A stretch of 64,000 bases of DNA, from IMG/VR virus record IMGVR_UViG_3300032245_001567, positions 2,140-66,139 of that record, one strand, 5' to 3'. Position numbers and translations under genes: made by a program. Below, piece by piece: positions 1 to 64,000 of the stretch. The notes under the pieces were generated by a model. That model saw only the letters and a list, made by a program, of their open reading frames with translations, was not told the origin of the DNA and ran no database searches. The DNA is from a virus. Its lineage: Duplodnaviria > Caudoviricetes. Every line of letters begins with the position of its first letter. Positions within the stretch are counted from its first letter, which is position 1.

Positions 1-51
1 GATTCAAGTTATCAAACTACAACACAAGTAAAACTATTTTAAACCAACACG

Positions 52-282
52 ATGAAAAATTTTTTATTAGCATACGTTCAAGTGCTTTTTGTTTCATTGA
101 ACACAATTTTTTTAGCCAAAAATAACCCCACTATGGTTTTTTTATGTGCTTTTTTGATTTCTTACATTTGGTCACATAATGTAAAAAAAGTTGCCCTTGG
201 CTCAGAAGTAGATAAAATCATTTATGCTTTGGGGGCTTCATTGGGTAGTGTTTCGGGATTGCTAATTAGTAAATATTTATAA
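52..282 (+). CDS. small membrane protein
   Basis: 76 aa with 2-3 hydrophobic segments; AACACG abuts the ATG. Confidence 0.7.
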   Translation: MKNFLLAYVQVLFVSLNTIFLAKNNPTMVFLCAFLISYIWSHNVKKVALGSEVDKIIYALGASLGSVSGLLISKYL

Positions 283-284
283 AA

Positions 285-989
285 ATGATAAGCGAAGTTA
301 AAAACATGGATTGCATGGAATACATGGCTCAATTCCCCAATGATTATTTCGAGTTAGCCATTATTGACCCTCCGTATGGACTTGGGGCTGACAAACCAAG
401 CATTAAGCCTGAATTTGTTAAACAAAAAAATGGTAACTCATTATTTGTAAACTCAAATAAATATGAACATAAAAATTGGGATAATTCCATACCAAACCCT
501 GAATATTTCAAAGAATTATTTAGAGTTAGCAAAAAACAAATAATTTGGGGTGGCAATTATTTTGGATTGATGGGAGGTTATTTAGTTTGGGATAAACTAA
601 ACTCAAATAGCGACCAATTTGATTGTGAATTAGCATGGATTTCTTTTTCTCAAAGAACAGATATTGTTTATTATAGATGGCATGGTATGTTTCAAGGTGT
701 TACTTGTGGTAAAAATGTAACTAAGTCATTAATACAACAAGGTAACAAGAAACTAAATGAACGTAGAATTCACCCAACACAAAAACCCGTAGCACTTTAT
801 AGATGGTTACTGCAGAACTATGCAGAGCAGAGCGATAAAATACTTGATACGCATTTAGGTTCGGGAAGTTCAAGAATTGCAGCAGATATTGAGGGTTTTG
901 ATTTTTACGCTTGTGAACTCGATAAAGATTATTTTGAAGCAAGTTGTAAACGATTTGAAGAATATAAACTACAAACTAAACTATTTTAA
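285..989 (+). CDS. DNA adenine methyltransferase, N6/N4 family (beta class)
   Basis: DPPY catalytic motif, HPTQKP, LDTHLGSGSS SAM-binding motif; C-terminal QTKLF. Confidence 0.93.
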   Translation: MISEVKNMDCMEYMAQFPNDYFELAIIDPPYGLGADKPSIKPEFVKQKNGNSLFVNSNKYEHKNWDNSIPNPEYFKELFRVSKKQIIWGGNYFGLMGGYLVWDKLNSNSDQFDCELAWISFSQRTDIVYYRWHGMFQGVTCGKNVTKSLIQQGNKKLNERRIHPTQKPVALYRWLLQNYAEQSDKILDTHLGSGSSRIAADIEGFDFYACELDKDYFEASCKRFEEYKLQTKLF

Positions 990-992
990 AAA

Positions 993-1460
993 ATGATTAA
1001 GCCAATAATAATGTACACAATTATTTGCGACGGGTGTGGCAAAGATGTTTGTGAAGGAACTGAATATTCAGGATGGAATGACAAAGCCTATCTTGAAGAT
1101 GTAGCCTTAGAAGATTTATGGATAATTAGGGACGATGAAAACTATTGCCCCGATTGTTGGGAATGGGATGAAGAAGATACGGGCGAAGAGCGCGTGAAAA
1201 TTGGCAAGAAAGGCAATTTCAAATCCTCATTCAAAGATGGGCACGATATGATTTTAGAAAGTTTGGTTTCAAAGATGATTCGTGACCAACACATTACCAT
1301 TAATCAAGAGAAACTCTTATCTATCCTTTCTGATGCAAGGGAAATTGACATGGAAGTTAGGAGGCAAGATTTAAAGAAATATTTTAAACGTGGTGAAAAT
1401 AACTTTAAGAGAGGTTATCGCCCCGTAACATTTGAAGAATTTTATAAACAAGAAAAATGA
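993..1460 (+). CDS. zinc-finger phage hypothetical protein
   Basis: CDGC and CPDC pairs. Confidence 0.65.
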   Translation: MIKPIIMYTIICDGCGKDVCEGTEYSGWNDKAYLEDVALEDLWIIRDDENYCPDCWEWDEEDTGEERVKIGKKGNFKSSFKDGHDMILESLVSKMIRDQHITINQEKLLSILSDAREIDMEVRRQDLKKYFKRGENNFKRGYRPVTFEEFYKQEK

Positions 1461-1858
1461 AAAACAATACCCAACGTGAATGCCGATATTGCCAAAGCCC
1501 CATTCGTGGCAGAATTGACAAGAAGTTTTGTTGCGACTTATGTAGGGCAAGATATCATAACGAAAACGAAAGAGAATCAAGAATAACGAGAACGAATGCC
1601 GTTGTCAAGGAGGATTGCTCTTTTGAAATTTTGATGGAGAGATTGGAGAAAGAACAAAAATTCGCCATGAAGCAAAAAATGTTCACCAAATCCCATGCTT
1701 TAGGTCTTGCATTGGACTTTTGCAAAGAAATGATACCCGTTTACAAAAAAGAGATAGGTAAAGCATGGTACGCAGGACAAAATGATGGTATTTCGCACCA
1801 AACTCCAATAGGGAAATCCCCCGAAAAGAAGTACATAGAACAAAACTACAACATATAA
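1457..1858 (+). CDS. zinc-ribbon hypothetical protein
   Basis: CRYC...KKFCCDLC N-terminal motif; ATGA overlap with the upstream gene. Confidence 0.7.
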   Translation: MKNNTQRECRYCQSPIRGRIDKKFCCDLCRARYHNENERESRITRTNAVVKEDCSFEILMERLEKEQKFAMKQKMFTKSHALGLALDFCKEMIPVYKKEIGKAWYAGQNDGISHQTPIGKSPEKKYIEQNYNI

Positions 1859-1862
1859 CAAC

Positions 1863-2864
1863 ATGACCAACAAAGAACAAATTTCTTCGCTAATCGAGAG
1901 TAGCGGATTAAACGACGAACGTAAAGGCTTACTTTACAAATCCTTTGATGATTTTATTGCCACCGCCCAAGAATGGGAATCTAAAGCCAAGGAGATTGTG
2001 GTTACGGATATTTCCCAAGTGGAGATTATGAAAACTGCGCGTGAAGGTAGATTACTTCTTCGAGATAAAAGAACCGATATTGAGAGGTTAAGAAAACAAA
2101 TCAAGGAGCAACCATTAAGAGAGTGCCAAGCAATCGATTTGGTAGCCCGTACTTTGACCGAATTAATTACTCCTATTGAAGAGTACCTAAAGCACCAAGA
2201 AGAGTTCGCAAAACGCGAAAAAGATAAACTTGCCCAAGAGAGAAAATCCTTGTTAGAATCATTTGGTGCAACGTCCGATGGTCTTGATTTGGTAGAGATG
2301 ACTGAATCTATGTTTAATATGATTCTTGCAGGAGCGAAAAGTGAACACGAAGCACTTTTGAAAAAGCAAGAAGAGGAAAGGATAAAGAAAGAGGAAGAAA
2401 TGGAGAAAGAGAAAAAACGCTTAGAGGAGCAAGAGGCTGAGAATGAGCGTTTGAGAAAATTGGCGAAAGAACAAGCCGATAAATTAGCGGAAGAACAAAA
2501 TAAGTTGAAGGAGATTCAACGGAAAGCAGAAGAAGAGAAAGCGAAATTGAAAGCGCAACAAGATGCAAAGTTGAAAGCAGAGCAGGATAAGTTGAAAGCG
2601 GAAAAAGAAAGATTGAAGGAGATTCAAAGAAAAGCCGAAGAAGAAACCGCGAAATTGAAAGCAGAGCAAGATGCTAAAATCAAAGAAATGCAAGACGAAT
2701 TGGCTCAGTCTGAAAAAGAAAAAGAGGGCGTGGTTTTCTTTATCGTGAATAAAAACTCAATTAAACGCACTTATGAAAGCGTTGAACAAGCCAAAAACGC
2801 ATTAACTCAGGCAAGTGCAAGTATGTCCGTAGAGGATTTTGTCATTTGTCAAGTGATGAAATAA
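1863..2864 (+). CDS. long coiled-coil phage protein
   Basis: E/K/A/Q-rich helix with a duplicated LKEIQRKAEEExAKLKAxQDAK unit. Confidence 0.8.
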   Translation: MTNKEQISSLIESSGLNDERKGLLYKSFDDFIATAQEWESKAKEIVVTDISQVEIMKTAREGRLLLRDKRTDIERLRKQIKEQPLRECQAIDLVARTLTELITPIEEYLKHQEEFAKREKDKLAQERKSLLESFGATSDGLDLVEMTESMFNMILAGAKSEHEALLKKQEEERIKKEEEMEKEKKRLEEQEAENERLRKLAKEQADKLAEEQNKLKEIQRKAEEEKAKLKAQQDAKLKAEQDKLKAEKERLKEIQRKAEEETAKLKAEQDAKIKEMQDELAQSEKEKEGVVFFIVNKNSIKRTYESVEQAKNALTQASASMSVEDFVICQVMK

Positions 2865-2890
2865 CACTTTTTACATCCATTTACTCAAGA

Positions 2891-2927
2891 AATAGTGCTT
2901 TTCACAAAGATTAGCACTATTTTTTTT
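2891..2927 (+). terminator. intrinsic terminator
   Basis: ATAGTGCT...AGCACTAT stem followed by a T run. Confidence 0.75.
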
Positions 2928-2946
2928 ATTTTCAGAAATAAAAGAG

Positions 2947-2976
2947 TTGCACGAATGAAAACTTTTTGTACTTTTG
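2947..2976 (+). promoter_or_regulatory. Bacteroidota sigma70-type promoter
   Basis: TTG at 2947 and TACTTTTG (TAnnTTTG) at 2969-2976, followed by AACACGAC. Confidence 0.75.
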
Positions 2977-2998
2977 AATCAACAAACACGACAAAAAA

Positions 2999-3796
2999 AT
3001 GATTAACAAGATTAGCCAAGAAGAAATTCTTAGAAACGCACCTGCGGTGCTTGAAACAACTTTCAGAGCAAACTTATCTCACCGCTACACCCACATTCCA
3101 ACCTCAGAGTTGATTAAAGATATGGAAGATTTGGGATGGGTTGCCGTAAGAGCACAACAACAAAACTCAAGGGACGAGAACAAGCGTATCCACAAAAAGC
3201 ACCTTGTTACCTTTAGAAATCCCAAAATCAAAGTTGAGAGCAAAGAAGGTGATGACATCTTCCCACAAATTTTAATCATCAATAGCCATGATGGTTCTTC
3301 TTCTTTCCAATTTAGAGTAGGTATTTTTAGATTGGTTTGCTCAAATGGTTTGGTTATCGCCACCGAAGATTTCGGTAAAACTTCTCTTCGCCATAGCGGT
3401 TATTCTTTTGAAGAGTTAAAGAAAATCGTTTTCAACCTTACAAAGGATATCCCTAACACCATTCAAATGTTGAATAAGTTAAATAAGATTGAGTTGGACG
3501 AGGAAAAGCAAAAGGAATTTGTTGAACAAGCCATCAAAATTCGTTTTGGCGAGAAATCTATTGGGTACGATAGCGAAGAGTTATTGAGGACTATGAGAAG
3601 CCATGACGAGGGGAATACCATTTGGAAGATTTTGAACAAAGTTCAAGAGCACTTAACCCATGGTACTTTTAACTACACCAATAAAGGTGTTATGAAGCCA
3701 AAAAGACGTAAAGCAAGAGGTATCAAGAATTTCCATAAGGATATTGATATGAACGAAAGATTGTTCAGATTGGCTTATTCATTCGCAAAAAATTAA
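2999..3796 (+). CDS. DUF932/DUF945 family protein
   Basis: RYTHIPT, IINSHDGSSSFQFRVGIFRLVCSNGL signature. Confidence 0.88.
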   Translation: MINKISQEEILRNAPAVLETTFRANLSHRYTHIPTSELIKDMEDLGWVAVRAQQQNSRDENKRIHKKHLVTFRNPKIKVESKEGDDIFPQILIINSHDGSSSFQFRVGIFRLVCSNGLVIATEDFGKTSLRHSGYSFEELKKIVFNLTKDIPNTIQMLNKLNKIELDEEKQKEFVEQAIKIRFGEKSIGYDSEELLRTMRSHDEGNTIWKILNKVQEHLTHGTFNYTNKGVMKPKRRKARGIKNFHKDIDMNERLFRLAYSFAKN

Positions 3797-3807
3797 TTTT
3801 TATAAAT

Positions 3808-4572
3808 ATGAAATTAGAACTCATTTACACCAAAGACTACTTATTTGCTATAAATAAGAATGAACCAATTAAAAAAGATGATATAATCATTAATCTAAAT
3901 CACTTTAACACTTCAGTAGCAGAAACAAGTTTTAAAAATACTGCTTACTTTGATTGTGCAAAAATTATTGCGCATAGACCATTAGATAAAGAAGGTTGGC
4001 GTTATGATGTGCCATTGTTGCCCGAATTTAAAGAGATTACGGAAGAAGATAATGCATTTATTTTTTTAAGAAATTTAAGCAATCCCTATGCGGTTGGTGG
4101 CGAATTTTACAAATGCTTTGAACAAGGATTTTTAAAGGGTTATAATGAACGTAACCCAAAATCATCCAAATTTCCAAAATATTTTGATTGTAATGTAGAT
4201 TTAATAGTAACGGGGAATTTGGTAACGCCAATATTTATAACAAAAACTAATTTAGAAGGTCATGTTATATTGATGGGTGATTACATTTACGAAGAAAATG
4301 AAATTAATAGCCCTGAGCCTAATAATGAGCCATTACCAGACTCCAACGTAATAGAAGAGCCATTGGCGGTTCAAGCCTTGATGCAAAAGTTCGTTGAAAA
4401 ATCTTCTATGATTACCATGGAGGATTTGCAACAAGCCCTTGAATTGCAGAAAAAGCAAATGATAGAATTTGCCGACAACTACATTGACGCTTCACTAACC
4501 TACAAAAAAGGGCAAGGTCTTGTTTTTACCATTGATGCGGATGACTTTTTCAAACAAAAACACAACTTATGA
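3808..4572 (+). CDS. phage hypothetical protein
   Basis: Intact ORF in operon; KIIAH-PL-LP motif. Confidence 0.7.
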   Translation: MKLELIYTKDYLFAINKNEPIKKDDIIINLNHFNTSVAETSFKNTAYFDCAKIIAHRPLDKEGWRYDVPLLPEFKEITEEDNAFIFLRNLSNPYAVGGEFYKCFEQGFLKGYNERNPKSSKFPKYFDCNVDLIVTGNLVTPIFITKTNLEGHVILMGDYIYEENEINSPEPNNEPLPDSNVIEEPLAVQALMQKFVEKSSMITMEDLQQALELQKKQMIEFADNYIDASLTYKKGQGLVFTIDADDFFKQKHNL

Positions 4573-4937
4573 AAACCGATAATCCAATAATGATTGAAGA
4601 GGATTGGAAAGTTCTTTTCAAAACCAATAGAAAAATAAGTGATTTGTTGGCTACAAGAGTGCCACAAAACCTACATTCTTATTGGGGTTTAATCATACAA
4701 ATTTTTCAAAAATTTGATAGTGTTTCTTGCAAAATTGAAGGTAATCAATTTGTTTTTGAAAGATATTTACCAAAAGAAATGGTTTCATTGGGGATAGAAA
4801 AAGAATCTTTAACCATAAAGCCAAATGAGGTTTTAATGCTCATATTGTTTGATGGTATTACCTATCTAACAAAGATAACTGAAAAGGAAGAAGATAGTGC
4901 AATAGATTTTATTTACACAAAACTAATACAACAATGA
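4569..4937 (+). CDS. hypothetical protein
   Basis: ATGA-coupled ORF. Confidence 0.7.
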   Translation: MKTDNPIMIEEDWKVLFKTNRKISDLLATRVPQNLHSYWGLIIQIFQKFDSVSCKIEGNQFVFERYLPKEMVSLGIEKESLTIKPNEVLMLILFDGITYLTKITEKEEDSAIDFIYTKLIQQ

Positions 4938-5182
4938 ACCCTGAAGGAATTACTCCCGCCCAACAAGCAGAACAACTCTTTACCGAATGTGTACTTGCCG
5001 TTTCCAAGATTGAAAACTTGGAGGAGAGACAAGCCAAGTTTCAAGAGCAAAAGAACATGGCTACGGCTATAATTGATTTGAATTTAAACCATTGGCTATT
5101 AACAAAAGCAGAATGGGAAAACATTTTAAATGTAACTTCGCAAAAGAATGCTGAACACTTCAAGCAAGACTTGGATGAGTAG
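4934..5182 (+). CDS. hypothetical protein
   Basis: ATGA-coupled ORF ending before a terminator. Confidence 0.7.
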   Translation: MNPEGITPAQQAEQLFTECVLAVSKIENLEERQAKFQEQKNMATAIIDLNLNHWLLTKAEWENILNVTSQKNAEHFKQDLDE

Positions 5183-5202
5183 CAATGTTTTTGTTTTTCT
5201 AA

Positions 5203-5226
5203 GAGCCTCCGAAAGGGGGCTTTTTT
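5203..5226 (+). terminator. intrinsic terminator
   Basis: GCCTCC-GAAA-GGGGGC hairpin plus TTTTTT. Confidence 0.9.
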
Positions 5227-5331
5227 ATTTAACTCAATGCCGTAAATGATATACATAAAACTAATGCCGAGTACTTCGTAAATTGTTGATAATATTGGGG
5301 TTCAAATGGTTGTTGTTTAAAAACTTTTATT

Positions 5332-5353
5332 TACTTTTGTTCTACAACACGAC
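5332..5353 (+). promoter_or_regulatory. promoter -7 element plus AACACGAC leader motif
   Basis: TACTTTTG at 5332-5339; AACACGAC at 5346-5353; ATG at 5355. Confidence 0.7.
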
Positions 5354-5354
5354 A

Positions 5355-5720
5355 ATGAAAAACGTATCAGAAGCAAAAAAATTAGCCTACGTTGAGGCTA
5401 TTTCAAACGGCTATCGCAAAACGATAGCAACCGCAGTTTACTTGTTATTGAAAGACAAGCCAATGACAACTGAAGTTTTAAGAGATGCGGGAATTCCCCA
5501 TCAATCTCTTACCGCTTCACTTTCTTACCTTGAAGATTTAGGAATGATTTACAAATCTGAATTGGTGCAAGGTAGAAAAAGAAAATTCACCTTATGGAAA
5601 GCCGTTACCGACAAAGAAGAGATGTCCATTAGGAGAAGAGAGATTGAAGATGACAAATTTAACGCATGGGTTAAAAAAGGTAACGACATGGGTTATTTTG
5701 AGATGATTAAGCAGTCGTAG
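5355..5720 (+). CDS. winged-helix-like DNA-binding protein (start revised from 5283)
   Basis: MTTEVL...HQSLTASLSYLEDLGMI wHTH-like pattern; the promoter lies inside the longer ORF call. Confidence 0.6.
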   Translation: MKNVSEAKKLAYVEAISNGYRKTIATAVYLLLKDKPMTTEVLRDAGIPHQSLTASLSYLEDLGMIYKSELVQGRKRKFTLWKAVTDKEEMSIRRREIEDDKFNAWVKKGNDMGYFEMIKQS

Positions 5721-5721
5721 A

Positions 5722-6786
5722 ATGAAAAAAAGAGTACCCGATTACGTTAAAAAACGTACACAACGAATAAAACTTTACGCGAAGGTTGTAAAGGCTACCC
5801 GAAAGGAGTTAAAGAAACAAGGACGCGAGGTTAGTTACGAAGAAGCGAAAAAATATGCTTCCGCCAATGTTTATCCTTCCTTCAAAGGTCAAAAAGCCTA
5901 TAAAGTAAAAGTTAAAGATATTCGTGCCGTAGTGCGCGATAGCGTGGTCGGGTACACTATTCTTGCAAAGCCAATTCCCGAAAGTGATTTTATCGACCCA
6001 AGAGCAATTTCGGAAGATGAAGTTACGGGTATAAATTGGTTTGATATTGATGGTTTTTTGACGGGAGATTCTTACCCGTCTTTGCGTATGGCAAGAGCCC
6101 TACGCGACAATGACAAAGATATTAGAATTGAAGTTATCGCGGGGCAATATGGAAGAACGGGAGAGTTCAACTTTTCCGAATACGAATATACCTCGATGGG
6201 GCTTCAGGAAATTGTAGAAAATATTCGTGCTACAAATCCATGGGTAGGTCAAGAGCCATACCTTACATGGGAGGGTTATGTTGGTATCCGAGACGGGAAA
6301 ACCGATATGACCGACCCTAACACCTACATTCTTCAATTTATCTTAATTGAGAATGATAAACCGATTGTAGAGCCTTTCACCATTACTTCTTTACCGCCAC
6401 AAAAGATTGCTAACATCGAAGATTATCAGAGATTGAAAAAAGAGCAACAAGAGCGTTTGAAATTCAAAAAGGAACACGAGGCGCAACGTATTGAAGAAGA
6501 AAAAAAGAAAGTCCGAAAAGCGGTTGTACGCCCTACCAAAAAAGTAAGGGTAAAAGAACCACCAATAAAAGTTGAACCCGTTGCCCCTGAACCCAAAAAA
6601 GGGCGTGTCACCAAAGGTGATAGGGTAATTGAGTTGAACCGATTGAAGAATCGCGAGTTGGAATTGCTTCGCGCAGACTACAATGACCAATTGATTTCCA
6701 AGGTGAAATATAAAAAGGAAAGAGAGCGTATTGTTACCAACTACGAAGAAGCATTTAAGAAACTTCGCAAGGGTGGAATTATTTGA
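5722..6786 (+). CDS. hypothetical protein with very basic N- and C-termini
   Basis: K/R-rich ends, acidic core, ends LRKGGII. Confidence 0.75.
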   Translation: MKKRVPDYVKKRTQRIKLYAKVVKATRKELKKQGREVSYEEAKKYASANVYPSFKGQKAYKVKVKDIRAVVRDSVVGYTILAKPIPESDFIDPRAISEDEVTGINWFDIDGFLTGDSYPSLRMARALRDNDKDIRIEVIAGQYGRTGEFNFSEYEYTSMGLQEIVENIRATNPWVGQEPYLTWEGYVGIRDGKTDMTDPNTYILQFILIENDKPIVEPFTITSLPPQKIANIEDYQRLKKEQQERLKFKKEHEAQRIEEEKKKVRKAVVRPTKKVRVKEPPIKVEPVAPEPKKGRVTKGDRVIELNRLKNRELELLRADYNDQLISKVKYKKERERIVTNYEEAFKKLRKGGII

Positions 6787-6795
6787 TAAAATTTA

Positions 6796-6826
6796 TTTGC
6801 AGAAATAAAATATTATTGTATATTTG
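6796..6826 (+). promoter_or_regulatory. Bacteroidota promoter
   Basis: TTTG at 6796 and TATATTTG at 6819-6826. Confidence 0.8.
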
Positions 6827-6852
6827 AATTGAAAACCCAAATAATACAAAAA

Positions 6853-7089
6853 ATGGTACATTACACACACGAAGAAAAGGTGGGCTATGAAAAGCACCTT
6901 CGATTAATGTTATCCTCAAGCAAAGATGGAGACGTAGTAGATTTTCCCCAAGGGAACATCAAATTCATGAAAAAGGGCGAAAAGTTGTACGCAACCATTC
7001 CCGATATTGTGAAAATTCAAAACATGGTCTACGATAATTTCTTTGATGACCACATTGGAAACATTGATAATCTGAGCAATTTGAGTTAA
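6853..7089 (+). CDS. hypothetical protein (start revised to ATG 6853)
   Basis: First ATG after the promoter. Confidence 0.65.
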   Translation: MVHYTHEEKVGYEKHLRLMLSSSKDGDVVDFPQGNIKFMKKGEKLYATIPDIVKIQNMVYDNFFDDHIGNIDNLSNLS

Positions 7090-7100
7090 ATTTTGCGGTT

Positions 7101-7337
7101 ATGGGTACTTATCCAAAAATCAGCAAGAAACAGTGTTATTACTACTTGAATCAATTCCCTTACCAATCCCAAAAGGTTATTAAAGCAGTTAAAAAAGTTT
7201 TAGACCCTCTCAATGAGAAGAACTTTGATTTTAACGCTTTAATGAACTATTTGTTTTGGTCTAAGGATATTTTACTGAAGATGGGCTACTACCACTTCAA
7301 GGTTCAACTTGAAAAAGGCAATTTATTGAAATATTAG
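7101..7337 (+). CDS. hypothetical protein
   Basis: Intact ORF in operon. Confidence 0.65.
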   Translation: MGTYPKISKKQCYYYLNQFPYQSQKVIKAVKKVLDPLNEKNFDFNALMNYLFWSKDILLKMGYYHFKVQLEKGNLLKY

Positions 7338-7338
7338 T

Positions 7339-8118
7339 ATGAGCAAAAAAGAAACTTTGATGATTGTGGACAAAGAAGCGCGTATTCGCAAGAGTCCCAT
7401 CGCATTAGTTGACAAGTTATCGCGAAACAAACGTAATTTTCTCGTTAGAGAAACGCCATTTATGACCTCCCTCGTTTATGATGGCAAAGAAATCATTTAC
7501 ACAAAGAAGTCGATGATTTTCCCACCGAGCCAACTTTGGATTTTCCGAAATGTAAAGATGGATGCCGAGAAATTCGCAAAACGCGTAGATGACAAGGAGG
7601 TTAGATTCGTTATGCCCGAAAAACGTCAAACAAACGTAACCAATCCTAACTACGATGATAGTTACGGAGTAATCACGGGAACGGACGTAAACTCCGCCTA
7701 TTGGACGATTGCAATGCACTATGGTATAATCTCTCAAAGAACCTATGAAAAGGCGGGAGATGATTTCTATAAGGTAACGAGATTGGCTGCTTTGGCTATC
7801 CTTGGGCGAACTATGCTTTTCAAAGAATACAAAGAAGGCAAACTTCAAAAAGAGCCTAAGTTGTTAGAAGGGAGTAAAGTTATTCGGGATTTCTATCGCG
7901 CCATTCGTTTTAAATGCTATGAGCACATGAGCAACATTGCAGATTTACTTGGGAATGATTTCGATGCTTACCGAACCGATTGTATTTACTATCGCGACAC
8001 GCCCGAAAACCGCCAAATTGTTTACGATTACCTCGATGCGCATGGCTTTAATTACAAGCAATTGGTATTTGGTGAAGAAGAAGAAGGCAAAATGAAAATT
8101 GAACTCTCAGATTTATAA
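7339..8118 (+). CDS. minimal family-B-like DNA polymerase palm domain protein
   Basis: Motif A-like DVNSAY, motif B-like KVTRLAALAILG, motif C-like YRTDCIYY; only 259 aa, no exonuclease motifs. Confidence 0.6.
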   Translation: MSKKETLMIVDKEARIRKSPIALVDKLSRNKRNFLVRETPFMTSLVYDGKEIIYTKKSMIFPPSQLWIFRNVKMDAEKFAKRVDDKEVRFVMPEKRQTNVTNPNYDDSYGVITGTDVNSAYWTIAMHYGIISQRTYEKAGDDFYKVTRLAALAILGRTMLFKEYKEGKLQKEPKLLEGSKVIRDFYRAIRFKCYEHMSNIADLLGNDFDAYRTDCIYYRDTPENRQIVYDYLDAHGFNYKQLVFGEEEEGKMKIELSDL

Positions 8119-8125
8119 ACTTTTA

Positions 8126-8156
8126 TTTGCCAAAACAAAATATTTACTTAAATTTG
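8126..8156 (+). promoter_or_regulatory. Bacteroidota promoter
   Basis: TTTG at 8126 and TAAATTTG at 8149-8156. Confidence 0.75.
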
Positions 8157-8162
8157 CAGTAT

Positions 8163-8567
8163 ATGGAATTGTCTTTGATAGAAATTAATGTGCACGAGTT
8201 GGTTGACCAACCTACATTAGCCACCTACATGAGTGAAGGTGAAGAAGTAATTCTTGAAAAGAACCGACCCTTTTACCAAAATAGCAAAGAGATTTGTGTG
8301 CAAGGTATATACTTCGCTTTGACGGAGTTTAAAGAGGGGGAGGTTAACTTTCGAGTGCTTAGTCTTTACAAAAAATCACCACGCCAAAAGAAAACTTATC
8401 GTTACGCATTTGGATGCTATGACCAAAAGAAAAACAAAATCTATTGGTTCTTCAACCTTGATAGCGTAGCGTCGAGCAGGGATATAGCAGTTAAGACTAT
8501 GGGAGCATTAAACACTTGGTGCAAGACAAACGCTCCGAGTTGTACCGCATTTGCTTACAAGAAGTAA
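8163..8567 (+). CDS. hypothetical protein (start revised to 8163)
   Basis: ATG just downstream of the promoter. Confidence 0.65.
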   Translation: MELSLIEINVHELVDQPTLATYMSEGEEVILEKNRPFYQNSKEICVQGIYFALTEFKEGEVNFRVLSLYKKSPRQKKTYRYAFGCYDQKKNKIYWFFNLDSVASSRDIAVKTMGALNTWCKTNAPSCTAFAYKK

Positions 8568-8569
8568 TT

Positions 8570-9001
8570 ATGGCGAAAATCAGATGTATTTTGATTGACC
8601 CTTCCAAACAAAAAGTGGAAGAGATTTTCTTGGATTCTGAAAATATGCTCCAAGAATGGTACAAAACCATTGGGAATAACTGTAATCTCGTTACAAACGT
8701 AGTTTATATGCATTGGATGAACATCGCCAATGGTTTGTTAGCAGATGAAGAAATTCTTAACCGCCAAGAGGATATTGAGGGAATGTTTGAATTACTTGTG
8801 GGGAATCAAGTTTTCGTAATCGTAAACAAGGCTATCATTGTTGGTAACAACCAAGCAGATGGAAGTTGCGTTGATTGTACTTTCCCCGTAAGTTACATTG
8901 AGAACCAAATTTCATGGCGAACAAAGGAAGATGCATTAATTTATGCAAAACAAGTAACAACCCCTAATTCTGATGTAATTTGGTGGCAAGATAATTTGTA
9001 A
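8570..9001 (+). CDS. DUF3846-like phage protein (start revised to 8570)
   Basis: ILIDP...VEEI...LQEWYKTIG...LADEE pattern. Confidence 0.6.
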   Translation: MAKIRCILIDPSKQKVEEIFLDSENMLQEWYKTIGNNCNLVTNVVYMHWMNIANGLLADEEILNRQEDIEGMFELLVGNQVFVIVNKAIIVGNNQADGSCVDCTFPVSYIENQISWRTKEDALIYAKQVTTPNSDVIWWQDNL

Positions 9002-9006
9002 TTTTT

Positions 9007-9345
9007 ATGTCCAATAATTTTCACCACTATGAAATCGTCATCAACGAGAAAGACTACCACGTCACCTACTGCAAAAGCGACGATAAAATCACCCTCAGAG
9101 AATTCCCAAAAGGATATGACGGGGAAATCAGAAAGTTGCCAAAAATATTCGAGCACGAAGGATTTGAAGAATGGGTTGCCGAAGAAGGTTTACTTCGCGA
9201 ATCAATGCTCACTTTTAGCCCCGAAGAAGATACATGGATTGACCGAGAGTGGAATATACCCTTTTCAGTCTTTATTGATGACTACGAAAAAATGGTTGAA
9301 GCGTTGGTTGAATTTGTTCAAGAATTTTGTGAAATCGAACTTTAA
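9007..9345 (+). CDS. acidic hypothetical protein
   Basis: E/D-rich 112 aa ORF. Confidence 0.7.
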   Translation: MSNNFHHYEIVINEKDYHVTYCKSDDKITLREFPKGYDGEIRKLPKIFEHEGFEEWVAEEGLLRESMLTFSPEEDTWIDREWNIPFSVFIDDYEKMVEALVEFVQEFCEIEL

Positions 9346-9442
9346 CGAACAAAAAAAGGGTAGTAACGACCATTACTACCCCATTGCGAACAACACGACC
9401 AAATTTCCTTTAGCGAGAGAAAGATTCGGACAAAACAAATTT

Positions 9443-9901
9443 ATGGATAACTTGGAACAAGACTATTCATTATTCCTTGCCGATGTTGAGTTTATCCGCA
9501 ACACCATGCAAAACCCTCTCAACTTGCCTAAAGACGTAGCACCTATCACTACAATGGTGTTTTTGTTAAAACGTAAATATCAACATTTATCTCATTTATC
9601 TTGCTATAGACTTTTTGAATTTCAAATAAATCAACTTCAGGAGAAAGCCAAAGACATGACTATAAAGTTCTACAAATACTACTTTGAAGGCAAGGAAAAG
9701 CCCATCATAATTGAGGCTATTTCTAAAGAAAGTGCTCACTATGCACTTCAAAAAATAATCCCAACCCTTTCAGAAAAAGGATACGATTTAAGAGATTTAA
9801 CCAACATGAAAGTTGAAAGCCCAATCGTGGGTGTAAGCCGTAAGCAAAACCAAGGCAAAAACTTCATTTGGAGCGAAGAGGGTTGGATTGAAGAAAGATA
9901 A
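9443..9901 (+). CDS. hypothetical protein (start revised from 9029)
   Basis: The 5' extension overlaps the previous gene; ATG 9443 follows AACACGAC at 9392. Confidence 0.6.
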   Translation: MDNLEQDYSLFLADVEFIRNTMQNPLNLPKDVAPITTMVFLLKRKYQHLSHLSCYRLFEFQINQLQEKAKDMTIKFYKYYFEGKEKPIIIEAISKESAHYALQKIIPTLSEKGYDLRDLTNMKVESPIVGVSRKQNQGKNFIWSEEGWIEER

Positions 9902-9903
9902 TT

Positions 9904-10041
9904 ATGACAATTTTACTTATAACCATTATCGCAATACTGATTTTACTTTTATTGTGTGCTTTATCGTACATAAGAGTTCAGAACAAAATCATAAAATGCT
10001 TAACCAACATAGTTTTACCAAATAATGACACGACAAATTAA
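9904..10041 (+). CDS. 45-aa single-TM protein (not in ORF track)
   Basis: MTILLITIIAILILLLLCALSYIRVQNK...; fills the gap between genes. Confidence 0.5.
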   Translation: MTILLITIIAILILLLLCALSYIRVQNKIIKCLTNIVLPNNDTTN

Positions 10042-10804
10042 AATTTCACAATCCTTGTTGAAAGCCCTTAGCGAATACATACAAGGAATCGAATGTGGCA
10101 TATCTTTTAAAGTAAGATATATCACCAAAGAAGTAGAGTTTACCCCAACTGACTCAATGAAGTTGGGCAACTTTTTTGAATTCCATGCTACGGGAGCAAT
10201 GCCGAGAAGTGGTGAGCCCCAAGGCGAAAAAACTCAAAAAGGAGAATATACCGCAGACTACAAGAGAGCCTTAGCCTCCGCACAATTCTTCAAAGCACTT
10301 TCAACCCACTTTGGGATTAAGATTTTGGAGAAAAACTTTTTATTAGAAGGAGAGAAAGAAAAAGGATACCTCGATATTCTTGCAGAATGGGACGGCAGAG
10401 TCGTTATTATTGATTTAAAGTACTCAGGGCTACTTGATGACAAATGGAGTCCTTACGGGTGGCATACGGACTTTCTTTCAGAAAAAGAAAATATCATGAT
10501 TCAACCCGTTTCATACAAAGGTTTGGCGAGAGAAGTTTTGGGCGTAGAGAATATTCCATTCTTTTTTTGGGTGTTTGATTCAAAAAATCCCACTTCCGCC
10601 AAAATTATCGAAGTAGAAATTGATGAACGAAGATTTGAAAACCATAAAGAAGCGGTTGATATTGCTATCAACTACTTACAAACTCACATACAAAAAGATG
10701 ATTGGATTCCAAGACCCGAATTATTGCGTTGCCAATCATGTGCATACAAATCAAAGTGCCCTCATGGGGTAGATTATCCTATTATTGAAAAAGTTTATTT
10801 TTAA
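10025..10804 (+). CDS. PD-(D/E)XK exonuclease (RecE/Cas4-like partner of RecT)
   Basis: GYLDIL...IIDLKYS, Q..SY, C-terminal CQSCAYKSKC; next to recT. Confidence 0.85.
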   Translation: MTRQIKISQSLLKALSEYIQGIECGISFKVRYITKEVEFTPTDSMKLGNFFEFHATGAMPRSGEPQGEKTQKGEYTADYKRALASAQFFKALSTHFGIKILEKNFLLEGEKEKGYLDILAEWDGRVVIIDLKYSGLLDDKWSPYGWHTDFLSEKENIMIQPVSYKGLAREVLGVENIPFFFWVFDSKNPTSAKIIEVEIDERRFENHKEAVDIAINYLQTHIQKDDWIPRPELLRCQSCAYKSKCPHGVDYPIIEKVYF

Positions 10805-10806
10805 TC

Positions 10807-10992
10807 ATGACTATAGAAGAAAGAGCCGACAAATGGGCTAAAGAAGTGGGCTTAGAAAAAGCCATTGCAGATTTAAACAATGAAATCTTTGTAAAGGAGA
10901 ATTCATTCGGTAAAGTTGGTTATACCGCAGATGATTTGCGGTATGTCAAAGAGCGAAAAGCAATGGTGAAGTACCTATCCGAGAAAAAATGA
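10807..10992 (+). CDS. hypothetical protein
   Basis: Coupled small ORF. Confidence 0.6.
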   Translation: MTIEERADKWAKEVGLEKAIADLNNEIFVKENSFGKVGYTADDLRYVKERKAMVKYLSEKK

Positions 10993-11987
10993 GACGCACG
11001 ACCAATAACTCCCCCATTACGCAACAACAATCTCAATTTCTTATAACTCAAATTACTTCCATGATGGAAGAATATGAGAAGAAAGTTTTGGGCGAATTGC
11101 TAAAGCAACACAAGATGTCCCCTGCTCAATTTGTGCAGATTGTCTTGAGTGAAGTAAAACGAAATCCAATGATGCTTGAAGCGTTCAAAAAAGAGCCTTC
11201 ATCGTTATTCGCCTCAATCATTTATTGTGCTCAATTAGGGCTTTCCCCTTCGGCTATAGCGGGAGAATTTTATTTCCTTCCGTTCAAGGGAATAGTAGTG
11301 AAGCCAATTATCGGATATAAGGGCTTGGTTTCGCTTATGACAAGGAACAATGCCGTGATGCATATTTCCGCAGAAACAGTGCATGGTGCGGACGTATTTG
11401 AATACGAATTAGGTCTTGAGCCAAAATTGATTCATAAGCCCGTAGAATCGATAAGAACATCAAAAAATTTCTTGTACGTTTATGTGGTAGCAAAACTTAA
11501 TAATGGAGAGAAAGTTTTCAAGGTAATGAACCTAAATGAAATCAATTCCATATTGGCTACCATGGATGAGGTTAGTCCTTACTACTTCAACGATGCCAAA
11601 GACCCTATGATGTGGATGATTAAGAAAACTTGCTTAAAGCAGTTGGCTAAACTTCTTCCCAAAGACTATTTCGGGAGTGAAGCAATCTCCCTTGATGATA
11701 AAATGGAGGGCAATGGCTATATCGTATTGAATGATGAAGACAAAATCGAATTCAAAGAGGGCGTGAAATTTACCGCCAAATTACCATCCAAGAAAAACGT
11801 CTACGGGTCTTTAATGGCGGAAGGCAAAAAAGAACATGAAGAAAATGACCAAAAGTTATTAACTTCGCAACCGCATACGGAGGAAATACCAAGTGAAAAC
11901 GAAAGTAATTCAGCCGAGAATGACAAAGATTCCGAAATCACACCGAATGTTCGGTTCGTGAAAAAAAGAAAAAAGGGAGGTATTTAG
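10989..11987 (+). CDS. recT: RecT single-strand annealing protein
   Basis: CAQLGLSP..GEFYFLPF...IIGYKGL, FEYELGLEPKLIHKP, MIKKTCLKQLAKLLP. Confidence 0.92.
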   Translation: MRRTTNNSPITQQQSQFLITQITSMMEEYEKKVLGELLKQHKMSPAQFVQIVLSEVKRNPMMLEAFKKEPSSLFASIIYCAQLGLSPSAIAGEFYFLPFKGIVVKPIIGYKGLVSLMTRNNAVMHISAETVHGADVFEYELGLEPKLIHKPVESIRTSKNFLYVYVVAKLNNGEKVFKVMNLNEINSILATMDEVSPYYFNDAKDPMMWMIKKTCLKQLAKLLPKDYFGSEAISLDDKMEGNGYIVLNDEDKIEFKEGVKFTAKLPSKKNVYGSLMAEGKKEHEENDQKLLTSQPHTEEIPSENESNSAENDKDSEITPNVRFVKKRKKGGI

Positions 11988-12002
11988 CCTCCCCTTTTTT
12001 TT
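11969..12002. terminator. bidirectional terminator at the convergence of both arms
   Basis: A run, GGGAGG-loop-CCTCCC stem, T run. Confidence 0.85.
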
Positions 12003-12029
12003 GTGACAATAAAAGCGCAGAATCACAAA

Positions 12030-12902
12030 TTATAAAGTACCCGTGTAGGTCAGAGTAGAAAACACCAATTTATCATTGGTGGTCATCAAAATGGGTTGAT
12101 TGAGCGTATTATAGGAAACCCAAAATAATCCCAAACTTGAATTAAACGAAAGAGAATTTGCAATTGCTTGTGCACTTGTAAAATTCCCCGTTAAATTTTG
12201 CGTAGAAAACGATGGGTCTCCTACGTTTTTGTACTGCAAAGATATTTGAGTAATGTTAAATGGTTCATTATTGCCAAAAGCCCATTGCCACAAACCATTT
12301 GCGTTTGCACTTTGCTTAAAAGTATCGGGTGCACCGCCCAAAAGCGATACGATACCCGTAAATGCGATAGTTGAAGGACTACTATTGTTTTTAACCCGTA
12401 AAGGAATCAAAATATTCCTATCGGTATAACTATCCGCCTCTCTTTCAGGGAAATCGGATAAGAAGTCGTAATAATTCAGTTCTTCAAAAAGCGTAGGAGA
12501 ACTCAACAAATTACTTGTAGACTGCTCCATTACGCTAAATACTACCACAATATCTTCTTGTGATAAAATTGGGACGTTGAAATTCTGCATCCCGTTAAAA
12601 GTAAATTGCTCATCGGCTTGTTCGTTGATTACATCGCTTGTAATCGCAGAAACGAATTGATATGGGTCAATTGTAGGGGCAAGTACTTTTTGTTCAAATA
12701 TACCCCGTCTATTGTTCTTCTGAAGCGTTATAACTTGAAACAATTGGTCATAGGTTAATGATTTCATGTACATCCCATTGAGGCTATATTGATAACCTTG
12801 CCCTATGGCTTGTTGAATAACATCATAGGAAGTGCTTCCACCTCCCGTAATTTCCAACCAAGGAAAACCAAAATTATCATATCCTACCGCAATAGTTCCC
12901 AT
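12030..12902 (-). CDS. paralogue of the candidate major capsid protein (minor capsid/vertex protein)
   Basis: QKVLAPTIDPYQF matches QKVFVPTIDPYQY of 25115..25813; beta-rich; extra C-terminal domain. Confidence 0.6.
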   Translation of the reverse strand: MGTIAVGYDNFGFPWLEITGGGSTSYDVIQQAIGQGYQYSLNGMYMKSLTYDQLFQVITLQKNNRRGIFEQKVLAPTIDPYQFVSAITSDVINEQADEQFTFNGMQNFNVPILSQEDIVVVFSVMEQSTSNLLSSPTLFEELNYYDFLSDFPEREADSYTDRNILIPLRVKNNSSPSTIAFTGIVSLLGGAPDTFKQSANANGLWQWAFGNNEPFNITQISLQYKNVGDPSFSTQNLTGNFTSAQAIANSLSFNSSLGLFWVSYNTLNQPILMTTNDKLVFSTLTYTGTL

Positions 12903-13222
12903 TATTTAGCCATTAAAACGTCTTTACCTTCCAAATTCCTTGCAACAAACTGATTACCGCTCTTATAAACGCGTAAGCCATAAGTGTTGGCTAACTCATT
13001 GTTAAGTGCATTCAAGTTTTTAGCACTTTCGCGATTTTCTACTGCACTCATAAAAGCATCCAATGCAATCATAGCATTTTCTTTGTCTTTCAATTCTTGC
13101 TTAGGAGCAACATCAGGCTTAGGAATACCTCCTTTGCCTCGTGGTGTAGTAATAAAAACCACCGCGACAACAATGCCGAGTGTTATAAGGGCTTCTTTAA
13201 CTTGCGTATCAAACATCATCAT
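12902..13222 (-). CDS. N-terminal TM virion membrane protein
   Basis: ALITLGIVVAVVFI. Confidence 0.65.
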   Translation of the reverse strand: MMMFDTQVKEALITLGIVVAVVFITTPRGKGGIPKPDVAPKQELKDKENAMIALDAFMSAVENRESAKNLNALNNELANTYGLRVYKSGNQFVARNLEGKDVLMAK

Positions 13223-13779
13223 ATCTTAATATCCTTAGAACCAATTAGTGTGTATGTGAAGGAATTTGGGTAAAATTCGAGAGATTTTTTGACAATTTTC
13301 ATGAATTCCAAGAAATCTTTTTTGCGTTTGAATACTTGGCAACCTTCAGACCAATTATTAACGAAGTTAGAATCTTCACCCGCCATGTGGATATTTATTC
13401 CCTGAGCATCGGTGTAGATTTTACTTTCATCGTATGTTCCATCTTTTAAATTAAAATCGCGGTAAACACGAAGGGGTCTATATTGACAAAGAGCATCGTA
13501 TAAGCCACGATGTTTGCGAACCATAAAGCATGAAGTATATTGCCACTCTACTAAACGAGCACTACCTTCTCCATTATCGGTGGTGATTGCCCATGAGAAG
13601 TGTTTCCATTCTCCATTTTCTTTATAAGAAACGCAAATAGTATCGTCGAAACGATTGGTAACTTTTTTACCCGTAGATGAATTTCTAATCCCAACGATGT
13701 TAAGATTAAAATCACCTTTTTCATACCACTTGTAACCAAGTGATTTTACGGCTTGTTCTACTTGCTCTTTGGTGTACAT
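13219..13779 (-). CDS. putative endolysin, L,D-transpeptidase(YkuD)-like
   Basis: GINIH...NWSEGCQVF His/Ser-x-Gly-Cys motif. Confidence 0.7.
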   Translation of the reverse strand: MYTKEQVEQAVKSLGYKWYEKGDFNLNIVGIRNSSTGKKVTNRFDDTICVSYKENGEWKHFSWAITTDNGEGSARLVEWQYTSCFMVRKHRGLYDALCQYRPLRVYRDFNLKDGTYDESKIYTDAQGINIHMAGEDSNFVNNWSEGCQVFKRKKDFLEFMKIVKKSLEFYPNSFTYTLIGSKDIKI

Positions 13780-13781
13780 AG

Positions 13782-14141
13782 TTATTTTTTTACAACGTAA
13801 ACGATTACCCCAACCAAAGCCAAAGCACCAATACCTAAACCAACATAAAGCGCAGTATTGCCCTTAGAAGGTGCAGGTTGATTACCTTGATTGGCGAGGA
13901 TGGAAAGTTTTTGTAATTGCAATTGTTGGGCTGCCGTATCTTTTGCTATACCTAACTCAGCATTTAATCTTTGTTGGCTCATGTTGTAGTCCATCTTTCT
14001 ACGCTTAGAAGCGTCGACTCCACCAACTACAACTTTACCTATTGCTTCAATTATTTGCCCAACATTTCCACCACCTGAAGCGGTAGAACCTGCACTTGCG
14101 CCCGTTTCGGCAGCACTTCCTGCTATTTCTCCTAAATTCAT
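13782..14141 (-). CDS. C-terminal TM virion membrane protein
   Basis: G/A/S-rich N-terminus; ALYVGLGIGALALVGVIVYVVKK. Confidence 0.7.
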   Translation of the reverse strand: MNLGEIAGSAAETGASAGSTASGGGNVGQIIEAIGKVVVGGVDASKRRKMDYNMSQQRLNAELGIAKDTAAQQLQLQKLSILANQGNQPAPSKGNTALYVGLGIGALALVGVIVYVVKK

Positions 14142-14142
14142 A

Positions 14143-14478
14143 TTATTTGTTTTTTAAAATTGTATAAGTAAAAACACCAATTGATAACACCCCAAATCCG
14201 AGTGCTAAAAATTGGTCACGTTCCATTTTCTTATCCGCTATTTCATTGGCTTGTTGTTCGATTGTTTTTTGTTGGATTACATTTGAAGCATATTGAGTTG
14301 CAATTGCTTTTAATCCTTTTCTACGCTCTTCTTGATTACCCGATAATGCTTCAGCACTTTTTTTAATTAAATTGTTTTGCGCGTCAAGAAAATACTTTTC
14401 TCGTTCTTTCTTTTTGTCAACGGCATATTTAGAAACTGAATAAGTTGCCATTGCAACGGAAATAATCAAGCCTATCAT
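14143..14478 (-). CDS. membrane protein with a TM at each end
   Basis: Hydrophobic termini, coiled core. Confidence 0.65.
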   Translation of the reverse strand: MIGLIISVAMATYSVSKYAVDKKKEREKYFLDAQNNLIKKSAEALSGNQEERRKGLKAIATQYASNVIQQKTIEQQANEIADKKMERDQFLALGFGVLSIGVFTYTILKNK

Positions 14479-14479
14479 C

Positions 14480-15193
14480 TTAAAATACTTTAGAGCCTAC
14501 ATATTCACCCAATATTTTATAATTGGGCATTTTTAAGTGAATACCATCAGTCGAATTCGCCCTTGTAAAAGAAGGATAAGGAGGCACAATTGCGTATGCC
14601 CCCTTTAAGTTTTTTTGTAAGGAAGAATAGAAAGAAGATAGTCTTTTTGCAGATAACCTTAATGCATCTTGGGTTGCACCTTTGTACATTCGAGATAAAT
14701 CAAATGAAGTAGATACTTTCATAGGGTCATAACCCGTAACCACGATAACCTTGCTACCCTTTTTGTTTCCTGCATTAATCATCGCTTGGATGTTGCTAAT
14801 GCCATCTTGAGTACTTTTGGCTGCTTGGGCTTCGGTTAGATTCCCGTAAATATCGTTTGTGCCACCCCAAATAAAGATGTAATCGGGAGTGGGTTTTGTG
14901 GCAAGGTAAGTATTAAGATTGCTCAACATCCAAGATGTTGTTTTACCATTTCCCGCCACTTTTGCAAGTGATGCTAAACCATACTTATTTTTGATGGCTT
15001 CCCCCCAAGAGTTTGTAGCAAAAGTGTGGCTATCGCCAACTACGAGCATACTTTTCCCTTTGGTAGGTAATTTGTCACCACCCTTTGTGCCATAATCATC
15101 TTCGCCTGAAGAAGATTCGTCATACGCCTTTTGTGCTTGTTTAGCACCAACAAGCAATGACCATAAACCCGCTATCCAAAACATATTTATCAA
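14480..15193 (-). CDS. membrane-anchored SGNH/GDSL hydrolase
   Basis: VVGDSH block I, GGTND block III, DGIH block V; hydrophobic N-terminus. Confidence 0.85.
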   Translation of the reverse strand: MINMFWIAGLWSLLVGAKQAQKAYDESSSGEDDYGTKGGDKLPTKGKSMLVVGDSHTFATNSWGEAIKNKYGLASLAKVAGNGKTTSWMLSNLNTYLATKPTPDYIFIWGGTNDIYGNLTEAQAAKSTQDGISNIQAMINAGNKKGSKVIVVTGYDPMKVSTSFDLSRMYKGATQDALRLSAKRLSSFYSSLQKNLKGAYAIVPPYPSFTRANSTDGIHLKMPNYKILGEYVGSKVF

Positions 15194-15195
15194 AA

Positions 15196-15549
15196 TTATG
15201 AATTAGCCCATGGAAGTGGGGTAGGTTGTGGAGATGGCGCAGGATTTGCTTGTGCTTGAATCTGCGCACTTAAATTTGATTCAACATTTACAACTGCATC
15301 GATTCCCATTTGTGATTTAATCCAACCGATAACGATTTCGTTTGTCAATTGGTCATAAGGAATGAAATTTGTTTGAGATGAGTTCACATCAAAAAATGCA
15401 GCGTTATTTATTTGTGAAGTATAACTTACTCCATTGATTGTTTCATTAGCAATAACACTATAGTTTGCTTGAACTACATAGTCTTGTTCTCCACTTATGG
15501 GGTTAATAGTACTCATGCTATTAACTACCCAATTGTATGATGTTGCCAT
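15196..15549 (-). CDS. fibre-associated/chaperone protein 1
   Basis: FIPYDQLTNEIVIGWI and C-terminal PLPW; follows the fibre gene. Confidence 0.65.
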   Translation of the reverse strand: MATSYNWVVNSMSTINPISGEQDYVVQANYSVIANETINGVSYTSQINNAAFFDVNSSQTNFIPYDQLTNEIVIGWIKSQMGIDAVVNVESNLSAQIQAQANPAPSPQPTPLPWANS

Positions 15550-15557
15550 TTTTAATA

Positions 15558-16598
15558 TTATGATTTTAGTAAAACTTTATAAGGAATTCCATTGATGATT
15601 ACCGACCAACTTCTATCACTTGTAAGAGATTCAACTCTTATTGTTCCTGCATTGTAAGCAGCAGAACCAACAACAAATTGATTTGCTCCCGTAGAAGACG
15701 CGCCTCTACCAATAACAATAGATGCATCGTGTGCGACTACGTCTTGACCGATACCAATCACTGAAGAATGAGAAGAAGTATTTACTTGAGCATTACTTCC
15801 AATTAAAACATTCGACTGACCTGCTACAATAGTATTACCTGCGCTAAAGCCAATTCCCACGTTATTGTTGGATGTGTTATTTTGCAAAGAATATGTACCT
15901 ATCGCTACGTTGTTTTCACCAATAGAATTTGCAAATAATGAAGCAGCACCGATAGCCGTATTGTACGACCCCGTAGTATTATTTTCTGCGGAAGAACCTC
16001 CAACTGAAATATTGTATGTACCCGTGGTATTTAATCTACTTGCATAAGTACCGATAGCCGTATTATTTGAATATACGTTATTTTGCAAGGCTTGATATCC
16101 GATAGCAGTAACTCCCGTAGCGTTGGTTGCAGTTTCGTTTGCAAAACTTCCAATTGCTACGTTTTTAAATCCCGTATTGATAGAAAAACCACTTCTATAT
16201 CCAATCCCTACGTTGTCGTAACCCGTAGTATTAGAATTTAAAGCCAAATTACCTATCGCAGTATTTTCATATCCCGTAGTGTTATTTGTTAATGCTGAAG
16301 CACCAAATGCCGTATTTGTTCCAATCCCCCCCTTACCATAATTCGCAACTTGATTGGAAGCAATTCTCAATGCAGAAAAATTATTTTTATTATCTGAAAC
16401 CGCTTGAAGCGTAGTTGAGATATCGTTTGCAACTTTTAAATTACCACCACTTGAACTCGTAATATAGTCTGATAAATTTTGAACATTGCCATTAATGTCT
16501 TTGATTTTAATTACGCCATCTACGTCATCGACAAAAAGGGCAAGACTATTGCCATCGGGAGATTTTATAGTATTTTTAAGGGATTTGGTTACACTCAT
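15558..16598 (-). CDS. spike/fibre protein 1, beta-helical repeats
   Basis: About 14-aa NTAIGxxALxxNTTG repeats (Hep/Hag-like). Confidence 0.8.
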   Translation of the reverse strand: MSVTKSLKNTIKSPDGNSLALFVDDVDGVIKIKDINGNVQNLSDYITSSSGGNLKVANDISTTLQAVSDNKNNFSALRIASNQVANYGKGGIGTNTAFGASALTNNTTGYENTAIGNLALNSNTTGYDNVGIGYRSGFSINTGFKNVAIGSFANETATNATGVTAIGYQALQNNVYSNNTAIGTYASRLNTTGTYNISVGGSSAENNTTGSYNTAIGAASLFANSIGENNVAIGTYSLQNNTSNNNVGIGFSAGNTIVAGQSNVLIGSNAQVNTSSHSSVIGIGQDVVAHDASIVIGRGASSTGANQFVVGSAAYNAGTIRVESLTSDRSWSVIINGIPYKVLLKS

Positions 16599-16611
16599 TT
16601 TATTTTTTCTT

Positions 16612-17022
16612 TTATGTGAATAAGTCGCTCAATGGGCACATCTTTAAATAGTTATGTCCATCGTGGAATGCGATGTTGATAGTTTTGTTACGCTCGAATA
16701 AAAACGCGGAGAAATTTTGTGGTTCGATATTGTACTCACTAATCTTTCGGACGAGTAATTCGTGAATGACGGGTGATAAAGTGGCTTCTTTTTGAAGGAT
16801 ATCAATCTTAATACCAAGAATATCCTTGAACGTGGATTTTGGTCGAGCAACCTGCCACTTTCTGAAGATGGCGTAATCAAGACCATATTCAGCCGATTGG
16901 GATTGGCTGAGTTTGATTTGAATTTGTATGTCTTCGACCCCGACGTTTTCATTTTTTGCTAATTTACCTAAGCCTTTGCTAAAATCGTTTCTGATTTGTC
17001 CTAAAAAAAATTCTGCTAACAT
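16612..17022 (-). CDS. hypothetical protein
   Basis: Intact ORF behind its own promoter. Confidence 0.7.
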   Translation of the reverse strand: MLAEFFLGQIRNDFSKGLGKLAKNENVGVEDIQIQIKLSQSQSAEYGLDYAIFRKWQVARPKSTFKDILGIKIDILQKEATLSPVIHELLVRKISEYNIEPQNFSAFLFERNKTINIAFHDGHNYLKMCPLSDLFT

Positions 17023-17044
17023 TTTGATTTTGTATTGTTCAATA

Positions 17045-17052
17045 CAAAAATA
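17045..17052 (-). promoter_or_regulatory. promoter -7 element
   Basis: TATTTTTG on the - strand. Confidence 0.55.
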
Positions 17053-17057
17053 TAAAA

Positions 17058-17561
17058 TTACGGGTAATACTCCTTATACAAATTGTAAAGGTTTTTGCCC
17101 GTGTTGCTAAATTTAATAGGAATTGTTGTAAATCCGAATGGGGTTTTAACTTTCATGTTACCTACGAAATCCAAATCGATATCTTGCTTTTGGATTAATT
17201 GTACTACAATATCTCTCCAATTTTTGAAAATCTTTTCGGGGATTACTTCAATAGTAACGAAAATTTGGGTCTTTCCATCGGGCTTAATTGTATAAGCCTC
17301 TGATTGCTGAATCTTTGACAATAAAGCATTCTGAGAGAAAATACTCAAATCAATATCCTTGATTGTGGCTTCAAATGCACTCTTATTTATAATGGTGAAA
17401 TACAAATTGAATTTCAACGTAGGGCTAACACTTACCAATTGATAAGAATCAACGCTATAGTCCCATTGTTGGGCTAACATTACATTTTTGTAAACGTAAC
17501 GCAACAACGCAGAACCCATCAATACTGAGCCACCGATTAATAGTACTTTTTTCGCGTCCAT
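17058..17561 (-). CDS. LEA_2/WHy-like membrane protein
   Basis: N-terminal TM then beta-sandwich pattern IINKSAFEATIKDI...TIKPDGKTQI. Confidence 0.6.
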   Translation of the reverse strand: MDAKKVLLIGGSVLMGSALLRYVYKNVMLAQQWDYSVDSYQLVSVSPTLKFNLYFTIINKSAFEATIKDIDLSIFSQNALLSKIQQSEAYTIKPDGKTQIFVTIEVIPEKIFKNWRDIVVQLIQKQDIDLDFVGNMKVKTPFGFTTIPIKFSNTGKNLYNLYKEYYP

Positions 17562-18205
17562 TATCTTGATTTAAAATATAAAAATCCACCAATTGCAACA
17601 ACTACCAAACCACCTACGATTAAAGTAGATGATTTAATTTCTTTGCCAAATATTTTAACTCCTTGTCCACTTGAAGATGTTGAATCACTTGCGCTTGAAT
17701 CACCTCCGCTTGATGAAGCATCAGAAGTTGGATATTGAACACTTGGTGGTGCACTTGGAGGAGCACTTGAAGAAAGTGTAGGCTTATTTGAAGCGGTTGC
17801 CGTTGGGGCTTCTAAAGCACTCATAGAACGCTCAAGTTCAGCAATTTCATTATTTTTCAATGCAATTTGCTTATCCAATTCGCGAATAGCAGTTGATGCT
17901 TGTTCGATAGCCTTTTTTGCTTGACGAAGCATTAAGTCACCTTTTTTAAAAGCACCTCTTGCTATTTCCCTATTGGCTCTATCTTTCTTGTCATTTTCAC
18001 TATCAAGTTTAACTTGCTCATCTGCACGTTTCTTTTGTAAAGAACTGATTTCAGATTGTTTAGATTTAATCTTCTTTTGATAAGAAGCAACTTCCTTTTG
18101 ATAGTTATCAATAGAACCATCAGCAGAATAAAATCTATCGCCCCCCATGTAAGCAGGGATAGGCGTAATTTGAATTCCAAGTTGTTTGTTTAATGCTTTT
18201 TTCAT
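17561..18205 (-). CDS. coiled-coil, S-rich linker, C-terminal TM virion protein
   Basis: FYSADG motif, coiled coil, poly-S linker, TM plus KSR. Confidence 0.7.
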   Translation of the reverse strand: MKKALNKQLGIQITPIPAYMGGDRFYSADGSIDNYQKEVASYQKKIKSKQSEISSLQKKRADEQVKLDSENDKKDRANREIARGAFKKGDLMLRQAKKAIEQASTAIRELDKQIALKNNEIAELERSMSALEAPTATASNKPTLSSSAPPSAPPSVQYPTSDASSSGGDSSASDSTSSSGQGVKIFGKEIKSSTLIVGGLVVVAIGGFLYFKSR

Positions 18206-18206
18206 C

Positions 18207-18533
18207 TTATTTTTTCTTTACGAAATGGACAATGGTTGCCACCAATGCTATAGCGGTCAAACCAATTCCAATTGTAAAAATGGTTTTTCTACTAATTTTT
18301 GGAGCACTTTCAGTTCCCTCCCATTCAAAATCAACACCTTTTTGTAAGTTAATTGGTTGATATGTTTTTGCAAACGATGGTTCTAATACAATATTACCAC
18401 TTTTAGTTGAAACAAATGTTCCACCATTATCATCTACTATTAAAGTAGAGCCTTTAGTGATAGTAGTAGCCAATTCCCCCGCAGGTTGTTGTCTGAAAAT
18501 TTGAATATTTTTTAATGCGATTGCTTGTTTCAT
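18207..18533 (-). CDS. C-terminal TM virion protein
   Basis: TM followed by KKK. Confidence 0.7.
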   Translation of the reverse strand: MKQAIALKNIQIFRQQPAGELATTITKGSTLIVDDNGGTFVSTKSGNIVLEPSFAKTYQPINLQKGVDFEWEGTESAPKISRKTIFTIGIGLTAIALVATIVHFVKKK

Positions 18534-18534
18534 A

Positions 18535-19047
18535 TTATTTTTTCTTTATTATGTAAACGATAGTTCCAACTAAAGCCAAAACACCTATACCAATACCAAC
18601 GTAAAGCATGGTTTTTTTGCTTTCACTTGAAGCAGAAGTATTTGAAGCACCACTTGCCGTAGCACTTGAAACTGATTCCTTTAATTGGCTTAAAAATGCG
18701 GTATCTTCAGATTGTTGCTTATTGATTTTGCAATTCAATGTGCGATACTTGTCTTCAAGTTTTTTCTTTTGAGAACTCAAAACTTTTTGATAATCGTTCA
18801 AAACGCGTTTTTCGCCTCTTTTTGTACTTGGATTAGCAAGTTTCACCCCATTATTTGCAATTTCGGCATCAATACTTGCGATAGTATTGTCCAACTCCAT
18901 GCAATCTTCGGAAATAGGATACCATTTATCAACTTGGGTTGCACGAGAATCTCCGCCCGTAGCGTTGCTATACTCGTTTGCAAATGAGATACGTCCATCC
19001 ATACCGAATGACATATCATTGTCTTTATAAAAAGAATCTATTTCCAT
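18535..19047 (-). CDS. C-terminal TM virion protein
   Basis: YSNATG motif; TM LYVGIGIGVLALVGTIVYIIKKK nearly identical to that of 13782..14141. Confidence 0.7.
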   Translation of the reverse strand: MEIDSFYKDNDMSFGMDGRISFANEYSNATGGDSRATQVDKWYPISEDCMELDNTIASIDAEIANNGVKLANPSTKRGEKRVLNDYQKVLSSQKKKLEDKYRTLNCKINKQQSEDTAFLSQLKESVSSATASGASNTSASSESKKTMLYVGIGIGVLALVGTIVYIIKKK

Positions 19048-19049
19048 GA

Positions 19050-19442
19050 TTATTTTAGTGTTTTAATGAAGTAGTCAATTTGTGATTTATCTTTAATTGG
19101 CAATAATTGTTCGCCAAAAATATAAACTATGGCTTTTATACTATTGTCACCAATTAATCCATCAACATCTAAAGGCGCATTTGGGAATTCTTTCTCAGGA
19201 TGATTTACAAAATATAAGTTCATTTTGCTTTGAAGCAATCTTGCTTTATCCCTAAATGCAGAATCCTTCATTGCTTCTGCAATTAAATTCAACCCACCTT
19301 TTTTGTATGGTTTTAAATCCATATTAGGGTCAAGAGGTTCATCTGCACCTCCTTTTCCTCTTTGGTTTTTTATATGCAAAGCCAAACCTGCTATTAATAG
19401 CAAGAGACCTCCTAAAAACATATTTTTATCATTCTTTTTCAT
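19050..19442 (-). CDS. N-terminal TM protein with PG-binding-like motif
   Basis: LDVDGLIGDNSIKAI resembles PG_binding_1 DGxxG. Confidence 0.55.
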   Translation of the reverse strand: MKKNDKNMFLGGLLLLIAGLALHIKNQRGKGGADEPLDPNMDLKPYKKGGLNLIAEAMKDSAFRDKARLLQSKMNLYFVNHPEKEFPNAPLDVDGLIGDNSIKAIVYIFGEQLLPIKDKSQIDYFIKTLK

Positions 19443-19446
19443 ATAC

Positions 19447-19944
19447 TTATAATTTTATTACATCCTCTCTAATATAAAGAGTTTTAGGCTTATTTGCCCA
19501 AACATCTCTTGTAAGAAAATTCCTTTGATTGTCTTGAATTTCTTTATACACGGCATCAGTAATTGTAACACCAAGCCACTTCCATTTTTGTTGAGTGCTT
19601 TTATTGAAAGCACCGCCTTTATCTTCAATAGGAGCAGTAGTAACTAAACCTATTTTAGTTCCACTTTTAGGGATTTCACCATATAAATTATCAATAAAAC
19701 CATCATCTGCAAAAGGTTCAGTACGAAGTTTTGCTGAATCTACTTTTGATATAATAGTTAAACCTTTCGTTGATTTTTCACGAATTTTAACGTCAAGTTT
19801 AGGGTCGGGAATATTTTGAGCACTCGTTGATTCTTGAGAATTATCATCTCCTCCATCATCTTTCTTTTTACCCAAAACGATATACATCGCCAATAAAACT
19901 GCGAATAAAGCACCCGTTTTTATTATTGATTTTTCATTTATCAT
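19447..19944 (-). CDS. N-terminal TM protein, SH3b-like
   Basis: AKLRTEP...KWLGV...YIREDVI. Confidence 0.5.
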   Translation of the reverse strand: MINEKSIIKTGALFAVLLAMYIVLGKKKDDGGDDNSQESTSAQNIPDPKLDVKIREKSTKGLTIISKVDSAKLRTEPFADDGFIDNLYGEIPKSGTKIGLVTTAPIEDKGGAFNKSTQQKWKWLGVTITDAVYKEIQDNQRNFLTRDVWANKPKTLYIREDVIKL

Positions 19945-20114
19945 TTTGGTTCTTTTTTAATCTTTTCAATCAAATCCTTCATTTCATTATCCAACGTAGG
20001 ATTAGTATCACTCACTCCTCCTTTTTTACGGATATTCTTATATAAAGCATTGATAAGGATTGAGCCAACAATGCCAATTGAAACCCATAATACTATTTTC
20101 TTATTTCCTTCCAT
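19941..20114 (-). CDS. 57-aa N-terminal TM protein (not in ORF track)
   Basis: MEGNKKIVLWVSIGIVGSILINALYKNIRKKGG...; ATGA-coupled to the next gene. Confidence 0.75.
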   Translation of the reverse strand: MEGNKKIVLWVSIGIVGSILINALYKNIRKKGGVSDTNPTLDNEMKDLIEKIKKEPK

Positions 20115-20115
20115 G

Positions 20116-20571
20116 TTACCCTAACTTAGATTTATAATATACATACCCACGAAGACCAATGTAACCAATCCCCATGAATAACATTGAATAAAGAGCAACT
20201 TTGATAAATTTTCCGCCCCCTAAAGTATTTCCAATTTCACTTATAGAATTGGCTACGCCATTCACTAAATCAAAACCAGAGCCACTAATATCTAATAACT
20301 GAGGGATAAGAGGTATAGCCACACTTGCGTATGGGTCTAATCCTTCTTTTTTAACATACGCACGAAAATTTGTATTAAAAGTTCGGCAATCCCAATGAGA
20401 TGCGAACTCAGTTCCTTGAGCGTATGCATAATTCCAAATCAATTTAGCGCGTTCTTCGCCAAAATGATTCTTCAATTGTTTATGCCAAGTTACCCAATCA
20501 TCACAATTCCAAGCGGTATCTTTCCCCCACTTGTCGTAATCGGGCACTATGTTCCATGTTGTTACTGCCAT
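20116..20571 (-). CDS. Trp-rich protein with C-terminal TM
   Basis: WNCDDWVTWH; TM at end. Confidence 0.7.
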   Translation of the reverse strand: MAVTTWNIVPDYDKWGKDTAWNCDDWVTWHKQLKNHFGEERAKLIWNYAYAQGTEFASHWDCRTFNTNFRAYVKKEGLDPYASVAIPLIPQLLDISGSGFDLVNGVANSISEIGNTLGGGKFIKVALYSMLFMGIGYIGLRGYVYYKSKLG

Positions 20572-20575
20572 TTCT

Positions 20576-21358
20576 TTACTGAATTATCATGTTCATACTT
20601 TCAAAGTCGTTGATGAATTTGTTAATTACATCGTAACGCTCTTTGTTTTGTTGACTTGGTACACCTTTAAAGGTTTCCAAGAATGCTTGATAGGCTTCGA
20701 TACGAGGATATCCTAAACCCAAATAGATTAACAATCCATTCAAGTCTGCTTCGATTTCGTTGTCCATTTGTTCATTCAAATAGAAATGCGAAAACTCGTG
20801 CAAAAGGATAGCCAATCGCATGGGTACAGTCATTTCTTTGAATGCTTTTTTGCTCACTTGAATCACACCCGTTCTACGAGAAATTCTTGCGGGGGTGTTC
20901 ATCTCCTGCTTGTTCTTATTTAAAATAGTAGGCAATAGTTGAATATAGTATTCTCTATCGCTACTTGTATAAATTTGATTAGGCTCAAGTTCGTCCAAGT
21001 TGAATGAAAATCTTTGAGCAAAATCCACAAAACTACGCACCTTCGCGTCACGGATATCATTGATATCAATTCTACGCTCTAATGGCAATTTCTCAACGGA
21101 TAAAAACTCGAAGTTTTCCTTTTCGCCTTTTTTTACAATTCCTTTATCGGGAGTTACTTCTACAATAGCAACATCAGGGGTCAATGGCATCCTTACAAAT
21201 AAAGATTCCTCCCCTTTGATGGTCTTATAGCGATTGGTAAAAACTCGATTAGGGTTTGATGCATCGTAAACCTTCAAACGCAACTTTTGAGGCGTATCGG
21301 TTTTCACCTTCACCTTCAAGTTAAGTTCCTTAAAATTGGTAGTTACTTTGTACTTCAT
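20576..21358 (-). CDS. zincin metalloprotease (candidate maturation protease)
   Basis: ILLHEFSH (HExxH) and EIEAD third-ligand motif; located inside the structural operon. Confidence 0.75.
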   Translation of the reverse strand: MKYKVTTNFKELNLKVKVKTDTPQKLRLKVYDASNPNRVFTNRYKTIKGEESLFVRMPLTPDVAIVEVTPDKGIVKKGEKENFEFLSVEKLPLERRIDINDIRDAKVRSFVDFAQRFSFNLDELEPNQIYTSSDREYYIQLLPTILNKNKQEMNTPARISRRTGVIQVSKKAFKEMTVPMRLAILLHEFSHFYLNEQMDNEIEADLNGLLIYLGLGYPRIEAYQAFLETFKGVPSQQNKERYDVINKFINDFESMNMIIQ

Positions 21359-21573
21359 TATCCAATTGCGTTTTTAGTTTCGTCGGGTGTTTCATTAACT
21401 TTTACATCACCATTCTTTAGTTTGTCTAAAGCACGTTGGATGCTATCGGGTTCGATGTTTTCAGGCTCTAACCCTTTGTTTAATGACGTAGCAGTACTCG
21501 CAAAATAAATTGCTCTTGCTACTACGAAAATGCAACCTCCTATGGCGATTTTAATTAAAAGTTTTTTGTTCAT
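21358..21573 (-). CDS. N-terminal TM protein
   Basis: IAIGGCIFVVARAIYF. Confidence 0.65.
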   Translation of the reverse strand: MNKKLLIKIAIGGCIFVVARAIYFASTATSLNKGLEPENIEPDSIQRALDKLKNGDVKVNETPDETKNAIG

Positions 21574-21839
21574 GCATTTTTTGCTTTAATAAGCCTATAA
21601 CTGAGGTAGACTAAACTTAAAATGCCAATGCCAAACAAAACATTTCGCACCATTACATTTTTACCGCTACCACTTGGTTCTTTGCCCTCATCACCGAGCA
21701 TATTTAACATCTCTTTGTTGGCTTCAACATTCGGGATGTAAATACCCTTGGCTTTTTCTCTTTCAATCCATTCCTTGAAAGGGAGTGTAGTACCGCTTTC
21801 ACGATACAATTGATTCGCTGTTTTTGGTGTGTTGTTCAT
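21570..21839 (-). CDS. C-terminal TM protein
   Basis: MLNMLG motif; TM at end. Confidence 0.65.
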   Translation of the reverse strand: MNNTPKTANQLYRESGTTLPFKEWIEREKAKGIYIPNVEANKEMLNMLGDEGKEPSGSGKNVMVRNVLFGIGILSLVYLSYRLIKAKNA

Positions 21840-21840
21840 A

Positions 21841-22404
21841 TTAATGGAATAAATTATCCAAAGTTAAAGATTTCCCTTTACCACTAAAAGGAATAGTCGA
21901 AGATGGGTTGATGCCGCTACTATCATAACTTGACTTTCCGATTGGACTTGTGGTTTTAGGAATTAAAACAGTACCTCCCGTTGGCAACGTAGAAGTTGGC
22001 GCAGTTGGTAATGTAGAAGTTGGTGCAGTTGAAATTTCAGTTCCCGTATTTACTGAACCCACGGGCAATTGACCAACTTGTAAACCACCACCACTTTGAG
22101 TACCGCTTGAAGTACTCATTGGGATTGGACTTTGAGATTTAATTAAATTTTCCGCTTTCTGAATCGCAGAAACGGAAATTGGAGTTTTAGCCGAAGCCTG
22201 CATAGAAGCAAGGACGGGGGATGTACCTCCGCTACTTACTGAAGCCGAAGATGTTCCAAATGACGGCATTAAACCACCAAAGAAGCCACCGCCTCCGCTT
22301 GAATCTTCGGAAGCACTTGCACCTGCTTTAGGGCAAAAGAAAACATAGTAAACTATGCCAATTACTCCAATAGCACTTGCGATATGATGTTTTTTTAATT
22401 TCAT
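21841..22404 (-). CDS. N-terminal TM, S/T/G/P-rich protein
   Basis: Low-complexity stalk with TAPTSTLP x2. Confidence 0.7.
   Translation of the reverse strand: MKLKKHHIASAIGVIGIVYYVFFCPKAGASASEDSSGGGGFFGGLMPSFGTSSASVSSGGTSPVLASMQASAKTPISVSAIQKAENLIKSQSPIPMSTSSGTQSGGGLQVGQLPVGSVNTGTEISTAPTSTLPTAPTSTLPTGGTVLIPKTTSPIGKSSYDSSGINPSSTIPFSGKGKSLTLDNLFH
21980..22030 (-). repeat. 24-bp tandem duplication (TAPTSTLP x2)
   Basis: gttggYaaYgtagaagttggYgca repeated twice. Confidence 0.8.
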
Positions 22405-22727
22405 CCTAAAGCCCTCCTATTTCTACGATAAAATGGCATCGCAGATACGTCTACCATTTTTCTATTTCTGAAATTTTCGCCATAAGGATTATTCCTTTGA
22501 GCGATGATGTTTTCTTGCTTACCCGCAAAATTTGGGAATGCATTTTGTTCAACCTCCAACATCATGGCGTTGTCTTTGGTGATTTTATTGCAACCGCAAT
22601 CACCGCCAAAGTTTTTATTTTCATCCGCATCATCGGTATCAGACTTCTTGAAAAAATCCGAAGTGATAAATACCCCTACCCCTACAAGGATAACGGCTAT
22701 AGCGATATATTTTTGATTTTTTGTCAT
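22401..22727 (-). CDS. N-terminal TM protein (start revised)
   Basis: MTKNQKYIAIAVILVGVGVFI; KNFGG and FPNFAG motifs. Confidence 0.65.
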   Translation of the reverse strand: MTKNQKYIAIAVILVGVGVFITSDFFKKSDTDDADENKNFGGDCGCNKITKDNAMMLEVEQNAFPNFAGKQENIIAQRNNPYGENFRNRKMVDVSAMPFYRRNRRALG

Positions 22728-22808
22728 AATATTAGTGTTTTGATTTCCAACATTTGTAACCAAGGTATAAACCTAACGCGCCTAACGCGTAGTGAAGATA
22801 TTTCATTT

Positions 22809-23126
22809 TCATTTGATTCTTAATTTTTTAGCGGGTGATACATTAAAAGGGCGATATTTTTTAATTTTCAACCTTTCTCTATGTTGCCCTACTTCTTGGA
22901 AGGGCACAACATGAATTGATGGATTTCCGTCGATGTATTTGTCACCTTTAATCCCCAAAAAATCCTCATCACCCGTCCATGAAGAAAATCCATGGTCGGT
23001 ATTGGTTTCGATATTTGTCTTAGGCTTATTCATTCTTTTTCTGATTATATCCACAATAATTGGGGAAACAACCGCGACAACTACACCAATGATTATGGCT
23101 TTTGTGGTACGGATATCTAAATTCAT
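22809..23126 (-). CDS. N-terminal TM protein (start revised)
   Basis: AIIIGVVVAVVSPIIV; FSSWTGDEDFLG. Confidence 0.65.
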   Translation of the reverse strand: MNLDIRTTKAIIIGVVVAVVSPIIVDIIRKRMNKPKTNIETNTDHGFSSWTGDEDFLGIKGDKYIDGNPSIHVVPFQEVGQHRERLKIKKYRPFNVSPAKKLRIK

Positions 23127-23127
23127 G

Positions 23128-23529
23128 TTATTTAATAATGCTTGATAGAACAGTATCATTAGAAGCGTTCACTAACTTTTTAGTGTTGTGAGCAACTTTC
23201 TTCATGATTTTTTTGCTTTTTCTCATCAAACCACCACCACTTGCATTAGCGAAATTTGGTTCATCAGTGGCAATGGGAATAGCATTCCCTGCACCATTGA
23301 AGAAATCACCTTCACTACCTACATAGGAGAAAAAATCATCCTTAGCGGTGAAACTTGAGAAAAACTCATCTCTACCCGTGAACATTGAAGTTCTTTCAGG
23401 TTCAGAAGATGGAATTTGTGGGATTTTGCTTGAATTGGATGTTGCGTTTTGTTCAAAAATCTTGGACAAAGCAATAACACCCCCTAAAGCAACTCCGATT
23501 GTTAAAAATATTTTAGTATTCTTTTGCAT
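23128..23529 (-). CDS. N-terminal TM protein with repeated F-x-N/S-x-x-G motifs (start revised)
   Basis: FFSSFTA, FFSYVG, FFNGAG, FANASG; basic tail. Confidence 0.7.
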   Translation of the reverse strand: MQKNTKIFLTIGVALGGVIALSKIFEQNATSNSSKIPQIPSSEPERTSMFTGRDEFFSSFTAKDDFFSYVGSEGDFFNGAGNAIPIATDEPNFANASGGGLMRKSKKIMKKVAHNTKKLVNASNDTVLSSIIK

Positions 23530-23530
23530 A

Positions 23531-23836
23531 CTATGCGAACTTTTTAATGAGTTTGTATGAAACAAAACCAACCGCCAAAATACCGAATACGATAATTGCT
23601 ACGTTAGTTTTAGAAACGATTTTTTGCAAAGAAGTAAATGGAACAAATACCACTTTGATTTCTTGTGCATTCACATCATTGAAAGGATAAAAAATACCCT
23701 CTTCGTTCATGCGAAGATTGTCAACTTTTTCAGTGTCAATAATATCTCCCACTTTAAAAATGGGAGTTCTATCCGTTGAACCTACTTTTGAAGTTTCGGT
23801 ATTGTAAAAGTCTTCTTTAAATTTATATTGTGCCAT
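23531..23836 (-). CDS. C-terminal TM protein (start revised)
   Basis: MAQYKFK...; TM plus KKFA. Confidence 0.65.
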   Translation of the reverse strand: MAQYKFKEDFYNTETSKVGSTDRTPIFKVGDIIDTEKVDNLRMNEEGIFYPFNDVNAQEIKVVFVPFTSLQKIVSKTNVAIIVFGILAVGFVSYKLIKKFA

Positions 23837-24063
23837 TAGTTGTTTTCTTGAAATAAGTAATAATTGATTGTACCACCAACAAGTGTACCGATAAGCCCGT
23901 AAACGTAAAGATTCTTTTTGTAATACCAACCAATCATAAGCCCACCGCATAAACCTGCGAATGAACCTTTGGCAGTCTTACCAATCTTTTTTAAAAACTC
24001 ATCTTTGGGTTCAGAACCCTTGATGTTTCTTACGTTATCTAAAGCATCGGAAAAAACACTCAT
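23836..24063 (-). CDS. two-TM small protein
   Basis: Gly-rich hydrophobic hairpin. Confidence 0.65.
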   Translation of the reverse strand: MSVFSDALDNVRNIKGSEPKDEFLKKIGKTAKGSFAGLCGGLMIGWYYKKNLYVYGLIGTLVGGTINYYLFQENN

Positions 24064-24674
24064 TATCTTGTTGCTTTATAAATTGCAAAACCAATCAAAG
24101 ATACGGCAGCAATTGAAATTACTACAATACCCGTAGTTGTCAAACCGCTTTTAGCACCTTGAGCACCTTGGTCGGTTGGAGCAGGAGTAGTTGAAGTGTC
24201 AACTCTTGCGGTATCAAGAATAGTCGGTTGTAAACTTGAACCCGTCTTTTGATAAGACCAAACACCTAAACCCGTGTTAATGATGTTTTGAGTTGTACTC
24301 GCATCAAATACTTCAGACAACCAAGAACCAAATTTACTTGGAGTTTTGGTTTTTGTAGTGGTATCGGTAGTTTGAACATCGGTTAAAGACAAACTTTTGT
24401 TCGCTGGACCGCCAATATTATGATAACCCGACATATTAGAATGCTCTTTATGGAATTCTTTTGCAACGGGAGTGGCTAACTTAGAAAAATCTTTTCTAAA
24501 CGCTCTACTTCTTGGCAATAAAGCAAGGAATGCTCTATCAATTCTTTTCTTATCATCTGATTCTTTCACATTCATGCCATATTTCTGCATTAATGCTACT
24601 ACTTCAGGCTTTTTTTCGTCGATTGTCTTTGCGCTAACTGCAAAAACACCTTCTTTGGTGATTTTATCTTTCAT
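24063..24674 (-). CDS. C-terminal TM virion protein
   Basis: HSNMSG/YHNIGG, T-rich linker, TM. Confidence 0.7.
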   Translation of the reverse strand: MKDKITKEGVFAVSAKTIDEKKPEVVALMQKYGMNVKESDDKKRIDRAFLALLPRSRAFRKDFSKLATPVAKEFHKEHSNMSGYHNIGGPANKSLSLTDVQTTDTTTKTKTPSKFGSWLSEVFDASTTQNIINTGLGVWSYQKTGSSLQPTILDTARVDTSTTPAPTDQGAQGAKSGLTTTGIVVISIAAVSLIGFAIYKATR

Positions 24675-24675
24675 T

Positions 24676-25038
24676 TTAGTGTTTAAGTATAAGTGCGGTC
24701 AAAATGATAAAAGTTGATGCAATCAGAAACGTATTGGTTAATTGAGTTTCTTTTTGTGCTGCGGTCAATTGACTACCAACGGCATTAAGATAGTGTTCTC
24801 TTTCTTTATCAACTTTTTCAATACTTGTGGTATTGGCGGTATGCCCACAACATTCAAGAATAATTTCTTTGTCGGGGTGAATATCCACGATTGCCCTTAA
24901 AGCGGGTTCTCCCTCTTCTTTAACAAGCAATTTCAAGGCTTGTGGTAAGTCGTTTGTACGAATCTCGTAACCGAAATTCTTTATAACTCTTTTAGAGCCT
25001 TGTGGATTTGCTGAGGCAACTCTTTGATATAAATTCAT
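24676..25038 (-). CDS. C-terminal TM virion protein
   Basis: HPDK motif, YLNAVG, TM. Confidence 0.7.
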   Translation of the reverse strand: MNLYQRVASANPQGSKRVIKNFGYEIRTNDLPQALKLLVKEEGEPALRAIVDIHPDKEIILECCGHTANTTSIEKVDKEREHYLNAVGSQLTAAQKETQLTNTFLIASTFIILTALILKH

Positions 25039-25054
25039 AATGTTTAATGCTTAC

Positions 25055-25095
25055 AAAAAGAAAAGGGTGGGGTAAATCTCCCCACCCCTTTTTCT
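25055..25095 (-). terminator. intrinsic terminator after the candidate MCP
   Basis: GGGTGGGG/CCCCACCC stem flanked by A/T runs. Confidence 0.85.
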
Positions 25096-25114
25096 CTATT
25101 AATCACAAAAGTGA

Positions 25115-25813
25115 TTAACCAATTACTTTTACAGATTGAGCCTTCACGATTCCAGGGCTTCCGAATTCGCGAGAAACTGGGCGACCTGCTAAGCCACGAG
25201 CCAAATTGATATTGTCCGCAGGGTAGAAATACAACTTCACTGTAGAAGAAGCCAATACGTTTGCGATAATCAACTTGGTGTAACCATCAATTCTATAACC
25301 ATACTTCATAGCGATGATGGTTGATTGATACTGATATGGGTCGATTGTAGGAACAAACACCTTTTGAGCGATGTTACCATTCGCGTCTTTAGTGTTAACG
25401 CTGATTGTTTCCAATACTTGGTTAGCAGTAGCAGACTGAATGTAAGTCAAACCTACACTATAAGGGCTGTTCATGAACTGATACAACATCTCTTGGTAGT
25501 TTACGTTTGGAATCGCAGAAGCGATAGTAATGCTACCGATGGTCAAAGAACCATTAGAGAAACCAGCGTTGTTGATGTATTGGTAAGAACCTAATACGTC
25601 AAAGTTTGATACGTTGCTACCAGTGTTAGTGATAGTAATGATATAAGGCTGAGATGTTGGAGCAGATGGAGCACCCATTCCTGCACCGCCTTCAGCGTTG
25701 AAAAAATCTTCACCTGCGGTGAAAGACAAATCGTCATCGAAAAAGCCATCGGCATTTGCGAAAGACTCGTGAGCACGATTTTGAGCATCGCTCAAATAAT
25801 TCTTGATATTCAT
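25115..25813 (-). CDS. candidate major capsid protein (single jelly-roll-sized)
   Basis: Beta-rich, no TM, C-ending codon bias, own promoter and terminator, next to the packaging ATPase; acidic N-terminal propeptide-like leader. Confidence 0.65.
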   Translation of the reverse strand: MNIKNYLSDAQNRAHESFANADGFFDDDLSFTAGEDFFNAEGGAGMGAPSAPTSQPYIITITNTGSNVSNFDVLGSYQYINNAGFSNGSLTIGSITIASAIPNVNYQEMLYQFMNSPYSVGLTYIQSATANQVLETISVNTKDANGNIAQKVFVPTIDPYQYQSTIIAMKYGYRIDGYTKLIIANVLASSTVKLYFYPADNINLARGLAGRPVSREFGSPGIVKAQSVKVIG

Positions 25814-25844
25814 TGTTTTATTTTTGTTTTAGATTGTTTTTTTG

Positions 25845-25976
25845 TTAAACTTGAGTTGATGCGGGGGACGCTACTCTACTTTTGTCGATTGTTTTTTGGA
25901 CTTGGTTGGCAACTAATACACCTGCGGCAACGATTGCAACTTGACCAAGAATGACTTTGATTTGATTCCAATTCAT
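25845..25976 (-). CDS. 43-aa TM protein co-transcribed with the MCP (not in ORF track)
   Basis: MNWNQIKVILGQVAIVAAGVLVANQVQKTIDKSRVASPASTQV. Confidence 0.75.
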   Translation of the reverse strand: MNWNQIKVILGQVAIVAAGVLVANQVQKTIDKSRVASPASTQV

Positions 25977-26019
25977 AACTTAATGTTCGTCTATGAAATT
26001 CAGATTTCAGAAGACAACT

Positions 26020-26027
26020 CAAATTTA
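26020..26027 (-). promoter_or_regulatory. promoter -7 element of the capsid operon
   Basis: TAAATTTG on the - strand. Confidence 0.65.
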
Positions 26028-26094
26028 TTTTCAAGGATATGATTAAAAAACCCTTATCACTCGAAAAAACACAACTACAAAAGTTGCATATAAC

Positions 26095-26121
26095 AAAAAA
26101 GCCCTTGATTATAAGGGCTTT
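26095..26121 (-). terminator. terminator/palindrome after the ATPase
   Basis: AAAGCCCTT-GATTAT-AAGGGCTTT with T6 on the - strand. Confidence 0.7.
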
Positions 26122-26158
26122 CCATTGTTTGCGTATTGTTGTTGCAAAATAAACTTTT

Positions 26159-26968
26159 TTATGTATAAGTTTCGAGCAACTTCTTTTTTACCATTTTTAT
26201 CGCATTTTCTTGCGTGTACATGGGTCTATTCTTTGAATCTTTCATGGTCATATAAGGACGAATTAATTTCCGTTGATTCATAATGATGAATTCTTGAATA
26301 GCATGGTCCATTTTCTTTGGTTCTACTTGCCCCAAAAATTTCATTTCATCCAAATCAATGTATTGATAATATCGCTTATTGCCCGATTGGTATTCGTTGT
26401 TAACGATAATTTCAACCAACTTGAGGAATTCGTATTTGTCCTCAAACTTGTTTTGGTGTCTATCAACGGAGTCTAAGTTTTTATGGAAACGCATCCAATT
26501 AAGGTTTTGCCACAACTTTGTGGTGATACGTCCAATAGATTGGAAGTGCATTACAATATCCAAATCAACGTGTCGATTGGTACAAATCGCTCCTTCGATA
26601 TCTTTGGGCAAAGCATCAGAAACGTAGCGGTTAATATCCTCAATCAACAAAAGCCCCCCTCTATACTGCTCAAGTATTACAAATAAGGTTTCTGCAATCT
26701 TATCAAGAGTCATCCTTTTGCCATCGGGCATAAAAGGTCTTATTCTACGAATTTCAATTAGTGGGTGCACGGAAAAACGCACAATATCTTTAAGGGCGAT
26801 TGGTTTAAATTGGGTGTACTCGTCGTTTACATCCAAAATCAAAACTTTACGTCCTGCTGTACCCTTACTTGGATTTCCCATAGCATAGTGTTGCAACATA
26901 ATATTGGTGGTATAAGATTTACCTACACCTTTTTTACCTACTGCTACTCCTAATTGTGGTTCTCTCAT
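26159..26968 (-). CDS. genome-packaging ATPase, FtsK-HerA (A32/P9-like)
   Basis: Walker A GKKGVGKS, Walker B LLLIED, NRHVDLDIVMHFQS arginine-finger/Q motif. Confidence 0.8.
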   Translation of the reverse strand: MREPQLGVAVGKKGVGKSYTTNIMLQHYAMGNPSKGTAGRKVLILDVNDEYTQFKPIALKDIVRFSVHPLIEIRRIRPFMPDGKRMTLDKIAETLFVILEQYRGGLLLIEDINRYVSDALPKDIEGAICTNRHVDLDIVMHFQSIGRITTKLWQNLNWMRFHKNLDSVDRHQNKFEDKYEFLKLVEIIVNNEYQSGNKRYYQYIDLDEMKFLGQVEPKKMDHAIQEFIIMNQRKLIRPYMTMKDSKNRPMYTQENAIKMVKKKLLETYT

Positions 26969-28017
26969 TTTTTACGTCTTTTTGCATTACCGCCCGAAGC
27001 GATGTTCTCCATGTGGCTCAACAATTCTGCATCGCCAAATTCGGGCATTGGGGTTGATTTAACTACTCTTGATTTTCTTGTTTTCCTTACTTTTGGGGTT
27101 TCGGGTTGTAAGTCATCCAAAACCTCATATTGTGTAAATTCGTTTCCTTTGCTTGTTTTCTTCTCTTCGGGTTCTGAATACTCCCTTGTAGATTGTGGTG
27201 GTGCTTCGTAAACGGGTTCTTCTCTAACGGGTTCTTGTTGTCTTGCCTCTTGTCTTACTTCATTAGTAGTATGAGAAGTTTGCGGTTGTGCATACGCTCC
27301 CGCTTGTTTCATTTCTTTCAATTGTTCCAATATGGCATTGTTCTGAGAACGGATACCATAAATCTGAATTGAAGTGGTCAAAATATCGCTCACCGCATAG
27401 TATGCTAACAACTGCTCGTCGGTCATACCAATGTTACGCTTCATTAAGACGCGTAGCAATACGGGGGTTACTTTTTCCCTGAACTCCTCGCTCATCCCGA
27501 TTGTCTCGGATACCTCTTGGTTGTAAACTTCAACAAAATCCATTAAAGGAATCATCTTGCCGTTACCCATAGGAATCATCGTGTTCGGGTCAATCTCACC
27601 ATCATTGATTAATTTCTTCACCTTGCTTGGTGAAATCATCAATAACTTGTTTGAGAATTGCTTCAATTGTCCGTAACCATCCAAGATAGCATCAACCATA
27701 GCCATACTTGCTTGTTTCTGCTCTTTCTTATCAAGATTCTCGGTGTAAGGGTTAGCACTACTTGGTGCATCTTCCCTTCCCCATACTTGACGTGGGTCGG
27801 CTGAACCGCTTGGGTCTTCTTCGCCTAATTGGCTACGGAAATTATTATCAAGTTCTTCAAAACTTGGTACGGCAAAAGTTGGCTCTTCGATTGGTGAAAA
27901 ATCATTTAGAGTTACATTCGGTTTGGTGTAATCCCTTTGGACTACATTATCGTCTAATGGGCTAAATGGAATGGTATTGAATGTGCCGTCTTCAATTGGT
28001 GATTGTTGTTCGCTCAT
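26965..28017 (-). CDS. acidic hypothetical protein coupled to the ATPase
   Basis: ATGA overlap; weakly hydrophobic helix LLAYYAVSDIL. Confidence 0.7.
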   Translation of the reverse strand: MSEQQSPIEDGTFNTIPFSPLDDNVVQRDYTKPNVTLNDFSPIEEPTFAVPSFEELDNNFRSQLGEEDPSGSADPRQVWGREDAPSSANPYTENLDKKEQKQASMAMVDAILDGYGQLKQFSNKLLMISPSKVKKLINDGEIDPNTMIPMGNGKMIPLMDFVEVYNQEVSETIGMSEEFREKVTPVLLRVLMKRNIGMTDEQLLAYYAVSDILTTSIQIYGIRSQNNAILEQLKEMKQAGAYAQPQTSHTTNEVRQEARQQEPVREEPVYEAPPQSTREYSEPEEKKTSKGNEFTQYEVLDDLQPETPKVRKTRKSRVVKSTPMPEFGDAELLSHMENIASGGNAKRRKK

Positions 28018-28471
28018 AAGAAGTTGTATTAATGATGTATTGGTTTAATTTGGTTTTGCATTCTTCAAGTTTCGTTTTAATTAAAGCATCGAATTTGTTT
28101 TCTTCATCTCCGATTATGGTCTTAATTAATTTACTTGCCCTTGATAACCCACTTTTATCTTTATTCAGGTGCTCCCCTAATTCTTCGAGGGTGTATCCAA
28201 GTTCTTTATTGCAAAGGTAAACCCAAATTGCAAATGCATATTTCCTTGGATATTTCTTTTGAGTTCCATTTAGTAATTCACTCATGGTCATATTGAACGT
28301 GGTTATTACCGCTTTGGCACAAATATTTAATTTCTCGGAATCCTTTTTTTGTAAAGTTCTGCCCGAATTGAGCAAGGTTATCGTATTGGCATATCCTATG
28401 TCATCTACAGTTAAAGCAACTGCATTCAACAAACGATAGATTAGCCTTTGCGTTTGAGTTTTTTTAGTCAT
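27992..28471 (-). CDS. HTH protein, DnaA C-terminal-like
   Basis: RKYAFAIWVYLC...YTLEELGEHLNKDKSGLS. Confidence 0.6.
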   Translation of the reverse strand: MTKKTQTQRLIYRLLNAVALTVDDIGYANTITLLNSGRTLQKKDSEKLNICAKAVITTFNMTMSELLNGTQKKYPRKYAFAIWVYLCNKELGYTLEELGEHLNKDKSGLSRASKLIKTIIGDEENKFDALIKTKLEECKTKLNQYIINTTSYERTTITN

Positions 28472-28907
28472 TGGTGTAATCCGCTATTAAGATTGAGCCT
28501 TCATATCCCCATACTTTTCTAATGTGGTCGTACATATAGATATATGAATCATCGGTGCAAAGAGCATCTTTGAATGCTTTCACTAAGTTGTCCAAGTCGG
28601 GCTTTTGTTGATGTGGCGTGGAAGCCATCATTTCGCGCTTCTTGTTAGACCATGATGAAGGCATCGGCATTACAAATATAAGGGAAAGTGGGTTTGAAAC
28701 AATATATTTATCTCGTAAACTAAACAACTTCAACGCATCCTTGAAAGCGTAGTATTGTTGGACGGGTTTTCTCGGTGGGGAAAGCCACTTATCCCGTTGG
28801 GTCATACGAGGTTTTGGGACGGGAGTAATCTCCCATGTAAGTATTCTCTTATTTAGAGGTTGTATTTCTTGTTCCATTCTTTGCTCTGAATTATTTTCTT
28901 CGCACAA
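28464..28907 (-). CDS. rusA: RusA-like Holliday junction resolvase
   Basis: PVPKPRM, KPDLDNLVKAFKDAL..DDS. Confidence 0.88.
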   Translation of the reverse strand: MCEENNSEQRMEQEIQPLNKRILTWEITPVPKPRMTQRDKWLSPPRKPVQQYYAFKDALKLFSLRDKYIVSNPLSLIFVMPMPSSWSNKKREMMASTPHQQKPDLDNLVKAFKDALCTDDSYIYMYDHIRKVWGYEGSILIADYTND

Positions 28908-29509
28908 AGTTTGGCAAAATCTATATCTGAAGGATAGTGTAAGCCGTAGAATAATCTTTGCTCACTCACTTCATTCGCCATGGCTTGTAAATACTCATAG
29001 CGTTCAGGATACATCGCCCCTAAAGTTTCTTTAACCAATTCCATTTGGAAGGTATGCCCCGAAGGGAAAGAAGGCGTATCGGACGAAGCCGAAATCTTTG
29101 GGAATAATGAAACCTTATAATAGTTCGCTAAAACTTGTGGTCTTGGTCGGTTGTACTTAAATTTTATTTTCAGCAATAAAGGAAGTGTACTTTCAATAAT
29201 CTCATCTATGAGGTCATTGGTACTATCTCCATGGCTTTTAAATAATCTTTTGATTGCTTGTGATAGATTTGTATCATATAATTCATATCGCTTTTTCGTA
29301 TCCTCCGAAAGGCGGGTGAATTCTTTTTGATAGTCTACCAATGTATTCAATTCGTCTTTAACGAGTTCTGAATAGTTCTTGGGGCACTTTGTTTCAGTCA
29401 TCAAGGGAATTAGATGGTCAAACTCCGTTGCGGTCTGAACAATCGGAAGTTGGAGGTAATTTGGATTACCAAATACGACTACATCAATTGCTTGATTCAT
29501 ACTTTTCAC
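28853..29509 (-). CDS. PAP2/haloperoxidase-superfamily phosphatase
   Basis: KFKYNRPRP, PSFPSGH, RLFYGLHYPSD. Confidence 0.88.
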   Translation of the reverse strand: MKSMNQAIDVVVFGNPNYLQLPIVQTATEFDHLIPLMTETKCPKNYSELVKDELNTLVDYQKEFTRLSEDTKKRYELYDTNLSQAIKRLFKSHGDSTNDLIDEIIESTLPLLLKIKFKYNRPRPQVLANYYKVSLFPKISASSDTPSFPSGHTFQMELVKETLGAMYPERYEYLQAMANEVSEQRLFYGLHYPSDIDFAKLCAKKIIQSKEWNKKYNL

Positions 29510-29867
29510 CTCTAACTGCTCTTAAGTTTTTTTCGAGTTCAGCCAATTTGCTTGAGGTATCCGAATTGGTTTTGCCAATGTTCTTGATGGAGCGATTGTA
29601 ATAAATCGACTTGTATGCAAGACTAATCATGGTTAAGGCAAAAATACCAATTGCTAACCATTGGATTTTATCACCGCTCGATGTTTCGCCTCCGTCCCCA
29701 TAAGAATCACCGCCACTTGGAGCGGGTTCGGGCGCGGGTGTTGGCGCAGAAGCAGGTTCAGCAACGGGAGTTGGAGGAGGAACATTTGAAGGTTGTCCGT
29801 GAGGAAGTATATTCATAGCGTTTGACATCGAAGTTGTTTTTAATTTTGTGTTTTTGGTTTGTTCCAA
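29484..29867 (-). CDS. Pro-rich single-TM protein
   Basis: PAP repeats, YGDGG, TM. Confidence 0.65.
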   Translation of the reverse strand: MEQTKNTKLKTTSMSNAMNILPHGQPSNVPPPTPVAEPASAPTPAPEPAPSGGDSYGDGGETSSGDKIQWLAIGIFALTMISLAYKSIYYNRSIKNIGKTNSDTSSKLAELEKNLRAVRGEKYESSN

Positions 29868-30193
29868 GGCAAGACTTCAATTTCCATTAACTCATTCGGA
29901 TGATAAACGGAAACTTTAGCAAAATGGCTTTCAAGCATTTTGTGAAAAGCGTCTCGGTCTTTGTCGGATACTTTTTGTTCGTACCAATCGCAAACCTCTT
30001 GCTCGGTTAAATCGTCCAAAGGCTTGTAGGCGTGAGAGTAATATTTCTCAAAAGGGAAAGCACACTCCATATTCAACTTGATAATTACCTTATCTTTTTC
30101 TGCGGTTACAAGATAATTTACCCGCTCGACAAAAGATGGAAACTCACCAAAGTCCCTTACAAACATTTTCTCTACTCTAAATTCTATGTTCAT
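29840..30193 (-). CDS. fibre-associated/chaperone protein 2
   Basis: YKPLDDLTEQEVCDW...LPW, paralogue of 15196..15549. Confidence 0.6.
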   Translation of the reverse strand: MNIEFRVEKMFVRDFGEFPSFVERVNYLVTAEKDKVIIKLNMECAFPFEKYYSHAYKPLDDLTEQEVCDWYEQKVSDKDRDAFHKMLESHFAKVSVYHPNELMEIEVLPWNKPKTQN

Positions 30194-30220
30194 TTTGGTC
30201 GTGTTGTTGTTTATTTAAAA

Positions 30221-31876
30221 TTATGGGATAAGTGCAGACATCAATATTTTATACTTAGAGCCATTAATGGTAACTAACCAAGTATTTGCTTGAGCCACGG
30301 CTTCAGTAGTTACTGTGCCTACGTTTTTTCCCGCAGTAGAACTACCAACTACAAATTGATTTGAAGCAGTTGCGGTTGCACTATCGCCTAAAATAACAGA
30401 GTTGTTAAAGTTGCCAGTACTAACGTTATAACCTAAAGCAGAGTTATTTTGTCCTTGTCCATTTGCAGAAGCACCAACGATAGCATTAGTAGCAGATGTA
30501 GTACTTGAACTTATTTGATAGCCTATATAAGTGTTTCCTGCTCCTGTTGTTAAAGTGGTAGAGGAAATAGCACCTACAATTGTGTTAGTTGCACCTGTAG
30601 TTATACCAGAACCTGTGCCTGAACCAATTAACGTATTATTAGCAGCACTCGTTTGAGCAAATCCAGTGTTATATCCAATTGCAGTATTTCTACTTCCCGA
30701 ATTACTTGCACCACCAAGAGCGTTATAACCAATAGCCGTAGACTGACCAGTTGCGTTATTATTTGCAAGCAATGCTTGATAGCCAATAGCAGTATTTTGT
30801 GGTGACGTAGTTGCAGCACCTAAAGCGTCTTTACCAATAGCCACAACACCAATTGCAGTAGTAATCGAATCTCCTGCTTGATAACCAATGAAAACATTAT
30901 CTGAACCCGTAGAGACGTTAGTACCTGCTTGATAACCTAATGCAGTATTATTACCTCCAGTTGCTAATCGTAACGCTTGATAACCAAAAGCAGTTATTGC
31001 TCCACCATTACCTGTTAATCCAGCCTCAAATCCAAATGCGGTTAAACCAGTTCCATTTGTTGCGTTTTTACCCGCAAAAGCACCAAAAGCAGTATTATTA
31101 CTTCCACTTGTTATACCATACAATGATTGGTAACCAAATGAAGCGTTATAATCTCCGCTAATATTGGTAAGTAGAGATTGACTACCTACTGAAGTATTAA
31201 ATCTACCATTAATTAAATTTAATAAAGATCGATAACCTACCGAAGTATTATCGTTACTTGTGGCAACTAATAAAGATTGGTATCCAATTCCCGTGTTATT
31301 GTTTCCAGTCGATGCCCTTAGTGCTTGATATCCTAACGCAGTTAAACCTGTTCCAATAATATTTGTTAATGCCGATTCATATCCAACTGCTACGTTAGCA
31401 TCAGCCGTATTATTTTGAAGCGCAGTTCTTCCGATTGCGGTGTTGTTATTACCGATTAAGTTATTTTGAAGTGCTCTTCCCCCCAAGGAAATATTTCCCG
31501 TTCCCGTTGTGATAGAACTTCCTGATAAATATCCAACAGCCGTATTTGCTCCCGCAGTTGCGAGAGTCAATGCTTGATAACCGATAGCAGTGCTTTCAGT
31601 TCCAATTAGATTCGATTTTAATGCTTGATATCCGAATGCAGTTCCCCCCGTTCCCGTTGTATTTGAGGAAAGAGCGTCTGCACCAAAAGCGGTATTACCT
31701 ACTAACTTACCACCTCCACGATTTGTAATAGAAGTTGTTGATATTAAAAGAGGGCTATCATTACCCAAGCCATCAGAAACGGCTTTCAAAGTTGAAGTAA
31801 GATTAGCGTTATCAGAAAGTTTTAATAACGCTTGATATGTATTTGCGGGGGTTGTATTCGTTAAGGTATTTCCCAT
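30221..31876 (-). CDS. spike/fibre protein 2, beta-helical repeats
   Basis: Many NTAxGYQAL repeats; C-terminus NQFVVGS...WLVTINGSKYKIL shared with fibre 1. Confidence 0.82.
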   Translation of the reverse strand: MGNTLTNTTPANTYQALLKLSDNANLTSTLKAVSDGLGNDSPLLISTTSITNRGGGKLVGNTAFGADALSSNTTGTGGTAFGYQALKSNLIGTESTAIGYQALTLATAGANTAVGYLSGSSITTGTGNISLGGRALQNNLIGNNNTAIGRTALQNNTADANVAVGYESALTNIIGTGLTALGYQALRASTGNNNTGIGYQSLLVATSNDNTSVGYRSLLNLINGRFNTSVGSQSLLTNISGDYNASFGYQSLYGITSGSNNTAFGAFAGKNATNGTGLTAFGFEAGLTGNGGAITAFGYQALRLATGGNNTALGYQAGTNVSTGSDNVFIGYQAGDSITTAIGVVAIGKDALGAATTSPQNTAIGYQALLANNNATGQSTAIGYNALGGASNSGSRNTAIGYNTGFAQTSAANNTLIGSGTGSGITTGATNTIVGAISSTTLTTGAGNTYIGYQISSSTTSATNAIVGASANGQGQNNSALGYNVSTGNFNNSVILGDSATATASNQFVVGSSTAGKNVGTVTTEAVAQANTWLVTINGSKYKILMSALIP

Positions 31877-31878
31877 TG

Positions 31879-32028
31879 TTATCCAAAGTTACAATTGTTC
31901 CAAAATGTATTTATATCTTGCCAATACTCATAGTCGATGTATTGCCAAAAAGTCGTTGCAAAACAAGTGGGTGTTCCGCCCCCAAGGACGGAAAACCCAA
32001 TGATGTTTATGTTTGCTATTTCTAACAT
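31879..32028 (-). CDS. 49-aa spike adaptor-like protein (not in ORF track)
   Basis: MLEIANINIIGFSVLGGGTPTCFATTFWQYIDYEYWQDINTFWNNCNFG; exactly fills the gap. Confidence 0.7.
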   Translation of the reverse strand: MLEIANINIIGFSVLGGGTPTCFATTFWQYIDYEYWQDINTFWNNCNFG

Positions 32029-32297
32029 TAAGTTAAAGCGATTATTCCAGTAGCATTAGTGCCCGTTTGCCAAAGTTTTTTAACTTGGATAGGCAAAAAT
32101 GCTCCACTTGGTACGTTTTGAAAGGTCGCTATTTGACCTCCGATAGAAGTTACTTTTATATTCCCTCCAACACCTACATATAGGCAAACTCCGCTTTCGA
32201 TACTATCAGAGATGGGAATTCCACCAATGCTAATATTTGCGTTGTCGTTTGGGGTAATTTCTTGAAAATTATATGCTTGTAGTTGATAGACGGGCAT
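32028..32297 (-). CDS. vertex spike-base protein, RcGTA Rcc01079-like
   Basis: LYVGVGGNIKV...TFQNVPSGAFLPIQVKKLWQTGTNATGIIAL. Confidence 0.72.
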   Translation of the reverse strand: MPVYQLQAYNFQEITPNDNANISIGGIPISDSIESGVCLYVGVGGNIKVTSIGGQIATFQNVPSGAFLPIQVKKLWQTGTNATGIIALT

Positions 32298-32305
32298 AGT
32301 AGTAA

Positions 32306-32572
32306 TTATTTATTTTTTTCTTTGTTTGCAGGATTGTCGGGTGATTCCTCCAATGCCTTAATTAGAGTTTCCTCCGTGATTTGTTGTCCTATTGTTTGCG
32401 AAGCATTAAAATTTTCTACCAAACCTTGAATATGTTGGGCTAAAATATCGGTAGCAATAGTAATATGAATACTATCTGCTTGTCCGAATGCCCCTTTACG
32501 ATAACCTTGGTCAATGGTTTGAATAATAGTTGCTTTTGCATTCAATAACATTTCTAATTCTTCTCTTGTCAT
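32306..32572 (-). CDS. hypothetical protein
   Basis: Intact ORF behind a promoter. Confidence 0.65.
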   Translation of the reverse strand: MTREELEMLLNAKATIIQTIDQGYRKGAFGQADSIHITIATDILAQHIQGLVENFNASQTIGQQITEETLIKALEESPDNPANKEKNK

Positions 32573-32601
32573 AATTATAAATTTTATAGTGTTGTTTTTT
32601 T

Positions 32602-32609
32602 CAAATATA
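32602..32609 (-). promoter_or_regulatory. promoter -7 element
   Basis: TATATTTG. Confidence 0.6.
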
Positions 32610-32610
32610 C

Positions 32611-33006
32611 TTAGTTTTTCTTGTAAATCATCGAATCTAACATAGTAGAGTCCTTAGCCTTTTTGTAAGCCAAAAATTCAGCAAACAAAGTATCATTTTT
32701 CACTTGTATTGCATTTGTAACTTGCTCGAATAAACTCATCTTCTTTGCTAAGAAGTGGGTTTTTAGTTTCAAGATTTTCGCAGTACTATCCGCCATTTGA
32801 AATTTCTCCATCGCCATATCAATGTTTTTGTTGGTGATTTTTTGAGATTCTGCAATGGCAGATTGATTTTGCTTGTGTTCGTGTTTAGCAAGATTGATTT
32901 GCATTCTCAATTCATCTCTTACCTTCAATTCTTCTTTGGGAGTTGAAGTTGGAGCAGCGATAAGCCCCCCCAATAAAACGATGTACAATACAATGTGTGT
33001 TTTCAT
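32611..33006 (-). CDS. signal-anchored coiled-coil protein (possible lysis accessory)
   Basis: N-terminal hydrophobic segment, coiled coil. Confidence 0.55.
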   Translation of the reverse strand: MKTHIVLYIVLLGGLIAAPTSTPKEELKVRDELRMQINLAKHEHKQNQSAIAESQKITNKNIDMAMEKFQMADSTAKILKLKTHFLAKKMSLFEQVTNAIQVKNDTLFAEFLAYKKAKDSTMLDSMIYKKN

Positions 33007-33007
33007 G

Positions 33008-33316
33008 TTATTTGAATTTGCTGAGTTCTTTTCTTGTATTCAATTCGGCTCTCAAAGCACCTACATCTTCACGCAATGTTTTTATTTCCTCGATAGCAGC
33101 CTTCATATCAACGCGCATCATTTCAATCTGCTCGTCTTTTTTATTTAGGTCTTGCTTCATATCATATACAAAATAGCCCAATGCAGAAATAGCCATGAAT
33201 AACATAGCCGTAATTGGGTTCTTTACGAATTCCTTGTAAGTAACACCGCCAACTTTTGAAAAATCAACGGGTGTTGCTTGTTCTTGTTCATTTTTAATCG
33301 CTCTTGCCATTTTCAA
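33008..33316 (-). CDS. holin-like single-TM coiled-coil protein
   Basis: EFVKNPITAMLFMAISALGYFVY then coiled coil. Confidence 0.5.
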   Translation of the reverse strand: MKMARAIKNEQEQATPVDFSKVGGVTYKEFVKNPITAMLFMAISALGYFVYDMKQDLNKKDEQIEMMRVDMKAAIEEIKTLREDVGALRAELNTRKELSKFK

Positions 33317-33848
33317 TAGTTACTTTCTTGCCTTTTGTTGAAGTACGTTTTGTACTCTTCACAATAGCGGGTTTTTCGCTTGAAATTTGCGTTTCATTAA
33401 GCAAATTTAACACCTCTTGTGGAAGTTGCACATTCGATACTTCGCTCACCTCATTGGCTTCAATGTAATTATCATGGATAGGCTCGTTTTCTTCAATGAT
33501 GTTTGCTTCTTCAATAGTTTCTTGAACTATATCATTTAGCATTTCATCTTTCTTGGCAATTTCCGCCTGAATAGCATTCAAACGCTCTTGCTCTTTTGCT
33601 TTTCTCTTTTCGATGGCTTTCTTTTCGTTGATAACGAAGTTGATACCATTGTAAAGGATAGTACAAATTCCTACTCCAATCAAAGACCATTTCACAAATG
33701 GGTGAAATTTGCCCTTAATCCCTCCATAAATCATCACTGGTCCGACATAGACTACATCAAGTAATCTTACGGGTTGTGGGTCATACAAGAAATAAACTTG
33801 GTCTGCCACGTGGATGTTTTCGCCATTTTGTTCGGTTGTGTTGTTCAT
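33294..33848 (-). CDS. two-TM membrane protein with acidic tail
   Basis: VRLLDVVYVGPVMIYGG...TILYNG. Confidence 0.65.
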   Translation of the reverse strand: MNNTTEQNGENIHVADQVYFLYDPQPVRLLDVVYVGPVMIYGGIKGKFHPFVKWSLIGVGICTILYNGINFVINEKKAIEKRKAKEQERLNAIQAEIAKKDEMLNDIVQETIEEANIIEENEPIHDNYIEANEVSEVSNVQLPQEVLNLLNETQISSEKPAIVKSTKRTSTKGKKVTIENGKSD

Positions 33849-34234
33849 TATAATTTTGGTAAGTTTTTCAGATACGTTTTATAAACCGAGCCAATAATTG
33901 CTCCTCCCGAAACAAGAACCAATGCAAATTTCGCTTTTTCGTTGAAATTTCCTTTATGGAAATGAACCATAGCAAATACAAGCATCCACCACGTGGGTAA
34001 TGCGGTATAGTAGGCTCTTCCAATTTTTTGTTCTGCCTCTTTGGAAGTAATCAGACCACTCTGCTCTTGCTCTTTGAATTTGCGCATTTGGTAATACGCC
34101 CATGCACTTGCGGGGGTAGCAATAACATCGCTCACGATTGCTCCCGCCAATGCCGAGTACAACAAAGCGGTCTGATGATTACCTTGAGATAATGCGATTA
34201 CCTCTTTGGCTACTTTTTCGGTTAATGTTTGCAT
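33848..34234 (-). CDS. multi-TM membrane protein (start revised)
   Basis: Three hydrophobic segments. Confidence 0.65.
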   Translation of the reverse strand: MQTLTEKVAKEVIALSQGNHQTALLYSALAGAIVSDVIATPASAWAYYQMRKFKEQEQSGLITSKEAEQKIGRAYYTALPTWWMLVFAMVHFHKGNFNEKAKFALVLVSGGAIIGSVYKTYLKNLPKL

Positions 34235-34235
34235 T

Positions 34236-34346
34236 TTACTTTTGAGATTTTTCCCAAGCCTTTCCCGCAACGTAAACAGTTACAAAAAGACCTGCAAGTC
34301 CTAAAGCATAGCCAACTAAAGCGGGGAATAATTTTTCTTTTGCCAT
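34236..34346 (-). CDS. 36-aa TM protein (not in ORF track)
   Basis: MAKEKLFPALVGYALGLAGLFVTVYVAGKAWEKSQK, first gene after a promoter. Confidence 0.75.
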   Translation of the reverse strand: MAKEKLFPALVGYALGLAGLFVTVYVAGKAWEKSQK

Positions 34347-34381
34347 AATATTAAGTTTTAAAAAGTTTTGTTAAAGTAATT

Positions 34382-34389
34382 CAAATATA
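34382..34389 (-). promoter_or_regulatory. promoter -7 element
   Basis: TATATTTG. Confidence 0.6.
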
Positions 34390-34392
34390 AAA

Positions 34393-35235
34393 TTAGAAAG
34401 TGAATTTACGCAATTTTATTAATTCAAGGTATCCGCCCACGCCACAAATGCGTTTCACATAAGTTTTTGTAACGGGAGCAACTAATTCAGTCGGAAGCGT
34501 TAAATATTCGTCGGGAGTATATTTTGCCATTGAACTAACTCTCCATGGATTACCATTTTTATAAAAACCTCCGTTATATCCATTGATTACCCAATCAACA
34601 CGAATTCTATTGATTGAGCCTTCAGCAACTACGCTTAGGGATATAAGTTGAGATAAATACATCATACCAATATGCAAACCGAATAATTTATCGGTCATCA
34701 TTAACTGATTGTATTTGTTTTCGGGTTTTGCCGAATCATTTTTTTTCGGGAATTTTGGGTCATAAACAAGATAAATACCTCCTTCAACTGCACCTTTATA
34801 GGTCATCAAATCCTTTACTGATTTTTGTCTAAATTGAAGATTATCCCTATCCCAAAGGTCTGCCATTTTAGGGATTTTTACACCCTTCTTTAAAGTGAAA
34901 GCATTTGGGCATTTGTAGTAAATGTAGAAAAATTTGTTAAATGGGAATTCTTCGTCAAAGGCAAATTTGATTACCCCGTCCAAGGTTGCAGCATTTGTTT
35001 GCATTGCCCCATAAGATAAACCATCTTGACTTCTTCCCGTATTACCGCCATTTTCAACTACGGCTACGGAAAACGCCAACGCCAAATTAACATCATGAAT
35101 ATCCGCTACATCACGAATTTCTTTACCACTTTTATTAAAAGTAGATTGCATATCCGCTAATCCTTGGGCTTCAGTTCTATCAGAAGCATAAGAAACAAGC
35201 GGAGTTTTAATCTTTACATTGGTGATATTTGCCAT
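34393..35235 (-). CDS. lytic transglycosylase (SLT-like)
   Basis: AVVENGG catalytic Glu, GAMQ, GMMYL, GYNGG, TKTYVKRI. Confidence 0.78.
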   Translation of the reverse strand: MANITNVKIKTPLVSYASDRTEAQGLADMQSTFNKSGKEIRDVADIHDVNLALAFSVAVVENGGNTGRSQDGLSYGAMQTNAATLDGVIKFAFDEEFPFNKFFYIYYKCPNAFTLKKGVKIPKMADLWDRDNLQFRQKSVKDLMTYKGAVEGGIYLVYDPKFPKKNDSAKPENKYNQLMMTDKLFGLHIGMMYLSQLISLSVVAEGSINRIRVDWVINGYNGGFYKNGNPWRVSSMAKYTPDEYLTLPTELVAPVTKTYVKRICGVGGYLELIKLRKFTF

Positions 35236-35396
35236 TAGTCTAATTCAGCCTCCTCTAAAGCCTTACGATTTTCTCGATTTAGTTTAACTTCAATTCTCCT
35301 TGGAGTATTTCTCCAATATAAAAATCCTATCCCCGTTGCTACTAACAAAGCACCAAGTACAATAAGGACTTGTTTTTGATTACTTGTGATTACCAT
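35235..35396 (-). CDS. 53-aa TM protein (not in ORF track)
   Basis: MVITSNQKQVLIVLGALLVATGIGFLYWRNTPRR... Confidence 0.75.
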   Translation of the reverse strand: MVITSNQKQVLIVLGALLVATGIGFLYWRNTPRRIEVKLNRENRKALEEAELD

Positions 35397-35731
35397 AAAA
35401 TTTTATCTGCAAAGTACCCTTTTGTACCACGTTTATGTCTATCCTTTTCATGGCGTGTTTTATAGGCTTTTCTCCGCTTTTCAGCAGTACCTTTAGCAAC
35501 CTTGCCTTTATTTTCTAAAACCTTGAATGTTGGATAGTCGTTGTAGCCTAATGCGCCAACGGAAGCGAGTTTTTCGCCCTTTTTATTAAACACATCAATC
35601 TTCTTGCCCTTCGTATTTGAAGGCTTGATAGTAACGCCAAGTTTAGTGGCTTGAGAATAAGAATATGGGGTAATGCGATAAGAGGATTTCTTACCGCTAT
35701 TAGACCCAACAAGTTTTTTAAATATGCTCAT
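35390..35731 (-). CDS. basic protein, DUF5754-like
   Basis: KKIDV...VGALGYNDY...RRKAYKTRH...KILW. Confidence 0.7.
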   Translation of the reverse strand: MSIFKKLVGSNSGKKSSYRITPYSYSQATKLGVTIKPSNTKGKKIDVFNKKGEKLASVGALGYNDYPTFKVLENKGKVAKGTAEKRRKAYKTRHEKDRHKRGTKGYFADKILW

Positions 35732-35736
35732 TAATA

Positions 35737-36204
35737 TTACTCTCGATTAAGGGTGTTTACCGCACCCAAAGTCAAGAGTAAAGCAGTTATACCAAAAATC
35801 CATTTGATAGCCCCACCTTTTTTCTTGGGCTTATCATCATGGTTATTAGGTACGGGAGGCGTAGGAGGAGTTGGGTTATCAACCTTATCAGTTGGTGGTG
35901 TAGGAGGCTCATCAATAGGAGCGGGAGGTGTTGGAGGTTCATTTAACTTATCCAATTTTTCTTTCAAAATTTGGATTGAGTTTAGAATGCCTTTTTCCAA
36001 TTCCTTCAAATATTCTTCAGCCTCTTCAATCTTTTCCCCAATTTCACTCTTTACGTCTTCGTCTTCTTCTTCTTCAAATTCAGTGCGAGATTCCTCAAGC
36101 GTTTCAGCCAAACCTTCATAGTGAAGAATTTTATTCTGAACTGCCTTTGGTAATTCTTCTTGTTTAAACCCGTTCTTTTCTAACGCTAATTCGATGTTGT
36201 TCAT
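35737..36204 (-). CDS. acidic coiled-coil, Pro-rich, C-terminal TM protein
   Basis: EPPTPP repeats, TM at end. Confidence 0.7.
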   Translation of the reverse strand: MNNIELALEKNGFKQEELPKAVQNKILHYEGLAETLEESRTEFEEEEDEDVKSEIGEKIEEAEEYLKELEKGILNSIQILKEKLDKLNEPPTPPAPIDEPPTPPTDKVDNPTPPTPPVPNNHDDKPKKKGGAIKWIFGITALLLTLGAVNTLNRE

Positions 36205-36230
36205 GTGTTTTCAATTTTGGTGCTAATATA

Positions 36231-36238
36231 CAAAATTA
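36231..36238 (-). promoter_or_regulatory. promoter -7 element
   Basis: TAATTTTG. Confidence 0.55.
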
Positions 36239-36249
36239 CGATAAATAAA

Positions 36250-36645
36250 TTATTTTCGGTACTTTGCTACTTTATTAGCGACTTTTTTAGGTTGGGCAAC
36301 AAATTGTTCCCCCTTTTTTGTGCCAATTCTTTTAGCCCTTGTGGTCTGAGCATATTCACTTGGTGTAAGTGCATTTATTGCTTTTAAGGGTAAATACCTT
36401 TCGCCCGTCTCTTTACTTGGCTTACCGCTTTTGGTAGTCCAATTTTGTTTTGTCCATTTAACAAGGGAGTTGGAGGGAGATTTCTTCCCTTTGTATCCAC
36501 CCCCTTGTTCTTTGTACATTGCAACCGCCAATTGTGCTTTTCGAGCAGACCATTGGTTTGCCTTTCCACCCTTAGTACCAAGTTTGACTTTTTTGACAAT
36601 CTTTTCCCAAAGGGCTTGGTTGGTTCTTGTTGCAGTTATGGACAT
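36250..36645 (-). CDS. basic protein, DUF5872-like
   Basis: QWSARKAQL...YKEQGGGY...LVKWTKQNW...RYLP. Confidence 0.8.
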   Translation of the reverse strand: MSITATRTNQALWEKIVKKVKLGTKGGKANQWSARKAQLAVAMYKEQGGGYKGKKSPSNSLVKWTKQNWTTKSGKPSKETGERYLPLKAINALTPSEYAQTTRAKRIGTKKGEQFVAQPKKVANKVAKYRK

Positions 36646-36661
36646 TTTTTGGCGAAAATTA

Positions 36662-38473
36662 TTATTTTTTGGCTAATTGCAATCGGTACACTTTTGCAGC
36701 AACTTTATCGCCTACTTCCCTTGCCTCGTCTGCATCATAGCGTTTCCCATATTCAACTTGATATTCGCGTTTTACGGCTTTACCTTCATAGTTTTTGGCA
36801 ACTTTTTGGCTAAGTTTATCAAATCCAATATGACCACCTTCACCATATTTATGAGTTTTCATACCAACTTCAAAATATTTATCTTCATCCCACAATTGGT
36901 TCATCAAATTCTTTGCTTGTGATTTAGATAAATTTTCTTTATAGACCTCTTCATCATCACTTACGCCTTTTCTAACCCAAACATAATAACTTGATTCAGT
37001 TTCTCCACCTTTTGCAAACATAGATGATTTTGAAAACTCGATATAATTTTCAGCAGCCTCCATTGCATCACCTTCAGCCATAGTTCTCTTTCCACTCATT
37101 TTAGAATCATCTAACATTGGATTTACTCTTACGCCTTTTTCGATGTTTACAACTTGGATTTCGCCATTCTTGTCTTCGATAATCAAAAACGAGCCATCAG
37201 TCTTTAGGATTTTATCGCCTTGGAAAATTCCATGCTCTAACCATCCACCTTGAGCCATATAGCCACCTTTAGCCATTTTGTCAAAATCATCTTCCCTTAA
37301 AACTGTTCTTAATGTGTCTCCATTTGGGTGGTAATTTTCAATTTCTACAAAATACATTAGGTTGCCTTGAAAATCTTTCTTTTTAGAAATTATTTTAGCC
37401 ATTTTGCCATTGTATTTAATCATACCACCTTTAGCCATATATCCACCTTGAGCGAGATATTCTTTACCAATAACTTTTTTGTGTTCTTTTGCTTCTTCCA
37501 AAGTAACTACTTTACCTATTTCACCTCTTGGTATTCCTAAATCAATCATTTCCTGAGCCTTCTCTTTTGTCGTAGGTCTTGTAATGATATACCAATATCC
37601 ATCTTTTTCAGAAACTGCTACATAATTTTTTTCGGAAACATTACCACCTTTAGCCATTTTGCTTGGAGCAACTTCGATTTCATAAGTGATATCTTCACCA
37701 TGTTTCTTAGTCATTTTTGTCAAATGGTAATCTTCAAACATCTCTCTTGCTTCGCCTTTGTTTCTTGCTCTTACGATTTGTTCGTCGACCATCTCCCCGT
37801 CTTTATAAATTTCTACTAAATAAGCATCGTCTGAGGAGTAAACATTACCACCTTTAGCCATTTTGCTTACTTCTTTTACGCCCCAAATAGCCATATCACC
37901 AATAGCAAAACCAACATACCCATCTTTCATTGATTTGTATGCATAGTATTTTACGCCTTGGGGATTTGCTACGTTGATAAAAGTAACTTTTTCTTTTTCA
38001 TTACTCTTACCCTTATTTACAAGATTTTTACTGCGAACTTCCAATTCAACTTCTTTGCTATTGGAAATTCCACTTGAATAAGTGATTTTGATTTTATCTC
38101 CTTTTTTAAGAGAATCTATATCAACTGAATCAAGTTCACCTCCTCTTGCAAATCTTTTGCCTTCACGAACACCTTCAAGAACTTCTTCGGCATTCATTGG
38201 GGTAAAGTACAAGTCACGCTCTAAAGGAAGTCTGAACTTACCAACTCTCAAGTTTTCCAACTCTTTCCTTGAAACGCTTCCAACTTCTACTTCATCCAAA
38301 CTTACAATAGCCCAAAGATAATCAGGGTCATTAGGGTCACTATTGATAATGAACCATAAACCCTTACCATAGGGATTGAAAATCTTGGCGATAACTTTTT
38401 GATTTTTTAAATCACTACCTTTTGCATATTGGGCGAACAACTTTTTGTCTATGCCACTTGTAAATAATTTCAT
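36662..38473 (-). CDS. modular polyprotein: DUF2958-like domain plus small modules joined by nine xAxGG linkers
   Basis: KIFNPYG..W...EVGSVSRKEL...LERDLYF; FARGG, MAKGG x4, LAQGG, MAQGG, FAKGG, YGEGG. Confidence 0.8.
   Translation of the reverse strand: MKLFTSGIDKKLFAQYAKGSDLKNQKVIAKIFNPYGKGLWFIINSDPNDPDYLWAIVSLDEVEVGSVSRKELENLRVGKFRLPLERDLYFTPMNAEEVLEGVREGKRFARGGELDSVDIDSLKKGDKIKITYSSGISNSKEVELEVRSKNLVNKGKSNEKEKVTFINVANPQGVKYYAYKSMKDGYVGFAIGDMAIWGVKEVSKMAKGGNVYSSDDAYLVEIYKDGEMVDEQIVRARNKGEAREMFEDYHLTKMTKKHGEDITYEIEVAPSKMAKGGNVSEKNYVAVSEKDGYWYIITRPTTKEKAQEMIDLGIPRGEIGKVVTLEEAKEHKKVIGKEYLAQGGYMAKGGMIKYNGKMAKIISKKKDFQGNLMYFVEIENYHPNGDTLRTVLREDDFDKMAKGGYMAQGGWLEHGIFQGDKILKTDGSFLIIEDKNGEIQVVNIEKGVRVNPMLDDSKMSGKRTMAEGDAMEAAENYIEFSKSSMFAKGGETESSYYVWVRKGVSDDEEVYKENLSKSQAKNLMNQLWDEDKYFEVGMKTHKYGEGGHIGFDKLSQKVAKNYEGKAVKREYQVEYGKRYDADEAREVGDKVAAKVYRLQLAKK
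37636..37868. repeat. 29-bp exact direct repeat encoding SKMAKGGNV
   Basis: aaacattaccacctttagccattttgctt at 37636-37664 and 37840-37868. Confidence 0.9.
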
Positions 38474-38474
38474 A

Positions 38475-39197
38475 TTAATCGTTTCTATGTTTTTTTGATT
38501 GAACTATTACTCCTTTGGAGAATTGACCTGCACCCGCCAATTTCTTCGCTTGTGCAATTTTACCGCCCAACTCAAGGTATGGGAATCCTTTGCCTTGTCT
38601 TACATCGCTCCTATTGGCTCTACTTTCATAATAGGGCTTATTGGTTTTTTTACTTATCCTGCGCCCTGGAGGTAATGCTTTTCTTGGAGCATCTCTTTCA
38701 ACATCAGTCCCTTTTTTGTATTGAGGCATCAACTTCAAGAAACTACTTAGTTTTTGATATTGCTTTTGAGCAGCACTCTGAACTTTTGCTCTTTGAGCAC
38801 GGAAGATTTCTCCCGCTCTCTTTAAAGCATCTCCCCATGGTTCACCTTCTTTACGAATTTCTTTTGCCAATTTGGCTATTTCACCCTTGTTAATTTTGGT
38901 GATTGAAGGTTTACCCTTAGCGGTTTTGGGTTGTTTAACGTGTTTCTGAAGCACCTGCTTCGCTTTCGCTTGAGGAGTTACGGGAGTAGGCTCTTTTTTT
39001 TGAAGAGATTTGAATGCTTCATCATAACCGCTTTGCTTTAATTTGCTTAACACGGCATCAAACTTAGCACCAATAACTTCAAGGGCTTCTTCGTCCGTAA
39101 AATTATCGGTGTCCTCTCTCATCGCGTCGATGATGGAAAGGGCTTTTTCTGGTAATTTCGACCTATCGAGGTCTTCGTATTTCTCTTTGTAAGTCAT
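38475..39197 (-). CDS. basic putative DNA-condensing/core protein
   Basis: K-rich; WGDALKRA; RKALPPGRRISK..YYESRANRSD; LELGG. Confidence 0.6.
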   Translation of the reverse strand: MTYKEKYEDLDRSKLPEKALSIIDAMREDTDNFTDEEALEVIGAKFDAVLSKLKQSGYDEAFKSLQKKEPTPVTPQAKAKQVLQKHVKQPKTAKGKPSITKINKGEIAKLAKEIRKEGEPWGDALKRAGEIFRAQRAKVQSAAQKQYQKLSSFLKLMPQYKKGTDVERDAPRKALPPGRRISKKTNKPYYESRANRSDVRQGKGFPYLELGGKIAQAKKLAGAGQFSKGVIVQSKKHRND

Positions 39198-39207
39198 AAT
39201 TTATGTT

Positions 39208-40209
39208 TTAAAAATCCAAATCCAATTCCTCGTATTTGGAGGCTAATTTTTCTTTCTTTTGTTTTTTCTCAGTTGGTAATTCAACTTTGGTTTTGATTTC
39301 GGTGATTTTAACAGAAGTCTCTTTTGCTTTTTTAGGCTCTTTTATACTTGGCGATGGTGCTAACCCTTTTTCCGCCCTATACTCATCATAAATAGCCTTT
39401 AAAGAAGATTTGAACAACTCAAACGCTTCGGGAGACTTATCTTTCAACTTGTGAATTTTATCCCATGGCAAATTGCTCAAATATTTCATGAACTCATCGT
39501 CTATTTCATCATCTAAAAGGAAATTCAAGTAAGAAAATATGTTTTGTACATCCTTCCTATCTAAAAGAGGATTTTGATTGATTAATCTTGGCTCTCTCTT
39601 TTGTTTAGTAATGATAACATTTGCAGGGGTTTCTTCTTCCACCGACCAATACGTCAAATCAGATAATTTATCCAAGAGTTTGAAAAATATACTCGAATAG
39701 ATTATTGAATTCATTTCATATTCGGGAACAATATCCTTAATGGTTTTACCATTAGATTCATTATGTTTTATAATAAAAACTAATCCCTCAATATTTAACC
39801 CTAATGCATGAAAAACTATCTTTTGTTCACCCAAATACTTCAAAAGGCTTTGAGTAAACATCACTATCTTGTAGGTTTTTTTATCGTTTTTGTATTGATA
39901 ATTATCGCCAATGCTTATACCTCCCGACTTTTCTATGTTGGCTGGATTCTCCAATTCTAAAAAAGTTGGGTCATCATCATTCATGACTTGCAAGAACAAT
40001 TTTTTCTCACTTATCATATTTTCAATCATAAACGTTTTATTCAAGAAGCCTTCGGGATTTTTAGAATTAAAAAATGGATAATATGAGCCGTTAATATTGC
40101 CTATTGTATTTGGACTTAGCCTTAAATAAAGCCTATCCCCATACAAATCAGCCTCCGTTAAAGGGATAAAAATCCCCATGCTACTTAGATATAAGTTTCC
40201 TACAATCAT
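39208..40209 (-). CDS. hypothetical protein
   Basis: Ends KYEELDLDF. Confidence 0.7.
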   Translation of the reverse strand: MIVGNLYLSSMGIFIPLTEADLYGDRLYLRLSPNTIGNINGSYYPFFNSKNPEGFLNKTFMIENMISEKKLFLQVMNDDDPTFLELENPANIEKSGGISIGDNYQYKNDKKTYKIVMFTQSLLKYLGEQKIVFHALGLNIEGLVFIIKHNESNGKTIKDIVPEYEMNSIIYSSIFFKLLDKLSDLTYWSVEEETPANVIITKQKREPRLINQNPLLDRKDVQNIFSYLNFLLDDEIDDEFMKYLSNLPWDKIHKLKDKSPEAFELFKSSLKAIYDEYRAEKGLAPSPSIKEPKKAKETSVKITEIKTKVELPTEKKQKKEKLASKYEELDLDF

Positions 40210-40500
40210 TTAGTTTAAAATTTTTAAATTCTGAAGATATTTTAATTGCTCTTCAATGTTTGCAATGTTCCATGAAAGAGGGGACATTGTACCCTTTTTA
40301 TCAATCACATGAACTTCTATTTTCCCATCGACAACATTTACCAAAGTACGAGAATATTCAACTTTCATGATAACGCATTCTTTTTCGTCATCCATATAAA
40401 AGTTGATTGATTTCAAATCAAACCCATGAGTTTTGTTAGCCATGCTAAAAGCCTCTAACAACTCATTCATTTTTTTCTTTTGTCTATTTGTTATCATCAT
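40210..40500 (-). CDS. hypothetical protein
   Basis: Coupled ORF. Confidence 0.65.
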   Translation of the reverse strand: MMITNRQKKKMNELLEAFSMANKTHGFDLKSINFYMDDEKECVIMKVEYSRTLVNVVDGKIEVHVIDKKGTMSPLSWNIANIEEQLKYLQNLKILN

Positions 40501-41963
40501 CCTAATACTCTATTAATCGCGTCTATTATTTTATCCCTACGCTCATCAATTTTTGGAATATCCGAAGCAGGAGTATTGTAAATTTCTGGGGAAGCATCAC
40601 TAACAATTACAAACGCGTTATTAATTGAATCAATCAATTTAGAACGCAATCTCCAATCGGAAGTACCCTTGGCTCTTTCTCTATCTACAATTCTACGAAT
40701 TGCTTTTTCGATATCTTTTGCAAGAAGCATCTCTCCCAAATCGCCAATGCGATAAAATTCATCCTCAATGGCTTTTTCATTCGATTTGAAATTATTTGAA
40801 GGATTACTCAAACCACCAATAATCATCAAAGATTTGTCGTTTACTTTAGTTTGAAATAAGCCTTTATTTTTTAAATCCCAAAGGTAATTTCTATATTGAT
40901 TGAACAAAAGATTCATTTCAGATTTGTCGTATATAGTCCGACCATACCCCGTCAATTCTTTACCATACATTTTTCTTATAACTCCTTCGGTATTTTGCCA
41001 AAGACCATAACGGAAAAATCTTGGGTCTGCACCTGCAACGGCAATTGCATCTCTATCAAGTGGAGCACCATATTCTTTCAAAACCCATGAAATTAAAACC
41101 TCATTTTTACTTTGTTCGTAAATACGAGCACCATAAATTCTAACTTTTACTCCTGCTTGTTCCATTTGCTCTGCAAACATCATAATAGGAGTAATTTTAG
41201 CCAACATACCTTGGCTATTTAAACTTGAAGAAGCATTTATAGGTACAAAAACATCTAAGTATTGAGGCGCACCGCCTTTTTTAGGTCTAATCAAATAGAT
41301 TTTCTTGGTCTTGGTAGCAAATTTTAATCTATATATTTTACCATCCATTCCTTTCCCACTCACGGGGGAAGTAGCGTACATATTATCGCTTACCAAAATC
41401 AACTTGGCATTGGGCACATTTTTCAAAATTTCAAACGTCCCCGTTTGTTGCCTTCTTACACGATATTGCTTTCCATCAATATAAGTATAGAAATTTGATT
41501 GTCCTTTACCTAACTCGATTTTCTCAACAAAGTTGCCATCTACTAACTCATCCAATTCCTCAACATACCACTCCACCATGCGATAAAGCGTAGGAGCAGC
41601 CAACGAAAAATCAAAAGTACCACTTGGGTCTTCAGTAGGTTTTAACCTATCTTTTTCTAAAACCCCACCTAAATCAATCTTTTGAATTAAATCCTCGGTT
41701 AATTCTTGATATTCTTGTAAGGCTTTTTGATTGACGTATCGGGTGATATTTTTTAAGTCTAATTGCTCTCTTGCGGATTTACCCTTTTCAATTTCATAAA
41801 AATCATATTCCGAGTTATTTAAAAAATCTACATTATAAGCCCTTGGTTCTACATAGATAGGGTCATCAACTTTTTCTTTGGTAATTGGGTTAATACGCAA
41901 TCCATCTTGTCCTTCTCGGACAAAGTCACTATAACTCTCAAAAATACCAAAATACTTTGTCAT
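40497..41963 (-). CDS. VWA/CobT-like partner of the AAA+ ATPase
   Basis: G.FDF, YLDVFVPINASSS degenerate MIDAS, EQAGVKVRIYG, LKEYGAPLD; directly follows the AAA gene. Confidence 0.55.
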   Translation of the reverse strand: MTKYFGIFESYSDFVREGQDGLRINPITKEKVDDPIYVEPRAYNVDFLNNSEYDFYEIEKGKSAREQLDLKNITRYVNQKALQEYQELTEDLIQKIDLGGVLEKDRLKPTEDPSGTFDFSLAAPTLYRMVEWYVEELDELVDGNFVEKIELGKGQSNFYTYIDGKQYRVRRQQTGTFEILKNVPNAKLILVSDNMYATSPVSGKGMDGKIYRLKFATKTKKIYLIRPKKGGAPQYLDVFVPINASSSLNSQGMLAKITPIMMFAEQMEQAGVKVRIYGARIYEQSKNEVLISWVLKEYGAPLDRDAIAVAGADPRFFRYGLWQNTEGVIRKMYGKELTGYGRTIYDKSEMNLLFNQYRNYLWDLKNKGLFQTKVNDKSLMIIGGLSNPSNNFKSNEKAIEDEFYRIGDLGEMLLAKDIEKAIRRIVDRERAKGTSDWRLRSKLIDSINNAFVIVSDASPEIYNTPASDIPKIDERRDKIIDAINRVLG

Positions 41964-41966
41964 AGA

Positions 41967-43358
41967 TTAGAATATTTTACCCCCGTAAGTCTTGTTGAAA
42001 TTCTTAACCATCTTTTCTGCTTCTGCTCTTTGAGCCTCGGTAGAAAGATTATCTAATGGTCTTGAATTTACTTCGGGAATTACTGAATCAATGAAAGTTT
42101 GAATTGGAACTTCTGAGTACAAATTGGTTTGCTGAATTTCGGTGAACAACTTAACAAATGACAATACACCATCTTGCAAGGTTTTTGGTCTTGGATTTGG
42201 GTTGCCATTCATTTCATTGATACGATATGCCAAATAAGTATCTTTAAAGTTGTTCATGATACGAGCAGAAATAAACGCTTCGTTTCCATATCCCAACCTT
42301 TCAATTGCTTCACGCATCTGAATCAAGAATACGAATAAGAAAGCCATATTGATTTCTTCGTAAAGAACGCCATTTACATACTTATTTTTGATTGTAAGTA
42401 CTTTATTGTATTCCATTTCATAATCGTAAAATACACGATAAGTACTACCCGCAAATCTATCTTGCAAAGAAGCATCTTGTGCAAAGTTTGCAGTATAGTT
42501 AGGGTCGGGTCTTAACAACAAAGTGTTACCCGTACCAATTGCGAAGAAGTTTTTCAACGCAATACGCTCGTTTCTACCATTGTAGATGTATTTGTCCATT
42601 ACCTTGCCATTAACCACTCTTGGGGGGTCTTTTAAGGTAGACAAAGCATCGTTCATGATACCCGCAGTATTAGGGTCTAATTTTGGCAACTCGTCAATCA
42701 AAAGCAAAGCACCTTCATAGGGCTTGTTTGTTTCAGGATTAATATCCAACTCTAAGTTACCCCATGCACGAACCAATTTACCTTCTTGATAACCATCGAT
42801 AGTTTGACCACCGATAATTTCCAAAGGAGATGTGAATTGGTTACAATTGATTGTGATAACTTGATAGCCTATGGCATTGGCAACTTCTTTCGCGATGAAA
42901 GTTTTACCCGTACCAGCAGAACCATAAAGATACACATTGTTGTTGGCAGCGAAATCACTCATGATAACCCAAAACAATGCTCTTTGTTGAGATGCTTGGC
43001 TTACATTCATGGTTTGCGAACCACCCGCAGTAACATTTACTACGGAAATAGTTACGCCCTTTAACTTATCGATATAGTCTTTTACTTCGGGGGACAATTG
43101 ACTCAAGGAAATTTGCTTAGAAGAAAAAACCTCTTCTGCAATTCTTTTCACCTCTTCGTCATCCACTCCACCCGCAGTGCTAATCATATTTGACAATGCT
43201 TGAAGTTGAGCCAAGGCATTGCTTGAAGCCATACTTGATGAAACTGAAACGGATTTAAGGGTCTCCAACCTTCTTTGAAGAATTTCCCTCGTGCTATCAT
43301 CCAATTGACCTGCTAATGCTTTCTCAATAGATTGTATTTTATCTTGTTTGTTATCCAT
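41967..43358 (-). CDS. MoxR/CobS-like AAA+ ATPase
   Basis: GSAGTGKT, LLLIDE, GTGNT, QDASLQDRF, ISAR. Confidence 0.88.
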   Translation of the reverse strand: MDNKQDKIQSIEKALAGQLDDSTREILQRRLETLKSVSVSSSMASSNALAQLQALSNMISTAGGVDDEEVKRIAEEVFSSKQISLSQLSPEVKDYIDKLKGVTISVVNVTAGGSQTMNVSQASQQRALFWVIMSDFAANNNVYLYGSAGTGKTFIAKEVANAIGYQVITINCNQFTSPLEIIGGQTIDGYQEGKLVRAWGNLELDINPETNKPYEGALLLIDELPKLDPNTAGIMNDALSTLKDPPRVVNGKVMDKYIYNGRNERIALKNFFAIGTGNTLLLRPDPNYTANFAQDASLQDRFAGSTYRVFYDYEMEYNKVLTIKNKYVNGVLYEEINMAFLFVFLIQMREAIERLGYGNEAFISARIMNNFKDTYLAYRINEMNGNPNPRPKTLQDGVLSFVKLFTEIQQTNLYSEVPIQTFIDSVIPEVNSRPLDNLSTEAQRAEAEKMVKNFNKTYGGKIF

Positions 43359-44343
43359 ATACTTGTGTTAGTGCGTTTTGTATGTTTGTTAGTAATTCCA
43401 TATTACTCATTTCGGGTAAACCCGCTTTTTTGCCAATGGCTTTAAGTTGATTAGCCCCAAAAATATTTATCGTTTTAAATGCTTTTTGTTTTGTATCAAT
43501 CACTTCTTTCATTTCACCACGAGGAATCCCCATTGCATCTTCAAGTGCATCTATAAGCCCTTGTGGATTACCCGATTTATGGGATTTGCTTTTTGTGGTA
43601 GGTAAATGTTGATTAGGGTCTTCGCCATCACCTTCACCATCGCCTTCTCCTTCTCCTTTTTCTTTTCCTTCGCCATCACCATCGCCTTCACCATCGCCTT
43701 CGCCTTCGCCATCACCTTCGCCATCACCATCGCCATCACCTTGTTCTTCACCTTCTCCTTCTTCTTCTCCATCATCTCCACCTTCGCCATCGCCTTCGCC
43801 TTCACCATCGCCTTCGCCTTCGCCATCGCCTTCGCCTTCGCCATCGCCTTCGCCTTCGCCATCGCCTTGTTCTTCTCCTTCTCCTTCTTCTTCTCCATCA
43901 TCTCCACCTTGACCATTTCCTTCATCTTGGCTTGGTTCGGTTTTTTCTTCGGCTTTATCAAAGTTTTCAAGGTCTTCTTCGTCAAGTTCTCCTTTTTCCA
44001 ATGCATCAATAATATCTTCAAGAGAAACTTTCTTCTCTTTTTCTTGTTTTTGCGGTGGAGGAGTTTCTTCTTTGGATTGATTATCAATTAATTCATCAAA
44101 GTATTTTTTGGCATCAAGGACATCCTGATAAGAAGAAATTTGAAACTCTTTAAAATCCAAACTATCTCCATCAGTGTTAACCTTGTCTACAATAATTATA
44201 TCATTTAGAGCCTCGAAACGAACTAAAACGCCCGTTTTTGGAAAAGTTTTCTTCCAAAGTCGCATCTTATTTCCTTCGTTTTTCTTGGTAAATGACATAG
44301 TTGTGCCATCTCCAAGTTCAAGGTATTGAATATCTTCACTCAT
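43351..44343 (-). CDS. protein with long acidic G/D/E linker
   Basis: (GDGEGE)n tract, as in CobT-like linkers. Confidence 0.75.
   Translation of the reverse strand: MSEDIQYLELGDGTTMSFTKKNEGNKMRLWKKTFPKTGVLVRFEALNDIIIVDKVNTDGDSLDFKEFQISSYQDVLDAKKYFDELIDNQSKEETPPPQKQEKEKKVSLEDIIDALEKGELDEEDLENFDKAEEKTEPSQDEGNGQGGDDGEEEGEGEEQGDGEGEGDGEGEGDGEGEGDGEGEGDGEGGDDGEEEGEGEEQGDGDGDGEGDGEGEGDGEGDGDGEGKEKGEGEGDGEGDGEDPNQHLPTTKSKSHKSGNPQGLIDALEDAMGIPRGEMKEVIDTKQKAFKTINIFGANQLKAIGKKAGLPEMSNMELLTNIQNALTQVYG
43620..43920. repeat. coding low-complexity tandem repeat (GDGEGE units)
   Basis: tcgccttcgccatc arrays; GGDDGEEEGEGEEQGDG unit occurs twice. Confidence 0.9.
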
Positions 44344-44372
44344 GATTTAGGTGTAAAAGTACAAAGTTTATT

Positions 44373-46805
44373 TTAGAACACAAAATCAAGGTCGTTATAC
44401 TTGGCTTTAAGATTCTCAATCTTTCCGCCCTTCTCGAACCTACTATCTTGAACTTTTGAATTAAATTCAATAGCGTTTGCCCACTTGATTTGATGAGGGT
44501 AAAAAACAACAAAACTTCCTGTTGTATTGATTTCTCCATTGACCAAATCGTCGGGATTGTCCTCAAACATCAAAATTCCATCGTATTGAGTATTCCCTTT
44601 CACAAATTCTAAAAATGGCACACCTCTACGAACAAATTGCCAAATTTTCATTTTCATGTTCATTATTTGGTCAAGTTTTTCTTGAGATAAACCTCTTAAA
44701 GAGGGGACAATATCCAAAGAATTTAATCCATATTCATCGCTCAAAACATTCAAAATTTCGTTCATTGGAACTTCTTGAAGCCCATATCTTCTAAGGTCGA
44801 TAGGGTTTTTCATGTTAACGAAAACTTCGTACATATAACCTTCACTTCCTCTTGCTTGAGCAAACCATTCTGAATAAGAGCGATTATCACCAAAATAGGC
44901 TACGGGGAATCTATCGAATTTCCAAGCGTAGAAGTCGGCATCACTACCATGAAATAAAACCAAAGGCTCTTCCGTAATTGGGTTGATAATTTTGCTCACG
45001 CCCGAATAATCGTTGGTGTAAAATGCAGAAACCCAATCGCCAAACCAATCGATAAATTGAGGTGTTCTTACTCGTTGAAATTGAGATTTCGTTAATTGAC
45101 TTTTAACTCCGTTAATGGCAGTTTCATTGCTCAATCCACTATCATCTACCTTTTTTGCAAAATAGGTGTTCTCTAACTTATCAATCAGTTCTATAGGGTC
45201 AAGAACTTCAAGTTCATAACGCATTTTCAAATCAAAAATTCGATTCAATTCCCTATCGATTTGTATCAATTTAGGATTCTTATTGTCATCAATCAAAGAA
45301 CGCATAACCTGAAGTTGTACCTCTTGCTCTTTTAGGGCTTGGATGATGGTTTTTATACGCTCAACTCTTCCTTCATCAACTTGTTTTGGTTCTGCAACTT
45401 GCTTAGGTTGAATATCCTCAAATGCTAAATCACTTACATCGGCATTTAACTTAGCCGAAAACATAAAAGAATATTTTGGTAAATTGATTTTTTCAGAATA
45501 ATACTCATCTAAGGTTCTTTCGTAAGGATTAAAATCCCCGTGATTTTTACTTATGTCTAACCTATCTTCAATTTCTGAGCCATCTTGCCAAACAAATTTA
45601 ACCTTAACCTTGTCATAAGTCCCATCACCTCTAAGTTCTTCTTTTGGATAACTAAATTTTAACCAATCTTCAAACTCTTTAAACGTAGTGAAAGTTTTGT
45701 TAACCCATACATCTTCAATGTATTTGATAGGTACTTTATTGCTTTCAGGCAAAGTTACTATCGGGGATTGTGGTGTTTGTTCATCATTGAGAGATAAATT
45801 TCGAATATTAGATTGTAATGAAATTTTATAAAAAGGATTAGAGCCTTGTATATAATTATTTATAAAGATGCGTAAAAAAGTTTCAATATTTACGTTACTT
45901 TCATTCCAATTGAACCCATCCCCAACTTTCATTTTTAATGAAATAGTTGAATCGTCTTCCCAAACAAATTTAATAGTTATTTCCTCTGATTTCGGAGGCG
46001 ATAAACTTGCCAATTTTTGACTATATTCTTGTATGAATTCTAATGCACTATCAAAACTATTCCTGATTGTTGAATCTGAATCTTCAAAGAAAAATTGAAT
46101 ATAATCTATTGGAACTATTTTTTGAATTTTAGAAGCAACATTATCATCAATTCCAAGTTCTTCTATCTCGCTTTTTAAAGCGACTTCGTCAAAAAGGAGA
46201 TTGCCACGTTGTAATTGATTAAAGTAATTTTTTAAGAAATTAGGAATTAGAGATGGGTAAAATTCACTATCTTTATTCAAAAGTAAATTGAATTTAACTT
46301 TTGAACCATCTTCCCATTTAAAATCAAAGAAAAATTTAATAGGTTCTTTTAAAGAAGCATTTTTTATTTTAAGGATTTGTTTTTTTAAATACTCATTTGC
46401 ATCATTAAAAGAAAATAAGAATTTATTAGAACCATCGTCAGTGTTTGTTATTTTAATTATTGAAATACCAATTAATTTTTTAGCGTTATTAGAATCATTG
46501 TCTACAACCCCACCATCAGCCATTTTAGGCGTTTTATTAACAATTTCACCACCGCTTTCAAATGCGACTCCTCCATGGTCTGAGTTTAAAGTTGAAAGGA
46601 TTTCTTTTGGGGTCATCAATTTCCCTTCAAACTCGTATTTTTCCTTGGATTGTACGGCAGGTTTTGTAATTACAACCTCGCCACCTTCTACCTCAATTGG
46701 TTCATTAGTATCCACGTTGATACCCTTTATTCCACCTTCTGAATGTGGTTTACCTACAAGATATCCACCTTTCTTAGCGTCTTTTGTTTTGATTTGTTTT
46801 GCCAT
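44373..46805 (-). CDS. polyvalent protein: HxxGG/EGGE domain, three LPD25-like repeats, ADP-ribosyltransferase-like (ART-PolyVal) domain
   Basis: GKPHSEGG..EVEGGE; KWEDGS/VWEDDS/VWQDGS with YDKVK; FIDWFGDW, PLVLFHGS, YF, VNMKNP, YDG, VVFYPHQIK. Confidence 0.75.
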   Translation of the reverse strand: MAKQIKTKDAKKGGYLVGKPHSEGGIKGINVDTNEPIEVEGGEVVITKPAVQSKEKYEFEGKLMTPKEILSTLNSDHGGVAFESGGEIVNKTPKMADGGVVDNDSNNAKKLIGISIIKITNTDDGSNKFLFSFNDANEYLKKQILKIKNASLKEPIKFFFDFKWEDGSKVKFNLLLNKDSEFYPSLIPNFLKNYFNQLQRGNLLFDEVALKSEIEELGIDDNVASKIQKIVPIDYIQFFFEDSDSTIRNSFDSALEFIQEYSQKLASLSPPKSEEITIKFVWEDDSTISLKMKVGDGFNWNESNVNIETFLRIFINNYIQGSNPFYKISLQSNIRNLSLNDEQTPQSPIVTLPESNKVPIKYIEDVWVNKTFTTFKEFEDWLKFSYPKEELRGDGTYDKVKVKFVWQDGSEIEDRLDISKNHGDFNPYERTLDEYYSEKINLPKYSFMFSAKLNADVSDLAFEDIQPKQVAEPKQVDEGRVERIKTIIQALKEQEVQLQVMRSLIDDNKNPKLIQIDRELNRIFDLKMRYELEVLDPIELIDKLENTYFAKKVDDSGLSNETAINGVKSQLTKSQFQRVRTPQFIDWFGDWVSAFYTNDYSGVSKIINPITEEPLVLFHGSDADFYAWKFDRFPVAYFGDNRSYSEWFAQARGSEGYMYEVFVNMKNPIDLRRYGLQEVPMNEILNVLSDEYGLNSLDIVPSLRGLSQEKLDQIMNMKMKIWQFVRRGVPFLEFVKGNTQYDGILMFEDNPDDLVNGEINTTGSFVVFYPHQIKWANAIEFNSKVQDSRFEKGGKIENLKAKYNDLDFVF

Positions 46806-46816
46806 TTTTTTAAAGT

Positions 46817-47794
46817 TTATAAACTACCACCTTTTTCGTATTTTCTTATATCATTGCTTCCCGTTAATTCATCTCTGAATAATAATTTCTCATCAGTTAA
46901 ATCAATCAACAAATAGGAAACTACTTTTTTAACTTGAGAATCAAAGGTATGTATTTCAACATATCCGCCAAGAATTTCGGCTATTTCTTCAGCCTCAGTT
47001 TCATTGTGGGTTTCGTGCAAATTTTCGCTATCATCATTTACTACGCGATAAACAACTTCATCTTCGGTAATAGTTGATGCATAAATAAGTACAATTGAAT
47101 CTGCTTTATCGTCTTCTCCTACGTATAAGATTTTACGAGAGACGTTCAATTTACGTCCTCTTTGTAAGTAAGAATAATCTTCATTAAGTTCAATCCCAAT
47201 TTTGTAAAATTGAGTTGAAATTCTTTCATAGAAGTAATTTAACAAACTATTTAAATTGAAGCCCTTAATTTCTTCCTTATTTGATTCAAAATCGCCAAGG
47301 TCATACAATGGTTTAAAATTTAAGATGTAATCCAACTTACTTTCCAAATCATCATCAGTTTGCCCCCCTTTAGCCATGATTTTCATTAAATTCCCCTTGG
47401 CTAATTTTAAATCTTTTAACCTCTTGTAGTAATTTGGATTTTCATATAAATGTGATGAAGCGATGTGTTGAGCCATCAAGTAATCATCCGTATGTTCAAG
47501 TTCATGGTCTGCACCCTCGTTTAAAAGTTTTTCAACTTCTTTTTTTGTGAGATTGTGTTTTTCTTGAATCTCTTTTGGGGTGAAATAAATTACACCATTG
47601 TAGGTTTTATTGCTATTAGGCGTATTATTTTCGGGGTTTCTCATTTCTATGCAATTTTCAGAAAGTGTGATATTTTTTGTTGTTAAATGATTATTTGCAA
47701 CAACATTAAAAGCATCTTGTAAATCCATAGAATCCCCAATTACAAAGGACTTTTCAACTCCTTCAGCCGTTTCAAATGTTGCAATAAACTTCAT
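46817..47794 (-). CDS. modular protein with DUF5661-like domain
   Basis: GADHELEHTDD...IASSHLYENPNYYKRL; MAKGG and YEKGG. Confidence 0.72.
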   Translation of the reverse strand: MKFIATFETAEGVEKSFVIGDSMDLQDAFNVVANNHLTTKNITLSENCIEMRNPENNTPNSNKTYNGVIYFTPKEIQEKHNLTKKEVEKLLNEGADHELEHTDDYLMAQHIASSHLYENPNYYKRLKDLKLAKGNLMKIMAKGGQTDDDLESKLDYILNFKPLYDLGDFESNKEEIKGFNLNSLLNYFYERISTQFYKIGIELNEDYSYLQRGRKLNVSRKILYVGEDDKADSIVLIYASTITEDEVVYRVVNDDSENLHETHNETEAEEIAEILGGYVEIHTFDSQVKKVVSYLLIDLTDEKLLFRDELTGSNDIRKYEKGGSL

Positions 47795-47829
47795 TGTTCA
47801 ATCTTTGCTCGTTAATCGGTTCTATCAAT

Positions 47830-47851
47830 TAACTTTGTTATGTCAAATATA
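47830..47851. promoter_or_regulatory. overlapping divergent promoters
   Basis: TAACTTTG (+, 47830-47837) and TATATTTG (-, 47844-47851). Confidence 0.6.
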
Positions 47852-47858
47852 GACAATT

Positions 47859-47966
47859 ATGAAAGATTTTTTCAACATCAACAGCGACAAGTGGTTGGGT
47901 GGCGTGAATGTTCACAACACTATCACCATTGCTCTACTCGCCTACTTAGTTTACAAATTGAAGTAA
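47859..47966 (+). CDS. 35-aa membrane microprotein, counter-oriented (not in ORF track)
   Basis: MKDFFNINSDKWLGGVNVHNTITIALLAYLVYKLK; C-ending codons; own promoter and terminator. Confidence 0.75.
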   Translation: MKDFFNINSDKWLGGVNVHNTITIALLAYLVYKLK

Positions 47967-48012
47967 TTCAATTTAAACAAGTTGGTCGTGCCTGAGCAAT
48001 GACATTCGTGAG

Positions 48013-48050
48013 TAGGGCTATCAACGGAATGTGGTTAGCCCTATTTTTTT
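48013..48050 (+). terminator. intrinsic terminator
   Basis: TAGGGCTA...TAGCCCTA plus T run. Confidence 0.8.
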
Positions 48051-49288
48051 TAAATGATGTTTTGAAATAGTTTTTTCCAACCCTCTGCAATCTTATCCCA
48101 ATCATAGACCATTAGCCCGTCTAAGTAGCAATCCAAATCAATTTTATCGCCTCTCTTATTAGCGTGGTAAACGCGTTTTAACACGTTGGCAACTGATATG
48201 GGGTTAGGTATTCTTCGGATATTTTCGCCATCAATTGGTTCGATATGGTCGAATAAGTCGTAAACTCCATACGGCAAATTAACTTCTTCGGCAATTTCGG
48301 CAAGGCTTGTATGGGAAGGAAATATGATTGGCAATTCTACCGCCATTGCTTCGGTGATGGTTAAACCCCATCCTTCTGCTCCCGTTGTGGTGATAAAACA
48401 ATCCAAGCAATTGTAGACTTCATTCATTTCTTCAATGGTATATCCTTTTCCTTCCTTGTAGGATTGTTTTGACGGGAAATACACATAATCCTCCAACTCC
48501 AAGTTTTGAATTACTTTAATGAGATTTACACCGCTCGAATCGGTTGGTGAGCAATGAAGATACAAGGCTACTTTATCTTCTTCTTGTAGAATCTTCAAGT
48601 AATCAACGAAATACTTGAACGCTATAATTGTACCCGCGATATTTTTACGGGGATTGTTCTTATTTATGTTCCCAAAAATCATCTTGTTTTTGGGCAGGTG
48701 ATATTTATCGCGAAGTGCTGATTTATCAACGCTTCCCAACGGATAAAAATCATTTCTATTTGCTCCATGGGGCAAAACTTGAATCTCTTGTTTTTCGCCA
48801 AGATATTTTTCAAGTTCTCCTTTCCCATAGTTGGTGTAAGTAACTAACAAATCCCAAAACCCCATGTCATTTAAGTACACGGGGTTGGGTTTGCTATCAA
48901 TCGCACAATAGAGAATGCTCTTGAATTTTTTCTTTTTGGCTTTCTGAATACTTTTTAGAACTCCCATCATTGGGCTAAACACGGGGATGTCGTTAACCGC
49001 CCAAACATAATCGTAATCAAAATCATTCAACTTTTTCAAAAAACCATCGCGAAACCATAAGTCATTTAGGTTCTTGGCGTATTTCTTGGCACTATAAACA
49101 AGTGTTTCGATTCCGCCAATATTCATTTTCTTATCTTCTCCGAAATAGTTCAAAGCATGAATGTGTACTTCGATATTATTTTCCGCGAAAAACGGCATCA
49201 AACGCTCCATAAGGTTCTCAGCAACGGAGGCTAATCCCGTATGGGTCGCATAATCCATGTACGCTAATAAGTATTTCCTCTTTGCCAT
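48050..49288 (-). CDS. glycosyltransferase, GT4 (GT-B)
   Basis: TGLASV, PHG, NKNNPRKN, EGWGLTITEAMA. Confidence 0.9.
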   Translation of the reverse strand: MAKRKYLLAYMDYATHTGLASVAENLMERLMPFFAENNIEVHIHALNYFGEDKKMNIGGIETLVYSAKKYAKNLNDLWFRDGFLKKLNDFDYDYVWAVNDIPVFSPMMGVLKSIQKAKKKKFKSILYCAIDSKPNPVYLNDMGFWDLLVTYTNYGKGELEKYLGEKQEIQVLPHGANRNDFYPLGSVDKSALRDKYHLPKNKMIFGNINKNNPRKNIAGTIIAFKYFVDYLKILQEEDKVALYLHCSPTDSSGVNLIKVIQNLELEDYVYFPSKQSYKEGKGYTIEEMNEVYNCLDCFITTTGAEGWGLTITEAMAVELPIIFPSHTSLAEIAEEVNLPYGVYDLFDHIEPIDGENIRRIPNPISVANVLKRVYHANKRGDKIDLDCYLDGLMVYDWDKIAEGWKKLFQNII

Positions 49289-49289
49289 T

Positions 49290-49616
49290 TTACTTCAATA
49301 ATTCCAATTTTGGTTTCGCAGGTTCAATTTGAACATTAGAAACGGCAAATTTGATGTTGTTTGCTTCGCAATTTTGGCAATAAAACAAATTGCCATCTTG
49401 TACACCGATAATTGCTCTTGAACAATGCGTAGAGCACAATTCGTATTCTTTCGCATATTGCCCCTCAATTTGAGTAGGCACTAATTGAGAAGGCACTTTG
49501 TGGCACTTAACTGCTTGTCCATCTTTTAACAAGATTTTTACCTCTTTAAATTGCTTCAACGGGTGGTTAGTGATTTCATACTTGTGGATGAATTCAATTG
49601 GTTTATTTTCAGACAT
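49290..49616 (-). CDS. Cys-rich hypothetical protein
   Basis: CH...CSTHC...CQNC. Confidence 0.65.
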   Translation of the reverse strand: MSENKPIEFIHKYEITNHPLKQFKEVKILLKDGQAVKCHKVPSQLVPTQIEGQYAKEYELCSTHCSRAIIGVQDGNLFYCQNCEANNIKFAVSNVQIEPAKPKLELLK

Positions 49617-49622
49617 AAGATT

Positions 49623-49979
49623 TTATTTTAAAAGGTTAATTACTTCTACGAAATGTTTGCATTTCTTCTTTTCTAATTCATACAATTGCCAAAAAGGAAC
49701 AAGTAATGGGTGTCTCTTTGTTTCTATGTTTTTAGTTTCACCATAAATCCACCCATTATGACTTTTCTCATTAAGCCAATAATTGTGAGAATTTTCGGGA
49801 GTTGGATTTGATTCTAAACAATAAAATACTTGTTTAAAAATGTAATGCTTTTCAACTTTATCTAATTCATCCCATGGTGACTGCGCTAAATTATCGTTTG
49901 TTTCTCCCCATATCCTCGTTGATTCGTAGGCGATTTTTGCAATAAAACCGACCAAAAGACCATTTTCAACTTGACTCAT
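49623..49979 (-). CDS. RyR-domain protein
   Basis: PENSHNYWL..K...GWIYG..KN...KRHPLLVPF.QL. Confidence 0.8.
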   Translation of the reverse strand: MSQVENGLLVGFIAKIAYESTRIWGETNDNLAQSPWDELDKVEKHYIFKQVFYCLESNPTPENSHNYWLNEKSHNGWIYGETKNIETKRHPLLVPFWQLYELEKKKCKHFVEVINLLK

Positions 49980-50227
49980 TTCAATCCTTTAGCGATTCCT
50001 TTTACCGCATACATTTGTGCCGTCTCTAACTCAGTCATGGCGATTGAAAAACATCTTTTTGCTTCTCCGTCTTCTGTTGCCACAAGTTCGTTATTACAAT
50101 AGTCAATAGCGTCAGCCATCATACGTTTGAATGTTCCAATCTTATCATCGCTTGATGGATTGAAATTAATGTGACATCTCTTTTCTCCGAGTGTCATCGG
50201 TCTTTGTGGTGGTGTTTGGTCTTCCAT
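49976..50227 (-). CDS. Acb2/Tad1-like helical hairpin protein (candidate nucleotide sponge)
   Basis: FNPS...KRCFSIAMTELETAQMYAVKGIA. Confidence 0.65.
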   Translation of the reverse strand: MEDQTPPQRPMTLGEKRCHINFNPSSDDKIGTFKRMMADAIDYCNNELVATEDGEAKRCFSIAMTELETAQMYAVKGIAKGLK

Positions 50228-50238
50228 ATTTTTTAAAA

Positions 50239-50877
50239 TTAGTCTATGTTTTCTTCTCTTTTAAAAGGGGTGGACATAACATTATATGTCCAATCGGGGT
50301 TAGTTGCTTTTTTGTATAATGAAGTCATCGCCATCATTTCTTTAATCATCTCGAAATCATGCCCATACGAACCCGTTTGTGGGGGTAATTCTTTAAAAAA
50401 ATCGGTTTTTATGCATAATTCTGCGTGACCAATTAATCCTTGAGAAAGTTGTGAATCCCTTATTAAACCTAAAGCACTATTGAATACATTGTAGTAAACA
50501 AAATCAAAATCAGTATTCTCGATTTCGCTTAAATAATGTTGAAAGTGATAGTTCTTGATACAATCATCGTTATCAATGAAGCATAGGTATTTCCCATTGG
50601 CTAAAATCTTCATCAGATTTCTAACGTAATAGCCGAACCCACCGCGATTTGAATAAAGATTCCAAGCATGGAAATAATTGCCTTTTTGGCGTTCCTGCTC
50701 GATTAAATTCATCATCTTGCCACTATCCAATAACTCTTGAAAATATGCGCAATGGTCTCCAATAAGAAATACTTCAAAATCATTGATTGTTTGATTGCAC
50801 AATTGCTCAATCAATCGTTGCGTTCTTTGCGGTCTGCCATAAATGGGGACAACCGCAGTAATCCTTGGGGTTATCAT
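50239..50877 (-). CDS. glycosyltransferase, GT2
   Basis: VVPIYGR, IGD, FIDNDD, HD. Confidence 0.85.
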   Translation of the reverse strand: MITPRITAVVPIYGRPQRTQRLIEQLCNQTINDFEVFLIGDHCAYFQELLDSGKMMNLIEQERQKGNYFHAWNLYSNRGGFGYYVRNLMKILANGKYLCFIDNDDCIKNYHFQHYLSEIENTDFDFVYYNVFNSALGLIRDSQLSQGLIGHAELCIKTDFFKELPPQTGSYGHDFEMIKEMMAMTSLYKKATNPDWTYNVMSTPFKREENID

Positions 50878-51500
50878 CTTATGAAAATTAAATTTTCAGC
50901 ATTTTTTTGATGAAATTTCATTCCAAAAGAAAGAACGTATTTGAACATTTTTGCTTGTAGCAACAAATCGCTATTGTACTCAACACATAAGCATTGGCAA
51001 TTTACTTCGTTCAAGTCAATCATGTTCAGAATAATCCAATCCATACCCTCGGCATCGATTGAGATAAATTCATAATTTTGATTCTTTCTTGTGGCTCTAA
51101 AATCGCTCCAAGTAATGAAGTCTGCACTAATCTCTTTGAACTTAACATCATCACCCCATTTTTTGGTTTCTTCTTCATCCAAAGAGGAATACAAACACAC
51201 ATCTTCGCCATTTTTGTAACCACCACTCTCGTAAAATCTCTTTTCACCATTGAATAACGCTAATCCATAATTCAAGCATTCAACTTTTTCGTTGTCTTTG
51301 TGCAATTCCTGAAGCAATGCAAACGCTTTAGGGCTTGGTTCAAACAATACGCCATTCCATCCATTTTCAATCAAATGCAAGGAATTGGAGAAAGTCTTGC
51401 CATCATTAGCCCCAATGTCCAATAATGTGAAATTTGTGGTGTCCTTGCCTTGAAAATATTGGGCAACTATTTGGTCTTCGTTGTTCTGCGAATAAAACAT
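50874..51500 (-). CDS. FkbM-family methyltransferase
   Basis: YSQNNED, LDIGANDG, FEP, SIDAEG. Confidence 0.9.
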   Translation of the reverse strand: MFYSQNNEDQIVAQYFQGKDTTNFTLLDIGANDGKTFSNSLHLIENGWNGVLFEPSPKAFALLQELHKDNEKVECLNYGLALFNGEKRFYESGGYKNGEDVCLYSSLDEEETKKWGDDVKFKEISADFITWSDFRATRKNQNYEFISIDAEGMDWIILNMIDLNEVNCQCLCVEYNSDLLLQAKMFKYVLSFGMKFHQKNAENLIFIR

Positions 51501-51502
51501 AA

Positions 51503-52084
51503 TTAACTTCTAAAAACGTCAAACTTTGAGAAAATTTCCTCGCTTACAAATTCCGTGTCTTCTCTCTTACGAAGAACACAACTCACATTGCCACCATCGG
51601 TAATATTACCCATCGCATATTCGGTAACAAGTTCAAGGATTTCATATCCCATAGCATCTGCTAATTGGCGATAAAAGTTTTCATTGAGGTAATTGCACCC
51701 GTGACCAATCCAATGACCCGTCATAGGGTTCTCGTGAATCATAATACCACCAACCTTACAAGCATCGTGGATGTTTTTTCTTGCTTGATAGTAATTACCA
51801 TCAACGTGCTCGGTTGTACCGAAATCAGTTACAACATCAAAAGCATTGTGATAAGCCTCGTCAATAGGCTCTCTCAAGTCTACAATTTTTGAATTTTGGC
51901 AACCAAGGATATCCCAAGTTTCCATATTTACGCCAAATCTCTTTGGCAATTCATTCAATGAAATTGACATTTCATCATAACCCTGAACGTAGATGTTTTG
52001 ACATCCCAATTCAAGCATTCTCTTTGAAGGATGAAGGCATTCAAAACGCTTCATTCTATCTAAACTTAAATGTGTTATTCCCAT
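51503..52084 (-). CDS. SAM-dependent methyltransferase (start revised)
   Basis: MLELGCQ, FDVVTDFGTTEHV, KVGG. Confidence 0.8.
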   Translation of the reverse strand: MGITHLSLDRMKRFECLHPSKRMLELGCQNIYVQGYDEMSISLNELPKRFGVNMETWDILGCQNSKIVDLREPIDEAYHNAFDVVTDFGTTEHVDGNYYQARKNIHDACKVGGIMIHENPMTGHWIGHGCNYLNENFYRQLADAMGYEILELVTEYAMGNITDGGNVSCVLRKREDTEFVSEEIFSKFDVFRS

Positions 52085-52089
52085 AATAT

Positions 52090-52785
52090 TTATGCTAATC
52101 CTTGTGCGAAAAAACATACCGAATCATTGTTCGGTACTTTATTATCATCGGTAACGTATTGCAAGTAATCTTGACCACTCTGCAATTTCATACCTAATTG
52201 GTGGCGAATAATGCTACCACAACTCATATCGTGTCTATGACCCATACAACGCTCATCTTGGCTCTCGGTCTTATCATTATTTGACCATTCACCTTTGAAC
52301 ATCCCATCCATCATAGATTGCTTCCATTTATTGAAAAATTCATTGGCAATTTCAGTCGTGAAATCTAAGCCAAGGAATCCCGCATTGCCATACATCATGA
52401 TATTCATGGCTTCATCTCGTGAAACACCAAAATAATCCAATGCTCTATCGTTTGTCCATGTACCAACCATGTGACCCGCTTCTTGGCAGATATACCCATC
52501 GGCATCCATTACCTCAAATACTTTCATCACATTTTTGATAGCCCAAACGCTACAATCTACCCATAAGATTTGCTCAAAACCATGTCTTTTGATTTCCTCG
52601 AATGCACACACCTTGAACGCATAAGGGTTTTCTTTGTGTGAAGGAGCGTGTACTTCATGCTCAAAACCATAAAGATAAACGCTTCCAACAAAGTTATTGT
52701 TAATTTCTAAACTTGAACGTAATCTTTCTCTTCCCCTCATGTAACTTTCAGTACCCAAGGAGATTATCGCTCTCTTCTTGCTCAT
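52090..52785 (-). CDS. GT-A-fold glycosyltransferase-like protein
   Basis: PYAFK, ILWVDCS, HRHDMS. Confidence 0.7.
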   Translation of the reverse strand: MSKKRAIISLGTESYMRGRERLRSSLEINNNFVGSVYLYGFEHEVHAPSHKENPYAFKVCAFEEIKRHGFEQILWVDCSVWAIKNVMKVFEVMDADGYICQEAGHMVGTWTNDRALDYFGVSRDEAMNIMMYGNAGFLGLDFTTEIANEFFNKWKQSMMDGMFKGEWSNNDKTESQDERCMGHRHDMSCGSIIRHQLGMKLQSGQDYLQYVTDDNKVPNNDSVCFFAQGLA

Positions 52786-53342
52786 TTGTCGTTGATGAAT
52801 TTATAGTGATAAATCGGCTTTTCTATTTTAGCCTCTTTTTTCAGGTGTTTCTTAATTCTTTCTGAGTATTCTTTGTCCTCTGCATAGGTGATGTTCGGAA
52901 ATCTACAAACTTTCGCTATAGAAGCCAAAACGGGCGAAATATGGTTAGGAGTTCTGAAATACTTTTCGGTTGTTTCATACCACTCTTTGTTATCAATAGA
53001 AATATTCCATGGCTTCTCCCTAAGCCCGTCAAAAGTGATAATTCCATTGATACCTATACAATCTACGTCTGAGTTGTTTTTAATCGCATCATTGATGAGG
53101 AAAACGTATTCTGAATCAATTTCATCATCATCATCAATGAATACTACAAATTTTCCCGTAGATTCATCTAATAGCAAATTTCTCTTGTATCCCGTAGTTA
53201 TATCCGTTCTCCAATTCCAAAGTACTTCAACCTCTTCTTCAAGATTATTTGTTTTGATTTGAGAAAACAAATTTTCCAATAATACATCAAACATCGCCTT
53301 TCGTTTAGGCAACGTGCAAATCAATATGGATAGGTTTTTCAT
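52782..53342 (-). CDS. glycosyltransferase, GT2
   Basis: LSILICT, GYKRN, FIDDDD, ED. Confidence 0.88.
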   Translation of the reverse strand: MKNLSILICTLPKRKAMFDVLLENLFSQIKTNNLEEEVEVLWNWRTDITTGYKRNLLLDESTGKFVVFIDDDDEIDSEYVFLINDAIKNNSDVDCIGINGIITFDGLREKPWNISIDNKEWYETTEKYFRTPNHISPVLASIAKVCRFPNITYAEDKEYSERIKKHLKKEAKIEKPIYHYKFINDK

Positions 53343-54058
53343 ATATAAAACATTTCTCTTGGTAAACGAGATTGGATTTCTTCGGCTTTCAAATCAAAGT
53401 CCTTTTCAAACCTTGTCCTGAAGCAATCTTTACCTTGATTCCATGTGCCATCATTCTTTGAGGAAATGCTATCCTTTGGAGTTAAATTAATCGAATGATG
53501 TAAGTGCTTAAAAACACAATCATCACCTTGTAAATCAACAATCTTGCCCAACATCTCTCCTACGGCAGTCATTTCGGTATCACACCACAAATGAATGTAA
53601 TCGGGATGGTAGATGTAGCCAAATCGATTATAGTAGGCTCTATCCATGATTGGAAGTGTAACTAACCAATTTCGGTTGCTATTATTGTATCCATCGCTTG
53701 TGCGAACTAAGTAATCTTCTTTGCCCTCTAAAGATTTGAGCAAATAATCATCCCATCCTTCAAAACAATCAAAATCATCGCTAACTACTACCAACAAATT
53801 ACCACGGCAACTTTTAGCACAATTGTTTATGGCTTCGATTGCAGATTTGTTATTGTTGTAATCGATAATAACTGATTCATCTCCTCTGAAGATAGAATTA
53901 TATTCGGAAGTCATTGGGTCATCGTTGTCCAAAGACAAACGATATTCAATATTTTCTTTGTGGATAGCACTTGACATCCACTTCTTTTGAGTTTTAAACG
54001 CAAGTTCAGGTCTTTGCCTACTTGGGTGAATAATGGAAATTAAAATCTTGTCGTTCAT
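53339..54058 (-). CDS. glycosyltransferase, GT2-like
   Basis: HPSRQRP, LDNDD, VSDD, WCDTE. Confidence 0.8.
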   Translation of the reverse strand: MNDKILISIIHPSRQRPELAFKTQKKWMSSAIHKENIEYRLSLDNDDPMTSEYNSIFRGDESVIIDYNNNKSAIEAINNCAKSCRGNLLVVVSDDFDCFEGWDDYLLKSLEGKEDYLVRTSDGYNNSNRNWLVTLPIMDRAYYNRFGYIYHPDYIHLWCDTEMTAVGEMLGKIVDLQGDDCVFKHLHHSINLTPKDSISSKNDGTWNQGKDCFRTRFEKDFDLKAEEIQSRLPREMFYI

Positions 54059-54062
54059 TGTT

Positions 54063-54752
54063 CTATTTGAAAATTATAAAAAACGGCAAAAGGAAACCTA
54101 TGCCAAAAGCCAATCCCCTTGATTTGTACCATGGGGTTTTAGGTTCAAATTGCGTATTTTTTAGTTTTGTTATTTTTGAATGTGGGTTATCACTAACTAC
54201 CTCAACCTCATACTTATCTCGTTTAAAAAAACCGCCCTTTGTTACGCCCGTGGTGATAGTAAGTGTATTTGGGATGCTCAAAGAGTCAATAACTAAGTTT
54301 TTAAGCCCTACCTTGCCCTTAATTGAAAAAAATGTATCGTTTTTGGAGAATGGCAGAGGTACTTTCACAAAATATGCTCGATTTAAGGTATCGATATATT
54401 GAATTACTTGAACTTCGTATGGAACTTTTACTTCTTTAATGATAGTATTTGTGCCAACTTGAGTTTGATTTTTGATTGTTTTGAAATCTTTGATTGTTTT
54501 TACCAACTTCATGTTCTCATCATTTAACTCAAGAATTCGTTGCTCTTGAATGGCGAATTGTTGATTGGATTTGTCCTTGTGAATTTTGAAGGTTTGGTCT
54601 TTCAATTCAACTTGGGCAAGAACTTCTTCCACCTGAGATTTTGTGTGGCAATATGCGAATAACAAACAAATGATAATAAATGATATTATCACGTTCTTGA
54701 CAAGCAATAATGGATTAGTTTCAGGCGATTTCGTCGATGGTGCAGATTTCAT
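54063..54752 (-). CDS. membrane-anchored coiled-coil protein, possible spanin-like lysis protein
   Basis: N-terminal TM, coiled coil, beta region with DNP, C-terminal KTPWY plus hydrophobic tail. Confidence 0.5.
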   Translation of the reverse strand: MKSAPSTKSPETNPLLLVKNVIISFIIICLLFAYCHTKSQVEEVLAQVELKDQTFKIHKDKSNQQFAIQEQRILELNDENMKLVKTIKDFKTIKNQTQVGTNTIIKEVKVPYEVQVIQYIDTLNRAYFVKVPLPFSKNDTFFSIKGKVGLKNLVIDSLSIPNTLTITTGVTKGGFFKRDKYEVEVVSDNPHSKITKLKNTQFEPKTPWYKSRGLAFGIGFLLPFFIIFK

Positions 54753-54963
54753 AAAATAGCATATTAAGTTTGTTTAACTTGGCAACGGCTAATGCGCAAT
54801 CATCTAAGTTAAATGTATGTGCTTCAAAGATACTTTTCGTAAGTTTATAAACAAGCGTATGCTCATCAAAATCACTCAAATATCCTATGAAAAACGCCCC
54901 TTTGTCATGCGATTGAAAAGGGTCTACTTTGTTTTTCTTGATGACGTACTTCTTATCTTCCAT
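54721..54963 (-). CDS. hypothetical protein
   Basis: Coupled ORF. Confidence 0.6.
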   Translation of the reverse strand: MEDKKYVIKKNKVDPFQSHDKGAFFIGYLSDFDEHTLVYKLTKSIFEAHTFNLDDCALAVAKLNKLNMLFYEICTIDEIA

Positions 54964-55189
54964 GAAAAGGGAAAATGATATAAATCAAAAACGCTATTTC
55001 CAACGTAAACATAAACATCAACACGGCATTTGATTTGTCTAAATACAAATCATACTCATCGTCATTATAATCAAAATTGCCGTTTTTGAACAAGTGGTTC
55101 AGAAAAAAAGGAATTGAAACGATAACATAGATTGGAAATACCAATATGTAAAAAAACAATTGTTCAAGTAATTCTAAAAAATTTCTCAT
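54953..55189 (-). CDS. two-TM small protein
   Basis: Two hydrophobic segments. Confidence 0.6.
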   Translation of the reverse strand: MRNFLELLEQLFFYILVFPIYVIVSIPFFLNHLFKNGNFDYNDDEYDLYLDKSNAVLMFMFTLEIAFLIYIIFPFHGR

Positions 55190-55192
55190 GGT

Positions 55193-55852
55193 TTATAAAT
55201 TGGGTACGATTCTTTCAAAAGGGGTTGTAAATAATTCTTCGCCAGGAGCACCACCCCATTTTTGGATGTAGTACCTTCTGCACTTGTAAACATTGTCGTA
55301 AAGTGTGCTATCTTTTTCGCCACTTTGAGATAGCCTCAAAACTTCGGGCTTCAAAAAATCTGAATCTAACTTCCTCATGCCCATTAGTTGTAAACGATAG
55401 GTATAGTCGTTGTCTTCGTAGTATGCAGGAAAAAAGTTTGAATCAAATTCGCCAACTTTTAGAAAAGTTTCAATTGGCAAAATGAAAGAATAATACCCAC
55501 CGCCCGTGTAAAAGTCTGCGGGGTTTTCCATCATCCAATCTTCAATTTCGTATGGGTCTTTCTTTACAATCACATCATCATTTAAAATCATAATATGAGA
55601 ATAACCCAAACGCATTAAGTAGGTAGCAATTTTATTCCAAGAGGCAGCAACACCAATATTGCTATGGCGATTGAAAACTCTGAAATAAGGGTAATCTTGT
55701 TCAATCCCTTGATTGCCATTGTCCACGATGTACATATGGCGATGCCTCCATGTTTTACGATAGACGGCAAGGGCTTCTTCTAACAAGTCCTTTCTATTAA
55801 TGGTCGGTATTCCTAAAGCAAGTGTTGGTCGCGTTGTCATTTTATGATTCAA
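55193..55852 (-). CDS. glycosyltransferase, GT2
   Basis: VDNG, NIGVAASWN, LNDD, FDSNFFPAYYEDND. Confidence 0.9.
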   Translation of the reverse strand: MNHKMTTRPTLALGIPTINRKDLLEEALAVYRKTWRHRHMYIVDNGNQGIEQDYPYFRVFNRHSNIGVAASWNKIATYLMRLGYSHIMILNDDVIVKKDPYEIEDWMMENPADFYTGGGYYSFILPIETFLKVGEFDSNFFPAYYEDNDYTYRLQLMGMRKLDSDFLKPEVLRLSQSGEKDSTLYDNVYKCRRYYIQKWGGAPGEELFTTPFERIVPNL

Positions 55853-56192
55853 TTAATTCGCCCGTATCGGTGTCAATCATACCATCATCTGATTCTATGG
55901 TATTTTGCCCGAATAAGTTATTTTGGTTTTTCTCAAGGATTTCCATCTTTTCGATAACCAAATTTGTAAAGTATCGGTTGTTGCTCTTTTTACAAATGGG
56001 GACAAACCAAATACGGACTTTATCGCCTTCTTGGTAAATCTTAGTATCACAACATCCACGTCTCCATTCCCCCCTTAAACTAAAAACTACGGGCATAATC
56101 ATCCCTCTCACCTTTTTCTTCATGATGAGAGTTGCGAAATATTCGTTATCGCAAATAATTTCTGAGATTTTGCCTTCCGCTTTAATTATCAT
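55842..56192 (-). CDS. OB-fold protein, DUF3127/SSB-like
   Basis: GKI...EGDKVRIWF...RYFTNL; acidic tail. Confidence 0.55.
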   Translation of the reverse strand: MIIKAEGKISEIICDNEYFATLIMKKKVRGMIMPVVFSLRGEWRRGCCDTKIYQEGDKVRIWFVPICKKSNNRYFTNLVIEKMEILEKNQNNLFGQNTIESDDGMIDTDTGELIES

Positions 56193-56202
56193 ACTTTATT
56201 CA

Positions 56203-56210
56203 CAAAAATA
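56203..56210 (-). promoter_or_regulatory. promoter -7 element
   Basis: TATTTTTG. Confidence 0.55.
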
Positions 56211-56235
56211 AACATTTCACACCATTAATCCAATT

Positions 56236-56550
56236 TTACAAATATTCTTTATCCACTTCAATATGTTCATTCTCAACAAATTCAGTCTCTACGAAATCGT
56301 CTGAATTCATTTTGCTTTGCTTCTTAATTGTTTTTGGGATAAGTGCTACTCGAATCGCTTGGGCAATAAACTCACCTAACGAATCTTGCATACGAGTAGC
56401 ATCTTCAATGGTTTCTGAATTTTCTACAATCTGAGACCATCCGCGAACATTCGCCAAAGGGACTTCTGATTTATCCTTGGTGATTACATAAATAGTTTGA
56501 GATTGAGGCTCGTAAAACACCTCTCCATCGAGAAATTTCTTAATTGTCAT
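56236..56550 (-). CDS. phage hypothetical protein
   Basis: VRGW...QDSLGEFIAQAI. Confidence 0.65.
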   Translation of the reverse strand: MTIKKFLDGEVFYEPQSQTIYVITKDKSEVPLANVRGWSQIVENSETIEDATRMQDSLGEFIAQAIRVALIPKTIKKQSKMNSDDFVETEFVENEHIEVDKEYL

Positions 56551-56785
56551 GTGGGTATATTTTTTTGTTGTTGTAATCTATTCTAACAATATCGCTTGGC
56601 TTTGGCAAAATATTAAGCAATTCGACATTGGTGTAAACTTCCAACACGACATGAGACTTGGGCTTGTTTTTAAAATTCCAAATAGACCTTGGGATAATTG
56701 GATACTGCTTTGAACCCAACTCAAAACCAAAATGGGTGCTATTGTGAAAATTGCAATAAAAAATGTAAATGAATTTGGATATCAT
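56540..56785 (-). CDS. hypothetical protein
   Basis: Behind a promoter and AACACGAC. Confidence 0.55.
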   Translation of the reverse strand: MISKFIYIFYCNFHNSTHFGFELGSKQYPIIPRSIWNFKNKPKSHVVLEVYTNVELLNILPKPSDIVRIDYNNKKIYPHDN

Positions 56786-56787
56786 TC

Positions 56788-56810
56788 GTCGTGTTTGTAA
56801 AACAAAGATA
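56788..56810 (-). promoter_or_regulatory. promoter -7 element plus AACACGAC
   Basis: TATCTTTG 56803-56810; AACACGAC 56788-56795. Confidence 0.75.
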
Positions 56811-56845
56811 TGTGGATTTTTTTATTTTCCAAAACAAATACAAAC

Positions 56846-56871
56846 AAAAAACCACCCATTTTATTGGGTGG
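56846..56871 (-). terminator. intrinsic terminator
   Basis: CCACCCA/TGGGTGG stem with T run on the - strand. Confidence 0.8.
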
Positions 56872-56898
56872 CTCTTTTTCTTAGTAGGATAACAAAAA

Positions 56899-57711
56899 TT
56901 ACTTAATGTTTTTCATAAAGAATGGCTCATTACCATAAATTGTACCATTCCATTTGCTAATGGCTTGTTGTTGCAATAACTGAGGCGTAATACCACTTGA
57001 GATGATTTTATTCTCTTCTGCTTTTAATTTCGCCAATTCGTTTCTCTTACGTTGCTCTACGATTTGTTGGTCGATAACTGATACGTTGGTATTTACTTCG
57101 TTACGGGAATCAATTTTTGCTTTTACCTTGGCACTAAAATCTAAGTTTGAACTGAAGTTAAGCAATAGTAAGCCTTTTTCTTCAAATGCTTTTTTAACCT
57201 TTGCTTCCACAATGCGTTCAAATCTTAAAGAACCACCATTAGCCATTAAAGTATCAGTAGAATGAGAACGAGATTCTTCCTTTATAATATCGTAAATCAT
57301 AGGCTCTAACACATTATCTTCCAAAGCCCTCATAAAATTATCACCCGAACCTAAACGAGAATTCAAGAATACTAAATCAACTACGCTACTTTCAATTACC
57401 TTATATGTGTATAATGGGCTTGAAGTAAACTCCGTATTATCGGCAGCCTTCAAGTGCAATGCTTTTTTGGTTTCATTGCCATCTTTTGATTCGGTGAACT
57501 CGGCACGTTGCTCCCAAGCAGGTACTTGGAATAGTTCTACGCCAGGGCTTGAGGTATTTACTCTACCTTGTTGGCGAGTGTAATCCGACTTACCATTCTT
57601 ACCATAATTTTCCATAAGTACGCCAAAATAATTTGGGGCAACTCTTTCGCATGAGATGAATGTCATTACTGCAACGAATAAGACCATTCCGATTAATTTG
57701 TATTTTTTCAT
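56899..57711 (-). CDS. SPFH/band 7 lipoprotein
   Basis: Lipobox FISC, ERVAPNYFGVL, coiled coil, ITPQLLQQQAISKWNG. Confidence 0.85.
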   Translation of the reverse strand: MKKYKLIGMVLFVAVMTFISCERVAPNYFGVLMENYGKNGKSDYTRQQGRVNTSSPGVELFQVPAWEQRAEFTESKDGNETKKALHLKAADNTEFTSSPLYTYKVIESSVVDLVFLNSRLGSGDNFMRALEDNVLEPMIYDIIKEESRSHSTDTLMANGGSLRFERIVEAKVKKAFEEKGLLLLNFSSNLDFSAKVKAKIDSRNEVNTNVSVIDQQIVEQRKRNELAKLKAEENKIISSGITPQLLQQQAISKWNGTIYGNEPFFMKNIK

Positions 57712-57905
57712 TTTTTTGGTTTCTTTTTAGACGATTTAAGCCACTTAATTATCGAGTGACGTTGTTGGATAGCAATTAATGGGATTAAAATCATGACAAC
57801 TATCCCAATGAAAGGATTAACATGATTGAACACCCAAGGATAGATTACAAAAAATGCAATAACGCATAGTAGCAATAATCCGATTTTGATAAAATTTATT
57901 TTCAT
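57708..57905 (-). CDS. two-TM protein coupled to SPFH
   Basis: FNHVNPFIG between TMs. Confidence 0.7.
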   Translation of the reverse strand: MKINFIKIGLLLLCVIAFFVIYPWVFNHVNPFIGIVVMILIPLIAIQQRHSIIKWLKSSKKKPKK

Positions 57906-57908
57906 GAT

Positions 57909-58385
57909 TTATGATAAAAGATGTTTAGCCTTCTCAATTAGGTCTTTGAAATTATTTAAGAACTTTTCTGCAATTTTTTGCGATTTAAAAGACAAAAAAT
58001 ACTCACGACTAATCCCCCAATCAACTATAAAATTCCCATTTTCCTTAAAAATGCAATACTTTTTAGATTTAGTATTATCCCAATCAGGAATCCATCCTTG
58101 GCGATATACTTCTCTTAATTGAGAAAGTTGGGCAAGAGCAATAGATGCTTCGGCTTGTTCTTTTGTGAAAAATACATTCCTATGATGGTCGAATGTTTTT
58201 AAACCAAATCCTGTCTCTTCGATTTTGCAATCAGATTCAACAAAATATCCGTTAATTGTTTTTAACTCTTCCCAAGTTTTAGGTAATTGTGGTTCAATTA
58301 GTTCAATCACAATTATTTCAGAATTGCTTTTCTCTTTGTTTAGTTGATACCCTTTAGGCATTCTAATATGTTGTTCTTTTTCCAT
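57909..58385 (-). CDS. phage hypothetical protein
   Basis: LPKTWEE, ALAQLSQLR, WIPDW, FKS..IAEKF. Confidence 0.75.
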   Translation of the reverse strand: MEKEQHIRMPKGYQLNKEKSNSEIIVIELIEPQLPKTWEELKTINGYFVESDCKIEETGFGLKTFDHHRNVFFTKEQAEASIALAQLSQLREVYRQGWIPDWDNTKSKKYCIFKENGNFIVDWGISREYFLSFKSQKIAEKFLNNFKDLIEKAKHLLS

Positions 58386-58386
58386 T

Positions 58387-58605
58387 TTATGGTCGTGTTG
58401 TTTGTTTGTAAATTAATAAATCAAGGGTCTTGTCGTTATCTCTGCTTGTACCATCAGTGTTGTGTAACGTAATGTTATCATCGAAGTCTTTTGCGATTAG
58501 GATTTGAAAATCTTTCGTCTTAAAGTGGATGCATCTTTTAACTGCTTGACCATTTCTTTTGTACATTTTATCGTTCACCCCGATTGCTCTTATAACGGCA
58601 TTCAC
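58387..58605 (-). CDS. hypothetical protein
   Basis: Coupled ORF. Confidence 0.55.
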   Translation of the reverse strand: MNAVIRAIGVNDKMYKRNGQAVKRCIHFKTKDFQILIAKDFDDNITLHNTDGTSRDNDKTLDLLIYKQTTRP

Positions 58606-58784
58606 TTTGATGTTTTTATTGATTTGATTAGTGTTTTTAAATTGGTTTCTCTTAACGACTTACTTTCCTCATTTTGAAAACCCACATAATAAGTTTTCGT
58701 GCCACCCTTCAAAGTAGGAAGTTGTATTTTTTCTATCTCCCAAAATTTATCGTTTGAATCTTTTACGCGTTTTGGGGCTTTCAT
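58602..58784 (-). CDS. hypothetical protein
   Basis: Coupled ORF. Confidence 0.55.
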   Translation of the reverse strand: MKAPKRVKDSNDKFWEIEKIQLPTLKGGTKTYYVGFQNEESKSLRETNLKTLIKSIKTSK

Positions 58785-59344
58785 AAACCATTCAAAGTTG
58801 ATTGCTCAATTTCGGTAGCGCGAATCTTTACGTTTTCCAAATTTTCGTAAATAATCATAACTTGCAAGAACTCGGTTATTTGAATCAATTTTGGGAAATT
58901 GGTTTCATTATCCCATGTAGCCAATCGAATGTAGTTTTCAGTTTTAACGGCTTGAAGTTCATACCCGTCCCCATTGTAATATGGGCTTTTAAAATAATCG
59001 ATATTGTGTTGTGGTTCGCCAAATTTAGTAATTAGTATTTGTAACTTACTTTCATAATCACTCACCAAATCGCTAAAAGAGTATTGCTTATTGAAATAAA
59101 CTTTAACCTTAGTGACGTATCGATTCTTTGTAGTATGGAAAACATAAACCTCAACTTCGTCTACGCCAATCCTACCTTTGTAGGTATAGCCATTTTCAAA
59201 TTTGTTGAAATAGGTAAAACCTTTCTCAGTTAATTTTTGCCTGAATACATCTACGCTTCCACTTAATGGGATACCCGAAAATGTTTGTGCAGTTGCTACA
59301 ATTGTCATCAACAATGATGCAACGATTGAAAAGAATTTTTTCAT
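58781..59344 (-). CDS. exported protein with signal peptide
   Basis: MKKFF...ATAQ signal, FSGIPLSG. Confidence 0.75.
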   Translation of the reverse strand: MKKFFSIVASLLMTIVATAQTFSGIPLSGSVDVFRQKLTEKGFTYFNKFENGYTYKGRIGVDEVEVYVFHTTKNRYVTKVKVYFNKQYSFSDLVSDYESKLQILITKFGEPQHNIDYFKSPYYNGDGYELQAVKTENYIRLATWDNETNFPKLIQITEFLQVMIIYENLENVKIRATEIEQSTLNGL

Positions 59345-59359
59345 AATGTGTGTTTTAAT

Positions 59360-59406
59360 ATCGTGTTTGATATTTCAAAGATACACTTTTGTTTTATTCT
59401 TGCAAA
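59360..59406 (-). promoter_or_regulatory. Bacteroidota promoter plus AACACGAT
   Basis: TTTG near 59406, TATCTTTG 59376-59383, AACACGAT 59360-59367. Confidence 0.8.
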
Positions 59407-59426
59407 TAAATTTTAAAATTATTTTT

Positions 59427-59636
59427 TTATTTGACTTGCACATCAGGCTTCAGCGCATATTGAACCGATATGTTAAAAGCATTCTTACCCAACGTAGTGT
59501 CCTTAAATGCTTTCTTCATAGATTTTACCCAATTCGTTTCGGGCTTGGATATCCCCTCAATGAACTCTTGGATTTCTTGAGATTCAAAAGATTTGTCCGT
59601 ATGCTCAATCTCAATCGTTATGATAAATGTTTTCAT
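59427..59636 (-). CDS. hypothetical protein
   Basis: Coupled ORF. Confidence 0.6.
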   Translation of the reverse strand: MKTFIITIEIEHTDKSFESQEIQEFIEGISKPETNWVKSMKKAFKDTTLGKNAFNISVQYALKPDVQVK

Positions 59637-59902
59637 TAGTAGTAATAATGGATTTCGGGTTTACGATGACGGCAGATAAAATTTTCAGCCTCATGCAATG
59701 TTGGATAAATGGCAGGTTTTTGATATAATTTGTCATACGCATCTTCCCAATATAAATCACCAATCATAGTAGGCAATAAAAACTGCACTATGTGTGCTCC
59801 ATTCATTCTAACCACACGATATTTTAAATCAATTGTTAGTATTTCTTCAATTAAGTTTGGTTCAATTTCTCGCTTGTGTGGGTTTGGTAGTTTGTTGTCC
59901 AT
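59636..59902 (-). CDS. hypothetical protein
   Basis: Coupled ORF. Confidence 0.6.
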   Translation of the reverse strand: MDNKLPNPHKREIEPNLIEEILTIDLKYRVVRMNGAHIVQFLLPTMIGDLYWEDAYDKLYQKPAIYPTLHEAENFICRHRKPEIHYYY

Positions 59903-59913
59903 AAGTTTCGTTT

Positions 59914-60531
59914 TTATAGTTTAATTAGTCTTTCTATTACATCTTGGGTGTTATGCCCGTCAAATTCAAAAAGTGCTTTTTTAGTTTCGGGTATTTTAAA
60001 TAAATCCCAATCTTCTATCGGGTAGTGATTGGATATTTGCCCCGTTGGCAACAAAGCGCATACGATAAACCAATTGTCTTTACCGAATGGGGATTGCCCA
60101 TCATGATGCTTACGGCTTTTGTGAACATGATATTTTATCGATTTTATTGTCGCACCGCCTAATTTTTTCTCATAGATAATTTGAGAACCCCACTCGTTAA
60201 ATAAAGCCACATTATAAGCCTTTCTAATCGCATATAAATCCCTAAAGGTGTGAAACCCATCTGAGGTATCTTCCGTTATTTCGGTCTGCTCGGCATACAT
60301 TTCTTTTGCCTTTTCGCGTATGTCAATAATTGATTGGTCAAAAATTTGACCCGAAAAAAGTTGCTCGAAAGCCCAATCTATGGGATTAATATTTTTGTTG
60401 TTCATATTTTCCGTTTTTTTAATATTCAAATTGGTTTGTTGTTCATTAGTTACATTCAACAACTCTTCTATAAGTGTTGAATGATATTCTCTCATGGGAG
60501 AGCCATCCTTATTTAAAAGTTCTCTTGCCAT
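59914..60531 (-). CDS. conserved phage protein with WDGH-like domain
   Basis: SDGFHTF.DLY, KSRKHHDG, WFIV...LPTGQISNHY, FDGH. Confidence 0.65.
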   Translation of the reverse strand: MARELLNKDGSPMREYHSTLIEELLNVTNEQQTNLNIKKTENMNNKNINPIDWAFEQLFSGQIFDQSIIDIREKAKEMYAEQTEITEDTSDGFHTFRDLYAIRKAYNVALFNEWGSQIIYEKKLGGATIKSIKYHVHKSRKHHDGQSPFGKDNWFIVCALLPTGQISNHYPIEDWDLFKIPETKKALFEFDGHNTQDVIERLIKL

Positions 60532-60848
60532 TATTTGTCTTTATCATGAGATTCTTGTAATTCACTTTTCTTTTTGATGACCTCGTTATGAATGAGAAGT
60601 TTTGCAATTTGACCATAATTTAAGTGTAAGGCTACTCCATTTTTGTTGATTGTGATTTTATTTTCAACAATGTATATCAAAAATTCGTGGTAGATTATTT
60701 GATGTTTAGTATAATCATAAATAATTTCTAAATCGCCATTTTGATTAGCAACTTGATTCAAAGCAAAATTTTTCGAGATGTTTAGTTCTAACTCTAATAA
60801 TTCTACTAATGTTAGTTTTTCAATTGGATTATTCATTTTCATTTCCAT
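60531..60848 (-). CDS. hypothetical protein
   Basis: Coupled ORF. Confidence 0.55.
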   Translation of the reverse strand: MEMKMNNPIEKLTLVELLELELNISKNFALNQVANQNGDLEIIYDYTKHQIIYHEFLIYIVENKITINKNGVALHLNYGQIAKLLIHNEVIKKKSELQESHDKDK

Positions 60849-61173
60849 TTTCTTGTTTGTCTTTTTCTATTAATTCTTGTAATTTTCTTTTCCATTCGGC
60901 TCGTAAGGCTTCACGATTTTTTATGCGCCATTGAATGCGTTCAATCGCATCGGTTTTATAGGCATTGTTAATCAAAATATCTATTCTTTCTCTTGCATCA
61001 ATGTAATTGTACCCCAACTCGTTTTGTATGTCAAATAAATAATTGGCGTGGTTTTCATCTGAAATCACTAATCCATTGTTAAAAACATCTACACATACTT
61101 GGCAATTACACTTGTTCGTATCGCGAAAAACTTTTTTACCTATATGTTCAATGAACCATTGTTTATCTTTCAT
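60829..61173 (-). CDS. hypothetical protein with CxCxxC
   Basis: CNCQVC. Confidence 0.6.
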   Translation of the reverse strand: MKDKQWFIEHIGKKVFRDTNKCNCQVCVDVFNNGLVISDENHANYLFDIQNELGYNYIDARERIDILINNAYKTDAIERIQWRIKNREALRAEWKRKLQELIEKDKQENGNENE

Positions 61174-61320
61174 TTGTCCCTCCGTGTATTAATTTAATTC
61201 AACAAAAAAATTCTTGGTAGTAAATATGCCTATTAATTGTACGAGTCCTAAATACCCAACTATGTAGGCTGAAGCAAAGTGCAAAACCAAAAAAACAAGC
61301 AAGTTGTATCCTATCGTTAC

Positions 61321-61590
61321 TCATTTATTGCCTACGCATGTTAAATTATAAAACCTTTCAACTTCTTCATCAGTGTTTATGCTCGTTGTATGATTATTCC
61401 ACCAAAAGAAAAAATCAGTAGCAAATTTTAATTTTTCTGCCTTCTCCATTTCTTTGGCTCTATCTCTAATTTCTAAGTTATTTTTAAGATACTCATCAAA
61501 TGTGTATTCGCCATTGTTGAACTTTTCAAAGGAGTTAAACAATTGTTCAAATTGCCATTCGACTGCCAATTGTTGTGTTTCGTTTGTCAT
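61321..61590 (-). CDS. phage hypothetical protein
   Basis: AVEW...AKEMEK motif. Confidence 0.6.
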   Translation of the reverse strand: MTNETQQLAVEWQFEQLFNSFEKFNNGEYTFDEYLKNNLEIRDRAKEMEKAEKLKFATDFFFWWNNHTTSINTDEEVERFYNLTCVGNK

Positions 61591-61895
61591 TTGTTGGTGA
61601 TTAAAAGAGTCATTAAAAATATCCCTATAGAAATTCCCAATAGGAATCCTACAAAAATGCCAATATTAAGTTGGCTCATTTTTTTTGTTTCGATTTTCAT
61701 ATACCTAAATTTATTACTTTACATTTATTGACTCAATCCTGAATTTAATTTTATTTCCTTCATATTTTTTTGGATTTTGAGTAATAAATTTTTCAATGGG
61801 AATTAAATCTCTATCGTATTCTTCAAATATTGTAATTAGATACCATCTTGATTTAGATGTTTTGCGTATTGGTGGTTTATTACTTTTTTTGATTA

Positions 61896-62114
61896 TCATA
61901 TTTTTTCCTTCCATTCAGTTGTATTTTTTGTTAAAACATCAATATCATTGATAACGCTTTTTAGCATTTCTTTAAATTCAATTGAATCATCTTCCCAAAT
62001 GTCAAATCTCATCTTTTCATCGCCATTTTGAATAGTCAATTCAACGCAACTTATTTTTACTTTTGATGTAATCACCATTGCAAGTGACGTTTCGTTTGTT
62101 TGGTCGTTACTCAT
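61896..62114 (-). CDS. hypothetical protein
   Basis: Coupled ORF. Confidence 0.55.
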   Translation of the reverse strand: MSNDQTNETSLAMVITSKVKISCVELTIQNGDEKMRFDIWEDDSIEFKEMLKSVINDIDVLTKNTTEWKEKI

Positions 62115-62371
62115 TTTCTTTGCATCTTTTTTTGATGAATTTCTTTTAAAAAATCTTTGTATTGCTTCTTATCCCCGTACTTTATATGGCATTGCCTACA
62201 ACAAGCCATTAAATTTTCAATGGTATCTTTATCTCCTTTGGGATTTCCACCCATGCCCCTTGCGTTAACGTGATGAATATCGATACTTTGCGCCCCACAA
62301 ACTTCACAAGGAATAAATGAATTTTCATCATACCCGAAATAATCCATGTAAATCTTTGTGTGATTTTTCAT
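62111..62371 (-). CDS. HNH endonuclease
   Basis: CEVC...DIHH...ENLMACCRQCH. Confidence 0.85.
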   Translation of the reverse strand: MKNHTKIYMDYFGYDENSFIPCEVCGAQSIDIHHVNARGMGGNPKGDKDTIENLMACCRQCHIKYGDKKQYKDFLKEIHQKKMQRK

Positions 62372-62385
62372 CTTGTTATCTTTTG

Positions 62386-62456
62386 TTGCCCCGTTTGGAC
62401 TCGAACCAAAACGCCCTCGGTCAAAGCGAGGTGAACTGCCATTATTCTACAGGGCA
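62386..62456 (-). tRNA. trnQ: tRNA-Gln (TTG), CCA not encoded
   Basis: Acceptor TGCCCTG/CGGGGCA, D arm GAAT..TGG..GTTC, anticodon arm CCTCG-CTTTGAC-CGAGG, T arm TTTGG-TTCGAGT-CCAAA. Confidence 0.92.
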
Positions 62457-62519
62457 AGGTTGCTCGTCTATTCCGAGCAGTCAAACTATACTTAATAGGC
62501 GTTACCCTTTTTTGAGTTT

Positions 62520-62936
62520 TTAAATGGTCGCAGCACCTATGTGTATAGCCCTATGTGCTTCTGTACCCGTTGCCGTTGAAACTTTAAGCGTATTGGTGGT
62601 TTTTGGTTTCCAATGTTCATCGATTTTTTTCTCAAATCTAATCAACTCAAATGTTTTGCCCGATTCAGACATGATGTAGTAATTCACATCTTCTTCTAAC
62701 AATTTAAAACATTCATCGCTTAATAAACACCCTTGGTATTTACACTTGTTTAAATCTTTAATGGTTAAATCACCAAAGGTTTTAACGTAAGAATTAGGGT
62801 TGTAACTATTTACTTGTCGTAAAAATTCTTCATCCCCCATTTTTTCTCTGTTAAGTAGTGTGTAACTCTTTCCGAGTTGTTCGTTGTGTTCGATTCCATA
62901 GCCTGCTTTGAAATCGATTGTTCTTAATGTGTACAT
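62520..62936 (-). CDS. phage hypothetical protein
   Basis: MYTLR...LGKSY...YYIMSESGKTFE. Confidence 0.7.
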   Translation of the reverse strand: MYTLRTIDFKAGYGIEHNEQLGKSYTLLNREKMGDEEFLRQVNSYNPNSYVKTFGDLTIKDLNKCKYQGCLLSDECFKLLEEDVNYYIMSESGKTFELIRFEKKIDEHWKPKTTNTLKVSTATGTEAHRAIHIGAATI

Positions 62937-62958
62937 ATATTTATAAATTGGTTTTATG

Positions 62959-63177
62959 TTAAGCGAATCTATACCCCTTATAATCGCATTTAGCGCAATG
63001 GGTACTTTTTTTGGTAGGTAAAGAAGTTAAAGTGATGGAAGGATTACTATCAACTAACTCTTCGCCACATTTTGGACAAGCAATTCCATTTGGAATTGGG
63101 TTATCCCTAAGTTGAGATGATGAAATAGCCATAGCATCTGCGTTGTGTTGTTCTAAGGTTTTTAATTTTTTAGTCAT
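62959..63177 (-). CDS. zinc-ribbon protein
   Basis: CPKC...CAKC. Confidence 0.65.
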   Translation of the reverse strand: MTKKLKTLEQHNADAMAISSSQLRDNPIPNGIACPKCGEELVDSNPSITLTSLPTKKSTHCAKCDYKGYRFA

Positions 63178-63201
63178 ATATTTATTAATTTTTTTGTTTG
63201 T

Positions 63202-63402
63202 TTAATCTCTTGCTCGGCATTCGCAATGTGGTGCATGAATCCAATCTGAACTTCTACGATAATATTGAACATACAAGTGACCTTTATTACGAGATTCATG
63301 ATAGGAATCAAATTCATTGTTTGTTGTCATATCTTCTTTAATTTCACTACTACATGAATAAAGAGAAAGGGCTATTATTGCTATTAAAGTAATTTTTTTC
63401 AT
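63202..63402 (-). CDS. small lipoprotein
   Basis: Lipobox LYSC. Confidence 0.6.
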   Translation of the reverse strand: MKKITLIAIIALSLYSCSSEIKEDMTTNNEFDSYHESRNKGHLYVQYYRRSSDWIHAPHCECRARD

Positions 63403-63854
63403 ATTTTCTTTTCTTTAATTATTTCGATAAGTTTTTTGATAGCAGTAAGTTCTGCTTCTTCATAAGTGTAAAAGTGATTAATAGCAAGTCCATTATCTGT
63501 GTTAATAAACTCCTTAATATCACTTTGACATACTTGAGCAATCCATACTTCTTCAGGGTACTCTTCTTCAGGGTTCTTGAATGGTCTAATTATATACATT
63601 GTATAGTATAATCCGTACTTTTCTCTAAACCATCTAAATGCTTGTGAGTAGGTTGGTGATGCTGTGTAATGATTAGGAATTTCAGAATTTTTACAAGTCC
63701 TGAAGCCTGAAATGCGGTATTGGTCATCATCATCTACCATTATAGGTGAATCTTCGTTATATTCTGTTTGGTAAAAAGCAAAACAAGGTTCATTAAATCC
63801 AAGTTGTTTTAACTCTAAAGCAAGTTCGTATGCGATAAAATCTTTATTTGTCAT
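63399..63854 (-). CDS. phage hypothetical protein
   Basis: YELALELKQLGF.EPC, PTYSQAFRWFREK, TYEEAE. Confidence 0.75.
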   Translation of the reverse strand: MTNKDFIAYELALELKQLGFNEPCFAFYQTEYNEDSPIMVDDDDQYRISGFRTCKNSEIPNHYTASPTYSQAFRWFREKYGLYYTMYIIRPFKNPEEEYPEEVWIAQVCQSDIKEFINTDNGLAINHFYTYEEAELTAIKKLIEIIKEKKI

Positions 63855-64000
63855 TTGTTACCTCCGTAGGTTAAAAATTTTCAATTTCTTGTTTTACTTT
63901 TTCCCAAAATCTATGTTCAGAATCTAAGTTTTGAACTTCCATCCAATCAAAATCAATTGCTTCGTCTATTTCATCAACACATTTAGTTGCACAATTTTTC

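Follow-up and report, generated by a model that had tools for sequence, protein, structure and literature searches.

A Gly-Gly junction peptide between the modules of polyvalent proteins from an uncultured phage lineage

What is the role of a short peptide ending in Gly-Gly that recurs between the modules of phage proteins? The window, a DNA stretch of 64,000 nucleotides, belongs to a 66,139-bp virus record and encodes the phage-type proteins RecT, RusA, tail-spike-like proteins and HNH, and also a PD-(D/E)XK nuclease. A sequence-only reading had described a block of putative polyproteins punctuated by [MFYL][AEG]xGG linkers. The block is interrupted by a run of five motif-free genes (39208 to 44343) that are context outside the motif system; two of these, an ATPase of AAA/MoxR type and a protein with a weak gp32-like lead, are apparently of replication type. 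The following genes and features were located.

36662..38473, minus strand: P0001, 603 aa; DUF2958 at the N-terminus, then six small modules unrelated to each other, and a conserved three-helix module at the C-terminus; nine junction motifs.
38475..39197, minus strand: P0002, 240 aa, lysine-rich; one motif, LELGG (residue 208), and a C-terminal tail ending ..KKHRND.
Within 39208..44343, minus strand: first motif-free gene, a 333-aa protein with a weak gp32-like lead and an acidic ..ELDLDF end.
Within 39208..44343, minus strand: second motif-free gene, a 96-aa protein.
Within 39208..44343, minus strand: third motif-free gene, 488 aa, viral family DUF7192.
Within 39208..44343, minus strand: fourth motif-free gene, a 463-aa AAA_5/MoxR-type ATPase.
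Within 39208..44343, minus strand: fifth motif-free gene, a 330-aa acidic repeat protein.
44373..46805, minus strand: P0003, 810 aa; strongly conserved over the N-terminal domain (~85 aa) and variable in the middle, with ART-PolyVal followed by FEKGG and a tail of 16 aa.
44475-44969, minus strand: ART-PolyVal of P0003, residues 613-777; 42.2 bits versus a cut-off of 31.2.
46548-46562, 46509-46523 and 44424-44438: P0003 motifs FESGG (82), MADGG (95) and FEKGG (790).
46817..47794, minus strand: P0004, 325 aa; DUF5661 at residues 73-128 (47411-47578).
47363-47377 and 46826-46840: P0004 motifs MAKGG (140) and YEKGG (319), the latter followed by two residues and the stop.

All motifs proposed earlier for P0002, P0003 and P0004 were found, but AKKGG (10) in P0003 lies outside the [MFYL] class that had itself been used to define them. 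P0001, P0003 and P0004, and probably P0002, are multi-module proteins of the polyvalent type, encoded by an uncultured phage lineage. Several unrelated domains occur per chain, namely DUF2958 plus seven modules in P0001 and the N-terminal domain, variable middle and ART-PolyVal in P0003. Judged by position and tail, P0002 appears to be the positional counterpart of a giant motif-rich ORF of the relatives. The suggested kinship with conflict-related polyvalent proteins was supported: DUF2958, ART-PolyVal and DUF5661 pass the Pfam cut-offs. Of the LPD families, which had also been named, none passes in the window; only a trace of LPD25 was seen (16.9 bits versus a cut-off of 27). The 40 long homologues carry Zeta_toxin, RadC, RelA_SpoT and LPD11 (the last in 2/40), and precomputed Pfam labels include PF07275 (ArdA).

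Enrichment of the motif over chance was determined by shuffling the residues within each protein 5000 times. The expected enrichment was borne out: none of the 5000 shuffles reached the nine copies of P0001 (36662-38473; shuffle mean 0.27) or the three copies of P0003 (44373-46805; shuffle mean 0.086). Two copies were observed in P0004 (46817-47794) versus a shuffle mean of 0.039 (P = 0.0008), and one in P0002 (38475-39197) versus 0.036 (P = 0.036). The remaining 113 window ORFs contained 6 copies versus 3.14 expected (P = 0.094); therefore YGDGG in 29484-29867, which had been counted as a motif member, and the other outlying copies are not beyond chance.

Translation of 36662-38473 gave exactly the nine copies that had been listed for P0001, and 9/9 of its Gly-Gly dipeptides lie within [MFYL][AEG]xGG. 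The features of P0001 are arranged as follows.

38195..38449, minus strand: DUF2958 domain, residues 9-93; Pfam E=1.2e-11, 45.3 bits versus a cut-off of 21; pLDDT >90.
38138..38152, minus strand: junction 1, FARGG (108-112); G111 and G112 do not vary across 60 aligned sequences.
37847..37861, minus strand: junction 2, MAKGG (205-209); here 97% identity to the relative P0005 stops.
37643..37657, minus strand: junction 3, MAKGG (273-277), within a perfect 29-nt DNA repeat common to junctions 2 and 3.
37424..37456, minus strand: tandem junctions 4 and 5, LAQGG-Y-MAKGG (340-350; copies start at 340 and 346), period 6.
37244..37276, minus strand: tandem junctions 6 and 7, MAKGG-Y-MAQGG (400-410; copies start at 400 and 406), period 6.
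37004..37018, minus strand: junction 8, FAKGG (486-490).
36833..36847, minus strand: junction 9, YGEGG (543-547), preceding the conserved C-terminal module.
36665..36832, minus strand: C-terminal module (548-603), three helices; pLDDT ~90; 78 matches in the stored sets.

DUF2958 (PF11171; the P0001 match exceeds the Pfam gathering score) forms the constant head of the P0001 family and is present in 37/40 long homologues; it also occurs stand-alone without the motif, e.g. in Sphingobium phage Lacusarx. The C-terminal module is the constant tail of this family and gave no Pfam family match at E<=1. The description of P0001 as unrelated modules of 50-100 aa was confirmed, with sizes of 107, 92, 63, 62, 49, 75, 52 and 56 aa and a best pair of E = 0.17; most of these modules (49-92 aa) are without any Pfam match. 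In AF2 models, all nine Gly-Gly pairs lay between small folded modules at pLDDT <50, a value that may partly come from the shallow alignment rather than from disorder, and the motif segments were without helix or strand except for residues 400-401. The proposed beads-on-a-string build of P0001 is supported by this placement of its nine motifs.

Comparison of module content across relatives, as had been suggested, revealed that modules recur in other orders and are nearly always flanked by the motif. Each of the P0001 modules is found again in other proteins, where its relative position varies; module 210-272, for instance, is preceded by the motif in 27/27 cases and followed by it in 26/27. 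The 97%-identical relative P0005 has five modules in common with P0001 at 77-99% identity, and three modules are replaced, each with its boundary at a motif. Thus, the motif is a point of whole-module exchange between close relatives. Furthermore, 48% of 1364 internal HSP ends were located <=5 aa from a motif as compared to 11% for random points; HSP ends are biased towards motifs in that the motif itself scores, and cassette boundaries are expected between domains under any model. The junctions of P0001 contain direct DNA repeats of 15-29 nt, and longer repeats are found in L015.

In its extended form, the motif reads [M/Y/F]-A-x-G-G-x-[V/I/T/L]. Its first residue is M (0.39), Y (0.32) or F (0.20), which have dissimilar codons, the second is Ala (0.62), and P2' is V, I, T or L in 87% of 2049 last sites. 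At P1', Pro is found in 0.1% versus a background of 2.8%, and L/F/W/Y in 7.7% versus 17.9%, this depletion of destabilising residues being weak evidence. The motif counts were pooled over related sequences and do not represent independent events: 861 of 1220 Gly-Gly dipeptides in 123 stored proteins belong to the motif class, and at least one copy was present in 116/121 further cluster representatives (665 copies over 82,059 aa). At least 1352 representative clusters match P0001. Giant neighbouring ORFs (2000-3272 aa) of related viral contigs contain 18-30 copies each and had no Pfam match. Tandem sites are common, with 107/786 spacings being exactly 6; another lineage has a 10-residue double unit, and motif flavours differ by lineage in general. 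A published description of the junction motif was not found in the literature.

Motif copies are also kept at protein ends. In ART-family proteins, the last copy is located <=25 aa from the C-end in 75/80 cases and <=3 aa in 8 of these, and an 85-aa single-module protein has MAKGG as its first residues and MAMGG near its end, followed by 12 further residues. The short tails after the last motif are conserved. Because single-module proteins and the ART-PolyVal family retain the motif at their ends, its role goes beyond that of a linker.

Tentatively, we favour the explanation that the junction serves both as a cassette joint and as a peptide signal, and that this signal most probably marks a site of processing. 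The string would be made as a single chain and cut at or beside Gly-Gly by a protease of unrecognised kind, encoded by the phage or the host. Cutting would set free numerous small effector-like modules whose ends are uniform, and would remove the short terminal tails, and the same conserved codons (the 15-29 nt repeats) would serve as an in-frame joint for cassette exchange. The junction peptide appears to be under selection as a recognition signal in the protein.

Pfam peptidase families were not detected in 98 window ORFs of >=80 aa (E<=1e-3), in 10 conserved neighbours (E<=1), or in 40 long homologues and 4 giant ORFs. The HExxH of the P0004 DUF5661 was considered as a protease signature and rejected, its residues not being conserved. 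A single N-terminal double-glycine leader served by a C39 peptidase-ABC exporter was likewise rejected; the motifs are internal and multiple, and neither Peptidase_C39 nor any ABC family was found in the window.

Adenovirus (adenain) and ASFV (pS273R) cut structural or core precursors beside Gly-Gly by virus-encoded cysteine proteases, at sites with a hydrophobic residue at P4 (M/L/I-x-G-G). These polyproteins resemble the present ones in a conserved Gly-Gly at junctions after a hydrophobic residue, but here, if the cut follows Gly-Gly, P4 is Ala (62%), with the bulky residue one position earlier, at P5; furthermore, the cognate cysteine protease family was not found in the window ORFs, neighbours and homologues searched, and a novel fold is possible. 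Internal proteins and the Alt ADP-ribosyltransferase of T4, which carry a capsid-targeting peptide, and the inner-body proteins of phiKZ are matured by a head protease. There too, many cargo proteins share a short conserved site, the cargo includes an ADP-ribosyltransferase, and terminal peptides are trimmed, but the sites end in Glu, a prohead protease is known whereas none was found here, and the cargo is not a string of shuffled modules. Polymorphic toxins have junctions such as VENN in CdiA and a DPxGL-type motif in Rhs, the latter also being a cleavage site. Here too, a short peptide marks a constant/variable border and is a recombination joint for cassettes; in contrast, theirs is one junction before a single C-terminal toxin of secreted bacterial proteins, and the phage chains have up to 30.

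Four other explanations were weighed. Chance or low complexity is refuted for P0001-P0004 by the shuffle counts of P0001 and P0003 and by conservation of the motif across families and loci; only the copies beyond these four genes fit it, and its overall probability is negligible. A recombination joint with a passive linker, in which shared codons let modules swap in frame and the proteins work uncut, is unlikely; in its favour are the three modules swapped exactly at motifs between P0001 and P0005, the clustered HSP ends, the direct repeats, the lineage-specific flavours, the RecT and PD-(D/E)XK nuclease encoded in the window, and the failure to find a protease. Codon usage also fits, with GCT for Ala in 243/300 motifs versus 404/855 after M/F/Y elsewhere, GAC for Asp in 97/132 versus 244/616 in other DG, and GGY for the first Gly in 334/369 versus 663/918 in other GG. 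However, the Asp bias is partly generic (a conserved DUF2958 Asp is GAC in 33/53), second Gly codons are near background, and amino-acid conservation exceeds that of the DNA, as M, Y and F interchange though ATG, TAT and TTT differ and P2' spans codon families. A linker would also have no role 2-3 residues before a stop, or where a single-module protein opens with the motif at its first codon.

These terminal copies, found on both sides of the module in single-module proteins and C-terminally in the ART family, lend some support to a docking or packaging tag, i.e. an uncut short linear motif on each module that binds a phage or host partner such as a capsid-interior or translocation component. 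Bulky hydrophobic residues within an otherwise unstructured segment, the conserved short tails, and the relationship of the P0003 ART region to ORFs whose annotations read crAss-like virion RNAP subunit or DarB-like point the same way. Yet no partner was identified, the window yielded no recognisable capsid or portal gene, and a tag at every junction is unnecessary; the giant ORFs of crAss-like and Bacteroides phages that share this ART region hold 0, 0 and 1 copies, and packaging of such proteins therefore needs no motif. We regard a tag as rather improbable. Still less probable is a structural hinge or insulator, a small x-G-G-x turn between hydrophobics that prevents misfolding of modules or lets the string bend, with neither partner nor cut. 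A single copy per junction, Gly-Gly after Asp, Asn or Lys as in a tight turn, and again the fruitless protease search would suit it, but AF2 predicts no defined structure at the junctions, terminal copies are unable to hinge, and linkers between unrelated domains are not normally so conserved over hundreds of clusters.

Polyvalent proteins as a class were described by Iyer, Burroughs, Anand, de Souza and Aravind (2017; PMC5512222). The likeness lies in many unrelated domains within one phage-encoded chain, in ART-PolyVal, and in the Zeta_toxin, RadC, RelA_SpoT and LPD11 of the homologues; chain processing is likewise put forward in that paper, with zincin-like metallopeptidase domains as the agents. 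It presents N4 vRNAP, ArdC and TraC1 as studied polyvalent proteins acting uncleaved, and contains 'linker' and 'glycine' 0 times each. In the present case, zincin-like metallopeptidases were not found in the window ORFs or the 40 long homologues, most modules are tiny (49-92 aa) and without Pfam match, and one junction peptide is used throughout.

A junction peptide at nearly every module border offers a way to split hundreds of giant uncharacterised proteins from sequence only, and the pieces split at the motif would make up a list of possible small inhibitors. Much of the undiscovered anti-defence repertoire is thought to reside in polyvalent phage proteins, whose domain borders and maturation are largely guessed. 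If the junction is a true cleavage site, a dsDNA phage would be using polyproteins, and an unknown protease would await discovery. It is possible, if doubtful, that the counter-defence arsenal of these phages consists of true polyproteins, chains of up to 3272 aa with dozens of inhibitor-like modules freed by a Gly-Gly-directed phage or host protease of an unrecognised family, the junction being a universal in-frame splice point for reshuffling between phages. If not cleaved, the junction would still be a natural portable joint at which near-identical phages exchange modules, and would bear on arsenal diversification and protein engineering.

Additionally, tblastn against 50,697 phage records gave single-module matches only, in 6 records, and a cultured relative was not found. 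Two relatives from genome collections fall in Bacteroidota MAGs; the host of this uncultured phage is probably a freshwater member of the Bacteroidota.

The virus record is linear, 66,139 bp long and an estimated 88% complete, and the window covers nearly all of it. Copies of a junction peptide with the consensus [M/Y/F]-A-x-G-G-x-[V/I/T/L] occur in four proteins encoded in the window, P0001 to P0004, and five motif-free genes separate P0002 from P0003:

36662-38473, minus strand: P0001, 603 aa
38475-39197, minus strand: P0002, 240 aa
39208-40209: motif-free, 333-aa protein, sub-threshold gp32-like lead (Atlas score 0.79)
between P0002 and P0003: motif-free, 96-aa protein
between P0002 and P0003: motif-free, 488-aa protein, viral family DUF7192 (sole Atlas result)
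between P0002 and P0003: motif-free, AAA_5/MoxR-type ATPase
43351-44343: motif-free, 330-aa acidic repeat protein
44373-46805, minus strand: P0003, 810 aa
46817-47794, minus strand: P0004, 325 aa

Pfam assigned DUF2958 to P0001 residues 9-93 (45.3 bits, cut-off 21), ART-PolyVal to P0003 residues 613-777 (42.2 bits, cut-off 31.2) and DUF5661 to P0004 residues 73-128 (37.9 bits, cut-off 27). The motif proteins are polyvalent proteins in the sense of Iyer et al. (2017; PMC5512222); the accessible text of that paper proposes chain processing by zincin-like peptidase domains and contains neither 'linker' nor 'glycine'. Full-text literature searches, their hits judged by title and the beginning of the abstract, found no description of the junction peptide, and the papers that mention DUF2958 do not, by their titles, deal with its function.

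All nine GG dipeptides of P0001 sit in [MFYL][AEG]xGG, which bears out the nine copies counted in the sequence-only reading; shuffled controls contained a mean of 0.27 copies and none of 5000 reached nine. Enrichment over shuffles was also found for P0003 (three copies, mean 0.086, 0/5000), P0004 (two observed, P = 0.0008) and P0002 (one observed, P = 0.036). It did not extend beyond these four genes: the 113 other ORFs contained six copies at 3.14 expected (P = 0.094), and YGDGG and similar outlying copies are probably due to chance. The eight modules of P0001, 49-107 aa long, are mutually unrelated as had been claimed (best pair E = 0.17), and the seven following DUF2958 gave no Pfam match at cut-off, with hits listed up to E = 1.

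An AlphaFold2 model of P0001 was built from a 60-sequence alignment (mean pLDDT 62.9). DUF2958 was modeled confidently (residues 1-100 above pLDDT 90) and the three-helix module at the C-terminus at about 90, with small modules of beta or alpha-beta type scoring 50-80 in between. Residues 111-117, 193-215, 268-300, 331-351, 402-418, 447-495 and 540-547 were below 50, low values in mid-protein possibly stemming in part from thin alignment depth. The GG of all nine motifs lies in these segments, which supports a placement between folded modules. Seven motifs are wholly contained in them and those at 108-112 and 400-404 partly, the first two residues of the latter forming a helix end. Foldseek of the model against PDB yielded 0 matches at E ≤ 0.001, and PDB sequences searched by phmmer with P0001 and P0004 gave nothing below E = 0.16.

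A word-index search returned 637 relatives among 8000 scored candidates, and an exhaustive HMMER search at least 1352 cluster representatives at E ≤ 0.001. Within 123 proteins (the four window proteins and 119 listed homologues) 861 of 1220 GG dipeptides were found in [MFYLWIV][AEGSDQ]xGG; furthermore, at least one [MFY][AE]xGG was present in 116 of 121 further representatives (665 copies in 82,059 aa). In 1017 occurrences the first position was M (0.39), Y (0.32) or F (0.20), followed by Ala (0.62) and then K (0.38) or D (0.19), and V, T, M, I and L together made up 0.90 of the residues after G-G-x. Motif flavour varies with lineage: the window and related loci L004 and L021 favour M and K, and loci L010-L019 favour Y/F and D. 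The median spacing was 67 aa; a spacing of exactly 6 (107/786) marks a tandem hexapeptide, of which P0001 has two pairs, and in the lineage of the related viral contigs the joint is longer, a doubled unit that repeats every 10 residues.

At 23 related loci, whose ORFs were called with a longest-ORF script without a gene caller, an ORF of 2000-3272 aa carrying 18-30 motif copies often lies ahead of the DUF2958 gene. Duplicate loci L009, L013 and L014 were left out of the codon, flavour, HSP-end and neighbour-conservation counts. Four giant ORFs of 1014-3272 aa had no Pfam match above threshold, and no family covering these junction-rich proteins was found; RTX-like or other known glycine repeats, compared by register with the RTX-type consensus, do not fit. 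Searching 185,579 species genomes gave only two hits. Both are contigs from MAGs of Bacteroidota, with the label Sediminibacterium on one, and the same gene pair is present on one of the two; no cultured relative was found among 50,697 phage records. A motif general to giant proteins of Bacteroidota phages was rejected, as the giant ORFs in which crAss-like phages and Bacteroides phage BF1-TP2 share the ART region of P0003 carry 0, 0 and 1 copies. As judged by these comparisons, the motif is specific to this lineage.

Each module of P0001 is found again in further proteins, with relative positions ranging between 0.14 and 0.86 and motifs nearly always flanking it. Recurrences of module 210-272 have a motif before in 27/27 and after in 26/27, those of module 351-399 on both sides in 16/16. 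Of 1364 internal HSP ends in 35 motif-rich ORFs, 48% lie no more than 5 aa from the centre of a motif as compared to 11% of random points, a clustering biased upward by the motif's own score. The clearest case is a close relative, P0005, which matches residues 1-211 of P0001 at 97% identity; the two proteins have five modules in common (77-99% identity). Nothing in P0005 corresponds to modules 210-272, 351-399 and 491-542 (6-15% identity); it carries other segments in their place, each bounded by the corresponding motifs. The motif is not part of the modules themselves: Methylophilales phage Melnitz-3 has module 113-204 in a motif-free protein of 462 aa, and DUF2958 forms a stand-alone 123-aa protein without motif in phage Lacusarx. 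The modules are exchanged as cassettes, with the motif as their joint.

M, Y and F interchange in the motif despite unlike codons, which argues for selection at the protein level. So does residue choice after GG: in a pooled set that is partly redundant, window ORFs being counted twice, the first residue was Pro in 0.1% (background 2.8%) and L/F/W/Y in 7.7% (background 17.9%), and the second was V/I/T/L in 87% of 2049 last sites. Codon usage in the motif was strongly biased in addition, a signal at the DNA level: GCT encodes the motif Ala in 243/300 (404/855 for Ala following M/F/Y elsewhere), GAC the Asp in 97/132 (244/616 in other DG), and GGT or GGC the first Gly in 334/369 (663/918 in other GG). 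Conserved DUF2958 residues, a control covering Asp and Gly, showed GAC in 33/53 and GGT or GGC in 54/86; part of the motif bias is thus a general preference of conserved sites. Across the window and loci L002-L021, context and general conservation account for the bias only in part. A Shine-Dalgarno-like pausing signal was rejected, since the first Gly shuns GGA and GGAGG is therefore avoided, not sought. Internal translation starts at the motif ATG would fit the seemingly good start context ATG-GCT-AAA and short proteins that begin with MAKGG; as a general function they were rejected because more than half of the copies have Tyr or Phe there and GCT bias persists in Y/F lineages (e.g., 31/33 in L016). 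Two junctions of P0001 share a perfect 29-nt repeat, and RecT and a PD-(D/E)XK nuclease are encoded in the window. In our reading the motif is a signal in the peptide, and its conserved codons would also supply microhomology for exchange.

The motif also occurs at protein ends. In the P0003 family the last copy lies within 25 aa of the C-terminus in 75/80 members, in 8 of those within 3 aa; P0004 ends two residues after YEKGG. A single-module relative of 85 aa starts with MAKGG and ends with MAMGG and a conserved 12-residue tail, and several other short relatives end in Y-[T/S]-I-G-G-L. Since a hinge or spacer would serve no purpose at a terminus, the motif is more than a linker. Three endings recur after the last motif (P0015, P0326-P0338; L002, L003, L005, L007, L021; window 38475-38561): ..GGEVFYKESHK.., a 12-residue tail containing His; Y-[T/S]-I-G-G-L; and an acidic ..DFVF tip.

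Which function the joint serves was weighed among four explanations. Tentatively, we favour a processing site, as in the proposal of polyproteins cut at GG. Processing would account for invariant small residues at GG and fixed hydrophobic positions on either side, for the absence of proline after the site, for one site per junction and for doubled sites; at terminal sites it would trim short tails. Processing explains more features at once than its rivals; the main evidence against it is the lack of any protease, and our confidence is limited accordingly. No peptidase family was found in 98 window ORFs of at least 80 aa (Pfam, E ≤ 1e-3), a scan that gave 9, 6 and 8 families from three ORF batches plus those of the block, nor in 10 conserved neighbours (Pfam, E ≤ 1), 40 long homologues or four giant ORFs. 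The scan covered window ORFs; the remaining 2.1 kb of the record contain small ORFs only. The register of the motif furthermore differs from that of known GG proteases, which counts against processing. DUF5661 was rejected as a small zincin protease: the first His of H-E-L-E-H in P0004 is not kept in seven related modules, where the conserved pattern is E-x-E-H-T .. D-H-L.

A recombination joint with a passive linker fits the exchange of cassettes at the motif and is set against by the interchange of M, Y and F and by the terminal copies; we consider it rather unlikely. The terminal copies also weigh against a structural hinge, which would match the placement between folded modules and seems very improbable. 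A docking or packaging tag, the other function first suggested for GG, is compatible with copies at termini and appears improbable. By analogy, the motif proteins may be packaged and injected: the ART region of P0003 is similar to segments of ORFs whose annotations read crAss-like virion RNAP subunit or DarB-like, and the polyvalent genes lie upstream of genes including those for tail-spike-like proteins and a P-loop packaging-type ATPase. Against packaging stand replication-type genes within the same block and the lack of a recognisable capsid or portal protein; like a standard terminase, none was recognised in 12030-36204 generally or in 26159-28017. The only packaging-type hit was a 269-aa P-loop protein (Pfam DUF87/HerA, E = 1.8e-5; weak PHROG terminase hit, 3.8e-5), a lead to a candidate HerA/FtsK-type packaging ATPase for this 66-kb phage.

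The N-terminal domain of P0003 (residues 1-86, 46548-46805), about 85 aa long, is conserved far above the rest of the family, with 18 columns invariant among 36 sequences and another four GG dipeptides. Pfam gave no match for it, and AlphaFold2 of residues 1-130 gave a poor model (mean pLDDT 53.3). The C-terminus of the motif-free 333-aa protein is an acidic-hydrophobic tip (..ELDLDF); a similar tip, ..NDLDFVF, follows the last motif in P0003 (44373-44423) and most of its family. Such ends resemble SSB-type C-terminal docking tips; by this analogy P0003 might be recruited to, or compete for, partners of an SSB. A long acidic repeat of Gly and Glu/Asp (G-E-G-D type) occupies the middle of the 330-aa protein (43351-44343), whose only Pfam hit was a sub-threshold TrAA12-like match.

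Region 12030-36204 is full of small ORFs, several of them membrane-spanning by eye. A 280-aa protein (34393-35235), conserved in 11 related loci, had no Pfam or PHROG hit; by eye it contains lytic-transglycosylase-like motifs (E .. GAMQ .. YNGG), and with the flanking membrane-spanning-looking small ORFs it may form a cassette for lysis or entry. At 15558-16598 and 30221-31876, 14 kb apart, lie the genes of two paralogues that resemble tail-spike or virion-structural proteins (phrog_6002, phrog_4636; E down to 3e-48). Additionally, 27 ORFs in 49290-63854, scanned together with Pfam, include three GT2 glycosyltransferases, an FkbM methyltransferase, WDGH and RyR domains, and an Acb2/Tad1 hairpin domain (E = 4.5e-10), a family known for sponges of defence signalling nucleotides.
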